58,523 nucleotides of DNA, taken from Thermoplasmata archaeon (GTDB taxonomy: Archaea > Thermoplasmatota > Thermoplasmata > Lutacidiplasmatales > SKW197). Below are positions 1 through 58,523 of this stretch, piece by piece; the stretch's first letter is position 1; each line of letters begins with the position of its first letter. The notes beneath the pieces are model-generated. The model saw only the letters and a list, made by a program, of their open reading frames with translations. It did no database searches and had not been told where the DNA came from. The translations under genes were made by a program, and so were the position numbers. Location of the stretch: the NCBI GenBank assembly GCA_049970095.1, contig JBMFNP010000004.1, positions 1 to 58,523 of the forward strand, given 5' to 3'.

Positions 1-77
1 TACCCCTTAACACAGGTACCGTAGGGTGTAACCCCGTGAGGTTACCGTAAGGGGAGGGGGCTTGCCCCCTCCCCTCG
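1..77. repeat. Left arm of a ~77-nt inverted repeat pair bounding the window (partner 58430..58507). Contains the hairpin ggggaggggg-cttg-ccccctcccc at 51..74.
   Basis: The reverse complement of 1..77 matches 58430..58507 with one substitution (position 11) and a 1-nt loop length difference. Read directly from the sequence. Confidence 0.9.
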
Positions 78-127
78 GTGAACACGAAAATTTTATATCA
101 TACGACTCCTTTCCTCCTTCGATAAAT

Positions 128-985
128 ATGCCAAAAGATGAAGAACCACATGAGGATGAAGATTTACTGAAAGAGATTGAAGAACTGGAAAAGGAACTGA
201 TGGGTGAGGAGAAGGAAAAACCTGCAGAGAAGAAAGAAGAAGAACCAGAAGAAGTGGCTGAAGAGGAAAAAGAGGCGGAAGAAAAAGAGAGTGAGGAGGA
301 AGAGAAAATTCAGAAAACGCTGAAAACACCACCTAAGAAAGAGAAGGAAGAAGAAGAGGAAGAAGTGGCTGAAGAGGAAAGACCAGAAAAAGAGGAAGAA
401 GTGGGAGAAGAGGAAAAGGTTGAAGAAAAAGAAGAGGAAGAATTACCTTCCGAAGAGGTTGAGAAGGAAGTAAAAGAAGAAGTGGGACTTTCAAAAGTAA
501 GTGTAGAAACAGGAACAAGTTTCTATATCTGGGTGTCCATGTTCATCATTGGGCTGATTGTTTATATTGCTGTAATTTCAGCCTATATATCAGGCATCTA
601 TCCTCACAAAATCCTCACATCAGCTCTTCTGTTTCTTTCTGATGCGGTAGGCGTATTTGGTCTCTGGAAAGCCCTCACAATACCCTCAGTCAAGCCCACC
701 GTAAGAGCAGAAGTGAAGAAAGCAGAGCCTAAGGTGGAAGTAGAAGAGATGAAGGAAGAAGAAGAGGTAGTTATTGAAGAGGAAAAAGCAGAGACTGAGG
801 AGAAGAAAGAAGAGGAAGAGAAAGAAGAGGAGAAGGTAGAGGAGGAAAAAGCAGAGACCGAGGAAAAGAAAGAAGAGCCAAAGGAAGAATCAAAAAAGGT
901 GAAGTTTCTCTGCCCGATATGCAAGACAGAGGTTGATGCAGACGCAACATCCTGTCCAAACTGTGGAGTCGGATTTGAAGAATGA
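128..985 (+). CDS. Glu/Lys-rich membrane protein with a C-terminal zinc ribbon
   Basis: ORF 62..985. ATG 128 is preferred because a TATA-like ttttatat lies at 91..98 and 62..127 runs into the repeat hairpin. Two hydrophobic helices (FYIWVSMFIIGLIVYIAVISAYI, LTSALLFLSDAVGVFGLW) sit between poly-E/K tracts. CPICK-x9-CPNCG is at the C-terminus. Confidence 0.7.
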   Translation: MPKDEEPHEDEDLLKEIEELEKELMGEEKEKPAEKKEEEPEEVAEEEKEAEEKESEEEEKIQKTLKTPPKKEKEEEEEEVAEEERPEKEEEVGEEEKVEEKEEEELPSEEVEKEVKEEVGLSKVSVETGTSFYIWVSMFIIGLIVYIAVISAYISGIYPHKILTSALLFLSDAVGVFGLWKALTIPSVKPTVRAEVKKAEPKVEVEEMKEEEEVVIEEEKAETEEKKEEEEKEEEKVEEEKAETEEKKEEPKEESKKVKFLCPICKTEVDADATSCPNCGVGFEE

Positions 986-997
986 ACGGGGATAATT

Positions 998-1639
998 ATG
1001 CACATCACATGGTATGGGCATGCGTGCTTTAAGGTGTATGAAAACATAGGGATCGTGACAGACCCCCATGATGGTAGATCCATCGGTCTGCCAGTTCCAT
1101 CTATTGAAGCGGATATTGTGCTGATGAGCCACGACCACTTTGACCACAACTGCAGAAGTGCAGTAAAAACAAAGAATGCTAGAGTAATCAACAAACCAGG
1201 AAAATATATAGAAAAAGGTGTGGAAATTCTTGGCATAGAAACATACCACGATGACGCATTAGGCTCAAAGCGTGGAAAGAATATTGTTTTCAAATTTAAA
1301 TATAAGGATATAAACTTCTGTCATCTTGGTGACCTGGGACATGCGCTCACCAGCGAGCATGCAAACATGCTTGGTGAAATAGATGTGCTCTTCATTCCTG
1401 TAGGGGAAACCTACACCCTTCCAGTAAATGAATGCTGGGAAACGGTAAATGTGCTCAAGCCTAGAATTATTGTGCCCATGCACTACAAAATATCAACCCT
1501 TTCGCTTCCAATAAGCCCCGTAGATGTGTTTCTCAGGAATGCTGGTGGCGTGGAGATTGTCAATATAAACTCAAGAGAAAAGGAGATTGACCGCAGTGAA
1601 CTGGGAGACAAAAGAAAAATCTGGGTATTCTCATTTTAG
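998..1639 (+). CDS. Metallo-beta-lactamase-fold metal-dependent hydrolase (UPF0173-like)
   Basis: N-terminal ITWYGHACF and the SHDHFDH metal-binding motif. Length is 213 aa. Confidence 0.8.
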   Translation: MHITWYGHACFKVYENIGIVTDPHDGRSIGLPVPSIEADIVLMSHDHFDHNCRSAVKTKNARVINKPGKYIEKGVEILGIETYHDDALGSKRGKNIVFKFKYKDINFCHLGDLGHALTSEHANMLGEIDVLFIPVGETYTLPVNECWETVNVLKPRIIVPMHYKISTLSLPISPVDVFLRNAGGVEIVNINSREKEIDRSELGDKRKIWVFSF

Positions 1640-1659
1640 GGAATGTGGGGTAGATTTTC

Positions 1660-2178
1660 ATGGACCTGTTTGAGGCTATAAAGACAAGAAGGAGCATAAG
1701 AAAGTATAAGAGCCAGATGGTTGATGATGAACTCATCAGGAAAATTTTCCAGAATGTTAGGTACGCACCATCAGCACATAATGCCCAGCCATGGAAATTT
1801 ATTGTCGTGAGGGACGAGGAAAAGAAGAAGAAAATAGCCCAGTATTGCAACAACCAGAAATTTATATCGGAAGCACCCGTGGTAATTGTTGCCTGCGGAC
1901 TTCCAGACGAGAGTCAGGCTAATATTGGAAATTGGATAAGTGCATTTGTTGTGGATGTTTCAATTGCCACAACCTATCTTATGCTTGCAGCATGGGCGAT
2001 GGGATTGGGAACATGCTGGGTTGGTAATTTCAATGAAGAAAAGATAAAAGAAACCCTTGGCATAGGTGACGAAATCCGTATAATTGCCATCACACCCCTC
2101 GGGTATCCAGATGAAAGCCCAGAACCCAGGGGTAGAAAAAATCTCTCGGAAATTGTGACATACGAAGGGCTTGAGTAA
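1660..2178 (+). CDS. Nitroreductase family protein
   Basis: The AIKTRRSIRKY and PSAHNAQPW motifs are typical of FMN nitroreductases. Confidence 0.85.
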   Translation: MDLFEAIKTRRSIRKYKSQMVDDELIRKIFQNVRYAPSAHNAQPWKFIVVRDEEKKKKIAQYCNNQKFISEAPVVIVACGLPDESQANIGNWISAFVVDVSIATTYLMLAAWAMGLGTCWVGNFNEEKIKETLGIGDEIRIIAITPLGYPDESPEPRGRKNLSEIVTYEGLE

Positions 2179-2736
2179 ATGTTGATAAAAGTTATTACTA
2201 CAAATTCTGGGAAGTTCAGAGAGATCTCTCATTTTTTTATAAACACTAAATTGAAATTCAAAATGGAACCAGTTCCCTTACTTGAAATTCAGGCAAACAC
2301 ACTGGAAGAAGTGGTTGCTGAGAAACTGGCGTCGGTTCCAGAGGAAACTGGCAATTGCATTGTTGATGACTCGGGACTATTTGTTGATGCACTCTCGGGT
2401 TTTCCAGGCGTTTATTCCTCTTATGTTTACCGCACAATTGGAGTGCATGGGCTTTGCAAATTGCTTGAGGGCGTGAGTGAGAGAAAAGCAAGGTTTGAAT
2501 GTGTAGTAGGGTTGAGAATATCTGGTAAAAAACATTTTTTTAAAGGCGTATGTGGAGGAAGAATTATAGAGGTACCAAAGGGTAGTGGTGGTTTCGGATT
2601 TGACCCTATCTTTATGCCAGATGGTTATCAGGAAACTTTTGCACAATTACCCACAGAAAATAAAAATTTAATATCTCATAGAGGGAGAGCGCTCCAGCAA
2701 CTTAGAGAATTCTTTCAGACACAGGGAATCTTATAG
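2179..2736 (+). CDS. Non-canonical purine NTP pyrophosphatase (Ham1/RdgB ITPase family)
   Basis: TTNSGKFRE, FGFDPIF and SHRGRAL motifs. The ATG directly follows the upstream stop. Confidence 0.85.
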   Translation: MLIKVITTNSGKFREISHFFINTKLKFKMEPVPLLEIQANTLEEVVAEKLASVPEETGNCIVDDSGLFVDALSGFPGVYSSYVYRTIGVHGLCKLLEGVSERKARFECVVGLRISGKKHFFKGVCGGRIIEVPKGSGGFGFDPIFMPDGYQETFAQLPTENKNLISHRGRALQQLREFFQTQGIL

Positions 2737-2757
2737 GCACACACCCAACATTAACTC

Positions 2758-3876
2758 TCACTTTCCATTATGTTTTTCAATTACCTCTTTTATTTTCCTT
2801 TGGATTTTTTTCACAAAAACAGGTATATCAAAATTTTTGGCTTGTTTCAAGCATGCATCCTTCATTGAGAGAAGATGTTCTGGGGTAAGCATTCTTATTT
2901 TTTCAATAAATTTATCTGGCTCTGCAGGAAGTAGAAAACCTGTTTTTCCATCAATGATTGTTTCCCTGTATCCACCTTCATCTGTAGCAAGCACAATTTT
3001 TCCACTAGCCATTGCCTCTATAGGTGTGAGTCCAAGGTCTTCGTCAATTGCAGTAGTGATTAAACCTTTGCATGTAGCATACAGGTCTCGCAGTTCTTCA
3101 TCACTAACCTCACCTAGAAATTCCACATTGTCTGGCTTCAGTTTTTTTAATTTCTCAAAGTTTTTTTCAGCCCAGTCACCTTTAGAGTACCATCCCACAA
3201 TTTTGAGTTTCTCATGTGGAAGGTGTCTGAAGATTTCCATCTGCAATTCAATCCTTTTTTCAGGGTAAAGACGGTTTACTGAAAGCCAGAAATCCCCAAT
3301 CTCTTTGAATCTGTATCTGGAAACAGGTAGCATTGTGTAAACAACCTCTGCATCCCGCCCATAATCTCTGAGAATTCGCTGGCGTACATTTTCACTATTA
3401 GCCACAATCTCATCCACATAATTTCTGATGCAGTATCTCTCAAATATTCTGTGGGTTCCAGTCCATGCATAGGCAATCATTTTTCTGAACAATGTCTCCT
3501 GAGAATTAATCACACGGGCACGAAATTCAAAAAATGCCCTGGTGGGAGTATGACAGTAGTAGAGATTTGGAGAGTGATGGAGTGCAGCATAATGTGCCCA
3601 ATTCCCTGAAAAAATAAAGAAGTCATATCGGTCTCTGAAATCTGAAAGAAGAAACTGGAGCGAGGCATCTATCTGTTTGAGTGGGGGCACACGAAACACA
3701 TCACCAAGAGAAATCACTTTTATATCAGGATAGCCTGCCATCCTGACAGCATTTCTATTCAGGTCTGTGGTAATTATATCTGCATTTATTTCTCTGGCAA
3801 GGGCGAAAACCAGTTTTTCAGCACCTCCAATTGTTCCAATATAATCGTGAAAGATGCAGATTTTCATTTCAGTCAC
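2758..3876 (-). CDS. Glycosyltransferase, GT4-like (GT-B fold)
   Basis: N-terminal GGAEK motif and C-terminal [21 protein letters not shown] (E-x7-E-type motif). Overlaps the hisS stop by 4 nt. Confidence 0.8.
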
Positions 3877-5207
3877 TCACCCAAAAGGTTTTTGAGTTCT
3901 ATTGTTTCTTGCGTGCCATTTTCCATGTTTTTTATGCTTACTTTTCCTTCCCTCAATTCAGTATCACCAATAATCACAACCTTTTTTGCACCAATGCGGT
4001 CTGCATATTTGAACTGCTTTTCAAGGTTTCTTTTCAGTATATCTGTTTCTACACTGTATCCTCTGGCTCTCAACTTATTTGCAATTCTGATTGAAAGCGG
4101 GTAAAAATCCGGGTTAGTGAAAGCTATGAAAAAATCGGTTTCCAGTTTTTCCTGGTACCATTTACCTTTCTTTCGCATTAGCTGTTCTACCACAGCGTCC
4201 CCAAGCGCAAAACCTACAGCTGGCACTTTCGCATCACCAAAGAGCTCTATCAGATTATCGTATCTTCCTCCACCGAATATGGCACGGAATACACCATTTT
4301 TATCAAAACATTCAAAGACCACACCAGTATAATAACTCAGTCCTCTAACCAATCCGAGGTCAAGCATACAGTACTTATCCACTTCATACAATTTCAGGTA
4401 TGAGGAAAGTTTCTCCAGTTTCTCTATCGCATGCAGTGCCTTGGAAAAACCTGGCGTCATTTCCTGCACATCCTTTCTCTTGGAACTGAACGGAAGAATT
4501 TCCTCCAGATGCTTTCTCAACTCACCAATCGCATCCTTTGTAAACTCTTTTCTGGTTGAAAGTAGGGTGTTTAATTTGTCAATCATTTCTTTCAATACCC
4601 CAGCACCTATGAGCCGCTCTGTAAATTCTTCCGTGCTGAGCCTATCCTTCTTGTCAATTACCCTCATAGCCTCTTCAGTGTTGCTCACACCCATGCAGCT
4701 CAGAATGCCCTCAATCAACTCCCTGTTTGAGATTTTTATCACAATCTCATCTTCTATGCCCAGCGCCCTCATCATTTCCAAACCTACTGCAATTATCTCA
4801 GCATCCGCTTCAATATTTTCCACACCAAAAATATCTACATTCAATTGATAGAACTCTCGTAACCTCCCAGACTGCGGTTCCTCGTATCGCCACATCTTGG
4901 AGAGACAGTACCATTTCTGTGGAAGTGTGAGCACTTTTCGCTTTGACGCGATCATTCTTGCAACAGAGGGTGTGAGTTCCGGAATCAGAGTAATCTCTCT
5001 TCCTCCCTTATCTATGAACGAAAAAGTTTCTTCTACGATATCCTGACCGCTCTTGAGTTTGAATAATTCCAGTCCTTCCACACTCGGAGTATCTATTTCT
5101 CTGAACCCGAATTTTCTTACAGCAGATATCAGTGCGTCAAACATTTTTCTTCTGGCAACCATTGTCTCGGGATAGAAGTCTCTGAAACCTCTCAGTGGTT
5201 GAAGCAT
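3873..5207 (-). CDS. hisS: Histidine--tRNA ligase
   Basis: [10 protein letters not shown], the class II motifs, and GGGRYDNL. Confidence 0.93.
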
Positions 5208-5354
5208 GATTTGCGCATGGAAAGGTAGAATATATGCTTAACTATTCTATTGATTGGCAGTTTTGTGCACTTCCCAGTGCATGTGCTTAAATATTTTTAG
5301 AAAGGCTTAAGTAATGGAAATCTTTATATATGAGTTAGTATTTCACCTTCCAAG

Positions 5355-5678
5355 GTGATTTTTCTGATTAAACTCGGCACCATTGAATTGATTTCTACCA
5401 GTGGAAATATAATTGCCATCTGCGAAAAAACACCAGAAATAAACATAGAGGTATTTGATGCCCGTGGAAGGAAAATTGGCAGAATTACTAAGGTATTTGG
5501 ACCAGTTGCAAATCCATATGTAAAAATCTTACCAGATAAGAGTTTACGCACACTGGAAAGTTTCACATGGGCTGGAAAACCCATTTACACAGGTGAGAAA
5601 CATGGTGGAAAAAAAGAAAAAAGTAGAAGAAGAGGAGATAAGGAAATGCCCTTACTGCGGGAGCACACACATCATTAA
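5355..5678 (+). CDS. gar1: H/ACA RNP component Gar1
   Basis: The core [19 protein letters not shown] matches the conserved archaeal Gar1 motif (G.V.DVFGPV..PY). It has a basic tail. The start (GTG 5355) is uncertain. The 3' end overlaps tfb by 77 nt. Confidence 0.7.
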
Positions 5679-6540
5679 AGACTATGACCGCGGGGAACTG
5701 GTGTGTGACGAATGTGGCTCTGTACTTTCAGATAGAATAATTGACCAGGGACCTGAGTGGAGAGCATTTGACATGGAGCAGGGAGAAAAACGTGCAAGAA
5801 CAGGAGCACCCATGACCTACACCCTACACGACAAGGGACTTTCAACAGATATTGGCTGGAAAAACAAGGATTCCTATGGGAAGAGCATTCCCACAAAAAA
5901 TCGTGCCCAGCTTTACAGATTGAGAAAATGGCAGAGGCGGATAAGGGTTTCCAATGCTACCGAGAGAAACCTTTCGTTTGCCCTCCAGGAACTTGACAGA
6001 ATGTCTGCAACTCTAAACCTTCCAAAGAATGTAAGAGAGACCGCTGCAATGATTTACAGAAAAGCAGTGAACAAGAATTTGATAAGAGGCAGGAGCATAG
6101 AAGGTGTTGTTGCTGCAGCCCTTTATGGCGCCTGCAGACAATGCGAAGTACCCAGAACCCTGGACGAAATTGCCTCATGCTCAAGAGTTGGAAGAAAGGA
6201 GATTGGTAGAACCTATCGTTTCATGACAAGAGAACTCAAACTCAAATTGATGCCCACAAAACCCCAGGATTACATTCCAAGATTTATCTGTGCACTTAAA
6301 CTGAGCGGAGAAACCCAGAATGTTGCACTGAAAATTCTGCAGGATGCAGCCGAAAAAGAACTCACTTCTGGAAGAGGTCCAACAGGTGTGGCTGCAGCAG
6401 CAATATATATCGCATCTATAAAAACAAATGAGAGAAGGACGCAGCGTGAGGTTGCTGATGTTGCCGGGGTTACTGAGGTTACAATCAGAAACAGATATAA
6501 GGAACTTACAGAAAAGCTGGGAATTGACATAGAACTGTAA
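5602..6540 (+). CDS. tfb: Transcription initiation factor IIB (TFB)
   Basis: N-terminal zinc ribbon CPYCGS...CDECGSV followed by two cyclin-like repeats. ATG 5602 is preferred over GTG 5593. Confidence 0.93.
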
Positions 6541-6589
6541 AACTTTTCTGTTTTTTCACATTTTTGATTTGTCATTGCAGGTCTTGTTT

Positions 6590-7213
6590 ATGAAAGGAGT
6601 GGCTTTGGTTTCTGCGGGAATTGATTCGCCAGTTGCACTTTACCTCATGCTTGAAAAAAACTGGGAAATGGTTGCTGTCCATATGGATAATCAGCCATTT
6701 ACAGATGCACACACCGTGGAAAAATATGTGAAAATCATAGGGAAATTGAGAGAATTGTCTGGCAAAAATTTTCCAGCATACATCGTACCTCACGGGAAAA
6801 ATCAGGGGGAAATTGCAAAAAACTGCACGCGCAGATACCAGTGCGTCCTTTGTAGAAGAATGATGTTCAGAATAGCCACAGATCTCGGAAAACAGCACGG
6901 TGCAAATTTCATAGTAACTGGTGAATCACTGGGGCAGGTTGCCTCCCAGACACTTTCAAACATTCTGGCGGAACACAGCAGTGCAGGTCTCCATGTTTTG
7001 CGCCCCCTTATTGGTATGGATAAGATTGAGATTGAAAGTATTGCCAGAGCATGTGGAACATTTGAAATTTCAATAGAGCCTGGGATGTGCTGCACAATTG
7101 TGCCTGAAAAACCAGCCACATCAGCAAAAATAGAAAGCATCCTGCGTGAGGAAGAAAAAATTGACATAAACACAATGGTTCGGGATTCCTTATGCAACGC
7201 AGAAAAAATATAG
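6590..7213 (+). CDS. ThiI-like PP-loop sulfurtransferase domain protein (no THUMP/NFLD region)
   Basis: SAGIDSPVA PP-loop, TGESLGQVASQTL, RPLIGMDK and conserved Cys residues match the ThiI catalytic domain. At only ~207 aa it lacks the RNA-binding N-terminal half. Confidence 0.75.
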   Translation: MKGVALVSAGIDSPVALYLMLEKNWEMVAVHMDNQPFTDAHTVEKYVKIIGKLRELSGKNFPAYIVPHGKNQGEIAKNCTRRYQCVLCRRMMFRIATDLGKQHGANFIVTGESLGQVASQTLSNILAEHSSAGLHVLRPLIGMDKIEIESIARACGTFEISIEPGMCCTIVPEKPATSAKIESILREEEKIDINTMVRDSLCNAEKI

Positions 7214-7230
7214 ATTTCTATCTTGTCAGG

Positions 7231-7485
7231 ATGTGTAGTGGCAAAACTGCGTATGAAGCACTGCCAGTGCGGGGCATCAAATTTAATAGAAAGGGGGTTG
7301 TGAAAGCCTTAATAGATATGGGTTACACTGTGGAAGATTTCAGGGCACTTATCATTGCAAAAAAAGAAATTGAAACAACGATTTTTCCATCTGGCAGATT
7401 GCTCATAAAATGTGAAAAAGAGGAGAATGCAAGCAGAGAGGCAAATTTTATAGGAAGCGTGATCATAGCAAATTCCGAGATCTGA
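7231..7485 (+). CDS. Small hypothetical protein; TIFPSGRLLIKC...ANFIG resembles the short C-terminal domain on some ThiF/MoeB E1-like enzymes
   Basis: ORF 7192..7485. ATG 7231 avoids overlap with the upstream gene. The similarity is recalled from memory and not verified. Confidence 0.4.
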   Translation: MCSGKTAYEALPVRGIKFNRKGVVKALIDMGYTVEDFRALIIAKKEIETTIFPSGRLLIKCEKEENASREANFIGSVIIANSEI

Positions 7486-7556
7486 GTTGATGGTTCCATT
7501 TCCGATAGGTTTTTATTGGAAATGGTAATATACCATACTACGCCACAATTACAGAG

Positions 7557-8984
7557 GTGTGTTTATTGTCTGGTGATGAGAGGATCTGTCCGGTGTGCGA
7601 TACGAAACTCGCTAAATCCGAAACAAAATGTCCTATCTGTGGTACGGATCTTGCTGCTGTTGACGAAAAAGCCCTTGAAAATATTGATATATCAGTGCTT
7701 AAAGACAAAACCAAGGCTATTGATGATATTTTGAGTTTGCTGGAAGAGGAAGAGAAAAAGGTGATGGCTGAGAGAAAGGCAGAGGCACAGAAAGGAAAGG
7801 AAAATGTGGGAAAGCAAGAGGGGGAGAAAAAACCAGTTTCTGAAAAACCTCTGCCAAAAACTGAGGAAAAGGAGGAGAAAAAATCTGAAGAGAGGAAAGA
7901 GATGTTTGTATGTCCTCTCTGCCATGCGGAGATTCCAGTAGATGTGAACACCTGTCCAAAGTGTGGTGCAATTTTTGAGGAGGCCGTGGCATTTATTTGT
8001 CCCGTGTGTCATACAGAGGTTTCTGCAGACGCCAGTACCTGCCCCAAATGTGGTGCCATATTTGTGGTAGAAGGTGAGGAGGCACCTGCGGTGGCAGGAT
8101 CTGCAGTAGAAAAGCCACCAGAAGAAAAATCTGCGCCTACATTAGCTGCACCTGCAGAAAAACCCGCACTCACACCTACCCCAGAAAAAATCCCACCCAT
8201 AGAAGAAAAGAAGGTAGAGAAGAAAGTAGAAGACCTGGCGAAAGAACTGGCTTTAAAGGTAAATGAGGCGAAAATCCTCCTTGAAACAATGCGAAAGTTT
8301 GGTGTGGAGGAAAAAGAAACAAAGGAGAGTATCAGCAGGTCACTGAGTGCCGGGAAGGAAAAAGATTATGTGCGAGCGCTGGAAATAATGAACACCGCCC
8401 TTCAAAACGGAAAAAATCTGGTGATGGAGAAAATTGGAAAAATGATAGAAACACTTGAAAACGAAATCAGAGGTTATGCTAAACTGGGATGTGATGTGAA
8501 GAAAGGCATAGGGTACTGTGAACGGACTGCATTTGCTGTGGAAACCGAAAACTTCGAAAACGCTGTGAAAATTTACACACTAGCTACAGATTACGCAAAA
8601 AAACTCAAAGAGAATTTTGAGGCGAGAAAGAAAGAGTTTGATGCCCTTATGCATAACATTGAGGAGTACAGAACATACGGAGTGCCTGGCATGGAAGAAC
8701 TTAAAAACCGTCTGGATGCTGCAATGAGTGCATATGGGAGCGGGAAAATAGATGATGGAGACAGAGTGATTGCAGAGATAAAGGAAAAGCTGAATGCCGC
8801 ACTGCCAAACTATGTGACCAGCAGGATTGCGGAGCAGGCAGGGAAATTACGGGAAGCAAAGTTGCTTGGCATGGATGTTAAAAACAAGATTGAATATTTG
8901 AAGGAAGCAAATATATGTATAAAAAAGAAGGATTATGCCCAGGCACTGGTATGGATTAACAAGATTGATAGAAAGGAGGCGTGA
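7557..8984 (+). CDS. Triple zinc-ribbon, Glu/Lys-rich protein with a helical-repeat C-terminal half
   Basis: Three ribbons: CPVCD-x9-CPICG, CPLCH-x10-CPKCGAIFEE and CPVCH-x10-CPKCGAIF. These are followed by a P/A/E/K linker and then ~280 aa of helical repeats. The start codon (GTG) is uncertain. Confidence 0.7.
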   Translation: MCLLSGDERICPVCDTKLAKSETKCPICGTDLAAVDEKALENIDISVLKDKTKAIDDILSLLEEEEKKVMAERKAEAQKGKENVGKQEGEKKPVSEKPLPKTEEKEEKKSEERKEMFVCPLCHAEIPVDVNTCPKCGAIFEEAVAFICPVCHTEVSADASTCPKCGAIFVVEGEEAPAVAGSAVEKPPEEKSAPTLAAPAEKPALTPTPEKIPPIEEKKVEKKVEDLAKELALKVNEAKILLETMRKFGVEEKETKESISRSLSAGKEKDYVRALEIMNTALQNGKNLVMEKIGKMIETLENEIRGYAKLGCDVKKGIGYCERTAFAVETENFENAVKIYTLATDYAKKLKENFEARKKEFDALMHNIEEYRTYGVPGMEELKNRLDAAMSAYGSGKIDDGDRVIAEIKEKLNAALPNYVTSRIAEQAGKLREAKLLGMDVKNKIEYLKEANICIKKKDYAQALVWINKIDRKEA

Positions 8985-8988
8985 TTGA

Positions 8989-9270
8989 TTGGGACAGATA
9001 AAAAGATTGGTGCTGGATGTCTTGAAACCTCTTAATCCCACAATACTCTCACTTGCAGAGACCCTCACAACTGCAAAAGGAATAAACAGTGTCACCTGTA
9101 CGATAGAGGAAGTGGACAGGGAAACTGAGACGGTGAAGGTAATCATAGAAGGAAACGATGTTATATTTGCTTCTGTAGAAAAAATCATCACAGACTCTGG
9201 CTCCGTAATAAGATCCATAGATAGCGTCACAATCGGAAAAAAGCATGGTGAAGAAAAAATTGGAAGGTGA
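8989..9270 (+). CDS. DUF211-family small protein
   Basis: RLVLDVLKP....I..LA, TIEEVD.ETE..K..IEG and SID.V..GK match the DUF211 pattern. TTG start. Confidence 0.7.
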   Translation: MGQIKRLVLDVLKPLNPTILSLAETLTTAKGINSVTCTIEEVDRETETVKVIIEGNDVIFASVEKIITDSGSVIRSIDSVTIGKKHGEEKIGR

Positions 9271-9275
9271 TTATA

Positions 9276-10589
9276 ATGGTCACAAAAGAGGAAGTAATAA
9301 GCAGGGTGAAAAAGGAAGAAATAAAGCATATCCAGTTGATTTTCACGGATATATATGGAAATGTTAAAGGTCTCACTGCACCTGCATCTAAACTGGAAGA
9401 AACTATTGAGAGAGGCGCGGGTGTGGATGGAAGTTCCCTTGGGCTGGCATCTGTAGAATCTTCAGACTTGCGGGTGGTGCCAGATATAGAAACACTGAAA
9501 ATAGTAACTCGGGAAGGCATAAAGACCGCAACCTTCCTATGCAACATTTATGATAGCAAAATGAGGCGCCACAGCGGAGACCCGAGATTCATTCTGGAAA
9601 ATGTGCTAAGAGATGCTAGGAACATGGGCTTTGATGTATTTACAAAGCCAGAACTTGAATTTTACTTATTTAAACTTTCTGAAAATGGACTTCCCACATC
9701 TGAGCTTTTTGACATAGGGAGGTATGGAGATACTTATCCGCTTGACAAAGGCGAGTTTTTGAGAAAGAAGGTTGTAGACACGCTCTGGAGCCTCGGAATT
9801 GACTATGAGGTCACGCATCACGAAAACGGGTGTGGACAGCATGAAATAGAGCTTTATTATGTAAACGCGCTTACCTCTGCTGACTGGGTGGTGCTGACAA
9901 AGAGGGTACTTAAATGTGTGGCAATGGAATATGGTGCATATGCTTCATTTATGCCAAAACCATTCAGGGAATATGCTGGCTCTGGGCTCCATGTGCACCA
10001 GTATCTCAGGAATTCGGAAGGAAATGCGTTTTATGACAAAAAAGGAAAATGGGAATTGAGTGAGAATGCACTGCATTATATCGGGGGTCTCGTTGCACAT
10101 GCAAAGGAAATCTGTGCGGTGCTGTGTGCCACCGTGAATTCCTATAAGCGTCTGGTACCTGGGTATGAGGCACCGGTCTACATCTGCTGGGCAGTGGAGA
10201 ACAGGAGCGCAATGATTCGTGTACCTGGGGGGCGTGGCGAGAGCACAAGGGTGGAAATGAGATGTCCAGACCCATCTGGCAACATCTATCTACAGATGGC
10301 TGTGATGATTGCTGCAGGACTTGAGGGAATAAAAAACAAAATTGAACCTCCAGAACCCGTGGAAATGAACCTTTACGAGCGATGTGAGGGAGAATTGCAA
10401 AAGAAGGAAATAGCCCTCCTTCCCACATCACTATCCCAGGCGCTGGATGAAATGGAAAATGGAACCCTTGCAAAAAAGGTGCTTTCAGAGTTTCTGTTCC
10501 AAAGATTTATTGAACTGAAGAGAGCAGAAGCCCTAGAATATTCAAGATATGTGACAAACTGGGAAAGAGAGCGCTATCTTCAGATATGA
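9276..10589 (+). CDS. glnA: Glutamine synthetase type I
   Basis: N-terminal beta-grasp (IQLIFTDIYG), GSGLHVHQ, NSYKRLVPGYEAP and RVPGG....RVE.R.PD motifs. ATG 9276 lies behind a GGAAGGTGA Shine-Dalgarno-like sequence. Confidence 0.93.
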   Translation: MVTKEEVISRVKKEEIKHIQLIFTDIYGNVKGLTAPASKLEETIERGAGVDGSSLGLASVESSDLRVVPDIETLKIVTREGIKTATFLCNIYDSKMRRHSGDPRFILENVLRDARNMGFDVFTKPELEFYLFKLSENGLPTSELFDIGRYGDTYPLDKGEFLRKKVVDTLWSLGIDYEVTHHENGCGQHEIELYYVNALTSADWVVLTKRVLKCVAMEYGAYASFMPKPFREYAGSGLHVHQYLRNSEGNAFYDKKGKWELSENALHYIGGLVAHAKEICAVLCATVNSYKRLVPGYEAPVYICWAVENRSAMIRVPGGRGESTRVEMRCPDPSGNIYLQMAVMIAAGLEGIKNKIEPPEPVEMNLYERCEGELQKKEIALLPTSLSQALDEMENGTLAKKVLSEFLFQRFIELKRAEALEYSRYVTNWERERYLQI

Positions 10590-10597
10590 GGTAAGCT

Positions 10598-10813
10598 ATG
10601 GAGATCCATGCATGCCCGCAGTGTGGTTCCAGAAACCTGATGAAAAAATATTTGTTTGAGGGTCCTATTACATATGTCCACGAAACTTACGAAACATGCA
10701 CATGCAAGAATTGTGGCTGGGAAGGGGTTCCAATATGCTTTCACTCTGAAAAACAGTATACAAAATTCCTCCAGGAGATGCATAAAAAGGAAGAAGGGAG
10801 CGGGGATAGCTAA
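10598..10813 (+). CDS. Small zinc-ribbon protein (hypothetical)
   Basis: CPQCGS ... CKNCGW. The last 14 nt overlap the 5' acceptor stem of tRNA-Leu. Confidence 0.5.
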   Translation: MEIHACPQCGSRNLMKKYLFEGPITYVHETYETCTCKNCGWEGVPICFHSEKQYTKFLQEMHKKEEGSGDS

Positions 10814-10884
10814 GCTTGGACAACGGCGCAGGACTTAAGATCCTGTTGCGAAGGCATTCGCCGGTTCAAATCCGGCTCCCCGCA
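10800..10884 (+). tRNA. tRNA-Leu (anticodon TAA), long variable arm, no encoded CCA
   Basis: Folded by hand. Acceptor stem gcgggga/tccccgc. Anticodon stem cagga/tcctg with loop cttaaga. Variable arm gcgaa-ggc-attcgc. T-arm with loop ttcaaat. Confidence 0.85.
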
Positions 10885-10906
10885 AATTGTAAATCGCAAA
10901 AAATAT

Positions 10907-11332
10907 GTGGTGGTAATGCATAAGGGTATGGGAAATATGGGGATAATCTCGGTGGAGATGCTGGCAACTGCTCTCAAGGAAAAACTTAAGGGAAAGGGCT
11001 ATAATGAGAAAGATCTTGATAGATTAGCAGAATACATTATGAGTTTTTTTGGTTTTGAAGATAGAATTATTGACAACATGCTGAGCAACGAGGATAGGGA
11101 TATGTTCTATTTTCTGGAAGATAACGGAATTCTGCGTTCTGGATTTGAAGACACCACTCTTGATCGTGGAAAACCCTGGAGAATTCATTACTGGATACTC
11201 AACAAAGAGGAAATCATTAGGGCACTTGAGCAGGCAACAAAGGGAAAGAAGATGGAGGAAGAAGAAATAGGTGCAATATATGAGAACCCCGAGCTCTGGA
11301 AGCGAGGAGAGGAAAGGAATGGAAGTAAGTAA
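10907..11332 (+). CDS. Hypothetical protein
   Basis: Uninterrupted ORF with coding-like composition. The start is ambiguous (GTG 10907, or ATG at 10916, 10928 or 10937). Confidence 0.55.
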   Translation: MVVMHKGMGNMGIISVEMLATALKEKLKGKGYNEKDLDRLAEYIMSFFGFEDRIIDNMLSNEDRDMFYFLEDNGILRSGFEDTTLDRGKPWRIHYWILNKEEIIRALEQATKGKKMEEEEIGAIYENPELWKRGEERNGSK

Positions 11333-11543
11333 TATACTGCTTGCCATCAACGAGAAAAAAAAGTGGGATGCAGCGATTTCTGTTCTCACTGACAAGTTGA
11401 AGAAAATTGAGGCGGAGCAGGCATTACTCTCTAAAAGACTTAAAACTCTGGAACTTGAACTTTCAAAAATAAAGGAGATGCTGCAGGAAACACCTGAGCG
11501 TACTAGACGGGAAGGGCTAAATATGATAGGGGTGGTTAAATAA
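11319..11543 (+). CDS. Small coiled-coil protein (hypothetical)
   Basis: ATG 11319 lies behind GGAGAGGAAAGG. Heptad-like sequence LKKIEAEQALLSKRLKTLELELSKIKEML. Confidence 0.5.
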   Translation: MEVSNILLAINEKKKWDAAISVLTDKLKKIEAEQALLSKRLKTLELELSKIKEMLQETPERTRREGLNMIGVVK

Positions 11544-11765
11544 ATGCCCAGAGCCCACTCACAGTTTGGGGAAAGGGCTGCTGAACTTGAGCGTGAAATT
11601 GAGAAACTGCGGAATAAACTTGCGAACCTGGATCTGGAAAGGGAAACACTCATCAAAGAACTGGAGAATGCACGAAGACAGTACCAGCACTATGAGAAAC
11701 TTTTAAGAGAGATGCGAAAAGAACTCAGACCATTCACAATGAAAGAACTTTTGCTGAGGATTTGA
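11544..11765 (+). CDS. Small coiled-coil protein (hypothetical)
   Basis: The ATG directly follows the upstream TAA. Coiled-coil-like sequence ELEREIEKLRNKLANLDLERETLIKELENARRQ. Confidence 0.5.
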   Translation: MPRAHSQFGERAAELEREIEKLRNKLANLDLERETLIKELENARRQYQHYEKLLREMRKELRPFTMKELLLRI

Positions 11766-11774
11766 GGTGAGAGA

Positions 11775-12179
11775 ATGGGTGTTGAGAGATTTGGAGTATC
11801 CATTGATAAAAAGCTTCTTGAAAAATTTGATGTGTTAATTAAAAGCAAAGGGTACAGTAGCCGTTCCGAGGCAATTAGAGATTTGATAAGAGACGCAATC
11901 AATGAAGAGGAGACCGAGGAGGGTTCGGGATTTGGCACATTAACCTTGGTATATGACCATGAGGCAGGAAATGTTGTAGAAAAACTTTTAGAAATCCAGC
12001 ATCACGGGCATGATCACATAATCTCCACCACACACATTCATCTGAGTGCGCATCTGTGTATGGAAATAGTTGCACTGCGGGGCAGGATTCCCGTGATGAA
12101 AAAAATCAGTGAGCGTTTGCGGGCACTCAAAGGTGTGCTGCTTGGAAAACTGGTAATAGTGCGCCCTGCTGAAGATTGA
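11775..12179 (+). CDS. nikR: NikR-type nickel-responsive regulator (ribbon-helix-helix plus His/Cys metal site)
   Basis: N-terminal RHH (RFGVSIDKKLLEKFD...GYSSRSEAIRDLIR) and a C-terminal HHGHDH...H.H....C cluster. Confidence 0.85.
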   Translation: MGVERFGVSIDKKLLEKFDVLIKSKGYSSRSEAIRDLIRDAINEEETEEGSGFGTLTLVYDHEAGNVVEKLLEIQHHGHDHIISTTHIHLSAHLCMEIVALRGRIPVMKKISERLRALKGVLLGKLVIVRPAED

Positions 12180-12186
12180 TGGAAAA

Positions 12187-12636
12187 TCATTCATATATCC
12201 ATTTTTCGTTTTCTGTGCGGTAGTTGCAGAGCTCTTCCTGCCTGAAAAACAGCCCGATTTCTCTTTCTGCACTCTGGATTGAATCTGAACCATGAATTAT
12301 GTTTCTCCCCAGGTCTATTGCATAATCGCCCCGTATCGTACCTGGCTGTGATTCCTGTGGATTTGTTTTACCCATCATATCCCTTACAAGCTTTACAGCA
12401 TTCTTCCCTTCAATAACCATTGCAATAACTGGCCCTGATGTTATGTATCTGATCAAGCCCTCATAAAATTTTTTTCCTTTATGTTCTGAATAATGCTGTT
12501 CCGCAAGTTCCCGGGGGATTTGAAGCATTTTCATTCCAACGATTTTGAGCCCTCTCTTCTCAAATCTGGAGATTATCTCACCACAAACCCCTCTCTGAAT
12601 TGCATCCGGCTTTAACATCACGAATGTGCGTTCCAT
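12187..12636 (-). CDS. ndk: Nucleoside diphosphate kinase
   Basis: [11 protein letters not shown] and NIIHGSDS active-site motifs. Confidence 0.93.
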
Positions 12637-12646
12637 GCTCTCACCA

Positions 12647-12931
12647 TTATTCTTTCTTACTTGGCTGTGTTTCCGCGGATTTTGTTTCTTTTGGTTTTTC
12701 AGTGGTAGCTACTGCAATTTTCTTAACCACCTTTTTCTTCTCAGGCGATCCCCTCTTTGCATACATTGCGGTCCATTTCAATTTTCTGGGGTTTCTTCCG
12801 AACTCAAGTAGATTGCTCTGACACCTTCTTGAACAGAAATTGTAGATTGTACCATCTTTCTTTATGAACATTTTTCCAGTGCCTGGCTCTATAGGATTTC
12901 CACAGAAAGAACATGTTTTAATTGCGGGCAT
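12647..12931 (-). CDS. rpl24e: Ribosomal protein L24e (eL24) with a Lys-rich C-terminal extension
   Basis: [16 protein letters not shown]...FCSRRC zinc-binding core. Confidence 0.9.
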
Positions 12932-12943
12932 GTGATCCTCTCC

Positions 12944-13153
12944 TTACTTCACTGCAAGTTTCCTGGCTTCTCTTGCAGTTTCTCGCAGATTCAGCACATC
13001 GCCTATCTGCACAGGCCCTATTACATTTCTAGTTATGATTTTCCCCTTGTCTCTACCATCTAGGATCCTTACTTTCACCTGGGTTGCCTCACCCGTCATG
13101 CCAGTTCTCCCGATAATTTCAACAACCTCTGCAAATGCAGATTCTTCAGCCAT
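12944..13153 (-). CDS. rps28e: Ribosomal protein S28e (eS28)
   Basis: The sequence [26 protein letters not shown]...ITRNV.GPV..GD.L.L.E..REAR matches the family core. Confidence 0.92.
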
Positions 13154-13175
13154 ATACTTTCACCCTATAATTGAC

Positions 13176-13547
13176 TCATTTCTTCAGATTTTTGAGTGTC
13201 TGCTCTATTTCGTCCATGAGGGGTTTTGCTTTTCCAAAATCCACAATGGCAACAGAGGCTGCCTGTTTCTCAAGCCCCACTGCGTTTCCCAGTTCCTTCT
13301 TACTGGGAACATAACCGTATGGCACTTTCTTCTCCTCACAGAGCATTGGAATATGTGCCAGTATTTCAGGCGGGTCAACATCTTCTGCCATTGCAACAAA
13401 CTTTGCTTCTCCGCGTTCCAGTACCTTTGTCACTTCGTTTGTGCCTTTTTTCACCTTGCCAGTTTCTCTGGACATCTGCACTAACTGGTAAATTTTATCT
13501 GCAACCTCTTTCGGGGTTTCGAACCTTACATACATCTGCTTTGCCAT
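13176..13547 (-). CDS. rpl7ae: Ribosomal protein L7Ae (K-turn binding; also an sRNP component)
   Basis: KKGTNEVTK..ERG.AKFV..AEDVDPPEI and VPY..V.SK..LG motifs. ATG 13547 lies behind GAGGTG; the ORF track extends to GTG 13556. Confidence 0.93.
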   Translation of the reverse strand: MAKQMYVRFETPKEVADKIYQLVQMSRETGKVKKGTNEVTKVLERGEAKFVAMAEDVDPPEILAHIPMLCEEKKVPYGYVPSKKELGNAVGLEKQAASVAIVDFGKAKPLMDEIEQTLKNLKK

Positions 13548-13578
13548 TTTCAACACCTCTTTCTGCTATTTTTTAATA

Positions 13579-13596
13579 GCCTCATTATTCACAGGC
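13579..13596 (-). promoter_or_regulatory. Candidate K-loop (K-turn) in the rpl7ae leader: 5'-GCC UGU GA AUAAU GA GGC-3'
   Basis: On the minus-strand RNA there is a 3-bp C-stem (GCC/GGC), a 3-nt bulge, and two GA dinucleotides placed to form tandem sheared G.A pairs. It lies 32-49 nt upstream of the L7Ae ATG. Confidence 0.5.
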
Positions 13597-13725
13597 AAGA
13601 AGGCAACATAAATTTGGTATATATATTTTTGGATGTTCGTTCCCACGGACCTCACACGCTCCTTCCGAATTCTACATCCCTATTGTTCGCAAGTTTAAAA
13701 TATGCGGTAGTCATTATTAAACAAA

Positions 13726-14850
13726 ATGCCTCTTAAGTTTGATATCCTGAATGAGACATTTGAATGCCCAGTATGTGGGCACCTCAATCATATCTCTGCA
13801 AAGGAATGCGAGAAATGCAAAACCCTCTTTCCAGATAAAAAACCCCTGGGTGGAAATATGGCACTGAATGTTGAAGTAAAAGAACAGAAAAAGAATGTAC
13901 GGCAAATCATAAGGAGATTACCTGAGAAATACAGAAAGGAAATGAAAGCGAAAAGCAGGGAAGAAGTTATCCGAGAATTCCAGATGGTGCCAGGAATTAC
14001 AAAGGAAATTGCAGAAAAACTTTATGATGTCTCTGGTATTCATTCTCTTTCTGACCTCCTTTATTCCATGCTCACCAATCAGCAGGTGAAGGCACCAGAA
14101 CGCACAGCAATCGTGTATGAAGAGTTTATACGCATAAAAAAAATGGGTGGCAAGGAAATTACCTGCCCTTTCTGCAAAACTCGTCTTGATACAAGCATGG
14201 AAAAATGCCCTGTTTGTGATGCTTCCCTTTCATCAGAAATCCTCAGAATTGACTATGAGGCGGTTGCAAACAATCTTACAAACTTCGTAAATGAGATTAT
14301 TCACGAGCTTGAGGGCGAGGAGAGAGAGGGAGAAAAAGAGAAGAAAGAGGTTGTGGAAAGTGCAGAGAAAAAGGAAGAAATCAGAGCGGGACAGGGGGTG
14401 CAGGAAAACATCAAGGGAAAGCCCCAGGAAACAGAAAAAATCAATCTGACCCTTGATGAACTGGAGGAAATCGAAAAGGAACTTCCAGAGAAAAAACCAG
14501 TGTTTGAAGAGGTGGAAAAAATAGTGGAAGAAGAAATCAAACTGGACATTGATGAAATAGAAACAGGTGATAAAGAGGAGCCAAAAAGGAAATCTCTGGA
14601 TGCAATCCTTGGAGACATTATTGAAGATGTTAAAAAGGAGGAGAAAGAAAAACCCCTTATCAGCGAGGAAAAAATCAAGGAGTACAGAAAAAGAATTGAG
14701 GACTGGAAGGCAGATGGCTACGATGTAACAGAAATTGAGAAAATTCTCAAAGAAAAACCAGAACAATTTGATGAACTTTCAAAGAAAATCATAATTGAAC
14801 AGTTCAGGAAACGCAGGGCAGCAGTAGTAAAGAAACAGGTGAAAAAGTAA
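13726..14850 (+). CDS. Double zinc-ribbon, Glu/Lys-rich protein with a helix-hairpin-helix-like segment
   Basis: CPVCG-x10-CEKC and CPFCK-x9-CPVCD ribbons. PGITKEIAEKLYDVSGIHSLSDL is HhH-like. A long E/K tract follows. TATA-like tttaaaatat lies at ~13693..13702. Confidence 0.7.
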   Translation: MPLKFDILNETFECPVCGHLNHISAKECEKCKTLFPDKKPLGGNMALNVEVKEQKKNVRQIIRRLPEKYRKEMKAKSREEVIREFQMVPGITKEIAEKLYDVSGIHSLSDLLYSMLTNQQVKAPERTAIVYEEFIRIKKMGGKEITCPFCKTRLDTSMEKCPVCDASLSSEILRIDYEAVANNLTNFVNEIIHELEGEEREGEKEKKEVVESAEKKEEIRAGQGVQENIKGKPQETEKINLTLDELEEIEKELPEKKPVFEEVEKIVEEEIKLDIDEIETGDKEEPKRKSLDAILGDIIEDVKKEEKEKPLISEEKIKEYRKRIEDWKADGYDVTEIEKILKEKPEQFDELSKKIIIEQFRKRRAAVVKKQVKK

Positions 14851-14852
14851 AT

Positions 14853-14946
14853 GCGGTTGTAGTCTAGTGGTTAGGACTGAGGCTTCCCAAGAACATTTAC
14901 ACGGGAAAAGCCTCTAGCCCGGGTTCGAATCCCGGCAACCGCACCA
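14853..14946 (+). tRNA. tRNA-Gly (anticodon CCC) with a 19-nt intron at the canonical 37/38 site; CCA encoded
   Basis: Acceptor stem gcggttg/caaccgc. Anticodon stem gaggc/gcctc interrupted after ttccca. T-arm ccggg-ttcgaat-cccgg. Ends in acca. Confidence 0.85.
14890..14908 (+). other. tRNA-Gly intron (boundaries ambiguous by 1 nt)
   Basis: The insert agaacatttacacgggaaa lies between anticodon-loop positions 37 and 38. ttccc can pair with intron gggaa, as expected for a bulge-helix-bulge substrate. Confidence 0.7.
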
Positions 14947-14978
14947 TTTATCTTTTAGTTTGATATTGGAGCTTTACC

Positions 14979-15584
14979 ATGAAAACCCAGCAACAGGCCC
15001 TCCACAAAATTTACCTTTCTAATTATAGGATAGTGGATGCATGTGGGAGCATCCTTGTGGATACCCCTGAAATCCTGGAATTCTTTGACAAACTTTCAGC
15101 AAATATTGCAGATATTGATACAATATACATTGTTGATATGGACGGTTTTGATGAAGGCACACCCCAACTTGACCTTCTTTCGGAAATTTCAGATATGCTT
15201 TCTATCTGGGTTGAAGCAAATTCCAAGAATGTAGATGATGTTTCTGATATTCTCGTTGCAGGTGCTGACATTGCGGTGCTCAACCTCAAAAATCTCGCTC
15301 TTGATGAAATCCAGAAAATCTGTGAGGAAACCCAGAGTGTGGCATTTTTGATTGATGATGTAAACCCTGAGAGAGAAAAACTGGATTACCTAACAAAGTT
15401 AGCAAGGGAAGAGAAATGCGAAGTAATTCTTAGATGTGCGGGGGAGATTCCCTCATTTCTTGAGAACTACTTGAAAGAAATACCAGTTTATTTAGATGGC
15501 GGTGGGATGGCAGATGTAGATTTGCGCTGGAAAAAAATAAATATTGCAGGAACAATCAAGGAGCTGGATTTGGATGGTGTATGA
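14979..15584 (+). CDS. Hypothetical protein, possibly a HisA/HisF-like (beta/alpha)-barrel relative
   Basis: IYIVDMDGFDEGTPQLDLL...ILVAGADIAVLN loosely resembles the HisA/HisF DLDGA...G and GAD motifs. The assignment is weak. Confidence 0.5.
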   Translation: MKTQQQALHKIYLSNYRIVDACGSILVDTPEILEFFDKLSANIADIDTIYIVDMDGFDEGTPQLDLLSEISDMLSIWVEANSKNVDDVSDILVAGADIAVLNLKNLALDEIQKICEETQSVAFLIDDVNPEREKLDYLTKLAREEKCEVILRCAGEIPSFLENYLKEIPVYLDGGGMADVDLRWKKINIAGTIKELDLDGV

Positions 15585-16035
15585 ACTTCAGAAAATTGTA
15601 GCGTTCGTGCTCAAAATGCAGGGGCTTCAGGAAATTACAGAAAGCGATTTTGTGAATTATCTTTCAATCAAAAAGAGGATGCTTACACCAAGTGAGGCAA
15701 AAAAGGTGCTTGCAAAGTGCATTGAAAAAAATGTGGTAATTAAGGAGGGAGAAATGCTGCGTCCAAACTTTGATTTTTCCCAGATCACAGTACCCCCTGA
15801 TTTTATAATCAATTTCAGCAAACTAGATGTAGAATACCCCGATGTGTTTTCTGACATTGTAAAGTACATTGCAGAGAAAACCAGGAAGGAAATAAAAGAG
15901 GTGACTGCAGAGGTGAACCGCATCCAGGAGCAGACCTGCACCCATCCCTGTGTTGCAGCCCTGATTTATGCCAAAGTTCTTGGTTTGGATACCAAAATTT
16001 TTCATGAGGCAGCAGAAAAAGAAATTTTCAGATGA
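15574..16035 (+). CDS. Conserved-looking archaeal hypothetical protein
   Basis: ORF 15544..16035. ATG 15574 overlaps the upstream stop by 11 nt. Confidence 0.55.
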   Translation: MVYELQKIVAFVLKMQGLQEITESDFVNYLSIKKRMLTPSEAKKVLAKCIEKNVVIKEGEMLRPNFDFSQITVPPDFIINFSKLDVEYPDVFSDIVKYIAEKTRKEIKEVTAEVNRIQEQTCTHPCVAALIYAKVLGLDTKIFHEAAEKEIFR

Positions 16036-16038
16036 GAA

Positions 16039-17280
16039 TTAGGTTCCTTCTCTCCAGCTTGCTATGTATCTTTGTTGTTTTTCTGTGAGTTTGTCAATCT
16101 CAATACCCATGATTTCAAGTTTTAGCCATGCAACCTTTCTGTCTATTTCTTCAGGTACTCGGTAAACACCTGCCCTCATGTTGTGTCCTTCAGCCGCAAT
16201 CTGCTGTGCACAGAGTGCCTGGATTGCAAAACTCAAGTCCATAATTTCCACTGGGTGCCCCTGTCCCGCAACCAAATTAACAAGTCTGGCTTCCGCAAGC
16301 AGATAAATGTGTTTCCCCCCAGTAAGTGTGAATTCTTCAACATAGGGCCTTACCTTTCTCTTCTTTATTGCAGATTTTTCCAGTGCTTTCTTGTCAATTT
16401 CCACATCAAAATGTCCTGCATTTGCAAGCACAACACCCTCCTTTGCCCTCATGAGATGCTGGACACTTACAACTTCTGCACATCCTGTTGCAGTAATCAC
16501 GAAATCCGCTTCCCTAATTGCTTTTTCCATTGGCATCACTCTGAACCCATCCATTCTTGCTTCTATTGCCCTTATGGGGTCTATCTCTGTCACAATTACA
16601 TCAGCGCCCAATCCCTTTGCACGCATTGCAATTCCTCTGCCGCACCACCCGTAGCCTGCAACTACCACAGTTTTTCCAGCAATGAGGAGGTTAGTAGCAC
16701 TGAAAATGCCGTCAAATGTGCTCTGCCCTGTGCCATACCTGTTATCAAAGAGGTGTTTCATAGATGCATCATTCACATCAAAAACAGGGAACTTCAGAAC
16801 ACCCTCTCTTTCCATTGCTTTCAACCTATTAACGCCTGTGGTGGTTTCTTCATTTGCACCCAGAACATTTCCAAGGATTTCATTTCTCTCGGTATGCAGC
16901 ATTTTGATGAGGTCTGCGCCATCGTCAATTACAATATCGGGCTTTATGTCTAGAACTTTGTGGAGTGCCTCATAATATTCTTTCACATCCCGGAATTTCC
17001 TAGCATAACACTGCACATCCTGAAATTTGCCAAGAGATTTTGCAACCTCTTCATCAGTTGTTAGAGGATTGCAGGATGTAATTGCAATCTTTGCACCTGC
17101 CTGTGCGAGTGTGGTTGCCAGCGCTGCAGTTTTTGCTTCTACATGGAGTGCCATACCTATTTTCTTCCCTTTAAGCCATTTGTTTTTCTTTAACTCCTTC
17201 CCAACCCTGGAAAGCACACCCATATGTGCAAGTGCCCATGCAATTTTTTCGTGCATTGCTCTATTCCTCTTTTTTTCCAT
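16039..17280 (-). CDS. ahcY: Adenosylhomocysteinase (S-adenosyl-L-homocysteine hydrolase)
   Basis: NAD-binding GYGWCGRGIAMRAKGLGA, plus the DDGADL and ETTTGV motifs. Confidence 0.93.
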   Translation of the reverse strand: MEKKRNRAMHEKIAWALAHMGVLSRVGKELKKNKWLKGKKIGMALHVEAKTAALATTLAQAGAKIAITSCNPLTTDEEVAKSLGKFQDVQCYARKFRDVKEYYEALHKVLDIKPDIVIDDGADLIKMLHTERNEILGNVLGANEETTTGVNRLKAMEREGVLKFPVFDVNDASMKHLFDNRYGTGQSTFDGIFSATNLLIAGKTVVVAGYGWCGRGIAMRAKGLGADVIVTEIDPIRAIEARMDGFRVMPMEKAIREADFVITATGCAEVVSVQHLMRAKEGVVLANAGHFDVEIDKKALEKSAIKKRKVRPYVEEFTLTGGKHIYLLAEARLVNLVAGQGHPVEIMDLSFAIQALCAQQIAAEGHNMRAGVYRVPEEIDRKVAWLKLEIMGIEIDKLTEKQQRYIASWREGT

Positions 17281-17369
17281 GGATAGGGCATGGCCTGCCC
17301 AGTCTGCAGAAATGACATTTTTCCTTTGGGACTGGCTGGATCGGTTTCTGTAATCTTCCGTACTTGCGC

Positions 17370-18647
17370 CTAGGCATTTAATTTTTCCCCCATTGCAATA
17401 TCCATCATTGTAAGTCCAGAAAGCATCTTTGGATAGAAATCAGTGCTTTTTTCTGGCATTCGCTCACGGTTTTTAGCAATTTCCAGCACCTGCTCCGGCC
17501 TTGTTGCATTTACAAGGAATGCCACTTTACCTCTTCCGCTATTTACCTTACCTATTGCTTCATCAATCCACCTGCAATAGTCAATGTCCACATCAATTTT
17601 CAAATCCCTTGCATCCATTATCCCTTCAAACACCACATCTCTGAGAACCACAACATCAAGCCGCTTGTAGGCTTCACTGTAATCTGGCTTGAAGAATGGA
17701 TGCACATGCTCAATTCCCTTGAGAACCATGCCCAGATACTGCTTCCCATCATATGCTACAAAGCAGATTTTTTTCCTGTTTTGTTCAAGAAAGCTCTCAA
17801 TATTCTGTCTGGTCAGAGCGGTGACATCAAAGTATTTCTGGATTTCAGAAAGATGGCTTTTAACCAATGACTTCTGAAGGAGAACTCTGTGTCCTGGGAG
17901 GATTACGAGCCCTGGGTCGTTCACAGGCACAAGCAGGGCCATGTAGAAATTGAAGGCATCATCATTGCTCCATGAATATTTTGCCCTCAATTCATCCCTG
18001 AAACTAACTGCAGTTTCATATCTATGATGTCCATCTGCAATCACAACCTGTTTATCCTTCAACACCTTCTGAATTCTTTCTATATCTGCTGGATCCTCAA
18101 TTTTCCATACCCTGTTTCTCACACCATATTCATCTACAACTTCCATCAAGGGTTTTTCCTTTGTATATTTCTCAAAAATCTTTACCGTTTCGTTGTTTTC
18201 ATCTGGATATAGCATAAACCCCGGCTCAAGATTTTTCATTGTAGCCCTGAGCATATTCAGGCGGTCAATTTTTGGTCCTGCATGTGTTTTCTCATGAGGA
18301 AGCACCACACCCTCTGAAAATGGATAAAGTCTCACCGCACAGATCATACCCCTTCTCAAGTACTTCCTGCCAAGCACTTCAAATTCCTGATAATACACAT
18401 ATATCCCAGGCTTTTCATCCTTCCTGAAAATTCCTTCAGCGAGAAATTTTTCAAGTCGCTGTTTTGCAATCTCATATCTATTTTTCTCTATGGGTAGCAC
18501 CAACCTGCAATAATTGAATTCTGATTTTGCGTAATAGTTTTTTTGCATTTCAGGGGAAATTTTATCGTATGGCTGGGTAACAAGGTTTTCAAGTGCTCCA
18601 GCTTTTGGTGTGTAGCGGATTGCAGGAAATGCCCTTATTTCCACCAT
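17370..18647 (-). CDS. DUF1015-family protein
   Basis: FPAIRY...TQPYDKIS and ADGHHRYETA motifs. ATG 18647 avoids overlap with serA. Confidence 0.75.
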   Translation of the reverse strand: MVEIRAFPAIRYTPKAGALENLVTQPYDKISPEMQKNYYAKSEFNYCRLVLPIEKNRYEIAKQRLEKFLAEGIFRKDEKPGIYVYYQEFEVLGRKYLRRGMICAVRLYPFSEGVVLPHEKTHAGPKIDRLNMLRATMKNLEPGFMLYPDENNETVKIFEKYTKEKPLMEVVDEYGVRNRVWKIEDPADIERIQKVLKDKQVVIADGHHRYETAVSFRDELRAKYSWSNDDAFNFYMALLVPVNDPGLVILPGHRVLLQKSLVKSHLSEIQKYFDVTALTRQNIESFLEQNRKKICFVAYDGKQYLGMVLKGIEHVHPFFKPDYSEAYKRLDVVVLRDVVFEGIMDARDLKIDVDIDYCRWIDEAIGKVNSGRGKVAFLVNATRPEQVLEIAKNRERMPEKSTDFYPKMLSGLTMMDIAMGEKLNA

Positions 18648-18651
18648 TTTC

Positions 18652-19563
18652 TTAACTCCTGAGCGCTTCAATCACCCGTTCTGCAATTTGCACACCTGCC
18701 CTTTGCTGGCCCTCATGCGTCTGGGCGCCTATGTGCGGTGTAAGGGAGACATTTGGCAGGGTTGCCAGCTTATGAATTCCTGTGGGTGGTTCCTCACTGA
18801 ATACATCAATTCCTGCAGCCCTTACTTTGCCAGATCTAAGAGCATCATAGAGTGCATCCTCATCCACAATACCTCCCCTTGCACAATTCACAATGATGAC
18901 ACCATCCTTGCACTTTGCCAGTTCTTTCTTCCCAATCATGTTCTTTGTTTCTGGTGTCAATGGAAGGTGGATTGAGATAAAATCTGAGTTTGCAAGGAGT
19001 TCTTCAAGTGAGGAGACAAGAGAGACACCAGGTATTCCAGGATCTTTTGCACTTTTTCTGAAGGCAATTACTTTCATTCCCATTGCTACTGCAATCCTGG
19101 CGGTTTCACTTCCAATTCTTCCAATACCTATCAACCCGAGAGTTTTGCCCCCGAGTTCCACACCCTCAAGCGCTTTCTTTTCCCACTTGCCAGCAGCCAT
19201 TGTGGTAGTTCCATAACCTATACCCCTTGCAGCAGCAATCATGTGTCCTATTGCAAGCTCAGCTACACTTCTTGAGGTGGCTTCTGGTGTGTTCACAACT
19301 TTTATTCCTTTTGATTTTGCATATTCAGCATCCACATTATCAAGTCCGACACCAGCTCTCCCGATTACCTTGAGTTTTGGTGCTGCATCAATCAGTGCTT
19401 TTGTCACCTTTGTTGCACTCCTAACTATGATTGCGTGGCAATCCTTAATGAGTTCTGGTAGTTGTTCTTTCGGAGCATCCCAGCCCTCTATCACCTCATA
19501 ACCTGCGTCCTTAAGCTTCTGGATACCTTCCTTTGCAATTTTGTCTGCAATTAACACCTTCAT
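18652..19563 (-). CDS. serA: D-3-phosphoglycerate dehydrogenase / D-2-hydroxyacid dehydrogenase family
   Basis: GLIGIGRIGSETA Rossmann motif, plus ARGGIVDE and TPHIGAQT. Confidence 0.85.
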   Translation of the reverse strand: MKVLIADKIAKEGIQKLKDAGYEVIEGWDAPKEQLPELIKDCHAIIVRSATKVTKALIDAAPKLKVIGRAGVGLDNVDAEYAKSKGIKVVNTPEATSRSVAELAIGHMIAAARGIGYGTTTMAAGKWEKKALEGVELGGKTLGLIGIGRIGSETARIAVAMGMKVIAFRKSAKDPGIPGVSLVSSLEELLANSDFISIHLPLTPETKNMIGKKELAKCKDGVIIVNCARGGIVDEDALYDALRSGKVRAAGIDVFSEEPPTGIHKLATLPNVSLTPHIGAQTHEGQQRAGVQIAERVIEALRS

Positions 19564-19565
19564 AT

Positions 19566-20642
19566 TTACAGCCCCCAGATATCTTCAATGTTGAGCAGTA
19601 ATGCCCGTATCTCATCAGGTGTCCAGTCACCCATATGTCCTATTCTGAATGTCTTGTCCTTCAGGGCACCATATCCATTGGAAATCTGGTAGCCTCGCTT
19701 TCCCAGTGCTTTGTTCAACTCTCCAATGTTCTTGTTAAGATTGTTCTTAAGTGTGCTCACGGTTATGGATTCATAACCATGCTCTGGGAAAATTTCAATT
19801 CCATGTTCCGTTGCCCATTTGCGTGTCATTTCTGCCATTGCCAGATGTCTCTCGTATCTCTTCTGTGCGGTTTCTGCAAGCATTCTATCTAACTGGTAAT
19901 CCAGTGCATACATTAGAGAGATGTTTGGGGTTGTGGGATTCTGTTTTTTCTTTGCATAATAATCAAAGATTGCAATCAGGTCTGTATAATGCCCTCTCCC
20001 CGGTACCTGCTTTGCCCTCTCCAGTGCTGCATCAGAGACAATCCCTATTGAAAGCCCGGGTGGAAGTGCAAAACATTTCTGGGTAGATGTGAATATAATG
20101 TCTGCATTCATTACATCAGGTTCAATCAGATCTCCGCCTGCAGAAGATACGGTGTCCACCACAATCATTATCTCTGGGTGTTCTTTTTTTACCGCATTAC
20201 AGATTTCGTTTGCAGGAGTTCTAACTCCCGTGGATGTTTCGTTCTGGCAGAATGCAAGTGTGTCATAATTCCCGCTAGCCAGGCGTTCAAGTACCATCTG
20301 AGGTTTTATTGCCTTTCCCCAGTCAACAACCAGTGCATCAACATCTTTCCCGCAATCCTTGATTGTGAGATACATTCTCTCTGAAAATGCGCCATTCACA
20401 CAAGCCAGTGCCTTCTTTTTTACCATGTTCCTGCCTGTAATGTCCATCCAGATTGTACCAGATGCTGTGAGTACTGTTATGTTTCGCTTGGTGTTGAAAT
20501 ATTTCTGGAGTTTTTCTATAATTCCAGTGTAGAGTTTTGTATATTCATCACTTCTGTGTCCAATCATGGGTTTTGTCTGCTGGAGAAGCACTTCTGGCAA
20601 TACATCTGTTGGACCTGGTATTAATAATCTTTTGTGTGCCAT
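19566..20642 (-). CDS. Class V aminotransferase (phosphoserine/serine-glyoxylate type)
   Basis: LIPGPT N-terminus and the STQKCFALPPG PLP-lysine region. Adjacent to serA. Confidence 0.85.
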   Translation of the reverse strand: MAHKRLLIPGPTDVLPEVLLQQTKPMIGHRSDEYTKLYTGIIEKLQKYFNTKRNITVLTASGTIWMDITGRNMVKKKALACVNGAFSERMYLTIKDCGKDVDALVVDWGKAIKPQMVLERLASGNYDTLAFCQNETSTGVRTPANEICNAVKKEHPEIMIVVDTVSSAGGDLIEPDVMNADIIFTSTQKCFALPPGLSIGIVSDAALERAKQVPGRGHYTDLIAIFDYYAKKKQNPTTPNISLMYALDYQLDRMLAETAQKRYERHLAMAEMTRKWATEHGIEIFPEHGYESITVSTLKNNLNKNIGELNKALGKRGYQISNGYGALKDKTFRIGHMGDWTPDEIRALLLNIEDIWGL

Positions 20643-20739
20643 TTATATCACCGAAATTTGGTAAATCAATGAGATAATTAAACTTTCCTCCGAGGGTAAG
20701 CAAGGCAAGAAATATATTTATGGGAGATTATTATGGTTT

Positions 20740-21804
20740 ATGGAAAATGCAATTGTGTACTGTGAGGGAAAATTCGGGACATACACAGGCAAAACTGCAA
20801 ATGGACTTGTTAGATACTCAAAGCGTTTCAAAATTTGTGGTGTGATTGACAGCAGAAATGCTGGAAAAGATGCGGGTGAAGTTTTAGATGGAGTGAAAAA
20901 GGGAATTCCCATATATCCATCACTTGAAAGTGCGCTGGCAGATACAGAAAATGTAAAGTACTTCATAATAGGCGTGGCAACAATAGGAGGACTTTTACCA
21001 CCGGAATACCGAGAGGTTGTGAAAAAGGCAATTGAACACAAACTCAACATTGTTTCTGGGCTTCATGAATATCTTTCTGAAGACAAAGAACTCACTGCAC
21101 TGGCTGAGAAATACGGGATAAATCTAATAGATGTGAGAAAACCAAAACCATTAAAGGAGATGCACCAATTCCGAAATCTTTCAAAAACTCTGCAATGCCT
21201 CAGAATTCCTGTGCTTGGCACAGATGGTTCTATAGGTAAGAGAACCACTGCCCTCATACTTACAGACGCACTGAATGCCAGTGGAATAAAAACTGTTTTT
21301 GTAGCTACAGGGCAAACAGGGTTGATGCAGGGCTCTGAATATGGTGTTCCATTAGATTCAATTAAGGGAGATTACATGGTGGGGGAGCTGGAGGCAGAAA
21401 TCGTAAGAGCATACAACGAAAAGAAGCCAGATGTAATTGTGGTTGAAGGGCAGGGGAGTATCTCACATCCGGCATATGTATGCGGCACAAGGGCAATTAT
21501 AATGGCTGCGCAGCCTACTGGTATCGTTTGCCAGCATGCACCAAAAAGAAAATACAGAAACTTTGGAAAGGATACATTGAAACTCCCGATGCCAGACCTC
21601 CACAAAGAAATCGCAATGCTTGAAATGTTTTCTGAGGCAAAGGTTTTTGCAATAACCTTGAACCATGAAAATATGACAAAAGAGGAAGTGGAAGAGTATG
21701 TAAAAATTTACGAAAAAGATTTTGGCCTGCCCTGCTGTGATGTGCTTCTACACGGTGCTGCAAAGATAGTGGAGGCAATAAAGAGAATGCTTGGCAGAGC
21801 ATAG
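20740..21804 (+). CDS. DUF1611-family protein (P-loop-like GTDGSIGKRTT)
   Basis: Length and motifs fit DUF1611. The last 97 nt are overlapped antisense by the giant gene. Confidence 0.75.
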   Translation: MENAIVYCEGKFGTYTGKTANGLVRYSKRFKICGVIDSRNAGKDAGEVLDGVKKGIPIYPSLESALADTENVKYFIIGVATIGGLLPPEYREVVKKAIEHKLNIVSGLHEYLSEDKELTALAEKYGINLIDVRKPKPLKEMHQFRNLSKTLQCLRIPVLGTDGSIGKRTTALILTDALNASGIKTVFVATGQTGLMQGSEYGVPLDSIKGDYMVGELEAEIVRAYNEKKPDVIVVEGQGSISHPAYVCGTRAIIMAAQPTGIVCQHAPKRKYRNFGKDTLKLPMPDLHKEIAMLEMFSEAKVFAITLNHENMTKEEVEEYVKIYEKDFGLPCCDVLLHGAAKIVEAIKRMLGRA

Positions 21805-24800
21805 CCAGTGAATCCAGGGGCTGACAAACCTTTTTGTGAGTGCACAATTGCTGCTGCGTTCTCAGTATTTTGCTGGATGGCTTGTGTGCTGGGTGTTGAG
21901 GAAATTGGTTGCTCAGGTGCGTGTGTCTGGAGAGCCTCTATCTTCTGTGTTTGCTGTGCGCCATGAATTATTGTCTCCCCGAACACCTTGAGGTCATCAA
22001 TGTAAAGGCCACCAAAGCCCACATTGCTTGCATAGTGGTTTTGCAGTGTTGAATTTGTGACTACACGGAATCGTAGCAGAATTACAGAACCTCTCCAGCC
22101 TGATAAATCCACATTCAACCTGTAGAGTGATTTTGCAGGTACCCAGTATTGCTTGTCTCCAGGTTCGGTTATGCCTGTATAACTTGTGCCTGATGGCATT
22201 CCTTGTTGCGTTCCCTCTGTACCCGATACATTCCAACCGCTACGCACTCCCAGACAAATTGGCTGCCAGCTAACTCCGTTATCTGCACTCACCTCTACCC
22301 TGAACCCATCTGGAGGTCTCCCTGTGCCCTGTGTTCCCCAGTTTATATTGAATCTGAAGTAGGCAGCAAGTGTAGCATTTCTCGCATTTGTGAGGTCTAT
22401 AGGTCTTGTAATCAAGCTGTTATCAATTCCTCCGCTAAAGTATCCAGTATTGGTATTACCATTCCACCAGACACCCACACCTCTGTGCGCCCTATTACTG
22501 TCCTGCACATACACCCACTGGTCTGCTATGTTTGCAGTATTACTAACACTGTTCTTTCTTGTAATCTTTACCTCCACATCATCTATGTACCAATAACCAT
22601 TCGCACCTGCACCACCAAAAAGATACTGGAAAGCAACCTTTATCTGTCTGCTACCACTTGAAGGAATGTACTTTGTGAGGTTGACTTCGCCATATTCCCA
22701 GTCCCCAGAGCCTCCTCCACTGTTTCCAGAATACACCCAGTTTATCCAGTTCCCATAACCATCCCTGAACATAAACAGGAGGGTGTTTGTAGGATAGGGT
22801 TTTGTGGGGTTTACATACTCATATCTCCACCCACTATCACTAGTGCCCACCATTATTATGCCACCATTGAAAAAGGGAACTAAACTGAACTTATGATAGA
22901 ATGAAAGCGTTGCAGATTCCATGCTTGCGTCAAGGGTGATTGCAGGTGTCTGTGTGTAATTACACCCATCAGTATCCTTTGGCTGATAGAGATCTATTAC
23001 AAGGGGTTGTGGAGAGTTGTGTGCCATTGGTACAATTCCTGCACCTCCGCCTCCGCCAACGAGAGTTGCACCTTCAAATGGGAGAATTGTGTGTATCCAG
23101 CAGTTACCTCCACCTCCAAATATATAAAGAAACCTGCTAGTGGCAGAATACTGCCATGCATAGTTATTGTCACCGAAGTGTGTATGTCTTTCATCTATTG
23201 TTGTGGATGGATTGTCTGCCACATTGTTGAGCTGCCACACAATTGAACCGCCTTCTGCGAAAGAGATGCTATCAATTCCAAAATATCCACCATTTCCTAC
23301 ATTTGCCTGGAATGAAATTCTGTGTGCACCCCATGGTAGAGAAATTGGCCCACTTACTGGTTGCCAGCTACCACTATCCATCCTATACTGAATATTACTG
23401 ATTGTGCCTGATGTTGTGTAAGTGAGTGTGAAATTGAATGTGCTAACATAGTCAATGCTATTTGAGTTGACATTTGCGTTGGCAGTGCTACCCAATATCG
23501 GTAAACTTGGATTTATTGTTACTGTATCTCCTTTTCCAAAGGTGAAGTGCTGATACTCGTTCTGAAGAAGCACATCTTTGGAAGGTACACCGTACACACA
23601 TGGAGAGCCAATTGTATAATGCCCTGGTGTTTCATCACTTGGCACATACTGAACTACAGAATCCACACCAAAGGTATCCGGTGAGTAATAACCAGTATAA
23701 TCTGTGCTGAAAGAAGTACCGCTAAACTGGTCCTGTCCAAAAATCACACGAACTGGTTGTGTTGATGTAATGTGGAACACATGGAGGTTACTATCGCCTG
23801 GTGGGTTGTTTCTGCTAATCACATAGAAACTTTTTGCAGGCACCGTAGCACTTCCGCTCCATGAACCCCCTGCAATTTCCTGAACTGTAACAGTTGCTGC
23901 TGCATTGTTAGGATTTGCTATATAAAATCTCCAGGGCCAGGAGCCCACAGACTTGTAGGTAACACAGTAGTGCTCTGTATCAAGTGAATTTCCACTGACA
24001 CCCATTGCATTATCAATCTCATCATTGTCATTTGAAAGCCGATATAGAATAATATCATTTGTTGCTGTTACATTTGCATAGACAGTGTAATGCCCTGCAT
24101 TCAGTCTTGCCTCACCCCATGCACCCTTACCATTAAGTGTTAGCGTATCTGTTTCAATTACATTTCCATTTTGGTAATTTATCCATCTCACAGTTACGGT
24201 TGTGCTCACTGCAGCAGGATTTATTGCAACCACATGTGTCTCCCAACCAAGCCTATTCCTTATATCTCCCATCACCACGAAATTTTTTCCTATACCCATA
24301 CCATTCTCCCAGTTCGCACAGTTCACATTTGAACCCTCACTTGAAGTTACAACAATCAGCATCGGACCATTGGAAATCACCTTGTAAACTGTCTCTGCGT
24401 TCTGATTCTCATATAATCTTATCTGCCCTGGATTTGTCGTGTTCACATCTATCCTGTCCCATTTAGGTGTAGTTCTGTCAAATCTCCAGAGCGTGTAATT
24501 TGAGGTTTTGTTCACACCCACAAAATAGAAACCCTGATGAAAGCCTGTGGGATCCCATGGGTCAATTGGAAGATAAAATTCATAAATGAAAGGAACCTCA
24601 CCTGCAGGTTCTATCATTCCAAATGCGTTTGGATATGTGTGATAAGTTTTATTTGTGATTGAAAATCCGTGGAGTTTTGTAGTAGCTTTGTCCCAGCCAT
24701 CCCAGTATCTACTTACATATGTATTTACATCGCCTCCGGGGTCAAGATACTCAATTGGAGATTCGCCATTAATTCGCACAACCGTTGCCTCGTGCTTCCA

Positions 24801-27800
24801 GTTCCTTAATATTCTCTGAGTGTCCTCAAGGTCATCATAGAAGTAATACACCTCAATTCTCTGCTCTGCCATATTGTTCGGACGCAGGGGCTCAATTCCA
24901 ATCAGCAACCCCTCTGGGTCTATATGTGCCCTTATTGGCTCAATACCTGCAAACAGTGGTGTCCAGATAACCTCTGCAGTAATCTTGCCATTCTGTGCCT
25001 GTCCATATGCATCCTTATAGCTTGCAGGCACATGCACATTCTGCGAGCCAATTACAGTGTCTCCATCAAGGAAGCGCACAATCACATCTGCATCCCTGCC
25101 ACCCCAATTCGTGAGATTTGCTTTTAGCACATAGGATTCTCCAAGCTGGGGGTTCAATTCTGGCAGAATTATGTACTGTCTCGTGTTTGTGGCTGCAAAA
25201 ATGTCTGGTGGTGTTACTCTCAGTTCTGGCTTGTTGTCCAATTTCCCAAACCAGTGAATTATGCCGTAAAGGAAATCTGCAACTGCGCTGATATTTGTTG
25301 TGTATGCAAGATCAAATGAAAGATAGGCAGCGTGCCAGCTTGCGGGATTTGCTATTCCTGTGCCTACCACATTGTCGCTTGTTCTTGCCCAATAACTTGT
25401 GCCATCTGCCCAGAACAACGGAATTGCATCAGCAATCCTTGTATATGCTCTTACATTATAGGGAGAAAGGGAGGTGTTATCAAAGTTCATGTAAATTCCA
25501 TTTGTCACTGCGTTCTCAAGAACTCCATATACACCTGAACGCTGAACAGTTGTCCCTGTGCTGCTTGCACCCAGTACATTCTGGTAGAAATCTGGTCTTG
25601 CCTGAACAGTGGTATCCGCAAGCACATTTTTCCCGATAAGGAGGAATGAAACCTGGTCCAAGCCTGTATTCAGATAACTCTCAATTACATTAATATCATT
25701 GTTTGTGAGTGTGTTGTAGCCGCTACCGCTTGTGCAGTTCCCTGTAATCCAAATGATGCAACTGTAGTTTGATGCATTGTAAGCAGTATTATCTCTATCT
25801 ACACCTCTTGGTACCTTCTGGATATCCATATCTGTGCCATTCACATATCCCAACGATGTAAGGGCATTAATTACATACTGGGCTACATTTGGGAGCGTTC
25901 CCCCTCCTCCATTTTCCGATGAGGAATCATCGTCCACAACCAACACAGTATATATTACTTCAAGTGTGTAAACACCCACATCTGAAACATACACATTGTT
26001 TGCCTCATTTGTCTCATCTATCTCATTGTCAGGGTCAACAACCACTTTTACAATGTAGCTCCCAACTTTATCCGGAACCCACTGGAATTTTATCAGTTTC
26101 CAGCTTCCATTGCCTGGCAGATCCGTCACATTATCCAGTAATGTTTTCGGCTGGTCATTTATGTACAGCCTAGTTCTAACATTTGTAAGATTTACATCTC
26201 CATTGTTTCTTATCACTGCTGTAATATTAACTGGCTGATTGTATCTGGGTTTAAGTGGTGAAATTGTCTGCCCTGCAACCGCTACATCCTTTCCTGAACG
26301 CATGTCTATTCCTCCAAGCCAGTTAATTACTTTGTAAACTGTAACTGCCTGGTCCCCTGTATCGTTCATGGTTGCAAATTCAAATCCAAAAACCACACTC
26401 CTGTACTCATTATTACTGCTCCCAATTGCTTTATACTGGTATGCTAAAATTCTGGTATTCGTACTATCATTAAACAATGGCTTTGAGCCAGAAACAGGGT
26501 TCAATTGTCTGGCAATTGTAAATGGACTTCTGCTCTGCAACGAAGGATTAAAGCCTGAGGTGTCTATCCATCCCATGCCCGGATTTGTGCCTACAAGTGA
26601 GGAGGGCAGAGGAACTGTACTACTAATACCTCCACCTACCTTGTTGGTAAACCAGGAAGGCACACCTTCAAATATGTTCTGACCAATCAGCCACAATCTA
26701 CCACCGTTATCAAGGAATGTGTTAAGGCTAGTTTGGTCACCTGTGGTCAGGGTGTTATTTGTGCTTCCACCCATCCAGATCACCACATCATAATCTCTCA
26801 GTTTTTTATCGCCTGTGTTGTACCCAGGCCCATCTGCGCCCCCAGATACCACTGCAATATCATATCTGAGATTTGCGGAAAGGAGGGCAGCAGCCATATA
26901 TGAAACAACATCATTACTGCTCCCAGTAAGGGCACCATCATCGTCAACTAACAGAATTTTTGGGGTGACCACAACCGTGATGTTGGCACCCACACCATTC
27001 AGCTTACCTGGCATCACATCTGTAATATTAACCACAATTTTGTGCACACCTCCTGGTTTTGCCTCCCAGTACGCGAAGGCAAGGCTCTGCCCGTAACCCG
27101 CAACAGAGAAGTTTGTAATTGTGTAATTCCATATCTCCCTGCCATCAAAATAATCCCTAAATGTGATATTTGAAGATTCCGCAGCCCTTGCCTTCATATT
27201 CTTAATTACCGCTGTGATGGTAACATTGTCGCCTCTCGTGGGTGAATGGTTGCTTAAAATAATTCTGTCAACAACAAGCAGGGGTAAACCCTCACCAGTA
27301 ATCACATTTATTGTAATCTGAGCAATGGACTTGTGGCTCTTGTTGTCCGTGGCATTGATTATGCCTGTGTATTTGCCTGGGAGTACTGAGGGAGAAAGCG
27401 AGAGATTGTCTGTCATGAATTTCCAGCCACCAGTGTGGTTCATTTTTATAGGAGTTTTGAATGTGGTATTGTCCAATTTCCAGAGGTCTATGTATACGGA
27501 GTCGTAGTTGAGGTCACTATCTTTAACAATTACCCATACCTTGAAAGATTTGCCTGTCTCCACAATTTCAGGCTCGGTGCCCCTTTCCAGGATTTGTGGA
27601 GGTGCATTTATATCTTTTCCAGGGAGAACTCCCTGCCACACAATCAGGTTTTTCACATTATCAATCACCTGGACTGTAACATTGGAAATAACTGAATGAG
27701 TGGTTGGCGTCTTCCATCTCCATACCTCACCAGGCTCCCAGAAATCACCAAGGTTAACAAGGGAATCAGAGACATTTCTTATAAACACCGCAGGAGGTAA

Positions 27801-28109
27801 TGTATCTGTCAGGGTGATTACGATAGTTATCATGTCTTTTGAAAGGGGTTCTCCACCTTTATGTGTGAGGTTTATGTAATACCTATATGAGGGCACATTC
27901 CCAATACTCTCATCCCCTATTCCCAGTTCTCCAATTATTTCTACATTGCGTTTTCCTTCGGGTGGAGGTAATGTCTGTATCCATACAAAAATCGTGCTGA
28001 ACAGCGTCACTGTTATTCCCAGAATCAACAGCGTTGCTATCACTTCCGAAACACCTTTCCTTGCTCTCTTCCACATTCTTACATTTTTATTCTTCATTTT
28101 TCTCACCAC
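21708..28109 (-). CDS. Giant surface protein 1 (2133 aa): class III (type IV pilin-like) signal peptide, CARDB-like domains, two jelly-roll (MAM-like) domains, PGF-CTERM-like tail
   Basis: Uninterrupted 6.4-kb ORF. The N-terminus KRARKG/VSEVIATLLILGITVTLFSTIF is pilin-type. CARDB-type DPDNEIDETNEANNV is present. Domain ends read GYWYIDDVEVK and GLYIDDLKVFGE. The tail is SAPGFTGYALPSILFIASTIFAAPCR. The likely true start is ATG 28097, behind GGTGGTGA. Confidence 0.9.
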   Translation of the reverse strand: MVRKMKNKNVRMWKRARKGVSEVIATLLILGITVTLFSTIFVWIQTLPPPEGKRNVEIIGELGIGDESIGNVPSYRYYINLTHKGGEPLSKDMITIVITLTDTLPPAVFIRNVSDSLVNLGDFWEPGEVWRWKTPTTHSVISNVTVQVIDNVKNLIVWQGVLPGKDINAPPQILERGTEPEIVETGKSFKVWVIVKDSDLNYDSVYIDLWKLDNTTFKTPIKMNHTGGWKFMTDNLSLSPSVLPGKYTGIINATDNKSHKSIAQITINVITGEGLPLLVVDRIILSNHSPTRGDNVTITAVIKNMKARAAESSNITFRDYFDGREIWNYTITNFSVAGYGQSLAFAYWEAKPGGVHKIVVNITDVMPGKLNGVGANITVVVTPKILLVDDDGALTGSSNDVVSYMAAALLSANLRYDIAVVSGGADGPGYNTGDKKLRDYDVVIWMGGSTNNTLTTGDQTSLNTFLDNGGRLWLIGQNIFEGVPSWFTNKVGGGISSTVPLPSSLVGTNPGMGWIDTSGFNPSLQSRSPFTIARQLNPVSGSKPLFNDSTNTRILAYQYKAIGSSNNEYRSVVFGFEFATMNDTGDQAVTVYKVINWLGGIDMRSGKDVAVAGQTISPLKPRYNQPVNITAVIRNNGDVNLTNVRTRLYINDQPKTLLDNVTDLPGNGSWKLIKFQWVPDKVGSYIVKVVVDPDNEIDETNEANNVYVSDVGVYTLEVIYTVLVVDDDSSSENGGGGTLPNVAQYVINALTSLGYVNGTDMDIQKVPRGVDRDNTAYNASNYSCIIWITGNCTSGSGYNTLTNNDINVIESYLNTGLDQVSFLLIGKNVLADTTVQARPDFYQNVLGASSTGTTVQRSGVYGVLENAVTNGIYMNFDNTSLSPYNVRAYTRIADAIPLFWADGTSYWARTSDNVVGTGIANPASWHAAYLSFDLAYTTNISAVADFLYGIIHWFGKLDNKPELRVTPPDIFAATNTRQYIILPELNPQLGESYVLKANLTNWGGRDADVIVRFLDGDTVIGSQNVHVPASYKDAYGQAQNGKITAEVIWTPLFAGIEPIRAHIDPEGLLIGIEPLRPNNMAEQRIEVYYFYDDLEDTQRILRNWKHEATVVRINGESPIEYLDPGGDVNTYVSRYWDGWDKATTKLHGFSITNKTYHTYPNAFGMIEPAGEVPFIYEFYLPIDPWDPTGFHQGFYFVGVNKTSNYTLWRFDRTTPKWDRIDVNTTNPGQIRLYENQNAETVYKVISNGPMLIVVTSSEGSNVNCANWENGMGIGKNFVVMGDIRNRLGWETHVVAINPAAVSTTVTVRWINYQNGNVIETDTLTLNGKGAWGEARLNAGHYTVYANVTATNDIILYRLSNDNDEIDNAMGVSGNSLDTEHYCVTYKSVGSWPWRFYIANPNNAAATVTVQEIAGGSWSGSATVPAKSFYVISRNNPPGDSNLHVFHITSTQPVRVIFGQDQFSGTSFSTDYTGYYSPDTFGVDSVVQYVPSDETPGHYTIGSPCVYGVPSKDVLLQNEYQHFTFGKGDTVTINPSLPILGSTANANVNSNSIDYVSTFNFTLTYTTSGTISNIQYRMDSGSWQPVSGPISLPWGAHRISFQANVGNGGYFGIDSISFAEGGSIVWQLNNVADNPSTTIDERHTHFGDNNYAWQYSATSRFLYIFGGGGNCWIHTILPFEGATLVGGGGGAGIVPMAHNSPQPLVIDLYQPKDTDGCNYTQTPAITLDASMESATLSFYHKFSLVPFFNGGIIMVGTSDSGWRYEYVNPTKPYPTNTLLFMFRDGYGNWINWVYSGNSGGGSGDWEYGEVNLTKYIPSSGSRQIKVAFQYLFGGAGANGYWYIDDVEVKITRKNSVSNTANIADQWVYVQDSNRAHRGVGVWWNGNTNTGYFSGGIDNSLITRPIDLTNARNATLAAYFRFNINWGTQGTGRPPDGFRVEVSADNGVSWQPICLGVRSGWNVSGTEGTQQGMPSGTSYTGITEPGDKQYWVPAKSLYRLNVDLSGWRGSVILLRFRVVTNSTLQNHYASNVGFGGLYIDDLKVFGETIIHGAQQTQKIEALQTHAPEQPISSTPSTQAIQQNTENAAAIVHSQKGLSAPGFTGYALPSILFIASTIFAAPCRSTSQQGRPKSFS
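21949..25339. repeat. Direct repeat copy A (3391 nt), over 99% identical to 28343..31736
   Basis: Constant offset of 6397 nt (6394 before a 3-nt indel). Duplicated shadow ORFs in the six-frame track confirm it, as does a base-by-base comparison of both ends. Confidence 0.95.
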
Positions 28110-31100
28110 CTTTTATTTTTACAATTTTTGCATTTCTGGTCTGCAATAAAGAAAGAATTCCAAGCAAAAAATAATAAAAAGAATCACCAAAAGAAGGATT
28201 AGTAATTCTAGTGCTCGCAACAACTGGTGATGGCACTCCTCCTTCTCCAGAGCACTTTTCCATTTGCTCTTCTGTTGTGTGGCCATTGCATTCTTCTCTT
28301 ATAATCTCCGATAATTTCTGTGTTTGCGTCTGTGTTTGTACAGTTTGCTGTGCGCCATGAATTATTGTCTCCCCGAACACCTTGAGGTCATCAATGTAAA
28401 GGCCACCAAAGCCCACAGTGTTGCTTGCATAGTGGTTTTGCAGTGTTGAATTTGTGACTACACGGAATCGTAGCAGAATTACAGAACCTCTCCAGCCTGA
28501 TAAATCCACATTCAACCTATAGAGTGATTTTGCAGGTACCCAGTATTGCTTGTCTCCAGGTTCGGTTATGCCTGTATAACTTGTGCCTGATGGCATTCCT
28601 GGTTGCGTTCCCTCTGTACCCGATACATTCCAACCGCTACGCACTCCCAGACAAATTGGCTGCCAGCTAACTCCGTTATCTGCACTCACCTCTACCCTGA
28701 ACCCATCTGGAGGTCTCCCAGAACCACCAACACCCCAGTTTATATTGAATCTGAAGTAGGCAGCAAGTGTAGCATTTCTCGCATTTGTGAGGTCTATAGG
28801 TCTTGTAATCAAGCTGTTATCAATTCCTCCGCTAAAGTATCCAGTATTGGTATTACCATTCCACCAGACACCCACACCTCTGTGCGCCCTATTACTGTCC
28901 TGCACATACACCCACTGGTCTGCTATGTTTGCAGTATTACTAACACTGTTCTTTCTTGTAATCTTTACCTCCACATCATCTATGTACCAATAACCATTCG
29001 CACCTGCACCACCAAAAAGATACTGGAAAGCAACCTTTATCTGTCTGCTACCACTTGAAGGAATGTACTTTGTGAGGTTGACTTCGCCATATTCCCAGTC
29101 CCCAGAGCCTCCTCCACTGTTTCCAGAATACACCCAGTTTATCCAGTTCCCATAACCATCCCTGAACATAAACAGGAGGGTGTTTGTAGGATAGGGTTTT
29201 GTGGGGTTTACATACTCATATCTCCACCCACTATCACTAGTGCCCACCATTATTATGCCACCATTGAAAAAGGGAACTAAACTGAACTTATGATAGAATG
29301 AAAGCGTTGCAGATTCCATGCTTGCGTCAAGGGTGATTGCAGGTGTCTGTGTGTAATTACACCCATCAGTATCCTTTGGCTGATAGAGATCTATTACAAG
29401 GGGTTGTGGAGAGTTGTGTGCCATTGGTACAATTCCTGCACCTCCGCCTCCGCCAACGAGAGTTGCACCTTCAAATGGGAGAATTGTGTGTATCCAGCAG
29501 TTACCTCCACCTCCAAATATATAAAGAAACCTGCTAGTGGCAGAATACTGCCATGCATAGTTATTGTCACCGAAGTGTGTATGTCTTTCATCTATTGTTG
29601 TGGATGGATTGTCTGCCACATTGTTGAGCTGCCACACAATTGAACCGCCTTCTGCGAAAGAGATGCTATCAATTCCAAAATATCCACCATTTCCTACATT
29701 TGCCTGGAATGAAATTCTGTGTGCACCCCATGGTAGAGAAATTGGCCCACTTACTGGTTGCCAGCTACCACTATCCATCCTATACTGAATATTACTGATT
29801 GTGCCTGATGTTGTGTAAGTGAGTGTGAAATTGAATGTGCTAACATAGTCAATGCTATTTGAGTTGACATTTGCGTTGGCAGTGCTACCCAATATCGGTA
29901 AACTTGGATTTATTGTTACTGTATCTCCTTTTCCAAAGGTGAAGTGCTGATACTCGTTCTGAAGAAGCACATCTTTGGAAGGTACACCGTACACACATGG
30001 AGAGCCAATTGTATAATGCCCTGGTGTTTCATCACTTGGCACATACTGAACTACAGAATCCACACCAAAGGTATCCGGTGAGTAATAACCAGTATAATCT
30101 GTGCTGAAAGAAGTACCGCTAAACTGGTCCTGTCCAAAAATCACACGAACTGGTTGTGTTGATGTAATGTGGAACACATGGAGGTTACTATCGCCTGGTG
30201 GGTTGTTTCTGCTAATCACATAGAAACTTTTTGCAGGCACCGTAGCACTTCCGCTCCATGAACCCCCTGCAATTTCCTGAACTGTAACAGTTGCTGCTGC
30301 ATTGTTAGGATTTGCTATATAAAATCTCCAGGGCCAGGAGCCCACAGACTTGTAGGTAACACAGTAGTGCTCTGTATCAAGTGAATTTCCACTGACACCC
30401 ATTGCATTATCAATCTCATCATTGTCATTTGAAAGCCGATATAGAATAATATCATTTGTTGCTGTTACATTTGCATAGACAGTGTAATGCCCTGCATTCA
30501 GTCTTGCCTCACCCCATGCACCCTTACCATTAAGTGTTAGCGTATCTGTTTCAATTACATTTCCATTTTGGTAATTTATCCATCTCACAGTTACGGTTGT
30601 GCTCACTGCAGCAGGATTTATTGCAACCACATGTGTCTCCCAACCAAGCCTATTCCTTATATCTCCCATCACCACGAAATTTTTTCCTATACCCATACCA
30701 TTCTCCCAGTTCGCACAGTTCACATTTGAACCCTCACTTGAAGTTACAACAATCAGCATCGGACCATTGGAAATCACCTTGTAAACTGTCTCTGCGTTCT
30801 GATTCTCATATAATCTTATCTGCCCTGGATTTGTCGTGTTCACATCTATCCTGTCCCATTTAGGTGTAGTTCTGTCAAATCTCCAGAGCGTGTAATTTGA
30901 GGTTTTGTTCACACCCACAAAATAGAAACCCTGATGAAAGCCTGTGGGATCCCATGGGTCAATTGGAAGATAAAATTCATAAATGAAAGGAACCTCACCT
31001 GCAGGTTCTATCATTCCAAATGCGTTTGGATATGTGTGATAAGTTTTATTTGTGATTGAAAATCCGTGGAGTTTTGTAGTAGCTTTGTCCCAGCCATCCC

Positions 31101-34100
31101 AGTATCTACTTACATATGTATTTACATCGCCTCCGGGGTCAAGATACTCAATTGGAGATTCGCCATTAATTCGCACAACCGTTGCCTCGTGCTTCCAGTT
31201 CCTTAATATTCTCTGAGTGTCCTCAAGGTCATCATAGAAGTAATACACCTCAATTCTCTGCTCTGCCATATTGTTCGGACGCAGGGGTTCAATTCCAATC
31301 AGCAACCCCTCTGGGTCTATATGTGCCCTTATCGGCTCAATACCTGCAAACAGGGGTGTCCAGATAACCTCTGCAGTAATCTTGCCATTCTGTGCCTGTC
31401 CATATGCATCCTTATAGCTTGCAGGCACATGCACATTCTGCGAGCCAATTACAGTGTCTCCATCAAGGAAGCGCACAATCACATCTGCATCCCTGCCACC
31501 CCAATTCGTGATATTTGCTTTTAGCACATAGGATTCTCCAAGCTGGGGGTTCAATTCTGGCAGAATTATGTACTGTCTCGTGTTTGTGGCTGCAAAAATG
31601 TCTGGTGGTGTTACTCTCAGTTCTGGCTTGTTGTCCAATTTCCCAAACCAGTGAATTATGCCGTAAAGGAAATCTGCAACTGCGCTGATATTTGTTGTGT
31701 ATGCAAGATCAAATGAAAGATAGGCAGCGTGCCAGCCTGCACTATCTCTCAGCGCTGTGCCTACTACATTGTCACTTGTTCTTGACCAAAAACTTGTGGC
31801 ATTTGCCCAGAATAAGGGCATTGCAGATGTGGTGTTTCTGTAACTCCTTACCCAGTAATTTCCTGCAAAGCTTGTGTTTGAAAGTGAAAATGAAATTCCA
31901 TTGGTGATTGCGTTTTCGCGTACCCCATATATTGGGGTAGTCATCTGGAAGGATGTTGCCCCAGAAATATCCGCACCCAGATAATCTCTTTTGAATGTAA
32001 TATCTACAGCACTATCTGAAAGCACACTTCTCCCAACCAGGAGGAAGGATGTCTGGGAGGGAGCACTTGCAAGATAAGCCCTGATATCGTGCACATCATC
32101 GGCTGTGAGTGTATTTGTAGATGTACCTCCAGTACTCCCTGCAGCCCCTGTAAGCCAGATCACGGTATTATAATTCACGAGCGGATAATTTGTCTGGTTT
32201 CTACTCTGACCAGCAGGCACCCAATCAATATCCATGTTCATACCCTTGACATAACCGAGCTGCGTCAGGGCGTTTACTACATGAGTGCCCACATCTGGCA
32301 GACTTGTAGTGTTAGATGAATCATCATCTACTACAAGGATCGTGTAAATTACCTCTATTGCAAACACCCCGATCTCGCTCACAAAAACATTATTCTGTTC
32401 ATTTGTCTCTTCAATTTCATCCTTAGGGTCTATCATTGCCTTTATTACATATTCCCCAACCGCTGGTGGTGTCCATATAAATGGAGGGAGCGTCTTTGAA
32501 TCCCCGTTCGGCTGTAAGGTAACAATCTGCAGGAGGGCGGGCTCAAGTTTTCCATTTATTATGAGCCCTACCTCGGTGGTCTGCGCACTGTTTCCATTGT
32601 TTCTCACGGTTACATTTATGTAAATTGGCTGGTTGTACCTTGGCTTCAGTGGTGCGATAGTCTGCCCTGAGACCGCAAGGTCCTCTCCACTTCTGTTATT
32701 TATCCCTCCAAGCCAGTTAACAATGAGGTATGCAGCCACCGCCTGATCTCCTGTCTCTTTCATTCTTCCAATATCAAACGCTGTCACCACCACCCTGTAT
32801 TCATACACCCCAGCAACGCTCTTGTACTGTGTCGCAAGAACATTTATCATGTTATCATCTGTAAGGAGAGTTTTTGCTGTGCTTACAGTGAGCTTTCTGG
32901 CTATTGTAAATGGAGGATACGAAACAATCACTGGATTCAGATTCGTGGCATTTATCCACCCTGTGCCAGGGTATGCACCCTTCATGCTAGCAGGCAACGG
33001 AACTGTAGATACACTGCTAATACCAAACATTGCATACAGTGGATTTGCACCTTCTAAGATATTCTGTCCTATGAGCCATACCCTACCCCCATTATTCATA
33101 AACCTTGTAAGGTTGTTCTGGTCGTTGGTAGTGAGTGTGTTGTTGTCTTTACCACCAACCCAGATTACCACATCGTAATCCTTCAATTGCTTCTCACCAC
33201 TATCATATTTGGGCCCATCTGCACCTGAGGGCACTATAACAGTATCAAATTTAATGTTTGTGGCTAAGAGTGCTGAGGACACATTGCTTGCACAATCACC
33301 AGATGCACCTGCAATTACACCATCATCATCCACAAGAAGAATTTTTGGGGTCACAATTACCGTGATGTTTCCACTTCTGCCTATTAAATTACCAGGCATT
33401 ACCTCTGTGATTCTCACTTCAATCGTGTGCAAACCACCAGGAGATGCAACCCAGTCAATGAAAGCGAGGCTCTGTCCATAAGCGGGTACCGAGAAATTGG
33501 TGACACTGCCCAGGTATGTCCATATACCGCTATCATTATAATAATCCCAGAATGAAATGTTTGATGATTCTGCAGCCCTTTTTCCGCCATTTTTAATCAC
33601 TGCAGTTATTGTCACCTTTTCACCACGTGGTGGTGCACCATCTGAAAGTTCAATTTTCTCCACATATAGCTTCGGAAATCCCTCTCCAGAAACAATGCTA
33701 AGGTACATAAGGGCAGAGCTGTTGTGCCCCTTCATATCCACAGCCCATACCTTTACAATAAATCTGCCAGGTTCCATATTGTCACTCAGGATAAGATTTT
33801 CAGTTTCAAATTTCCAGCCTATAGTGTGCTTCATTTTTATTGGCACAGGAAATCTAACAGAGTCAACAGAGGAGAGATTAACATAAACTGAATCATAATC
33901 CAGGTCTATGTCCTTTACCACAACCCATATTCTGAACTCCTTTTCAATTATAATCGGGTCAGGTGTTGAACCCCTCTCAGTAATTTCTGGGGGTTCATCT
34001 GGAATCTCACCTGTAAGTCTGCACTGCCATACAATTAAATTTTTCACAGTGTTAACAATTGTAATTGTCACATCAGAGACGAATGTTTTGCTCACACTCC

Positions 34101-34476
34101 ATGACCACACATCGCCAGGTTCAAGTGTGTTCTTTGCAATCCCGTCTGTGATATTAAGGGTATATACGGAATTATCAGAGATAACAGTGATGTAGATTTT
34201 TGTTGAGTGATTGAAAAGTGGTTCCCCGTTCAGATGCGTCATGTTGATGTAGTAGGTGAAAGGCCCCGCTCCTTTTATCTCCAAGCTGGCTTTCAGCTCT
34301 GTTTTAGGTGCACTCTGGGGTGGAGGCATTGCCTGCACCCACATGAAAATCGTGGAAAAGAGTGTCACGGTGATTGCAAGAATCAGAATCTGGGCTATAA
34401 CCTCAGAAATTCCACTCCTATTGCTCCTGAAAGGTATCCTCTTTCCCCGCTCACTGGAATTACCTTTTTCTTTCAT
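28087..34476 (-). CDS. Giant surface protein 2 (2129 aa), paralog of protein 1: class III signal peptide, same domain order, different C-terminal hydrophobic tail
   Basis: Uninterrupted 6.4-kb ORF. The N-terminus FRSNRSG/ISEVIAQILILAITVTLFSTIF is pilin-type. The tail is NPSFGDSFYYFLLGILSLLQTRNAK. GGTGA lies 4 nt upstream of ATG 34476. Confidence 0.9.
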   Translation of the reverse strand: MKEKGNSSERGKRIPFRSNRSGISEVIAQILILAITVTLFSTIFMWVQAMPPPQSAPKTELKASLEIKGAGPFTYYINMTHLNGEPLFNHSTKIYITVISDNSVYTLNITDGIAKNTLEPGDVWSWSVSKTFVSDVTITIVNTVKNLIVWQCRLTGEIPDEPPEITERGSTPDPIIIEKEFRIWVVVKDIDLDYDSVYVNLSSVDSVRFPVPIKMKHTIGWKFETENLILSDNMEPGRFIVKVWAVDMKGHNSSALMYLSIVSGEGFPKLYVEKIELSDGAPPRGEKVTITAVIKNGGKRAAESSNISFWDYYNDSGIWTYLGSVTNFSVPAYGQSLAFIDWVASPGGLHTIEVRITEVMPGNLIGRSGNITVIVTPKILLVDDDGVIAGASGDCASNVSSALLATNIKFDTVIVPSGADGPKYDSGEKQLKDYDVVIWVGGKDNNTLTTNDQNNLTRFMNNGGRVWLIGQNILEGANPLYAMFGISSVSTVPLPASMKGAYPGTGWINATNLNPVIVSYPPFTIARKLTVSTAKTLLTDDNMINVLATQYKSVAGVYEYRVVVTAFDIGRMKETGDQAVAAYLIVNWLGGINNRSGEDLAVSGQTIAPLKPRYNQPIYINVTVRNNGNSAQTTEVGLIINGKLEPALLQIVTLQPNGDSKTLPPFIWTPPAVGEYVIKAMIDPKDEIEETNEQNNVFVSEIGVFAIEVIYTILVVDDDSSNTTSLPDVGTHVVNALTQLGYVKGMNMDIDWVPAGQSRNQTNYPLVNYNTVIWLTGAAGSTGGTSTNTLTADDVHDIRAYLASAPSQTSFLLVGRSVLSDSAVDITFKRDYLGADISGATSFQMTTPIYGVRENAITNGISFSLSNTSFAGNYWVRSYRNTTSAMPLFWANATSFWSRTSDNVVGTALRDSAGWHAAYLSFDLAYTTNISAVADFLYGIIHWFGKLDNKPELRVTPPDIFAATNTRQYIILPELNPQLGESYVLKANITNWGGRDADVIVRFLDGDTVIGSQNVHVPASYKDAYGQAQNGKITAEVIWTPLFAGIEPIRAHIDPEGLLIGIEPLRPNNMAEQRIEVYYFYDDLEDTQRILRNWKHEATVVRINGESPIEYLDPGGDVNTYVSRYWDGWDKATTKLHGFSITNKTYHTYPNAFGMIEPAGEVPFIYEFYLPIDPWDPTGFHQGFYFVGVNKTSNYTLWRFDRTTPKWDRIDVNTTNPGQIRLYENQNAETVYKVISNGPMLIVVTSSEGSNVNCANWENGMGIGKNFVVMGDIRNRLGWETHVVAINPAAVSTTVTVRWINYQNGNVIETDTLTLNGKGAWGEARLNAGHYTVYANVTATNDIILYRLSNDNDEIDNAMGVSGNSLDTEHYCVTYKSVGSWPWRFYIANPNNAAATVTVQEIAGGSWSGSATVPAKSFYVISRNNPPGDSNLHVFHITSTQPVRVIFGQDQFSGTSFSTDYTGYYSPDTFGVDSVVQYVPSDETPGHYTIGSPCVYGVPSKDVLLQNEYQHFTFGKGDTVTINPSLPILGSTANANVNSNSIDYVSTFNFTLTYTTSGTISNIQYRMDSGSWQPVSGPISLPWGAHRISFQANVGNGGYFGIDSISFAEGGSIVWQLNNVADNPSTTIDERHTHFGDNNYAWQYSATSRFLYIFGGGGNCWIHTILPFEGATLVGGGGGAGIVPMAHNSPQPLVIDLYQPKDTDGCNYTQTPAITLDASMESATLSFYHKFSLVPFFNGGIIMVGTSDSGWRYEYVNPTKPYPTNTLLFMFRDGYGNWINWVYSGNSGGGSGDWEYGEVNLTKYIPSSGSRQIKVAFQYLFGGAGANGYWYIDDVEVKITRKNSVSNTANIADQWVYVQDSNRAHRGVGVWWNGNTNTGYFSGGIDNSLITRPIDLTNARNATLAAYFRFNINWGVGGSGRPPDGFRVEVSADNGVSWQPICLGVRSGWNVSGTEGTQPGMPSGTSYTGITEPGDKQYWVPAKSLYRLNVDLSGWRGSVILLRFRVVTNSTLQNHYASNTVGFGGLYIDDLKVFGETIIHGAQQTVQTQTQTQKLSEIIREECNGHTTEEQMEKCSGEGGVPSPVVASTRITNPSFGDSFYYFLLGILSLLQTRNAKIVKIKGGEKNEE
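28343..31736. repeat. Direct repeat copy B (3394 nt)
   Basis: See copy A. Confidence 0.95.
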
Positions 34477-34506
34477 GCGCTCACCATTGGGAGTATCTAC
34501 TTTTCC

Positions 34507-34516
34507 CTATATATAC
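34507..34516 (-). promoter_or_regulatory. TATA-like box upstream of giant gene 2
   Basis: gtatatatag on the minus strand, 31-40 nt upstream of ATG 34476. Confidence 0.35.
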
Positions 34517-34642
34517 TTTCATTGGAACATACCATCAAAACTACCATGTATACTAATATATATTGTCAACCATATATTATTGCAAATATGTCATACAATT
34601 TTAAGGGCATACTGCTTTATATCCCTACACTAATCTCTGTGC

Positions 34643-35560
34643 GTGCAAGATGTGGAACTCTCTGTAAAAATTGGAGGATTAAAACTCAAAAATCCTCTGA
34701 TAGCTGCCTCTGGAATTCTGGATAGTTCTGCAGAGAGTATGGTGCGGGTGGCTTCCGCAGGTGCTGCGGCCGTGGTAACGAAATCCATAGGAATTGAGAA
34801 GAGAGATGGATATGAAAACCCGGTTATTTTTGAATTTGAACATGGCGTAATTAATGCAATGGGATTACCAAATCCTGGTATTGAAAACTTTGGTGAAGAA
34901 ATGAGAAAACTGAGAGCATTTAAGGTGAGAGTAATTGGTAGTATTTTCGGAAAGAATGAAGAGGAATTTGCATATCTTGCTAAGAAGATGGAAGAATATG
35001 GTGCATGTGCTCTGGAGTTAAATTTAAGTTGTCCACATGCAAAGGGGTATGGAATGGAAGTGGGGCGAAACCCTGTCCTTGTCAAAAGTATTGTAAAGGC
35101 TGTCAAAAAGAATGTGAAAATTCCTGTGTTTGTAAAACTTACGCCCAATGTTTCAGACATAGTGGAAATCGGAAAGGCTGCTGAAAAAGGAGGCGCAGAT
35201 GCAGTGGTGGCAATTAACACGCTCCGAGGAACGAGAATAGATATTGAGTTTAAAAGAAGCGTGATTAGTGCTGGAATAGGAGGATATAGTGGTCCGGGTA
35301 TTCTGCCAGTAGGAATAAGATGTGTTTATGAACTAAAAAAGGAACTGAAAATTCAGATTATAGGGTGTGGGGGAATTGAAAAATGGGAAGATGTGATTGA
35401 GTATATACTGGCTGGTGCGTCTGCAGTGCAGATTGGCACAGCACTCAGAAAAAATATAGAGATTTTCGGGACAATATCATCAGGAATAAAGAGTTATATG
35501 CAGAAACATGGATTCACAAAATTGGAGGAGGTTGTGGGACTTGCATGTAGAAATTCTTGA
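34643..35560 (+). CDS. pyrD: Dihydroorotate dehydrogenase (class 1B) catalytic subunit
   Basis: LKLKNPLIAASG, NLSCPH and GGI...D motifs. GTG start, with tttatat at ~34615. Confidence 0.92.
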   Translation: MQDVELSVKIGGLKLKNPLIAASGILDSSAESMVRVASAGAAAVVTKSIGIEKRDGYENPVIFEFEHGVINAMGLPNPGIENFGEEMRKLRAFKVRVIGSIFGKNEEEFAYLAKKMEEYGACALELNLSCPHAKGYGMEVGRNPVLVKSIVKAVKKNVKIPVFVKLTPNVSDIVEIGKAAEKGGADAVVAINTLRGTRIDIEFKRSVISAGIGGYSGPGILPVGIRCVYELKKELKIQIIGCGGIEKWEDVIEYILAGASAVQIGTALRKNIEIFGTISSGIKSYMQKHGFTKLEEVVGLACRNS

Positions 35561-36269
35561 TGTCATTGATGAGAACCCGTCCGTCAAAACTTTTTTATTC
35601 AATTTCAATATGGCAGTGAAACCTGGGCAATTTTGCATGGTATGGGATGGGATGGGTGAGGAAGTTCCCATGAGCTTTTCCTACATTGACAAACCCCACG
35701 GAATAACTGTAAAAAAGGTAGGAAAAAGTACAGCCTTACTCCATAAATTGAGGCGAGGGGAGATTCTAAGGGTACGCGGTCCTTTTGGAAATGGCTACCC
35801 GATCCTCCCTCAAAATTATCTTATCGTTTCTGGGGGCACAGGGATTGCCTCAGTAGCATCTGCAGCTGAGACAATTGCCAAAATCGGTGGAAAATGCGTA
35901 TTCCTTGCAGGTTTCCGCACAGCGGATGATGTCTTTTTCATAGAAAGGTTGAGAAAGGGCGGCATAACACTAAAAATCTGTACAGATGATGGGAGTTTAG
36001 GTTATAAGGGCTTTGTTACCGCTCTTGCGAAAAAAATTATAGAGAAAGAAAAATTTGATTTATGCATAGCATGTGGTCCAGAACCAATGTTGAAAGAACT
36101 CTGCAAGATCACTGCAGGAAAAATTAAAACTTTTGTTTCCCTTGAGCGCCATATAAAATGTGGAATTGGAATTTGCGATGCATGTTCAATCTATGGACTG
36201 CGGGTGTGCATGGAAGGCCCAGTTTTTGACGCAGATGTTCTTCTAAGTAAAGGATTTGGAGGTGATTGA
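35508..36269 (+). CDS. pyrK: Dihydroorotate dehydrogenase electron-transfer subunit
   Basis: FAD/NAD-binding fold (PGQF, RGPFGNG, GGTGIA) and a C-terminal CGIGICDAC...C 2Fe-2S motif. The true start may be TTG ~35541. Confidence 0.88.
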   Translation: MDSQNWRRLWDLHVEILDVIDENPSVKTFLFNFNMAVKPGQFCMVWDGMGEEVPMSFSYIDKPHGITVKKVGKSTALLHKLRRGEILRVRGPFGNGYPILPQNYLIVSGGTGIASVASAAETIAKIGGKCVFLAGFRTADDVFFIERLRKGGITLKICTDDGSLGYKGFVTALAKKIIEKEKFDLCIACGPEPMLKELCKITAGKIKTFVSLERHIKCGIGICDACSIYGLRVCMEGPVFDADVLLSKGFGGD

Positions 36270-36836
36270 TTGAAGATTGTAGTGTGTATTACAGGCGCAT
36301 CTGGTGCTGTATACGGGGTGCGACTTATTGAAACACTCCATCATCTGGGCCAGGAAACCTATCTTATTCTTTCGGAACATGGGGCAGAGGTAGTTGCACA
36401 TGAAACTGGCATTGATACTGAGAATCTTGCAGTCCTTACACAAAGGTGTTATAAAAATACAGATATGAATGCTGATATTGCTTCCGGCTCAGTTAAATAT
36501 GATGCATGTGTGATTGTACCGTGTAGTATGAATACACTTGCAAAAATTGCTTCCGGGATTTCAGATAATCTCATAACAAGAGTTGCATCTGTGTGTCTGA
36601 AGGAGCGAAGAAAATTGATTGTTGTGCCGAGGGAAACCCCACTCAGCAAAATACACATTGAGGGAATGTTAAGGGTTGTGGATGCTGGTGGTGTCGTGCT
36701 GCCTGCAATGCCTGGTTTCTACATGAAACCGAAGAATATTGAGGAACTCATAGATTTTATTGTGGCGAGAGTGCTTGATGCACTGGGCGTGGAACACACG
36801 CTCACTAAAAGATGGCAGCGATATGATGGAATTTGA
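36270..36836 (+). CDS. ubiX: Flavin prenyltransferase UbiX
   Basis: KIVVCITGASGAVYG, PCSMNTLAKIA and PRETPL motifs. The TTG start abuts the pyrK stop, behind GGAGGTGA. Confidence 0.9.
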   Translation: MKIVVCITGASGAVYGVRLIETLHHLGQETYLILSEHGAEVVAHETGIDTENLAVLTQRCYKNTDMNADIASGSVKYDACVIVPCSMNTLAKIASGISDNLITRVASVCLKERRKLIVVPRETPLSKIHIEGMLRVVDAGGVVLPAMPGFYMKPKNIEELIDFIVARVLDALGVEHTLTKRWQRYDGI

Positions 36837-36858
36837 AGGCTGAAACCAGTTTTCTCCC

Positions 36859-38193
36859 TCAGAAGAGCTTGTAGTGCCTATATGCCTCCAAGCCCTCAGT
36901 AAAGCAGTAGTGTATAGTCTTGAATCCCGATTTCAGTGCAATCACATCTTTTTTCACTTCTTCTGGCTCTTTCTTGTCAATACAGATTTTTTTAAGCAGG
37001 TAGGCAACTTCCTTCATTTCACTCTCTTTCATACCAATTCTTGTAAGTTCCTGCACACCCAGGCGTATTCCCGATGGATTGAGGGCAGCATTTACATCAT
37101 CCCATGGTAGAAGGTTCTTGTTGGCAATGATATTTGCTTTTTCCATGGCTTCAACACACACCGCTCCCCCACCCAGTTTTGAAACATCTACTGCAAGCGT
37201 GTGGGATTCTGTGAAACCCTTGTGTGGACAGAGCACATCAAATCCGAGTTCATACATTGCCTGCCCGAGTGCCTTTGCATTTTTCACAATCTGTTCTGCA
37301 TATTCCTTTCCAAAAACCATATGCTCAGCTAGCGAGATACACAATGCAGCCATTGCATGAAGATGGTGATTGCTTGTAACACCCGGAAACACTGCATAGG
37401 TCAATTTGTTTTTCATTTTCTCATCCTTTGGATTTGCAAGAATAATTCCATGCTGTGGTCCTGGCAGAGTTTTGTGTGTGCTTCCAGTAATTACATCCGC
37501 CCCCTCTCTCAATGGATCCTGGAATTTTCCACCAGCAATCAAACCGAGCACATGGGCAGCATCGTACCAAACCACAGCCCCCACCTCATCCAGAACAGGC
37601 TTCAGTTCTTTGAGGGGTGCAGGGAAGAGGAAGACAGACATTCCGAAAAGTGCAAGTTTTGGTTTTGTTTCCCGAATTAGCTTTGCGGCACCATCAACAT
37701 CTATGCACATCTCTTTCACATTGAATGGATAGGGCATGCCAGTAACACCGCGCACACCCACAGCTCCGAATTTTGCGCTGCTGATATGTGCACCATCAGA
37801 AACATTTGGAACAGTTATTACATCCCCAGGTTTTGTGAATGCAAACAGCACAGCCAGATTTGCAACTGTTCCAGAAATTGGGCGCACATCTGCAAATTCG
37901 CACTTGAAAAGCCTTTTTGCTAATTCAATTGCCTTTAACTCCACTTTGTCCACATAAATGTTTCCCTGGTAATATCTTGCACCCGGTAAACCCTCAGCAT
38001 ATCTGTCACAGAAATCTGAGATTAGCATTTCCCTGGCAAGTGGTGAAATCAGATTCTCAGAAGCAATCATAGGGAGGGCATTCTCAAACCATTTGTGGTG
38101 CTGTGCAATCTGTTCCCTTACAAAAAGTACATTATTGAACATTTCTTCAGCCACTTCCTCATTCATGTATCTTTCTGGAATTTTCAAGCTCAT
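36859..38193 (-). CDS. glyA: Serine hydroxymethyltransferase
   Basis: ASENLISP, GSTHKTLPGPQHG (PLP lysine) and SGIRLG motifs. Confidence 0.93.
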   Translation of the reverse strand: MSLKIPERYMNEEVAEEMFNNVLFVREQIAQHHKWFENALPMIASENLISPLAREMLISDFCDRYAEGLPGARYYQGNIYVDKVELKAIELAKRLFKCEFADVRPISGTVANLAVLFAFTKPGDVITVPNVSDGAHISSAKFGAVGVRGVTGMPYPFNVKEMCIDVDGAAKLIRETKPKLALFGMSVFLFPAPLKELKPVLDEVGAVVWYDAAHVLGLIAGGKFQDPLREGADVITGSTHKTLPGPQHGIILANPKDEKMKNKLTYAVFPGVTSNHHLHAMAALCISLAEHMVFGKEYAEQIVKNAKALGQAMYELGFDVLCPHKGFTESHTLAVDVSKLGGGAVCVEAMEKANIIANKNLLPWDDVNAALNPSGIRLGVQELTRIGMKESEMKEVAYLLKKICIDKKEPEEVKKDVIALKSGFKTIHYCFTEGLEAYRHYKLF

Positions 38194-38261
38194 TGTATCA
38201 CCATGAGCCTATACGCAACCAATAAATTATACTTTTGCTTCAACCCATTATGGAAGGGAAT

Positions 38262-38972
38262 ATGGATAGCATCATGCGCGCTAAGATTGCAGCTGCAGAA
38301 GCAGCAGTAAGGTATGTGGAGGATGGAATGATTGTGGGTCTTGGCACAGGAAGCACCGCAGAAATCTTTGTGCGAAAACTATGTGAGCGAATAAAAAGAG
38401 AGGGAATCTCCATATCTGGAGTCACCACATCCAGAAAAACCAGTATCCTGGCAGAAGAAATGGGAATAAAAATTATAGAAATAGATAAAGAGACAGAAAT
38501 TGACCTCACAGTAGATGGTGCTGATGAGGTGGCACCAGACCTAACTCTCATAAAGGGAATGGGTGGTGCACTTCTCTGGGAGAAAATTGTAGCAAAAATG
38601 AGCAGGAAAGTTTATATTGTAGTGGACTACACAAAGCGAGTAAGATTTCTTGGAGAGAAATCGCCATTGCCAGTTGAAATTGTGCCATATGGCTGGAAAA
38701 AAACACAGAGTGTGCTGGAAAACATGTTTGGATGCACTGCAGAAATAAGGAAGAAGAATGGAAGTATTTTTCTCTCAGACAGTGGTAACTATATTCTGGA
38801 TTGCAGATTTCAGAAAATAGAGAACCCTGAAAAGATTGAAAAGGAAATAAAGGGAATCACTGGCGTTGTAGAGTCCGGGCTTTTCTGTAAACTTGCAACC
38901 AAGGTTCTGATTGGAAAAGATGATGGAAAAGTGGATGAAGTGAATATGGGAAAACAACTTGACTACTTGTAA
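38262..38972 (+). CDS. rpiA: Ribose-5-phosphate isomerase A
   Basis: GLGTGSTAE, DGADEV and KGMGGALLWEKIV motifs. Confidence 0.92.
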   Translation: MDSIMRAKIAAAEAAVRYVEDGMIVGLGTGSTAEIFVRKLCERIKREGISISGVTTSRKTSILAEEMGIKIIEIDKETEIDLTVDGADEVAPDLTLIKGMGGALLWEKIVAKMSRKVYIVVDYTKRVRFLGEKSPLPVEIVPYGWKKTQSVLENMFGCTAEIRKKNGSIFLSDSGNYILDCRFQKIENPEKIEKEIKGITGVVESGLFCKLATKVLIGKDDGKVDEVNMGKQLDYL

Positions 38973-39340
38973 TTCACCATCAACTCTTTCATTTTTTTCA
39001 GGTTTTCATGGATTTTTTCAACCCTTTCGTTTTCTTGTGCCTCAATGGACTCGATTATCTGGGAAAATGGAATTGCCAGGCTGTAGTAATGGACTGGCCT
39101 GCCCTTGCCTTCCTTTTTTAGGTCCCTCTTTGTAACCCAGTTCCTCTTTCTCAATTCCTGGATTGCAATGGAAACCTCTGGCTGCCTCAAAAATGCTGAG
39201 TGTTCAATTTCCATAGAGGTAACTTCACCTGCTGATGCTAGATATACTAATACTTTTGCAACATTTTTGGGAATGTTCGCTTTTATTAATACGGAAATCA
39301 TCTCCTGGTCTATTTCTTTTAGATTTCCAGGCATATTCAT
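38963..39340 (-). CDS. Winged-helix transcriptional regulator (ArsR/MarR/TrmB-like)
   Basis: VAKVLVYLASAGEVTSMEIEHSAFLRQPEVSIAIQELRKRNWV...GRP matches an HTH-plus-wing pattern. Confidence 0.7.
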   Translation of the reverse strand: MNMPGNLKEIDQEMISVLIKANIPKNVAKVLVYLASAGEVTSMEIEHSAFLRQPEVSIAIQELRKRNWVTKRDLKKEGKGRPVHYYSLAIPFSQIIESIEAQENERVEKIHENLKKMKELMVNYK

Positions 39341-39535
39341 TCACCAAAAGATATTATTAAAAAAGCAGTATTTAAGTTTTTCTATCTATGGGGGAAGGTA
39401 GAAAAATGTATATGTTCCCCACTTTCCAGAAAAATTCTTATAGTACCTACCAATTTTTCTACACCACCACAAAATCAAAAGGTTAATATATCGCTACTTC
39501 ATATTCCACCCAAAGCGTCAGGGCAGGTGAACGCA

Positions 39536-41206
39536 ATGAACAAAACTAATGCTTACATAAAAGCACTTCTCTTCGGAACACTTCTGGTTATCTCAATTTT
39601 GCCCGGATATCTGGCAGAAAACGATGTGCCAGTTCCAGAAAATACTGTGGTATATCAGGACCACGATGTGTTTGTATCTCACCAACTCCCGATAAATTTT
39701 AGCATGGTACTGATAGATGCTGCCGGGGCATACATCAATCACAATATCTCAGCAAGGATGGATGACGACTCATTTCTTTCTATTACTGTTAAAGATAATG
39801 CTTTTTTCCAGATAAATGCAACAGGTTCGCTAGACCTCAGAAACAATGTAACAATGATATTTGAAGGAAATTCCTCTCTGATAATTAATGGTGGGCTTTT
39901 GAATGTTTCTGAGAACGCAACTCTTATTGTTAAAGAAAATGCAAAAATAATGATAAGTGACATGGGGAGATTGCAAATATATGGGAAGTATGAGATTGCC
40001 TGCGATTTGTTCTCAATAAAAAATGCACAGATATCTGGGTTATACCTCAACAATGCAAATCAGATAAGTTTAAAATCCGCTGACCTTGGGGATTTCAACA
40101 TTTCTAAATGCACTCAATTTAGTGCGGAAGATAGCCAGATCTCCAATGTAGAAATCTCTAGCCTGAGTAATTTTCGTGCAACAAACACACTGTCTGAAAA
40201 ATCAATCTCTGGGCTTCTTATCAGAAATGTGGAGAATTTTTCTATAGAAGATGTGAACCTCCAAATGGCCACAATAGACAACTGCACAAACTTCACTGCC
40301 AGGTCAATGTTTTCAGCAAATATATCTAAACTTACTCTCTCCCATCTTAATAAATTCGTGCTGGATGGATACAACGCAAGCAATCTTACAGTACATGCAA
40401 ATGAAGTGAGCATAAGAAACTCAAGAATAAAGGGAAATGATGGGGAGCTGAGCACACTAACAGAAGCAATGAACTTTTCAATTTCTGAGAGCTACTTTGA
40501 AAGGGGCCTCACATTTGGTGCCTCTTCAAATGTTACCATTGTAAATGCAACCATTCCTATGATAAAAGCTACAGAAAATGCCAGCATTGAGATTTATGGC
40601 TGGGCAGCCTCAAAGGAAGTAGATAAGGATAAATTCGAAGCCCAGAACATAATTGTCACGGAGAATGCAAGCGTGAAAATTTATAGATGGCTTACTGTCC
40701 AGGTTGTAAGTGCAAATAATACCCCTTTGATGGGTGCAACTGTGGTGATCATTGATACAACTGGAAAAAATGAAGTTGCAAGGAATGTGACAAATTCCTC
40801 AGGAGTTGCTGTATTTCCATTATACGCTGAAAAAATCACATGTGTTAATGGCTCAAACTATGATGTGTTCCAGGGCTGGTACACCGTAAAGGTAACATAT
40901 GAAGATTACAAATCAAACCCAGAAGCACATCCTGCAATAATGAATGATTCCATCACCGTAAAGTTCGTAATTGAAAAACCTGCGCCACCTCCACCTGACA
41001 ATATCTGGATTATTGCAGGTATTATTGTAGTGATAATCATTGTGCTCCTCCTTACCTACTACTTCTTCTACATGACAAAGAAAACTAAAGAGGAAATCGT
41101 GAGCGAACCCAAAAAGGAGAAAAAGGAAGAATGGCGCACTGAAGTAAAACCGAAATTCAAGGAGCCGCCCAAAGAATGGTCTGAGAAAAAGGAAAAAGAA
41201 GAATAG
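39536..41206 (+). CDS. Secreted, C-terminally anchored surface protein: beta-helix-like N-rich repeats plus a carboxypeptidase-regulatory-like domain
   Basis: Sec-type signal (KALLFGTLLVISILPGYLA). About 25 N-x-S/T sequons. Includes VQVVSANNTPLMGATVVIID...SGVAVFPL. Ends with PPPP, a TM helix (IWIIAGIIVVIIIVLLLTYYFF) and a K/E tail. Confidence 0.8.
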   Translation: MNKTNAYIKALLFGTLLVISILPGYLAENDVPVPENTVVYQDHDVFVSHQLPINFSMVLIDAAGAYINHNISARMDDDSFLSITVKDNAFFQINATGSLDLRNNVTMIFEGNSSLIINGGLLNVSENATLIVKENAKIMISDMGRLQIYGKYEIACDLFSIKNAQISGLYLNNANQISLKSADLGDFNISKCTQFSAEDSQISNVEISSLSNFRATNTLSEKSISGLLIRNVENFSIEDVNLQMATIDNCTNFTARSMFSANISKLTLSHLNKFVLDGYNASNLTVHANEVSIRNSRIKGNDGELSTLTEAMNFSISESYFERGLTFGASSNVTIVNATIPMIKATENASIEIYGWAASKEVDKDKFEAQNIIVTENASVKIYRWLTVQVVSANNTPLMGATVVIIDTTGKNEVARNVTNSSGVAVFPLYAEKITCVNGSNYDVFQGWYTVKVTYEDYKSNPEAHPAIMNDSITVKFVIEKPAPPPPDNIWIIAGIIVVIIIVLLLTYYFFYMTKKTKEEIVSEPKKEKKEEWRTEVKPKFKEPPKEWSEKKEKEE

Positions 41207-41220
41207 CAGTGTGTGTTGCA

Positions 41221-42912
41221 ATGAAAAATTCCTTGTTAAATATTTCATTGCTCTCTTTCATTACTGGGTTTTTGTTTATAATGCTCTCGGTCTATACAGG
41301 ACTTTCGCTTGAGGGTTATAAATCACCCCTTACGCATAACTACAACGAAGTGCTGGAACACGGAATACCCCTCTCTGAAAAAGTTGTTCTGGTAGTTGTG
41401 GATGGGCTAAGGTATGATGTTTCCATGAACATGGATTATCTGAAAAAGCTCCGTGAAAATGGTGCTGATTTTATTTCATGGACCGAAATACCCTCTCTTT
41501 CATATCCTGGCTGGACTGCGATTCTTAGTGGTGCGAAGCCAGAAATATCAGGCGTGCTCCTAAACTGGGGAAACAAAGAGGTGCATATTGAGAACATTTT
41601 TTCAGTAACAAAGGAGATGCATCTGCAAAATGCGGTTGTAGGAACGCCAGAGTGGTGGTATCTATTTGGAAACAATATAACTGGTGGAGAAAAAATTGAG
41701 CCCACATCGGATTGCATTCTTTCAGATACTCATGTAAAAAATAGTGCGCTTAGACTGGTGAGATCACAATCTAACTTTACGCTCATTCATTTTCTCAGTG
41801 TTGACTTTGCAGGGCATGCCCATGGCGGAAACTCCATCCAGTATCTGGAGAGAGCAAGGGAAATTGATGGATATATCAAGGAGATTGCCAAAGAACTTGA
41901 CTGGAACACCACAACACTTATTGTAACATCTGACCATGGACATTTGGATAGAGGTGGGCATGGTGGAGAAGAAACCCTTGCAAGAAAAGCTTTTGCTGTG
42001 TTTTATGGAAAGGGCATCAGAAAAATGAAAGGGGAAATACACCAGATTGATATATGTCCTACAATCTCCAACATCCTTGGTATAAAGATTCCCGCTGCAG
42101 CACAGGGTAGAATCATTTTTGAATGCCTAGATCAAAGCCCTCAAAACGAGGCAATCTATTCCTACCTGCTGATGAAACAGAGATATCTTTTTTGCAAATC
42201 TTATTTTACCTCTGTAAAATCGAACATTGAACTGAACAACTCGTATGTAAGTGAGGCTTATGCAGCAATTCTCAGCGGAAACACAACTTATGCAAAGGAA
42301 ATTTCCGAGAAAGGTCTCAAAGAATATGACCGCCAGATAGAAGTTGTACATGCAAGTATAGAAATAGACCAGAAACTGAATGTGAGTGCAATCATGCTCC
42401 TCCTTTTCATCTTTGTACCTTGGTGTGTGTGTATTCTTTTCAGAAAGGCAAAAATCAGTGTTAGCAGTTTACTGAAAAGTGGAGTGTTTGCGGGTTTACT
42501 CGTCCTGATGTACTCTTTTATATTTTTCCTCATAGGTCTGGATTTTTCATTTTCAGTGTTCAATGAGGCTACAGATGTATCTAAAACAATGATAATATCT
42601 TTCTTTGTGCCAGGTATACTCGTTGCTTCTTTTATCACTTTATACGGATATCTTAAATTGAAAAAAACTCCAGGTGATGTTTTCTCAATTGAAAAAGAGG
42701 GCACGGCAATCTATGGAATTCTGCTCTCCGCTTTTGTGACTTATATTGGCATAAATGCAATTCTATACGGGTTCGTATTTACTTATTTTCTCACAAATCT
42801 CCGGGCATTCATGCGTGTGTTTCTTGGCGGGTTTATTTCTGCAGGCATGCTCATGTACCTTGCTATTGGACTGCAAATACTGGAAGCTATTAGAGGGTAT
42901 ATGAAAAAATAA
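41221..42912 (+). CDS. Membrane-bound alkaline-phosphatase-superfamily enzyme (type I phosphodiesterase / PigN-like architecture)
   Basis: An N-terminal TM helix is followed by VLVVVDGLRYD and TSDHGH metal-site motifs. About 5 C-terminal TM helices follow. Confidence 0.75.
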   Translation: MKNSLLNISLLSFITGFLFIMLSVYTGLSLEGYKSPLTHNYNEVLEHGIPLSEKVVLVVVDGLRYDVSMNMDYLKKLRENGADFISWTEIPSLSYPGWTAILSGAKPEISGVLLNWGNKEVHIENIFSVTKEMHLQNAVVGTPEWWYLFGNNITGGEKIEPTSDCILSDTHVKNSALRLVRSQSNFTLIHFLSVDFAGHAHGGNSIQYLERAREIDGYIKEIAKELDWNTTTLIVTSDHGHLDRGGHGGEETLARKAFAVFYGKGIRKMKGEIHQIDICPTISNILGIKIPAAAQGRIIFECLDQSPQNEAIYSYLLMKQRYLFCKSYFTSVKSNIELNNSYVSEAYAAILSGNTTYAKEISEKGLKEYDRQIEVVHASIEIDQKLNVSAIMLLLFIFVPWCVCILFRKAKISVSSLLKSGVFAGLLVLMYSFIFFLIGLDFSFSVFNEATDVSKTMIISFFVPGILVASFITLYGYLKLKKTPGDVFSIEKEGTAIYGILLSAFVTYIGINAILYGFVFTYFLTNLRAFMRVFLGGFISAGMLMYLAIGLQILEAIRGYMKK

Positions 42913-42925
42913 ACGGGAACACAGC

Positions 42926-43759
42926 TCAGTATGTGGTGCTCATATCCAGAATTCCCAACTTTCTTGCTAGAATATCAGCGAGCTGAAATACCAGATACGC
43001 TAACAGAAAGTAAATAAAAGAAAGGATTATCAGAGAGATTGTGAGATTTGTGAGGGAAAATCCTGCCATGAATGCGTCGTTTTCGGTGCCGAGGACCGCA
43101 ATTCTGACCATTGAAAACCAGTATGTTGTGGGAAATACCAGGGCAATTTGCTGTGCCCATGATGGGAGGATTGCAACTGGAAAAACCACACCCGAAGCCA
43201 GATAAAAAATTCCTGCAAATGCCTCTCCGATGGCACCTCCATGTCTTGCTGTCACAAGATTTATGCCACTTATCAGCAACGCAGTGCCCACAATAAAAAC
43301 AAAACCAACAAACAAGACAAATCCCAGCAACGGCAGGTTAAACACATAATTTATCTTAAACAGGAGCCCGATAAGTAGAAGCACACCCATCGGCACCAGC
43401 GAGAGCAAATACCTTGTAATACTCCGTCCAACCAAATATCTAAAATAGGGTGTGGGAGAGATGTACAGATATCTTAATGTGGAATAATGTTCCCTATCAT
43501 CGTGCACAATCCAGCCAATTGAAAAAAGTGTCTGGGCAAGAATCATGTAGAAGGCATTCCCTACATACATGAACGCAAGCCCTGTACCTGTAAGTTTGCC
43601 TGAAACCACATAGAACATTGCAACCAGCAAAAGTGCTGCACCAACGGGCTTGAAAATGTTGTAAATTGCGAACACAAATGGAGAGGTCCAGTTTGACTCA
43701 ATCTGAAATTCGAGCCACATTGATGCTTTGAGTGTTTCCTTCACTCCCATCACTGCCAC
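42926..43759 (-). CDS. ABC-2 type transporter permease
   Basis: Polytopic 277-aa protein downstream of the ABC ATPase. Overlaps the next permease by 10 nt. Confidence 0.8.
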   Translation of the reverse strand: MAVMGVKETLKASMWLEFQIESNWTSPFVFAIYNIFKPVGAALLLVAMFYVVSGKLTGTGLAFMYVGNAFYMILAQTLFSIGWIVHDDREHYSTLRYLYISPTPYFRYLVGRSITRYLLSLVPMGVLLLIGLLFKINYVFNLPLLGFVLFVGFVFIVGTALLISGINLVTARHGGAIGEAFAGIFYLASGVVFPVAILPSWAQQIALVFPTTYWFSMVRIAVLGTENDAFMAGFSLTNLTISLIILSFIYFLLAYLVFQLADILARKLGILDMSTTY

Positions 43760-44565
43760 CTCATTGTGAGCGTCCCTTTTGTTTTTCCGAGATATTCCAC
43801 CTTATCCAGGGCATATTTTGCAAATATAATAAATATTACCGCAAGCATGCTCAGTATCGTGAGTTCAATCCATGGATTGAGAAAGCCCCATGGGCTACTC
43901 TCTGGAAACAGAATCTGTCGCATTGCGTCTAAACCGAGTGTTAAGGGAATTAGGGATGCAAATGCAGCTACGGTGGTGCCCAATGCCTTCACTGGAAAGT
44001 ACTGTCCTGAAAGAAAATAAATTGGTTCCTGGAGTAGATTATTCATATACCAAGCCTCTCTACCCCACATTAGGTAGAGGGAGGCAAAGAGCATCCCCAT
44101 TCCGTAAAGTGCCAGTAGTGCGACAAAAAACACAAGAGTTAGAAGCATGGGTGATGTTACCGTAAATTTCACATTAAAAATGAAAATTCCAATGAGAAGG
44201 ATAGCACTTGCTCTCATTGTGGTTGATACCATTGCGCCTATTGCCATACCTGCAAGAATTGACATTTTTGACATGGGGGCTGCAAGATAAAGCTGGAGAT
44301 TGGCAGTTTCTTTTTCCCAGTAAAGCTGTGCAGCCATGCTCCACAGCACATTTAACCAGTATGTGGTCATTATACCCCCGAGAACAACAAAGCCCTCGTA
44401 CATCTGGGGGGCGTTTAAACTCCTGTAAACATAAATAAATGCAGAAATACTCAATATCGGAAGCACCGTTTCCCAAATAATCCAGGAAGGTTCCCTCATA
44501 AGCCCAACAATTCTTGGATATGCCCTTCCCCTAATTGCGCGCAGATTGAGGAGTAAATAGCTCAT
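43750..44565 (-). CDS. ABC-2 type transporter permease
   Basis: Polytopic 271-aa protein. Overlaps the ATPase stop by 4 nt. Confidence 0.8.
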   Translation of the reverse strand: MSYLLLNLRAIRGRAYPRIVGLMREPSWIIWETVLPILSISAFIYVYRSLNAPQMYEGFVVLGGIMTTYWLNVLWSMAAQLYWEKETANLQLYLAAPMSKMSILAGMAIGAMVSTTMRASAILLIGIFIFNVKFTVTSPMLLTLVFFVALLALYGMGMLFASLYLMWGREAWYMNNLLQEPIYFLSGQYFPVKALGTTVAAFASLIPLTLGLDAMRQILFPESSPWGFLNPWIELTILSMLAVIFIIFAKYALDKVEYLGKTKGTLTMRWQ

Positions 44566-45530
44566 TCCAGACCCCTTCCTGTGAGTTTTAGGAACACATC
44601 TTCCAGCGTGGGTTCCACTTTGTGCAAGGATACCACCTTGCCATTCTCTCTGTATATTCCAGAAACAACTTCGCCTGCAATTCCATCATCCTTTGCTACA
44701 AGCTTGAGTTTTATCTTGCTATCTTGCTGGGTTGCTGTATACCCTACAATTCCCTCAATTTTTCCAAGCCAGTCCATTTTTATTGCAGGCCTTATTTCAA
44801 GTTCAAGAGAAACATCTGACTTCACAAGTTTCTTTAATTCTGCAGGCGCATCCAGTGCAATGATTTTACCATGGTCAATTATCGCAATTCTATCACAGAG
44901 TTCATCAGCCTCCATCATATAATGCGTTGTGAGCAGTACAGTTCTTTCACTGTTTGAGGTCATCCACTCCTTCACAAATTTGCGGATCATTCTTGCAGTT
45001 TCTACATCAAGCCCGAGCGTGGGTTCATCAAGAAACACAATTTTTGGTTCGGTCATGAAACCTCTGATTATGTTCACCTTCTGTCTTTCTCCAGTAGATA
45101 GGGTTCTCACCTTTCTCTTTGCGAGTTCCTCTATGTGCAATCGCCTGAGCATGGAATTTATTTTCTCTGTGGCTTCCCGATTTGGAATTCCGTAAAACTG
45201 AGAAAACATCCAGAGATTCTCAAAAACCGTAAGCAATCCATAACCCGAGGTCTCACCACCAGAAACCATGTTGATAATGGGCCTTATTTTTTTGATATCT
45301 TTTTCTACATCATAGCCATACACATAAGCCTTTCCAGATGTTGGAAGCAAAAGAGTGGTAAGAATTTTTATTAAAGTGGTCTTTCCAGCACCATTGGGCC
45401 CTAGCAGTCCAAACAATTCTCCTTTTTTTACAGTTAAATTTACATTATCTAATGCGCGAACTGTTTTTCCCTTACTTTTGAAATCCCTAGTCAGTCTAAT
45501 ACATTCAATTGCATCCACACGCATATGCAA
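44562..45530 (-). CDS. ABC transporter ATP-binding protein (DrrA/ABC-2 exporter type)
   Basis: Walker A GPNGAGKTT, signature LSTGERQ, and Walker B IVFLDEPT. Confidence 0.9.
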   Translation of the reverse strand: MHMRVDAIECIRLTRDFKSKGKTVRALDNVNLTVKKGELFGLLGPNGAGKTTLIKILTTLLLPTSGKAYVYGYDVEKDIKKIRPIINMVSGGETSGYGLLTVFENLWMFSQFYGIPNREATEKINSMLRRLHIEELAKRKVRTLSTGERQKVNIIRGFMTEPKIVFLDEPTLGLDVETARMIRKFVKEWMTSNSERTVLLTTHYMMEADELCDRIAIIDHGKIIALDAPAELKKLVKSDVSLELEIRPAIKMDWLGKIEGIVGYTATQQDSKIKLKLVAKDDGIAGEVVSGIYRENGKVVSLHKVEPTLEDVFLKLTGRGLE

Positions 45531-45575
45531 TCAGTTGTAGTAGATAAAGATTATGAAAAGTGTGGGAGTGTTTCT

Positions 45576-47033
45576 CTATATTGGACCTGCGTCACTTCCC
45601 GCCATCATCAGCAATTCCTGGAATTTCTGGTAATTTCTTGCGTAAAGGTCTGCATATTCAGCCCTGGGCTTAACTTTCTCAATTTCTTCAACCATTGAAT
45701 CCACTGCCTTGTTAATGCCATCATAAACTCCCAGAGATGCAAATGAAATCACAGCAGCGCCCATTCCAGCAGACTCAGAACTTGCATGCATCAGGGAGAC
45801 GGGCCTTCCAATAATGTCTGCCATAATCTGACGCCACACTTTAGAGCGTGCACCCCCGCCATCCAGATAAACCTCAGTGGCATAAGCATTCAGCCCGTGC
45901 ATCATCTCAAGGAAAAATCTTGCAGAGTAGGCGGCACCTTCCATAATTGCCCTGATCATGGAATTTTTTTTCATGTTCAAGTCCAGATTGTAAAATATTC
46001 CTCTGCCATAGAGCATCAGGGGTACAAAAAGAAGCCCTTCTGCACCAGGACTTGAGCGTTCTGCAAGCACATTCATTACATCATAAGGATTCCTGTTTGC
46101 CCTTTTTGCATCCTGAATTATGTCGCTACAACAATTGTCCCTGAACCAGCGTAATGCCAGGCCTGTTCCTGGCAATGTGGCTTCCAGTAACCACTTTCCC
46201 TCAATGGCATGCGGCAGCATATACATTTTTGTGGGTTTATCAAAATAATCAAACAACGGTTCTGAGGCACACACATCAATGTTCAGAGAAGTGTCAACAG
46301 AAATTTTTGCGGTAGCGTCCCTGACTGCACCCACACCCACAGCACCACACTGGGCTGTAGCACCACCTAGAATTACTGAGATGTTTTCAGGAAGGTCCAT
46401 ATCTCTTGCTGCTTCTATGCTCAGTGCGCCCACAACTGTGCCTGGGGGAAATACTTCTGGCAGCATCTCAACTGGAACACCGCACTGTGTAAGCATGCTT
46501 TCATCCCATTTCATTGATTTTATGTCAAGCCCGAGACCTGGAGCGTTTGTGGTGTCTATTGCAAAGCGTCTGCATAATTTGTGGATGATGTATGTCTGGG
46601 ATGTTCCAAATTTGAATGTGCGATAGAATGCATCTGCATAGTAATCTCTCAAAAGGAGAATCTTGTACAGTCCGTGCCGCTGTGGAAATACTTCACGGAA
46701 ATGCTCAATTCCCTGGCTTGTCCTGGTGTCAAGCCAGCAAATCCCAGGATAAAGATTTCTTCCCAACTCGTCCATGGGTGTGAGTACATCGGGGTCGTTT
46801 GTAATTGTCACTGCAATAATCTCTGCGTTTTTCCCAGCCATTGCAACTGCCTGCCTCATTGTGTAAACTGCAGAGCCATACCAGTGTTCAGGATTCTGTT
46901 CCATTGCACCTGGCATCGGAGAGGTTGTGGGAAATTCGTGTATAGCGTTTCCTAAAATGTCACCACTTTCACTGATTATTAGAGAGCGCACCTTTGTGTG
47001 TTCCACACAGATTACTGCGACACATCTAGCCAT
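45576..47033 (-). CDS. FGGY-family carbohydrate kinase
   Basis: EQNPEHWY near the N-terminus. The 485-aa two-domain length and C-terminal GGGARS are typical of the family. Confidence 0.8.
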   Translation of the reverse strand: MARCVAVICVEHTKVRSLIISESGDILGNAIHEFPTTSPMPGAMEQNPEHWYGSAVYTMRQAVAMAGKNAEIIAVTITNDPDVLTPMDELGRNLYPGICWLDTRTSQGIEHFREVFPQRHGLYKILLLRDYYADAFYRTFKFGTSQTYIIHKLCRRFAIDTTNAPGLGLDIKSMKWDESMLTQCGVPVEMLPEVFPPGTVVGALSIEAARDMDLPENISVILGGATAQCGAVGVGAVRDATAKISVDTSLNIDVCASEPLFDYFDKPTKMYMLPHAIEGKWLLEATLPGTGLALRWFRDNCCSDIIQDAKRANRNPYDVMNVLAERSSPGAEGLLFVPLMLYGRGIFYNLDLNMKKNSMIRAIMEGAAYSARFFLEMMHGLNAYATEVYLDGGGARSKVWRQIMADIIGRPVSLMHASSESAGMGAAVISFASLGVYDGINKAVDSMVEEIEKVKPRAEYADLYARNYQKFQELLMMAGSDAGPI

Positions 47034-47240
47034 ACTTCATCACATTCCGCAAAGTTGGAAATACTGGTTATTTTTGCCTTTGTGTCCATGTATAGTATGA
47101 GAGTATATATTACTTACTTCTTATGTGGGATTTAAAGTGTCAAGGGATCTACTTCCAAGTAACAGGAATTTGCTTCTTCTTTTCCACAGTTTTCACCTAT
47201 AGCCAGTATCTCCCAATATAACCCCACCCTTTGCGAAATA

Positions 47241-47248
47241 TTTATATA
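47241..47248 (+). promoter_or_regulatory. TATA-like box upstream of dnaK
   Basis: tttatata lies ~30 nt upstream of the first in-frame ATG codons (47275 and 47281). Confidence 0.35.
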
Positions 47249-47280
47249 GTAGTGCATTTATACCTATTTTGGCGATGAAC

Positions 47281-49125
47281 ATGGCGAAAATTATAGGGAT
47301 TGATCTTGGAACAAGCAATTCTGCAGCAGCAGTGATTGAGGGAGGAAAGCCTGTGATAATTCCAAGTGCTGAAGGAACCACTCTCGGAGGCAAGGCATTC
47401 CCATCTTATGTGGCTTTCACAAAGGATGGACAGCTTCTTGTAGGCGAGCCGGCAAGAAGGCAGGCAATAACAAACCCGGAAGGCACAGTTTACGCTGTAA
47501 AACGAAAGATGGGTACTGACTACAAATACAATATCTATGGAAAAGAATTTACACCCCAGCAACTCTCTGCATTCATCCTCCAGAAAATAAAGAAGGATGC
47601 AGAAGCATTTCTGGGTGAAAAAATTGAAAAGGCTGTCATCACAGTGCCTGCATATTTCAACGACAATCAGCGCCAGGCAACAAAGGATGCGGGCACAATT
47701 GCAGGGCTTGATGTGGTCAGAATAATTAACGAACCCACAGCTGCATCCCTTGCATATGGAATTGACAAGGCTGGAAAGGAACAGAAAATCCTGGTTTTTG
47801 ATTTGGGCGGTGGAACCCTTGATGTGACAATTATGGAATTTGGTGAGGGGGTTTTTGAAGTGCTTTCAACATCTGGAGATACGCAGCTGGGTGGCACAGA
47901 TATGGACAATGCAATAATTGAGTACATTTGTGAAAAATTCAAGGAAGAGACAGGAATTGACTTAAAAAAAGACAGGATGGCAATGATGCGGCTCAAGGAT
48001 GCTGCAGAGAAGGCAAAAATTGAGTTATCCTCAGTACTCCAGACAGAAATAAACCTTCCTTTTATCTCCGCAGACAGCAGTGGTCCAAAACACCTTCAGA
48101 TGACACTGACGAGAGCCAAACTTGAAGAACTCATTGAACCCATTCTCAAGAGATGTGAAGCCCCCATCAACCAGGCATTAAAGGATGCAAAGTTAACGAG
48201 TGCTGATATAGACAGGGTAATTCTTGTAGGGGGACCAACCAGAATGCCTGCAGTCCAGAACTTTGTTGAAAAAATCTTGGGGAAAAAAATAGAAAGAGGT
48301 GTAGATCCTATGGAGTGCGTGGCAATAGGGGCTGCCATTCAGGGTGCAGTGCTTGCTGGCGAAGTCAAGGACATTCTTCTCTTGGATGTTACTCCCCTTT
48401 CTCTTGGAGTGGAAACACTTGGGGGTGTATTCACAAAGATAATTGAAAGGAATACCACAATTCCGACCAGAAAGACAGAGGTTTTTACCACTGCATCAGA
48501 TTTCCAGAATACTGTGGAAATTCATGTACTCCAGGGAGAGAGACCCCTGGCAAAGGACAATACATCCCTTGGTAGATTCCTCCTTTCCGGGATTCCCCCT
48601 GCACCTAGAGGTGTCCCACAGATTGAAGTCACTTTTGATATAGATGCAAATGGCATTCTGCATGTTTCTGCAAAGGACCGTGCAACTGGCAAATCACAGA
48701 GTATTACAATTACTGCATCTACAAAACTGAGCAAGGAACAGATTGAAGCAATGATAAAGGAAGCAGAAAAGTACGCTGCTGAAGATAAGAAAGTGCTGGA
48801 AAAAGTAGAGATGAAGAACAAAGCAGAATCACTTGTTTATAACACCAGAAAGATGCTTAACGAATTCAAGGACAAAATAAATGATGAAGAAAAGAAGAAA
48901 ATTGAGGAAGGAATTGAAAATCTGAACAAGGCAATTGAAAAGGAAGATATTGTGGAAATGAAGAAAGCAATGGATGAACTTCTGAACACTGTTAGTGGTG
49001 TAAGCACAAGGTTGTATCAGCAGAGTGCACCCCCACAATCCCATGATAAGAATCAGCAGAGCGGAGAAGAGCAGGGGAAGAAAGAATGTGTAGATGCGGA
49101 ATACAAAAAAGTAGATGAAAAATGA
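47281..49125 (+). CDS. dnaK: Chaperone DnaK (Hsp70)
   Basis: [20 protein letters not shown] and VGGPTRMP motifs. Confidence 0.95.
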
Positions 49126-49169
49126 ATATTTAAAAAACCTTATTTACTATCACAAGTATAGGGTATTTG

Positions 49170-50687
49170 ATGAGCATAGGTAATCAGGTTTCTGGTCCGC
49201 AATCCAGTGAAATTGAACTCCTGAGGAGAGCAATCGGAAAATATTTCTCAATTTATGAAATCCGTATTAGCCAAATGGAGGTTGTGTTCCACATTCGCAC
49301 CAGAGAAGAAACATTGGAAGAAAACTTTGATGCATTGAGAAAAGAACTGTTGCCCCAGAACTATGTACCCACACTCACACTTGAATCCGGGGAGCACATA
49401 ATTCATGTAATGAAGAAGCCATCTACGAAGTCTTCAAATGTGATCTGGAACATAATTCTCCTCGCAGGTACAATCTGTACAACAACATTCGCTGGGATGA
49501 CGCTCTGGGCTGGATACATTGGAATTACCCAGACAGACAAAATGCTGACATTTGGTGTGCTTGTGTCTGGAATTCTGTTCTTTGCAATTCCTTTAATGGT
49601 CATCTTAGGTGTCCATGAACTTGGGCACTATTTTGCAGCAAAAAGGCATGGTGTGAGTGCAACACTTCCATACTTTATACCAGTGCCACCGCCATTTCTT
49701 TTTGGTACAATGGGTGCCTTTATCAGCATAAAAGAGCCAATTCCGAATAAAAAAGCCCTGTTGGATATAGGTGTTGCTGGACCCATTTGCGGTTTCATTG
49801 CTGCAATCCCTGTGACAGTGCTTGGACTTTATCTCTCCACGGTGTTCCCGCCAACGATTACTGATGGTGGAGGCTTGATTTTAGGATCTTCCCTGTTATT
49901 TGATGCAATCTCAAGGCTTGTGCCGTTCGCATCTGAGGGCATCCATCCGATGGCAATTGCTGGCTGGGTAGGACTATTTGTCACGGCAATCAATCTTTTA
50001 CCTGCAGGTCAACTGGACGGGGGACACATTGTACATGCACTCCTGGGCACAAACGCAAGGTACCTGGGTTACATCGCAATATTCGCAATGCTAATAATGA
50101 GCTTCATTTATCCAGGATGGTTGTTATTTGCATTTCTGGTAATCATCCTGGGGTTGAGGCACCCTCCACCTTTAAATACAGTGTCAAAATTAGACAGCAG
50201 GCGAAAACTTGTAGGGATTTTTGCAATCTTCATTCTTTTGAGCAGTTTCGTGGTGGTGCCCATCAGGGATGCAGAAGTTGATTTTGCAGTGGATGCGGAT
50301 GCAGCTGAAAAATATCTCTCCCCGGATCACACTGTAAGTTTCAATGTTTCAATAGTGAACCTCGGGGAAATTTACGCAAGATATTCCATACAGTTGGTAG
50401 GCGTGCAACTCACGAACAACAGTTCTACAATTGAGGACAGAAATTATAAGGAAAATCTTACACTTGAATACTTTTTCACCTCTGAAAACGGAACATCAAC
50501 CATCAAGAACACCAGTGCAGAAACACAGAGGACGAAGCCAGGTGAGAAAATTAACTTTGAAATTTTGGTCAGATTCAATTTTGAAAATTACTCAGAATTT
50601 AATTTTGCAAAGCTGAAATTTGCAGTTAGAGCAGTGGGTATAGATGTGCAAAAAGAGAAGGAGTTTACAGTGGCTCTCAAGCACTAA
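49170..50687 (+). CDS. Site-2 protease family (M50) membrane metalloprotease with a C-terminal extracytoplasmic domain
   Basis: HELGHYFAAKRHG (HExxH) in a TM helix. NLLPAGQLDGGH matches the second M50 motif. The sequon-rich tail is ~140 aa. Confidence 0.85.
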   Translation: MSIGNQVSGPQSSEIELLRRAIGKYFSIYEIRISQMEVVFHIRTREETLEENFDALRKELLPQNYVPTLTLESGEHIIHVMKKPSTKSSNVIWNIILLAGTICTTTFAGMTLWAGYIGITQTDKMLTFGVLVSGILFFAIPLMVILGVHELGHYFAAKRHGVSATLPYFIPVPPPFLFGTMGAFISIKEPIPNKKALLDIGVAGPICGFIAAIPVTVLGLYLSTVFPPTITDGGGLILGSSLLFDAISRLVPFASEGIHPMAIAGWVGLFVTAINLLPAGQLDGGHIVHALLGTNARYLGYIAIFAMLIMSFIYPGWLLFAFLVIILGLRHPPPLNTVSKLDSRRKLVGIFAIFILLSSFVVVPIRDAEVDFAVDADAAEKYLSPDHTVSFNVSIVNLGEIYARYSIQLVGVQLTNNSSTIEDRNYKENLTLEYFFTSENGTSTIKNTSAETQRTKPGEKINFEILVRFNFENYSEFNFAKLKFAVRAVGIDVQKEKEFTVALKH

Positions 50688-50848
50688 TATTCTGGCCTTC
50701 GCATAAGAAAAAGGTATGCCATAAGCATACCAAAGATTATGCAGATTGCACCCACAACCAGGTCATGCATCTGCACTGCAAAGTACACACCCAGGAGCAT
50801 GATCACAACTGCCAGAAAGTATCCTGCATTGACTATAATGCTGCTCAC
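50684..50848 (-). CDS. Possible 54-aa two-TM membrane protein (below the ORF-track cutoff)
   Basis: Hand translation from GTG 50848: VSSIIVNAGYFLAVVIMLLGVYFAVQMHDLVVGAICIIFGMLMAYLFLMRRPEY. There is no homology support. Confidence 0.3.
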   Translation of the reverse strand: MSSIIVNAGYFLAVVIMLLGVYFAVQMHDLVVGAICIIFGMLMAYLFLMRRPEY

Positions 50849-50936
50849 AAAACGGAAATTGTGATGTGGGATATTAATCTTTCTTCAGGTAAGGAAGAGT
50901 AGAATTATTTCGGACAGTAGTTCACATGCAATCCAG

Positions 50937-51116
50937 TCAACTTTCATCCTTTAATTCTTTCTTAATTTTCATCCCGAGAAAAATCAATATAATCGCAGGT
51001 AGAAAGGTGATGCATGTGCAGATACCTATAGAAGCAATTCCTGCCTCCCAGAACTCAAAACCAAAGCCCGACTGCGTGCTAAGATTAATGGCAAGCCCGG
51101 ATATCCAGAAAACCAT
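50937..51116 (-). CDS. Possible small two-TM membrane protein
   Basis: ORF 50937..51206. The internal ATG 51116 avoids overlap with gyrA. The sequence is hydrophobic (MVFWISGLAINL..., IASIGICTCITFLPAIILIFLG). Confidence 0.3.
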   Translation of the reverse strand: MVFWISGLAINLSTQSGFGFEFWEAGIASIGICTCITFLPAIILIFLGMKIKKELKDES

Positions 51117-51150
51117 CAACAATGCTCCTAATCCAAAGAAAATCACAACT

Positions 51151-53640
51151 TTATTTTCCTGCGTTATCAGTGGCGCTCTCTTCCTTTGCAAGTTTGGCAA
51201 CTGCAATCACCCTTTCCCCTTCGTCCAGGCGCATCACCCTTGCACCCATTGTATTCCTTCCCTGCCTTGGGATTTCTGAAACCTTTGTGCGGATCACCTT
51301 TGAAGCATGGCTCGTCACAATAATTTCATCAGTTTCTTTTACGCCCAGTACCCTGACAACCTTTCCGTTTCGCTCATTTGTAACTATGGTAATAACACCC
51401 TTAGCACCTCTTTTTGTCTTCCTATATTCTTCAAGCAAAGTGCGCTTTCCATAGCCGTTTTCAGTGATTGAAAGAAGATCCTCTCCTGGCTCCACTGTAG
51501 CCATGCTCACAACATAATCCCCCTCATTCAACCTGATTCCGATTACTCCGTATGTGGCTCTGCCCATAGCCCGCACATCACTTTCATTGAACCGTACAGC
51601 CAGCCCATCTGCAGTCGCGAGAATTACCTCCTGATTACCTTCAGATATATGTACATCAATCAGTTCATCATCCTTCTCAAGATTGATTGCAATGATTCCA
51701 CTGCTACGGATGTTTGTGTATTCAGAAAGCTGGGTCTTCTTGATTAATCCTTTTTTAGTGGCAAACACGAGGAAGTGTTTGTCGTCAAATTCCCGCACAG
51801 CTACTGCAGTAAGCACTCTTTCGTCTTGCTCAAGTTTCTGGAGCAGATTCACGATTGCCTTTCCCTTCGCATATCTCTCGCCCTGTGGAATTTCATATGC
51901 CTTTATCTGATACACCTTACCTTTTGTGGTGAAGAAAAGGATGTTATCATGCGTCATTGCATGAATGATTCTTGTAATGTAATCCTCCTCCTTTGTTTCC
52001 ATGCCAATCAATCCTTTACCACCCCTTCTCTGCATCCTGTAAGATTCCACAGGCATTCTTTTGATATACCCAGTGTTCGTGAAAAGAATCACTGTTTCTT
52101 CATCAGGAATCAAATCTTCCACCCTCACTTCCCTTGTGCTGATTTCAATCTGGGTTTTCCTTGCATCACCGTATTTCTCCTTGAGTTCCAGCAATTCCCT
52201 TTTTATCACACCCAAGATTTTTTCTCTAGAAGAGAGCAAAACCCTGAGTTCCTGGATTTTCTGATTAAGGGAGTTGAGTTCAGAGCGAACCGCATCTACC
52301 TCCATTCCTGTGAGTTTCTGAAGACGCATTTCAAGAATTGCCTTTGCCTGTTCCTCACTCAGAAGGAAGCGCGCCATCAATGCCTTCTTTGCATCCTCAA
52401 CTGTCTTTGACTTTCTTATAATTCTTATTGTTTCGTCAATATTTTCAAGGGCAATAATCAGTCCGTTAAGAATGTGTGCTCTTTCTTCTGCCTTTTTCAG
52501 TTCATACTGGGTGCGTTTTGTTACCACATCTATCCGATATTCCACAAAGCATTGGATGATTTCTTTGATGTTCAGAAGCTTGGGCACATTATTCACAAGT
52601 GCAAGGTTAATTATTCCATAGGAAAGTTCCATCTGGGTATGTGCAAACAGCTGGTTAAGCACAATCTCCTCCATTGCGTCCTTCTTTAGCTCAATGACCA
52701 CGCGCAAACCTTCCCTGTCAGATTCATCCCTGAGATCTGAAATTCCCTCAATCTTCTTATCCTTTACAAGTTCTGCAATTTTTTCCAGAAGCTGTGCCTT
52801 ATTTACTGTATAAGGAATTTCTGTTACCACAATCGCGGTTTTTCCACGCACCTCTTCAATCTTTGTTTTTGCCCTAATTGTGATTATTCCTCTCCCTGTC
52901 TGGTACGCCTCCCTTATGCCGTTTATGCCATATATTATTCCGCCAGTTGGAAAGTCGGGTCCTTTTATTATTTCCATGAGTGCGTCAATGCTTACATCTG
53001 GGTTCTCTATGTATTTTATAATTCCATCAACAACCTCTGAAAGATTGTGTGGCGGTATGTTTGTAGCCATGCCCACGGCAATTCCAGAAGAGCCGTTCAC
53101 GAGCAGGTTTGGAAGTTTTCCAGGCAACACAACAGGTTCCTTCAGGCTTGCATCAAAATTATCCACCCATGGAACTGTCTCCTTTTCAATATCCTCAAGC
53201 ATCTCCCCTGCAATCTTAGAAAGCCTTGCTTCTGTGTAGCGCATTGCTGCAGGTACATCTCCATCAACTGAGCCAAAGTTTCCCTGGCCATCTATAAGAG
53301 GGTATCTCATTGAGAAATCCTGTGCCATTCTTACAAGCGCATCATAAATTGCACTCTCTCCATGCGGATGATACTTACCAAGCACATCACCTACGGTTCT
53401 CGCAGATTTTTTATATGGTTTGTCATGAGTTGTAGCTGACTCATACATTGCATACAGGATTCTGCGCTGCACAGGCTTTAAACCATCTTTCACATCAGGC
53501 AATGCCCTACCCACGATAACACTCATTGCGTAATCAATGTAGGATTTTTTCATTTCATGTTCTATTGCCCTATCCACAATCCTCTTTCCTTTCTGAGGTT
53601 CTGCTGGGGCATGTGAATCCATTGCTTGGTTTTCTGCCAT
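51151..53640 (-). CDS. gyrA: DNA gyrase subunit A
   Basis: [12 protein letters not shown], the AAMRYTE active-site Tyr region, and C-terminal beta-pinwheel repeats. Confidence 0.95.
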
Positions 53641-53652
53641 TCAAAATTCCCC

Positions 53653-55584
<1,932 letters not shown>

Positions 55585-55689
55585 TCAGATTGGTTAAAGA
55601 AGGATCATATATGACCTATACATTTTCTACAACCTCTTACTAACACTATCTTTATTTACTTCCTGCCTATCTATCTTTACGGTGATTTG

Positions 55690-56463
55690 ATGCCTGAACC
55701 CAAGGAAATCGTGAAAAAGAAGATGATTGAAAAAAGCGTACAGATAGTTGAAAATAAGAAAATAAAATGTGAAAATGCTGTCTTTATTGAAGCATTACCC
55801 AGCGTTGGTCTCATAGGCAGCATTGTTGGAAATTTTCTGGTTGATAATTTCAAACTTGAAAAGATTGCCACAATTGTTTCAGATTATTTTCCACCCGTTG
55901 CCATTGTGCGCAATTCAGTACCCATGCACCCTGTAAGAATATACGGAAATGACAAAATTCTGGTATTTCTTTCTGAGTTTGTACCAGAACCATTCCTAAC
56001 AAAAGAAATATCTGATCTCATCTTGGAACTTGCAAAAGCCAGAAAATGCTCAATGATAATTTCCCCCGAGGGTGTGGTTTACAACGGAGCACAGGGTGAG
56101 GGAGGAATATATGGTGTGGGTTCCACCGAACGCATGAGGAAACTGCTGGCGGAACACAATATTTCAATGCTCAGGGATGGCATAATCTCAGGAATCTCAG
56201 GAACCCTGCTTGCTGATGGAGAACTCAGTGGAATTGATGTCCTCTGTCTCCTAGCGGAAAGCAACCCAAGTATGCCAGATGCAAGGGCAGCAATCAAAAT
56301 AGTAAAGACAATTGATAAACTCCTCCCAGATATAGAAATAGACACCACACCCCTTGAAGCCCAGGCAGCAATGTTTGAGGAAATGTTCAAAGCCTCTGTG
56401 GAAAAAGCAAAGGCCAGTTTGGCAAAGCATGAAATAGACTCGTTCCACACGATGTATGGGTGA
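55690..56463 (+). CDS. PAC2-family proteasome assembly chaperone (PbaA/PbaB-like)
   Basis: IEALPSVGLIGSIVGNFL N-terminal motif, ~257 aa, and C-terminal Met-Tyr-Gly (HbYX-like). Confidence 0.7.
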   Translation: MPEPKEIVKKKMIEKSVQIVENKKIKCENAVFIEALPSVGLIGSIVGNFLVDNFKLEKIATIVSDYFPPVAIVRNSVPMHPVRIYGNDKILVFLSEFVPEPFLTKEISDLILELAKARKCSMIISPEGVVYNGAQGEGGIYGVGSTERMRKLLAEHNISMLRDGIISGISGTLLADGELSGIDVLCLLAESNPSMPDARAAIKIVKTIDKLLPDIEIDTTPLEAQAAMFEEMFKASVEKAKASLAKHEIDSFHTMYG

Positions 56464-56471
56464 GATTAACC

Positions 56472-57419
56472 ATGTTTAAACCAGAGGAATTTGTAGAAAC
56501 TACGGTTCGGGAACTGAAAGCTAGAATTAGTGGGAAGGCAATTATTGCGTGCTCTGGTGGTGTGGACAGTACTACTGCAGCAGTGCTTGTGGCCAAGGCA
56601 ATCGGTTCGAATCTTCTTGCAGTTTATGTTGACACTGGACTGATGAGGAAAAATGAGAGCGAGAGTGTCAAGAAAACATTTCAGGCACTTGGATTAAACT
56701 ATAAAATAGTAGATGCAAGAAAGGAATTTATTGAGGCATTGAAAGGAGTGGTTGAGCCAGAAATGAAAAGAAAAATTATCGGGGAGAAATTTATCAGGGT
56801 TTTTGAAAGGGAAGCGAAGAATTTCGGAGCAGAGTATCTGGTGCAGGGTACCATTGCGCCAGACTGGATAGAAAGTGGAGATGGCTTAAGGGACACAATA
56901 AAATCCCACCACAATGTAGGTGGATTACCAAAGGAAATGCATCTTAAGATTGTGGAACCCTTGAGGGAGCTATACAAGGATGAGGTGAGAAAACTGGCAT
57001 CCTATCTTAATGTTCCTGTGCATGAACGCCAGCCATTTCCGGGCCCTGGTCTAGCAATTCGTGTACTCGGTGAAGTTACAGAAGAGAGATTAGAAATTGT
57101 AAGAGAGGCATGTGCAATTGTTGAGGAAGAATTGGAGAATGCTGTGAAAGCAGGCAAAATCGTAAGGCCATGGCAGTACTTTGCGGTCCTGCTCCCTGTT
57201 AAAAGCGTGGGTGTCCACGGAGATGTGCGCTCATATGGGTACACGGTGGGAATCAGGGCTGTGGATTCTGTGGATGCGATGAGTGCAGAATACTCTAAAA
57301 TTCCGCATGAAATCCTGGAAAAAATCTCAATAAGAATTACCAATGAACTGAAGGAAAAGGTAAATCGTGTGGTTTATGATATTACGCACAAACCCCCTGC
57401 AACAATAGAATGGGAATAG
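56472..57419 (+). CDS. guaA: GMP synthase subunit B (ATP pyrophosphatase plus dimerisation domain)
   Basis: SGGVDSTTAA PP-loop, HHNVGGLP, and the C-terminal KPPATIEWE. Confidence 0.92.
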   Translation: MFKPEEFVETTVRELKARISGKAIIACSGGVDSTTAAVLVAKAIGSNLLAVYVDTGLMRKNESESVKKTFQALGLNYKIVDARKEFIEALKGVVEPEMKRKIIGEKFIRVFEREAKNFGAEYLVQGTIAPDWIESGDGLRDTIKSHHNVGGLPKEMHLKIVEPLRELYKDEVRKLASYLNVPVHERQPFPGPGLAIRVLGEVTEERLEIVREACAIVEEELENAVKAGKIVRPWQYFAVLLPVKSVGVHGDVRSYGYTVGIRAVDSVDAMSAEYSKIPHEILEKISIRITNELKEKVNRVVYDITHKPPATIEWE

Positions 57420-57421
57420 CT

Positions 57422-58429
57422 CTAATCACACTCTGTTTTATTTTTCCACATTTTCGGGTACGTGCCTGGTGGCATTAATACTCGCAGTGGATGTAATGCT
57501 ATGCCCTTCTTTGCATTTGCGATTTCCATGCTGCCCATTTTTGCTTCTGCAAAGCAAACCCCTTCGTCTTTTAGGGAAAATACGCCCACAACACTCCCCT
57601 TTTCAATATTTTCGCTCAAACGCACAATTCCAGGTACATTTATATCTGCACCGTGGCACACAGCATCTACTGCAGAATCCTTCAGGTACACCTTAGGGAG
57701 GTGCTGGAGCATGCTTTCCATGGGCTGGAGAATTTTTTTGAGAGGTTCAATGTCACCTTCTTTGTAAAACTCGTATGCATCTTTCACTTCATGGAGTTTA
57801 ACTGCTTCCTCCTCTGTAAATCCAGCAGTCCTCACTCTTCTCAGTTCCTGAAGTTGTGCACCCACACCAAGTGCCTCGCCGATATCAGTACAGAGCGTTC
57901 TCACATAGGTACCTGAATCACATACCACCCTGAACAGCACAAGTCTTCCATCTATTTCCAGAATATTGAGTGCATGAATCTTTCTTATTCTGAGTTCACG
58001 TTTTACTGCAGCCCTTACAGGTGGCAACTGGTAGATGTCTCCAATAAATCGCAAAAACACCTTTCGGAGAGAATCTTCATTGATATCTCCATGGAGGCGC
58101 ATCAGTGCTACATATTCCTTTGTACCTATCAAGAGGCATGGAAGTGCTTTTGTGGCGTTTTTGAGGGAAACTGGGAGAACACCGCTTACTTTTGGGTCAA
58201 GTGTACCTGCATGTCCAGCTTTCGGAATTGAAAAAATTTGTTTTACCCAGGCAGTTACCTGGTGGCTGGTAGGACCAGGTGGTTTGTCAATGATTATCAA
58301 TCCGTTCTGGATGTGTTCCTCAACAGTTCTCATGTGAGGGGGTTTACCCCATTTAGGGTCAGTTTCTGCTTTGCAGAGTTCAATCATTGGAACAGGGATA
58401 GCAGGAGAGATATAGAAAGCTTTTTCCAA
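57422..58429 (-). CDS. cbf5: tRNA/rRNA pseudouridine synthase Cbf5 (TruB family, with PUA domain)
   Basis: DKPPGPTSH and HAGTLDPKVSGVLPV (catalytic Asp), plus a C-terminal PUA-like region. The start is either TTG 58429 or ATG 58387. Confidence 0.92.
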   Translation of the reverse strand: MEKAFYISPAIPVPMIELCKAETDPKWGKPPHMRTVEEHIQNGLIIIDKPPGPTSHQVTAWVKQIFSIPKAGHAGTLDPKVSGVLPVSLKNATKALPCLLIGTKEYVALMRLHGDINEDSLRKVFLRFIGDIYQLPPVRAAVKRELRIRKIHALNILEIDGRLVLFRVVCDSGTYVRTLCTDIGEALGVGAQLQELRRVRTAGFTEEEAVKLHEVKDAYEFYKEGDIEPLKKILQPMESMLQHLPKVYLKDSAVDAVCHGADINVPGIVRLSENIEKGSVVGVFSLKDEGVCFAEAKMGSMEIANAKKGIALHPLRVLMPPGTYPKMWKNKTECD

Positions 58430-58523
58430 CGAGGGGAGGGGGCAGAGCCCCCTCCCCTTACGGTAACCTCACGGGGTTACACCCTACGGTACCTGTATTA
58501 AGGGGTATCTAAAGATACCCCGA
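58430..58523. repeat. Right arm of the inverted repeat (58430..58507) plus a further hairpin ggggtatc-taaa-gatacccc (58502..58521)
   Basis: See the left arm. The G/C hairpin ggggaggggg-cagag-ccccctcccc lies at 58433..58457. Confidence 0.9.

Follow-up and report, generated by a model that had tools for sequence, protein, structure and literature searches.

A tandem pair of giant pilin-like proteins in a Thermoplasmata archaeon as candidate modular surface adhesins

Two giant co-oriented genes between DUF1611 and pyrD

The window, by which we mean the whole 58,523-nucleotide (58.5-kb) stretch of DNA that was analyzed, holds two uninterrupted, co-oriented ORFs of ~2,130 aa on its reverse strand. 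Exactly as originally predicted, they lie between DUF1611 (20740–21804, forward strand), which flanks gene B, and pyrD (34643–35560, forward strand), which flanks gene A. Gene A (28087..34476) starts at an ATG and encodes a predicted giant pilin-like surface protein of 2129 aa. The maximal ORF of gene B starts at a GTG at 28109 (21708..28109, 2133 aa); the real start is most likely the ATG at 28097, which is preceded by the Shine-Dalgarno-like sequence GGTGGTGA and gives a protein of 2129 aa (21708..28097). Each protein is ~230 kDa. All coordinates given below for A, B and their parts are on the reverse strand. A GyrB search of the genome collection gave matches of only 59–68%, from many phyla, and did not place the organism.

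The start of B overlaps the last codons of A by 11 nt, and the same 11-nt overlap is present in the orthologous pair of the syntenic MAG L001. The best explanation of this arrangement would be that A and B form a co-oriented, translationally coupled, two-gene operon. Putative expression signals for the operon can be read upstream of the ATG of A (34481..34516), where a TATA-like GTATATATAG (34516–34507) is followed by GGTGA (34485–34481); a scan of this region for sigma-70-type promoters and terminators was uninformative, the host being archaeal. At the other end of the pair, the last 32 codons of B (21708..21804) encode a hydrophobic tail ending in ...LPSILFIASTIFAAPCRSTSQQGRPKSFS and lie opposite the 3' end of DUF1611 on the forward strand. 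This overlap is present in L001 too, so conservation of the B tail is confounded and may be incidental. A is an orthologue of P0002 (72% identity), and for the N-terminal half of B the orthologue in L001 is the second gene of the pair, which encodes 1865 aa (75% identity).

Pilin-like N-termini of A and B

The two proteins match the Pfam model Pilin_N (PF07790) at 40.6 and 40.8 bits, with a gathering cut-off of 25.2; TIGR02537 (cut-off 20) is matched by B at 21.8 bits and by A at only 12.9. In A, a basic leader (aa 1–22, ending in FRSNRSG; 34411..34476), for which the motif predicts a cut after G22, is followed by a pilin module (34012..34410) that consists of the helix ISEVIAQILILAITVTLFSTIF... 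(aa 20–49) and a beta-sandwich head (aa 60–155), as seen with Pilin_N and in the AF2 model. In B, the basic leader MKNKNVRMWKRARKG (28053..28097) ends at a predicted cut before VSEVIATLLILGITVTLFSTIF. Both proteins have a basic leader and G at position –1, and then at least 20 hydrophobic residues. With the cut marked by a slash, the site reads RKG/VSEV in B and RSG/ISEV in A, where position –2 is Ser and position –3 is Arg. The Ser at –2 of A, in place of Lys or Arg, counts against reading it as a pilin-like adhesin.

Across 88 N-termini of the family to which A and B belong, position –1 is occupied by G (67) or A (21), +1 mostly by V (77), +2 by S (80), +3 by E (77) or D (11) and +6 by G (79); the family motif is [KR]..[GA]/VSE[VI][VI]G at the start of the helix. 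The class III motif is kept in orthologues and in distant relatives, none of which starts downstream of the helix. With curated models matched and the motif retained, the original prediction of a class III (prepilin-type) signal and pilin helix is supported for both N-termini on sequence grounds, and cleavage would be expected after Gly (G22 in A; G15 in B, counted from the ATG). Besides A and B, we found no other class III or pilin-like ORF within the window.

Domain architecture of A and B

Behind the pilin module, the AF2 model of aa 1–930 of A (mean pLDDT 81.6) shows an Ig-like domain (aa 180–262) and a first CARDB-like domain (aa 270–376; together 33349..33939), an alpha/beta module (aa 377–590; 32707..33348) that carries the aligned motif ILLVDDDG...YDVVIW.GG...WLIGQN, a CARDB domain (aa 599–698; 32383..32682) and a second alpha/beta module (aa 706–925; 31702..32361). 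A third CARDB-like domain (aa ~950–1060, also given as ~983–1054; 31297..31629) was found with AF2 and Foldseek, where it matches the PF1109 CARDB domain with a TMt of 0.63–0.68. One CARDB domain (PF07705) per protein is far above the cut-off of 22.7 bits, at 76.9 in A and 75.3 in B (25989..26270), and when we searched A and B against PDB sequences, CARDB domains (2kl6, 3idu) were the only matches. The originally predicted order of two alpha/beta modules, CARDB domains and a beta-rich middle region therefore stands, with a single CARDB domain per protein clearly above threshold and the third CARDB-like domain added. When the whole N-terminal model was searched with Foldseek, it matched generic multi-Ig proteins only (TM ~0.1).

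For the alpha/beta modules, Pfam gives only sub-threshold, GATase1-like matches (ThuA, DUF4350 and GLMA_2nd), and a profile of 16 module segments found no match among PDB sequences. The invariant residues of the module are L, V, D, Y, W and G, and there is no conserved His, Cys or Ser. The AF2 model of the C-terminal half of A is poor (pLDDT 49.6). This half includes a beta-rich middle block (aa ~1061–1699, ~650 aa; 29380..31296), seen in a low-confidence model, for which there is no Pfam or PDB match; comparison with P0138 and P0140, two otherwise unrelated proteins that share the block, yielded no useful domain.

The middle block is followed by two tandem jelly rolls (aa 1700–2045 in A, 28342..29379; 21948..22982 in B, from Pfam and the match to A), the first resembling InhA-like MAM and the second reelin-subrepeat-B-like with an Asp-box. 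The full-length proteins score 20.3 and 20.8 bits with InhA-like_MAM (PF20773), below the cut-off of 26.9, whereas the isolated A segment reaches 27.9 bits and nine of 11 family members match. Reelin_subrepeat-B is matched in eight of 11 family members, below threshold. In Foldseek searches with the low-confidence model, the jelly-roll pair best matches a tandem CBM22 pair, and further fold matches are the MAM domains of meprin, enteropeptidase and PTPRK. Of the two likenesses originally proposed for the jelly rolls, MAM has partial support and choice-of-anchor-J, which has no NCBIfam match, is dropped. The tail of A (aa 2046–2129; 28090..28341) has an aromatic hydrophobic stretch, FYYFLLGILSLL, and then a Lys-rich end, a tail type common to P0001 and P0002. 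The idea that the tails might carry PGF-CTERM found no backing: with the threshold relaxed to E ≤ 10, neither this nor any other sorting-signal model of NCBIfam matches the tail of A, of B or of the orthologue in L001.

Pfam finds no VWA domain in A or B, and Pfam and NCBIfam find no DUF2341 or PilY domain. The dozens of N-x-S/T sequons noted originally were confirmed by counting, at 35 and 40 per protein, a modest enrichment over the 24 and 26 expected from shuffled sequences; A and B are probably N-glycosylated. Overall, the pilin module of A and B is followed by domains that are not particular to pilus biology (CARDB, alpha/beta and MAM-like), which is the arrangement of a modular pilin.

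The two genes as a mosaic pair

When we compared A with B, we found ~50% identity over aa 1–900, then a near-identical stretch, and then unrelated tails. The near-identical tract has 98.9% nucleotide identity over 3.48 kb, including 2,555 nt without a mismatch, and lies at 28343..31825 in A (mismatch-free at 28733–31287) and at 21949..25428 in B (mismatch-free at 22336–24890). The B copy supplies a ~510-aa middle block that is missing from the L001 orthologue. The mosaic structure of the pair was absent from the original prediction.

The high identity and the long mismatch-free run indicate a recent A-to-B gene conversion, which would have copied the C-terminal 1,160 aa of A into B and left the two proteins to differ mainly in their N-terminal 900 aa and their tails. 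The mismatch-free run could also be explained if the C-terminal near-identity were an assembly artefact in which the reads of one copy were used twice, and related assemblies do break in or beside the region (L004, L011 and the fragment P0112). We consider this improbable because three independent MAGs keep the tandem pair between the same flanks, because scattered mismatches and a 3-nt indel mark where the tract ends while both frames stay intact, and because in L001 the pair carries a 650-nt tract of its own (90% identity), which shows that conversion happens at this locus. The tract shows a route by which large cassettes may be exchanged between such paralogues.

A family of giant proteins in Thermoplasmata

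The family of A and B in Thermoplasmata comprises at least 224 clusters at 50% identity, with lengths of 1,400–2,970 aa. A search with the C-terminal part only returned 100 proteins of at least 1,400 aa, 80 of which bear the class III helix motif, while most of the remaining 20 look truncated; the C-terminal jelly-roll module is the hallmark of the giant family. A giant cargo on a pilin N-terminus, originally regarded as exceptional, instead defines a whole, so far unstudied family in this lineage. In line with the original interpretation, A and B have no homology to known S-layer or protease families in Pfam, NCBIfam or PDB sequences.

Giant genes occur in tandem arrays of two to three in nine of 10 contexts, and one relative, P0018, is encoded by a single giant gene amid housekeeping genes. 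A VWA domain is above threshold in P0004, P0006 and P0012, and a true VWA is present in the middle region of many relatives. A C-terminal transmembrane helix followed by an Arg-rich (RRR) tail is clear in about 20 proteins of the family; eight of these are full-length (2,000–2,730 aa) and also have a pilin-like N-terminus. The tails of A and B have weaker hydrophobic stretches and then basic residues, and half of the family stops at the jelly roll and has no C-terminal anchor. Proteins with C-terminal transmembrane helices or basic hydrophobic tails would not easily be released into a filament.

Filament machinery in the window and in relatives

The 58.5-kb window contains no pilus ATPase, platform protein or prepilin peptidase, and in the syntenic MAGs L001–L003 there is no pilus machinery alongside the giant pair. 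In contrast, at six loci of distant relatives tandem giant genes are followed by genes for two DUF7289 proteins, whose pilin-like N-termini could be read in two of the six loci, and then by a PilB3-type ATPase. At three annotated loci the string consists of two giants, a DUF7289-like protein, a DUF7289 protein, a PilB3-type T2SSE and two T2SSF genes; PilC-like T2SSF genes are annotated in all three of the loci with gene calls. In three further species, the C-terminal module of a giant and two DUF7289 ORFs lie directly upstream of the ATPase. The ATPase of the relatives matches both the N- and the C-terminal domain models of PilB3. These machinery-linked relatives have no more than ~26% identity to A and B over the N-terminal half, and 25 of 28 related PilB3 loci lack a giant gene in the surrounding 8 kb. 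A metagenome scan with the partial PilB of locus L005 gave no match; this locus was extended by a search with its DUF7289 protein and then along its contig. The original suggestion of a giant adhesin of a surface structure thus gains from the family loci with DUF7289, PilB3 and PilC and from VWA domains in relatives, and loses from the lack of machinery in the window.

Interpretation of the pair

We judge it somewhat more probable than an even chance that the two genes make up one operon and that A and B are giant modular adhesins of the cell surface, pilin-like and probably N-glycosylated. The class III signal would take each giant into the membrane, and a prepilin peptidase encoded elsewhere would cut after Gly (G22/ISEV in A, G15/VSEV in B). 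The remaining helix and beta-sandwich head (aa ~23–155) would then act as a pilin module by which the giant is anchored in the membrane or attached to an assembly resembling a type IV filament, built with DUF7289 pilin-like proteins by a PilB/PilC motor. Ig/CARDB domains and non-catalytic alpha/beta modules would form the stalk, to be followed by the lineage-specific middle block and a distal, MAM/CBM-like jelly-roll pair that binds a ligand, possibly a glycan. The analysis shows the architecture, the motif, the family, the tandem arrays, the conversion tract and, in relatives, the link to filament machinery; for cleavage, glycosylation, assembly, adhesion and the kind of ligand bound we rely on inference. 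The gene context of the family, as read from sequence, lends real support to the idea that the giants may be adhesins of a type IV filament.

A less likely but credible explanation is that the giants make up a coat of glycoprotein or stand in for an S-layer. The pilin-like helix, cleaved or not, would then be a mere N-terminal anchor, presumably as in ArlF/ArlG or in the class III binding proteins of Sulfolobus, and the C-terminal helix would be a second anchor in part of the family. The C-terminal anchors of ~20 members, some of them full-length with a class III N-terminus, and the hydrophobic tails of A and B that end basic would favor such a membrane-anchored envelope protein over the originally suggested tip subunit, and the lack of machinery in the window and in L001–L003 fits it as well. 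The top Foldseek match of the N-terminal model is a Haloferax S-layer protein, a generic multi-Ig match at TM ~0.1, and A and B have no sequence relation to solved or curated S-layer families. Studied Thermoplasmatales have no S-layer and reportedly have an unordered glycoprotein layer whose composition is unidentified (PMC12448462). However, the always acidic +3 and the G or A at –1 suggest a pilin that is processed and assembles, more than a plain anchor, and in several species the genes for PilB, PilC and DUF7289 stand with the giants in what looks like an operon. In addition, half of the family has no C-terminal anchor, and the B tail, encoded opposite DUF1611, may be conserved incidentally.

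More speculatively, and in our view doubtful, there could be a dedicated, as yet undescribed Thermoplasmata surface organelle, with the giants as its main cargo or subunits, in which a PilB3/PilC motor and two to three DUF7289 pilin-like proteins make a short filament or pseudopilus that displays two to three different ~230 kDa giants via their pilin helices. C-terminally anchored members may instead tether both ends as a pilin-anchored coat, and in the lineage of the window the cargo genes would have split from the motor and diversified by gene conversion. It is very improbable that A and B are secreted or surface enzymes (protease or glycoside-active) with catalytic alpha/beta modules (GATase1-/ThuA-like or caspase/gingipain-like) and carbohydrate-binding jelly rolls, as the weak ThuA, DUF4350 and GLMA_2nd matches, a Foldseek match to PorU and jelly rolls that resemble CBM22 and the MAM domains found in metalloproteases might suggest, because every enzyme-family match is far below threshold, the alpha/beta profile has neither a PDB match nor a conserved His, Cys or Ser, and Pfam and NCBIfam show no catalytic domain in A or B.

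If A and B are modular pilin-like adhesins, they bear on a group in which most members are uncultured and cell surfaces are poorly known. Members of the giant family join a pilin head to an effector region that varies, being a VWA in many of them, and to a distal jelly-roll pair that is conserved. This build makes the family, with its at least 224 clusters, a concrete candidate for archaeal attachment to surfaces or partner cells. The string of giants, DUF7289, PilB and PilC in relatives is a testable operon for a new display system derived from type IV filaments.

Comparison with known systems

The giants resemble archaeal S-layer and surface glycoproteins that carry a C-terminal transmembrane or PGF-CTERM anchor (such as Haloferax csg, PDB 7ptp) in their Ig-like strings and N-glycosylation sequons and, in part of the family, in ending with a hydrophobic segment and a basic tail. 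They differ in having a class III instead of a Sec-type signal, no sequence homology and no PGF-CTERM match.

The Sulfolobus bindosome depends on small pilin-like proteins and on an ATPase and platform protein dedicated to it, and it stays at the surface and forms no long pilus. Szabo et al. and Zolghadr et al. are said to have described it in 2007 as sugar-binding proteins with class III signals together with BasABC and BasEF. A and B resemble the bindosome in that a large non-pilin cargo has a prepilin-type signal, and they would likewise depend on such machinery and remain at the cell surface; however, they have no solute-binding domain, exceed the bindosome proteins four- to fivefold in size, belong to another phylum and have no linked transporter.

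Large adhesin-like proteins are found in archaeal system 2 filament loci in a 2026 census (bioRxiv 10.64898/2026.04.22.720090), and PilY-like DUF2341 proteins are found in Methanococci (PMC4858521). Like these adhesins, the relatives of the giants are large multi-Ig proteins encoded with PilB/PilC-type genes, and as in archaeal filament loci, several pilin-like genes accompany the PilB3-type ATPase. The large proteins of system 2 and Methanococci are described in general terms only. A and B lack DUF2341 and PilY domains, and the platform is split into two T2SSF genes in the relatives of the giants but is a single gene in system 2 (bioRxiv 10.64898/2026.04.22.720090). Thermoplasmata loci of the giant-DUF7289-PilB type are not described in bioRxiv 10.64898/2026.04.22.720090 or PMC4858521.

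PilB (vWA) and PilC (lectin) of Streptococcus sanguinis are modular type IV pilins (PMC8179133), and A and B are like them in that functional modules are grafted behind a class III signal and pilin module. The vWA of S. sanguinis PilB is paralleled by the true VWA in relatives of A and B, although it is absent from A and B themselves, and both systems have a lectin- or CBM-like jelly roll with a proposed adhesive role. In contrast, the pilin module is archaeal Pilin_N (PF07790) in A and B and of the bacterial type IPR012902 in S. sanguinis, A and B have no adjacent machinery, and part of their family is C-terminally anchored. Bacterial modular pilins carry one or two modules, whereas A and B have many and are tandem paralogues; the giants of the family have 2,100–2,900 aa, S. 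sanguinis PilB is far shorter, and even the largest modular pilin mentioned has just 860 residues (PMC8179133). The giants would carry the modular-pilin principle beyond the small minor pilins of bacteria, to archaeal proteins of about three to five times their size.

Genes A and B encode giant proteins with pilin-type N-termini

In the window, gene A (28087-34476, minus strand) encodes 2129 aa from an ATG start and the maximal ORF of gene B (21708-28109, minus strand) encodes 2133 aa counted from a GTG; the two genes lie head to tail. Read directly from the sequence, the start of B is likely the ATG at 28097, which is preceded by GGTGGTGA; from this ATG, B shares 11 nt with the last codons of A. 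The 11-nt overlap is also present in the orthologous pair of the syntenic MAG L001, where the start reads MKNRNRSLKKG before the predicted cut site and VSDV after it. A GGTGA precedes the ATG of A, and a TATA-like GTATATATAG is also present upstream of this gene. Based on the overlap and these upstream signals, A and B look like a single operon. The pair is flanked by DUF1611, which is convergent to B and covers its last 32 codons, and by a divergent pyrD-pyrK.

Both proteins match the Pfam archaeal type IV pilin N-terminal model Pilin_N (40.6 and 40.8 bits in the A/B pair; cut-off 25.2), and TIGR02537 exceeds its cut-off in B only. The two tandem giant ORFs with pilin-like N-termini of the original prediction are confirmed. 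Homologues near and far retain a basic leader, G or A at –1, V-S-E/D-[VIA]-[VIL]-G and then ~20 hydrophobic residues; orthologues do not start downstream of the helix, and the class III (prepilin-type) motif is therefore no artefact of start calling. In a set of 88 family N-termini, –1 is occupied by G (67) or A (21) and +3 by E (77) or D (11); S at +2 occurs in 80 and G at +6 in 79. A is slightly off this motif, with RSG before the predicted cut, ISEV after it and hence Ser at –2. In an AF2 model of A aa 1-930 (mean pLDDT 81.6), a predicted helix (20-49) is followed by a predicted beta-sandwich (60-155), which is the archaeal pilin layout. We infer prepilin-type cleavage of both A and B.

The other genes in the window are archaeal housekeeping genes (tRNA-Trp with intron, TFB, HisRS, GlnA, SHMT, DnaK, gyrase); the intron in tRNA-Trp(CCA) (14853-14946, 94 nt) supports an archaeal origin. 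No pilus ATPase, platform protein, prepilin peptidase or further pilin-like ORF was found in the window, and a family-specific N-terminus HMM searched against all its six-frame ORFs recovered A and B only. Two neighbouring ORFs (39527-42912), one of 559 aa with only a weak CarboxypepD_reg match and one of 567 aa from the alkaline-phosphatase superfamily (Phosphodiest, PglZ and Sulfatase matches), may encode further surface or envelope proteins. Several zinc ribbons are present in each of two other proteins: a 475-aa product (7557-8984) with zinc-ribbon Pfam matches and a 374-aa product (13726-14850) with CxxC pairs and a long Glu/Lys-rich region.

Domain architecture behind the pilin module

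Using the model and Pfam together, we assigned an Ig domain (A aa 180-262), a CARDB-like domain (aa 270-376) and two alpha/beta modules (aa 377-590 and 706-925), between which lies a CARDB domain (aa 599-698; 76.9 bits, Pfam). These are followed by a third CARDB-like domain (aa ~983-1054), a middle block (aa ~1061-1699) for which Pfam and PDB searches returned no match and structure prediction was poor, and tandem jelly rolls (aa 1700-2045), the last structured part. The alpha/beta modules share the pattern ILLVDDD...YDxVIW.G...WLIGQ and have no significant relative: a 16-sequence profile found nothing among PDB sequences, and the Pfam matches are GATase1-like only and all sub-threshold (ThuA, DUF4350, GLMA_2nd). 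His, Cys and Ser are all absent from their invariant residues, and these modules are therefore probably non-catalytic.

Jelly roll 1 resembles InhA-like MAM, which 9 of 11 family members match (27.9 bits for the isolated A segment; cut-off 26.9). Jelly roll 2 contains an Asp-box, and 8 of 11 members match reelin subrepeat B below threshold. When the low-confidence jelly-roll model was searched with Foldseek, a tandem CBM22 pair ranked best and MAM-containing proteins next. N-x-S/T sequons are modestly above expectation (35 and 40 observed as compared to 24 and 26 expected).

The giants form an archaeal family with a common plan

With A aa 919-2080 as the query, phmmer recovered 224 matches at E <= 0.001 from 1.84 billion representatives, 150 of them below 1e-30. 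What the matches share is the C-terminal jelly-roll pair (~330 aa); it lies at the C-terminal end or close to it in proteins as long as 2,968 aa. Although the query lacked the N-terminus, the class III motif is present in 80 of the 100 matches of at least 1,400 aa, and most of the remaining 20 look truncated. Giant cargo on a pilin-type N-terminus is thus the rule in this family and no oddity. All source-named matches come from Thermoplasmata, Thermoplasmatota or Euryarchaeota MAGs, and their annotations go no further than 'CARDB domain-containing', 'VWA domain-containing', 'type IV pilin' or 'FlaG/FlaF family'; a true VWA domain is present in the middle region of relatives (P0004, P0006, P0012). 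Taken together, the family plan is a conserved scaffold (pilin module, Ig/CARDB, alpha/beta), a variable middle and a conserved distal jelly-roll pair.

Some relatives lie beside a type IV filament motor

The A-B pair beside DUF1611 is kept in three MAGs (L001-L003), and giants form tandem arrays of two or three in 9 of the 10 contexts examined; P0018 is a solitary member. Directly beyond DUF1611, L001-L003 have a block of a 271-aa protein, Lactamase_B_3, nitroreductase and Ham1 (L001 16557-19113), and its counterparts in the window (998-2736; compared region 62-2736) are ~19 kb from DUF1611, indicating a local rearrangement between lineages. Near the P0018 gene there is an intein-bearing MCM gene (L007 18602-21844; Intein_splicing and LAGLIDADG_3 matches). 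Near the gene of the homologue P0001, a second giant surface protein of the same organism has 1874 aa (L004 1336-6960; Peptidase_C11, Big_7, CARDB and Peptidase_M14). In L012 (1-3027 and 10001-26555), three giants form a tandem array; upstream of it, beyond six other genes, the opposite strand encodes a 1404-aa FG-GAP/transglutaminase-core protein.

Downstream of the array, L009/L010 and L013 encode two or three proteins of ~290-310 aa; some are annotated DUF7289, and all three in L009 have class III-like N-termini. In three further loci, the genes behind two giants encode first a DUF7289-like protein of ~550 aa, next a DUF7289 protein of ~330-360 aa, then a PilB3-type T2SSE ATPase and, from two separate genes, T2SSF proteins (L014 8095-15415; L015 8181-15277; L016 8247-15283). 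Within this string we see no gene for a small major pilin; in L014 and L015, an ORF of 45-47 aa lies between the two DUF7289 genes. In three more species (L097, L098, L100), the ATPase is immediately preceded by the C-terminal module of a giant and two DUF7289 ORFs. None of the remaining 25 related PilB3 loci has a giant gene within 8 kb, and the N-terminal half of the motor-linked giants shares only ~26% identity with that of A. We therefore take the link to a type IV filament motor as real, but restricted to one sub-lineage.

C-terminal tails argue against a simple pilus-tip location

The C-terminal module is complete in 149 family members; 73 of them stop within 25 residues of the jelly roll and ~20 have an unambiguous transmembrane helix and then an Arg-rich tail. 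Eight of these anchored members (P0079, P0061, P0038, P0097, P0090, P0072, P0070, P0058) are full-length giants that also have a class III N-terminus, so both of their termini would be seated in the membrane. The tails of A, P0001 and the A orthologue P0002 are alike, with a weaker aromatic hydrophobic stretch and a Lys-rich end; those of B and its orthologue share ...IFIASTI.AAPC.R.SQQGRPKSFS. The proposed check for PGF-CTERM came back negative, and no other sorting-signal model matches these tails. The hydrophobic tail of B is encoded by its last 32 codons (21708-21804) opposite the 3' end of DUF1611, and the L001 orthologues overlap by 88 nt (15395-15482); conservation of the B tail may thus be incidental, reflecting DUF1611 rather than B.

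Above all else, it is the family tails that speak against a simple pilus-tip location; they also lend weight to the main rival reading, in which the helix is a mere anchor and A and B are part of the cell coat; we consider this possible, with the odds against it. The best-supported reading, which we favor with moderate confidence, takes A and B to be modular pilin-like adhesins of giant size. The interpretation first proposed, an adhesin or tip subunit, is partly supported.

A and B together form a mosaic

When we compared A and B, residues 1 to ~900 were ~50% identical and the final ~85 residues unrelated, whereas after residue ~900 a tract of 3,483 nt is 98.9% identical, including 2,555 consecutive nt without mismatch (minus strand; A copy 28343-31825, mismatch-free part 28733-31287; B copy 21949-25428, mismatch-free part 22336-24890). 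The syntenic paralogues in L001 are only 55-65% identical, apart from one 650-nt tract at 90%, and the L001 orthologue of B (1865 aa) lacks a ~510-aa middle block that in B comes with the 3.48-kb tract. That the tract is an assembly artefact seems improbable to us, even though assemblies of relatives break inside or beside this region; recent A-to-B gene conversion, which would have altered the architecture of B as well, is the simplest reading of the alignments.

Relation to known systems

As giant adhesins, A and B would use the pilin module as a carrier, behind which would come an Ig/CARDB and alpha/beta stalk, a lineage-specific block and, distally, a binding module. After processing by a prepilin peptidase, the helix could retain the proteins, or they could dock onto a short type IV filament-like assembly made of DUF7289 proteins by PilB/PilC. 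That they are enzymes is very improbable, given the invariant residues and sub-threshold matches of the alpha/beta modules.

The Sulfolobus bindosome, in which non-pilin cargo carries class III signals, is a functional analogue. Our literature search found no paper describing the A/B family or DUF7289. Conceptually, the family comes nearest to the modular pilins of bacteria, such as S. sanguinis PilB with its vWA module; the largest such pilin cited is 860 residues long (PMC8179133). Further close parallels are the 'large adhesin-like proteins' that have been noted at archaeal system 2 filament loci (bioRxiv 10.64898/2026.04.22.720090) and the PilY-like proteins of Methanococci (PMC4858521). 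The A/B family itself is archaeal, with proteins of 2,100-2,900 aa, a conserved C-terminal jelly-roll pair and tandem arrays.

Follow-up and report, generated by a model that had tools for sequence, protein, structure and literature searches.

Probable recent gene conversion of a 3.4-kb internal segment between tandem giant surface-protein genes of an uncultivated Thermoplasmata archaeon

Introduction

Neisseria pilE/pilS and Borrelia vlsE are bacterial antigenic-variation cassette systems, and they share with the pair of archaeal genes described here, A and B, a one-way transfer of homologous sequence into an expressed gene for a surface protein. In contrast to those systems, silent cassettes are absent from the window (the whole 58.5-kb stretch of DNA that was analysed), A and B are each full-length and seem to be expressed together, and nothing points to switching at high frequency. 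Archibald and Roger in 2002 reportedly described how paralogous chaperonin (thermosome) genes of Archaea undergo gene conversion, the tracts being said to be short and to lie within fully homologous cytosolic genes. Common to that case and to A/B is an intragenomic, lineage-specific homogenisation of archaeal paralogues, recognised because different parts of the gene give conflicting phylogenetic signals, although the A/B tract is very long, seems recent, apparently swapped a whole module and lies in genes for giant extracellular proteins.

Tandem paralogues of the Staphylococcus aureus lpl lipoprotein cluster undergo interlocus gene conversion and concerted evolution (Tsuru & Kobayashi 2008, PMC2568036). 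As with A and B these are surface-protein genes in which a conserved internal segment is the recombination site and the 5' and 3' parts of mosaic genes are phylogenetically incongruent. However lpl has one central conserved region, and its 5' and 3' variable regions are shuffled between strains, whereas A/B, in an archaeon, show two anchors and an internal 3.4-kb replacement with the recipient ends kept and a non-homologous module replaced. Polyploid Haloferax volcanii equalises its genome copies by intermolecular gene conversion (PMC11276520), the likeness being an archaeal machinery for efficient non-reciprocal transfer of the kind proposed for A/B; that process is allelic, acting at the same locus on chromosome copies, whereas in A/B the transfer would be from one paralogue to another at a distance of 6.4 kb. 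VARTIG modules of Thermococcales gain hypervariability when different strains and species recombine; loci within a single genome do not recombine in this way, as Makarova et al. (2021, PMC8416519) point out. They too belong to large archaeal secreted Ig/CARDB-type proteins with a C-terminal recombination hotspot, but the A/B exchange is within-genome and homogenising, and its locus lies among housekeeping genes instead of in a variable island.

The A/B case is a known kind of recombination and does not reveal a new mechanism. Its interest is that protein-coding paralogues of an uncultivated archaeon show an apparently clean, datable and directional gene conversion with a long tract, 3.4 kb, which bridges a 1.5-kb heterology and replaces a VWA adhesion module. 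It suggests that in wall-less Thermoplasmata organisms the largest surface proteins are being actively reshaped by homologous recombination.

The gene pair and its predicted products

The source is an uncultivated hot-spring Thermoplasmata archaeon, in which A and B encode giant surface proteins. The pair and the elements read from the sequence upstream of it are as follows.

28087..34476, minus strand: gene B, 2129 aa (ORF list); upstream member of the pair, putative block donor
21708..28109, minus strand: gene A, 2133 aa from a GTG (ORF list); putative recipient and chimera
34519..34508, minus strand: putative archaeal TATA-like element AAAGTATATATA, upstream of gene B
34485..34481, minus strand: GGTGA, upstream of gene B

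Gene A probably starts at the ATG at 28097 (MKNKNVRMW...) rather than at the GTG at 28109, since this ATG and a Shine-Dalgarno-like motif (GGTGGTGA, 28110..28103), which both sit within the 3' end of the gene B tail, are kept in L001 and L004 in a five-way nucleotide alignment. From this ATG gene A overlaps the gene B stop by 11 nt, and as no intergenic gap separates B from A we infer that the two are co-transcribed as an operon. The gene A tail overlaps a convergent DUF1611 gene. The neighbouring genes scanned, a part of the window's ORFs, are housekeeping genes, and none adjoining the pair among them encodes a pilus-assembly ATPase or platform protein.

From their sequences A and B are recognisable as archaeal type-IV-pilin-like giant surface proteins of ~2130 aa. 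Both begin with a basic stretch, a Lys/Arg-Gly motif and a hydrophobic helix, and match Pilin_N (PF07790) at 40.8 and 40.6 bits against a cut-off of 25.2; TIGR02537 is passed by A (21.8 bits, cut-off 20) and B stays below it. Class III signal motifs are present (RKG followed by VSEVIATLLILGITVTLF in A, RSG followed by ISEVIAQILILAITVTLF in B) and the sole strong hydrophobic peak is at aa 18-32, and so an N-terminal type-IV-pilin-like signal or anchor is predicted for both. Pfam places Pilin_N at aa 21-97 and CARDB at aa 599-698 of B, ahead of a beta-sandwich middle module, and matches Pilin_N and CARDB in A; C-terminal MAM/reelin-like matches in the two are weak and sub-threshold. The B-type middle module (A aa 1184-1692, 509 aa) has a predicted all-beta fold, probably a multi-beta-sandwich (pLDDT 82.7). 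It is rare among proteins in a module search and has no counterpart in A-type orthologues. Each protein ends in a tail of its own.

21708..21948, minus strand: A-specific tail, 79 codons; Gln/Thr/Pro-rich linker, hydrophobic stretch, basic end
28087..28342, minus strand: B-specific tail, 84 codons, with a (Gln-Thr)n linker at its start

The A tail has a 'PGF' ahead of a hydrophobic stretch (GYALPSILFIASTIFAA, moderate in hydrophobicity) and basic residues, but at E <= 10 neither the complete proteins nor the tails on their own matched any NCBIfam model of an archaeosortase/PGF-CTERM-type sorting signal.

A near-identical block within diverged paralogues

MAFFT nucleotide alignment of A with B delimits the shared block.

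21949..25339, minus strand: block copy in A, codons 924-2054, apparently B-derived
28343..31736, minus strand: block copy in B, codons about 914-2045
A 22336..24890 and B 28733..31287, minus strand: 100% identical core of 2555 nt, containing the B-type middle module
A 25340..25428 and B 31737..31825, minus strand: 5' transition zone, about 85% identical

The initial annotation had described a 3.39-kb near-identical block between homologous, about half-identical N-terminal halves and unrelated C-terminal tails, and this description holds: 19 positions differ over the block (99.44% identity), nucleotide identity is 55% over the 5' 2769 nt, and the tails reach 38% and are not alignable. The 5' boundary decays as it had been described, from a mismatch at 25340/31737 through ~85% as far as ~25428/31825 to ~50-55%. 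The supposedly constant offset of 6397 nt stands up to the indel, after which it is 6394 nt for the last 76 nt, and so it is nearly but not exactly constant. The transition zone lies within aa about 904-1084, a stretch conserved in every paralogue, and probably gave the exchange its upstream homology anchor.

The core is the longest identical run between A and B, and its length greatly exceeds what chance would give; shuffling the variable columns gave longest runs of 30 nt on average and 54 at most (2000 shuffles). Third positions at conserved residues are 95-100% identical in the block against 42-60% between orthologues, and these homogenised third positions, together with the phylogenetic incongruence between block and flanks set out below, support the earlier reading of the block as a signature of recombination and not of uniform divergence. 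Extreme purifying selection holding the block identical, with no recombination, could draw on aa 964-1024, which are strongly conserved across all homologues. Yet synonymous positions are identical too, which selection on the protein does not explain; over this block orthologues share only about 80% of their amino acids and 63-82% of their nucleotides, and A-type orthologues have no middle module at all. Selection alone is thus refuted by the homogenised synonymous sites and the orthologue divergence, and its probability is practically nil.

Donor, recipient and the proposed event

As outgroup the locus of a sister genome (L001, GCA_038874435.1) was used, which carries the same operon in synteny, with the DUF1611 gene downstream. 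Its A-type gene, L1A (1865 aa, VWA-containing), is orthologous to the N-terminal half and tail of A; its B-type gene is L1B. In amino acids A is, over aa 1-920, about 75% (67-89%) identical to L1A and about 50% to B and L1B, and the last ~30 residues of the A tail are about 72% identical to the L1A tail, the linker before them having diverged. The tails are lineage-specific, not random. Over aa 1144-1812, in contrast, A is identical to B, 62-86% identical to L1B and 19-52% identical or unalignable to L1A. B itself stays collinear from end to end with L1B/P0001 (72% aa) and P0002 (74%). In phylogenetic terms the flanks of A group with L1A, and its tract groups with B and L1B. Informative sites are mostly B-type at aa 1074-1183 (64 against 25 A-type) and at aa 1694-1812 (96 against 36), and more A-like at aa 861-1000 (43 against 19), so that one B-to-A tract does not fully account for what happened near the 5' anchor.

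VWA domains are found in the A-type orthologues L1A, P0004, P0005, P0006 and P0086 and in gene 2 of L014, and Pfam finds none in the window's gene A. Since the flanks of A are orthologous to L1A, and the block is orthologous to the B-type gene only, B is read as donor and A as recipient, the VWA-containing module of A having been replaced; functionally gene A would here no longer encode a VWA protein. With B collinear with L1B and P0002 and A without its VWA module the transfer looks non-reciprocal, and the reciprocal product is absent from the 58.5-kb window.

We consider it probable, with good confidence, that some 3.4 kb of B was recently and non-reciprocally copied into A. B and A would have been an old co-transcribed tandem pair of giant surface-protein genes, in which homologous recombination, roughly on the time scale of strain divergence, copied codons ~914-2045 of B. 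The exchange would have had its upstream anchor in the conserved segment (aa ~904-1084) and its downstream one within the C-terminal MAM-like domain. The tract would have bridged a non-homologous middle such that the VWA-containing module of A (about 0.8 kb) gave way to the 509-aa module of B, and A would have retained its own N-terminal half and C-terminal tail. At the molecular level the transfer may have happened while the archaeal RadA machinery repaired a double-strand break or a gap. The choice between gene conversion and partial re-duplication left by the initial annotation falls to gene conversion, or an equivalent double exchange; re-duplication is less favoured because both flanks of the block in A are orthologous to the sister A-type gene, which means that part of the interior of an existing gene was replaced. 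Gene conversion and two successive reciprocal exchanges give the same result in sequence alone. Inferences of orthology, domain architecture and phylogeny in the family would be led astray by a conversion of this kind. The block repeat might plausibly also promote deletions, amplifications or shuffling, as proposed earlier, but no sign of these was seen.

The N-terminal halves had earlier been proposed as variable, shufflable parts. They instead form two stable orthologous lineages (A/L1A as above, B/L1B about 65-70% aa) and are not hypervariable cassettes. A programmed variation, by antigenic-variation cassettes or a diversity-generating retroelement exchanging the block or the N-terminal halves, would suit surface proteins, a non-reciprocal transfer and repeated recombination of the same region in several genomes; it is nevertheless highly improbable given this stable orthology, two full-length genes in an apparent operon, housekeeping flanks, and a 58.5-kb window in which tblastn and blastn find no additional silent or partial copies. 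The repeat, at 3.4 kb, is moreover far from the 100-150 nt of a template/variable pair, and its mismatches lack adenine bias. A cassette system was rejected on there being only two complete genes and no further copies in the window, and a retroelement on the repeat length, the mixed-type mismatches and the housekeeping nature of the scanned neighbours.

Differences inside the block

Eight difference events separate the copies, and all are confined to the outer 449 and 387 nt of the block, the central 2555 nt having none (p about 1e-5 to 2e-4 under uniformity). At the 5' side the single changes are at 25115 (Leu/Ile between A and B) and at 24957, 24936 and 24891 (third-position, synonymous), and in the A copy there are further SNPs at 22204 and 22122. 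The remaining two events are these.

A 22323..22335 and B 28720..28732, minus strand: 13-nt patch, NWGTQGTG in A and NWGVGGSG in B
A 22024..22025 against B 28418..28420, minus strand: 3-nt deletion, Asn-Val against Asn-Thr-Val

The edge clustering is not mentioned in the initial annotation.

Ten differences are packed into the patch (22335..22323), and in the five-way nucleotide alignment A shares 5 of these 10 bases with L1A and none with L1B, B sharing 7 of the 10 with L1B. The patch is probably a relic of the pre-conversion A sequence, or the end of the youngest tract. The 3-nt deletion is missing in L018, an A-tail contig from another strain, and so it probably arose after the conversion, in this strain. 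An A-type patch and clustering at the edges suggest that tracts were nested or discontinuous, as when heteroduplex is repaired patchily, or that there were several events, some older than others.

The same patch bears on a route by unequal crossover, the partial re-duplication of the initial annotation. In it genome copies out of register would exchange reciprocally within the upstream anchor to give a B-(A_N/B_C hybrid)-A intermediate, which would lose its extra material by a second exchange, between the C-terminal domains of hybrid and A. Direct repeats in tandem genes favour such crossover, both needed anchors are present, archaea are often polyploid (e.g. Haloferax, PMC11276520) and the end product would be the observed chimera. 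However two events are required and a three-gene intermediate that has left no trace, an A-lineage patch within the tract is more naturally a heteroduplex-repair relic or tract end, and sister genomes carry short internal homogenised tracts with copy number unchanged. We regard this route as unlikely, and non-reciprocal copying from B into A as preferred.

Independent contigs and the assembly

The A/B repeat breaks every short-read assembly of the species at this locus: five same-species contigs from four assemblies (99.3-99.8% nt) all stop in or at the block. L016 runs from the B N-terminus 398 nt into the block and has the B alleles at 31512 and 31354, L015 begins exactly 55 nt inside the B block end, and L017 and L019 end exactly 55 nt inside the A block end. 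Three of the four junctions (B-N/block, block/B-tail and block/A-tail) are thereby covered, and two copy-specific SNPs reproduced; none of these contigs spans the A-N/block junction (25339..25428). The caveat of an assembly duplication, raised earlier, is answered in part, by three of the junctions, and stands at the fourth.

With every difference within the outer 836 nt, the complete identity of the 2555-nt core may in part come from collapse of the repeat during assembly or polishing, and the true core identity may be somewhat lower than 100%. In the extreme form of this argument only the anchors would be truly near-identical, as a result of smaller genuine conversions; the assembler would have threaded the B middle into A, or collapsed or over-polished the repeat, and the real A would have a VWA-type or more diverged middle. 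All differences do lie within about 450 nt of unique flanks, roughly the phasing range of paired short reads, each short-read assembly breaks within the block with the A-N/block junction left uncovered, and near-identical tracts of sister genomes are limited to the C-terminal anchor. Such an artefact is nonetheless quite improbable, because the copies differ reproducibly (L016 having B alleles) and the window contig traverses both in frame. From the last 5' SNP to the would-be VWA start there is a 330-nt identical stretch that read pairs could resolve, so mis-threading there is unlikely; and word-indexed, non-exhaustive protein searches gave no same-species VWA-type fragment although they recovered same-species A and B N-terminal fragments. 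Copying from B into A thus keeps its preference.

Recurrence in other genomes

The B-to-A transfer would be one case of an ongoing concerted evolution in the C-terminal part of the paralogues. Within genomes the copies of the family's C-terminal domain evolve in concert, and two other genomes have independent, shorter homogenised tracts in this same domain, pointing to recurrence. Whether equalisation is also a maintained property of the family is a tentative and rather doubtful reading, according to which two anchor 'handles' exchange the middle module like a cassette and the N-terminal halves are kept distinct. The handles may be a conserved segment at aa ~944-1084 and the C-terminal MAM-like domain, with a module that is either VWA or the rare triple beta-sandwich, perhaps because the two proteins have to match one shared partner or assemble together on a wall-less surface. 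L1A and L1B are 93-98% identical in nucleotides over aa 1931-2045, third positions being 87-95% identical, and the L020 pair is 84% identical across 897 nt, with ~35% amino acid identity to the window's domain.

Two genes with a common internal block

Gene A and its upstream neighbour, gene B, are tandem paralogues for large pilin-like surface proteins, and a MAFFT nucleotide alignment of the two, read per 100-nt window, gives a stepped profile with 98–100% identity only in a block of ~3.4 kb. Identity is ~50–65% across the first 2.7 kb, climbs abruptly on entry to the block and collapses in the final ~250 nt. Overall values of 55% for the 5' part, 99.44% for the block and 38% for the tails bear out the sharp block, diverged 5' halves and unrelated tails described in the initial annotation. 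The copies run without a difference for up to 2555 nt, whereas the longest runs in 2000 shuffles were 30 nt on average and 54 nt at most, and 19 positions differ between A 25339..21949 and B 31736..28343.

21708..28109, minus strand: ORF A, 2133 aa
28087..34476, minus strand: ORF B, 2129 aa
25115: block SNP near the 5' end, non-synonymous
24957, 24936, 24891: block SNPs near the 5' end, synonymous
22335..22323: 13-nt patch, ten differences between copies
22204 and 22122: block SNPs
22024 (A) / 28418-28420 (B): 3-nt indel between copies

The offset between the copies, earlier put at a constant 6397 nt, has that value up to the indel and is 6394 nt after it. The finding itself is real, and to it can be added a donor direction, the replacement of a module, recurrence in sister lineages and a caveat on assembly.

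Ancestry of the segments and donor direction

The sister-genome locus L001 (GCA_038874435.1) has a B-type gene, L1B (2130 aa), an overlapping A-type gene, L1A (1865 aa), and then a convergent DUF1611 gene. By sliding amino-acid identities and BLAST against L1A and L1B, residues 1-920 of A are 67–89% identical to L1A, as orthologues, and ~50% identical to B and L1B, as paralogues. Residues 924-2054 of A are those of B, their middle being 62–86% identical to L1B and 19–52% identical or unalignable to L1A, and the final ~30 residues of the A tail are L1A-like (72%; ...TSQQGRPKSFS ends both). L1A carries a VWA-like module, with a DxSxS motif, in the place that B's module occupies in A, and VWA occurs also in A-type relatives elsewhere (proteins P0004, P0005, P0006 and P0086, and gene 2 of the locus L014); Pfam finds no VWA domain in A of the window. 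At sites telling L1A from L1B, the state found in both window copies is B-type rather than A-type at 64 vs 25 sites over aa 1074-1183 and at 96 vs 36 over aa 1694-1812. Together the segment identities, the loss of VWA and the discriminating sites indicate that A is a chimera and B the donor. It appears that inside a pre-existing gene A an internal segment was overwritten, a non-homologous module included, and on this ancestry the recombination interpretation first offered is essentially right. Over aa 861-1000, close to the 5' anchor, the common state is more often A-like than B-like (43 vs 19 sites), which hints, at low confidence, at an earlier transfer from A to B.

Within the block the 13-nt patch reads NWGTQGTG in A, where five of the ten differing bases are as in L1A (NWGTGGTG) and none as in L1B, and NWGVGGSG in B, where seven of the ten are as in L1B (NWGVGGAG). 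Most likely it is a remnant of A sequence from before the conversion, or else it marks where the youngest tract ends. The eight difference events are confined to the two edges of the block, 449 and 387 nt (p about 1e-5 to 2e-4), a clustering that would fit tracts of unequal age, either nested or discontinuous. It fits also a repeat core collapsed by an assembler or polisher, as such programs can phase differences only close to the unique flanks.

Independent contigs and the assembly question

Five contigs from four other same-species assemblies map to the window at 99.3–99.8% nucleotide identity.

44476..31338: contig L016
28397..25775: contig L015
10740..22003: contig L017
19032..22003: contig L019
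14717..22275: contig L018

Three contig ends lie exactly 55 nt within the 3' boundary of the block, as is typical where a k=55 de Bruijn graph branches at a repeat. L016 runs into the block from the B side, has the B allele at both 31512 and 31354, and ends before the next copy-specific site. The A-tail contig L018, from another strain, lacks the window's three A-specific changes, which marks them as young mutations at the level of strains. None of the five contigs crosses the block or covers the junction between the A N-terminal half and the block, and so the reading that an assembler threaded or collapsed the block middle, with the real A keeping a VWA-type middle, is less likely but retains a small probability. 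A scan of genome contigs gave only L005, a 4.2-kb contig of another species running from a B C-terminus into an A N-terminus, which confirms the B-then-A gene order and is uninformative on the rear half of A; the scan of metagenome contigs gave no same-species locus.

L015 has 19 mismatches to the window, and twelve of them fall in the last 212 nt of that contig (window 25775..25990, A codons ~705-780; L015 2412..2623). That the contig's end at 25775 reflects a B-like tract of greater length in its strain was considered and rejected: the terminal mismatches are mostly not B-like, making strain heterogeneity the more likely cause of the break. The stretch 25775..25990 looks like a strain-level divergence hotspot in the N-terminal half of A, and may itself act as an assembly breaker.

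Recurrence and comparison with known systems

Among related genomes, whose comparison for copy number and chimeras had been proposed, L001 has the pair, with a VWA-like module in L1A, and tandem genes occur in L014 (three) and L020 (a pair). The L001 paralogues are 93–98% identical in nucleotides over aa 1931-2045, with 87–95% third-position identity as against 42–60% for the far more different orthologues, and their tract stops at the same 3' boundary as the window's block. The L020 pair (GCA_038874035.1) has 84% nucleotide identity over 897 nt in the same C-terminal domain, which is only ~35% identical in amino acids to the window's. Tracts in the window, L001 and L020 point to concerted evolution of the C-terminal domain inside individual genomes, in three lineages or more, with the N-terminal halves of the two genes remaining distinct. 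The distant, high-GC relative L014 has its three tandem genes in B-type / VWA-type order with no recent conversion tract seen in the cluster, and homogenisation is thus not universal in the family. A 652-aa fragment, P0084 (2021-nt contig), 71% identical to part of the block and labelled Candidatus Micrarchaeia archaeon, is more likely to come from a mis-binned Thermoplasmata contig than to attest transfer.

The pair fits interlocus gene conversion, or concerted evolution, of tandem paralogues. Gene conversion occurs among archaeal chaperonin paralogues, and the present case is comparable. It resembles also the S. aureus lpl cluster, in which recombination takes place at a conserved internal region (PMC2568036). 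The machinery would presumably be that which equalises genome copies in Haloferax (PMC11276520). In contrast, in VARTIG of Thermococcales recombination is between strains and diversifies the C-terminal Ig domain (PMC8416519). No silent cassettes or extra copies of A or B were found in the 58.5-kb window, which together with the alignment differences makes a cassette or DGR system very unlikely.

The B-type middle module and the encoded proteins

Few proteins have the B-type middle module (aa 1184-1692): a search of 1.84 billion representative proteins gave 41 matches at E <= 1e-3, of which roughly a dozen are full-length. Its AlphaFold model is all-beta (pLDDT 82.7, pTM 0.83), and Foldseek gives local jelly-roll/beta-sandwich similarity to Cry toxins, the STIV A223 triple jelly roll and reelin and no global analogue (TM <= 0.19), so that the module is described only as a stack of beta-sandwiches. 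On this model such a stack would have replaced the metal-dependent adhesion-type VWA module of A. The whole-block model is of low confidence (pLDDT 53), and its Foldseek matches, local and only to CARDB and MAM-type/jelly-roll folds, serve as hints.

Both proteins have above-threshold Pfam matches to CARDB and to Pilin_N (archaeal type IV pilin N-terminus), and near the C-terminus matches to InhA-like MAM and reelin-subrepeat-B that stay below threshold. The signal region of each is of typical class-III form and reads RKG|VSEVIATLLILGITVTLF in A. NxS/T sequons are over-represented (40 and 35 observed, 26 and 24 expected). A PDB sequence search matched CARDB domains only, and a PGF-CTERM reading of the tails was dropped when sorting-signal models gave no match. 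Homologues all come from Thermoplasmata metagenome-assembled genomes, and exact-match look-ups of the A and B proteins, with three start variants in all, found no identical entry on record. Each N-terminal half has two similar segments, in A at aa ~384-600 (window ~26960..26310) and ~720-900 (~25950..25410) and likewise in B, with the pattern LLVDDD ... DVVIW.GG ... LWLIGQN and weak ThuA-like Pfam matches, suggesting duplicated glutamine-amidotransferase-like-fold domains.

Gene A probably starts at the ATG at 28097, which is preceded by GGTGGTGA inside the final codons of B and overlaps the B stop by 11 nt, an arrangement conserved in two other genomes (L001 and L004). Upstream of B there is a TATA-like element, and B and A are inferred to be an operon. 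Stop/start overlaps of a few to ~16 nt join these giant genes in the window (28087..28114), L001, L004, L014 and L020, and in the first three the ribosome-binding site of the downstream gene lies within the last codons of the upstream gene; the genes may thus be translationally coupled, in a conserved operon of two or three members. A sigma-70 promoter/terminator scan stayed at background level, the model being inapplicable to an archaeon. The 3' end of A overlaps the convergent DUF1611 gene (20740..21804) by ~97 nt, at 21708..21804, as in L001.

The neighbourhood consists of core archaeal housekeeping genes: an intron-containing tRNA-Trp, DUF1611, dihydroorotate dehydrogenase, SHMT, AdoHcy hydrolase, gyrase, DnaK, GlnA and HisRS. 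The tRNA-Trp(CCA) at 14853..14946 is 94 nt long, implying an intron, which supports an archaeal origin of the window. At the window ends an ~81-nt, highly structured element lies in inverted copies, 96% identical, at 1..80 and 58427..58507, with hairpins GGTAACC-CCGTGA-GGTTACC and GGGGAGGGGGC-N3-GCCCCCTCCCC. Both copies are intergenic, upstream of the ORF 62..985 and of a Cbf5/TruB-like gene (57422..58429). The element has no Rfam match at the gathering threshold, and may be a dispersed REP/MITE-like repeat.
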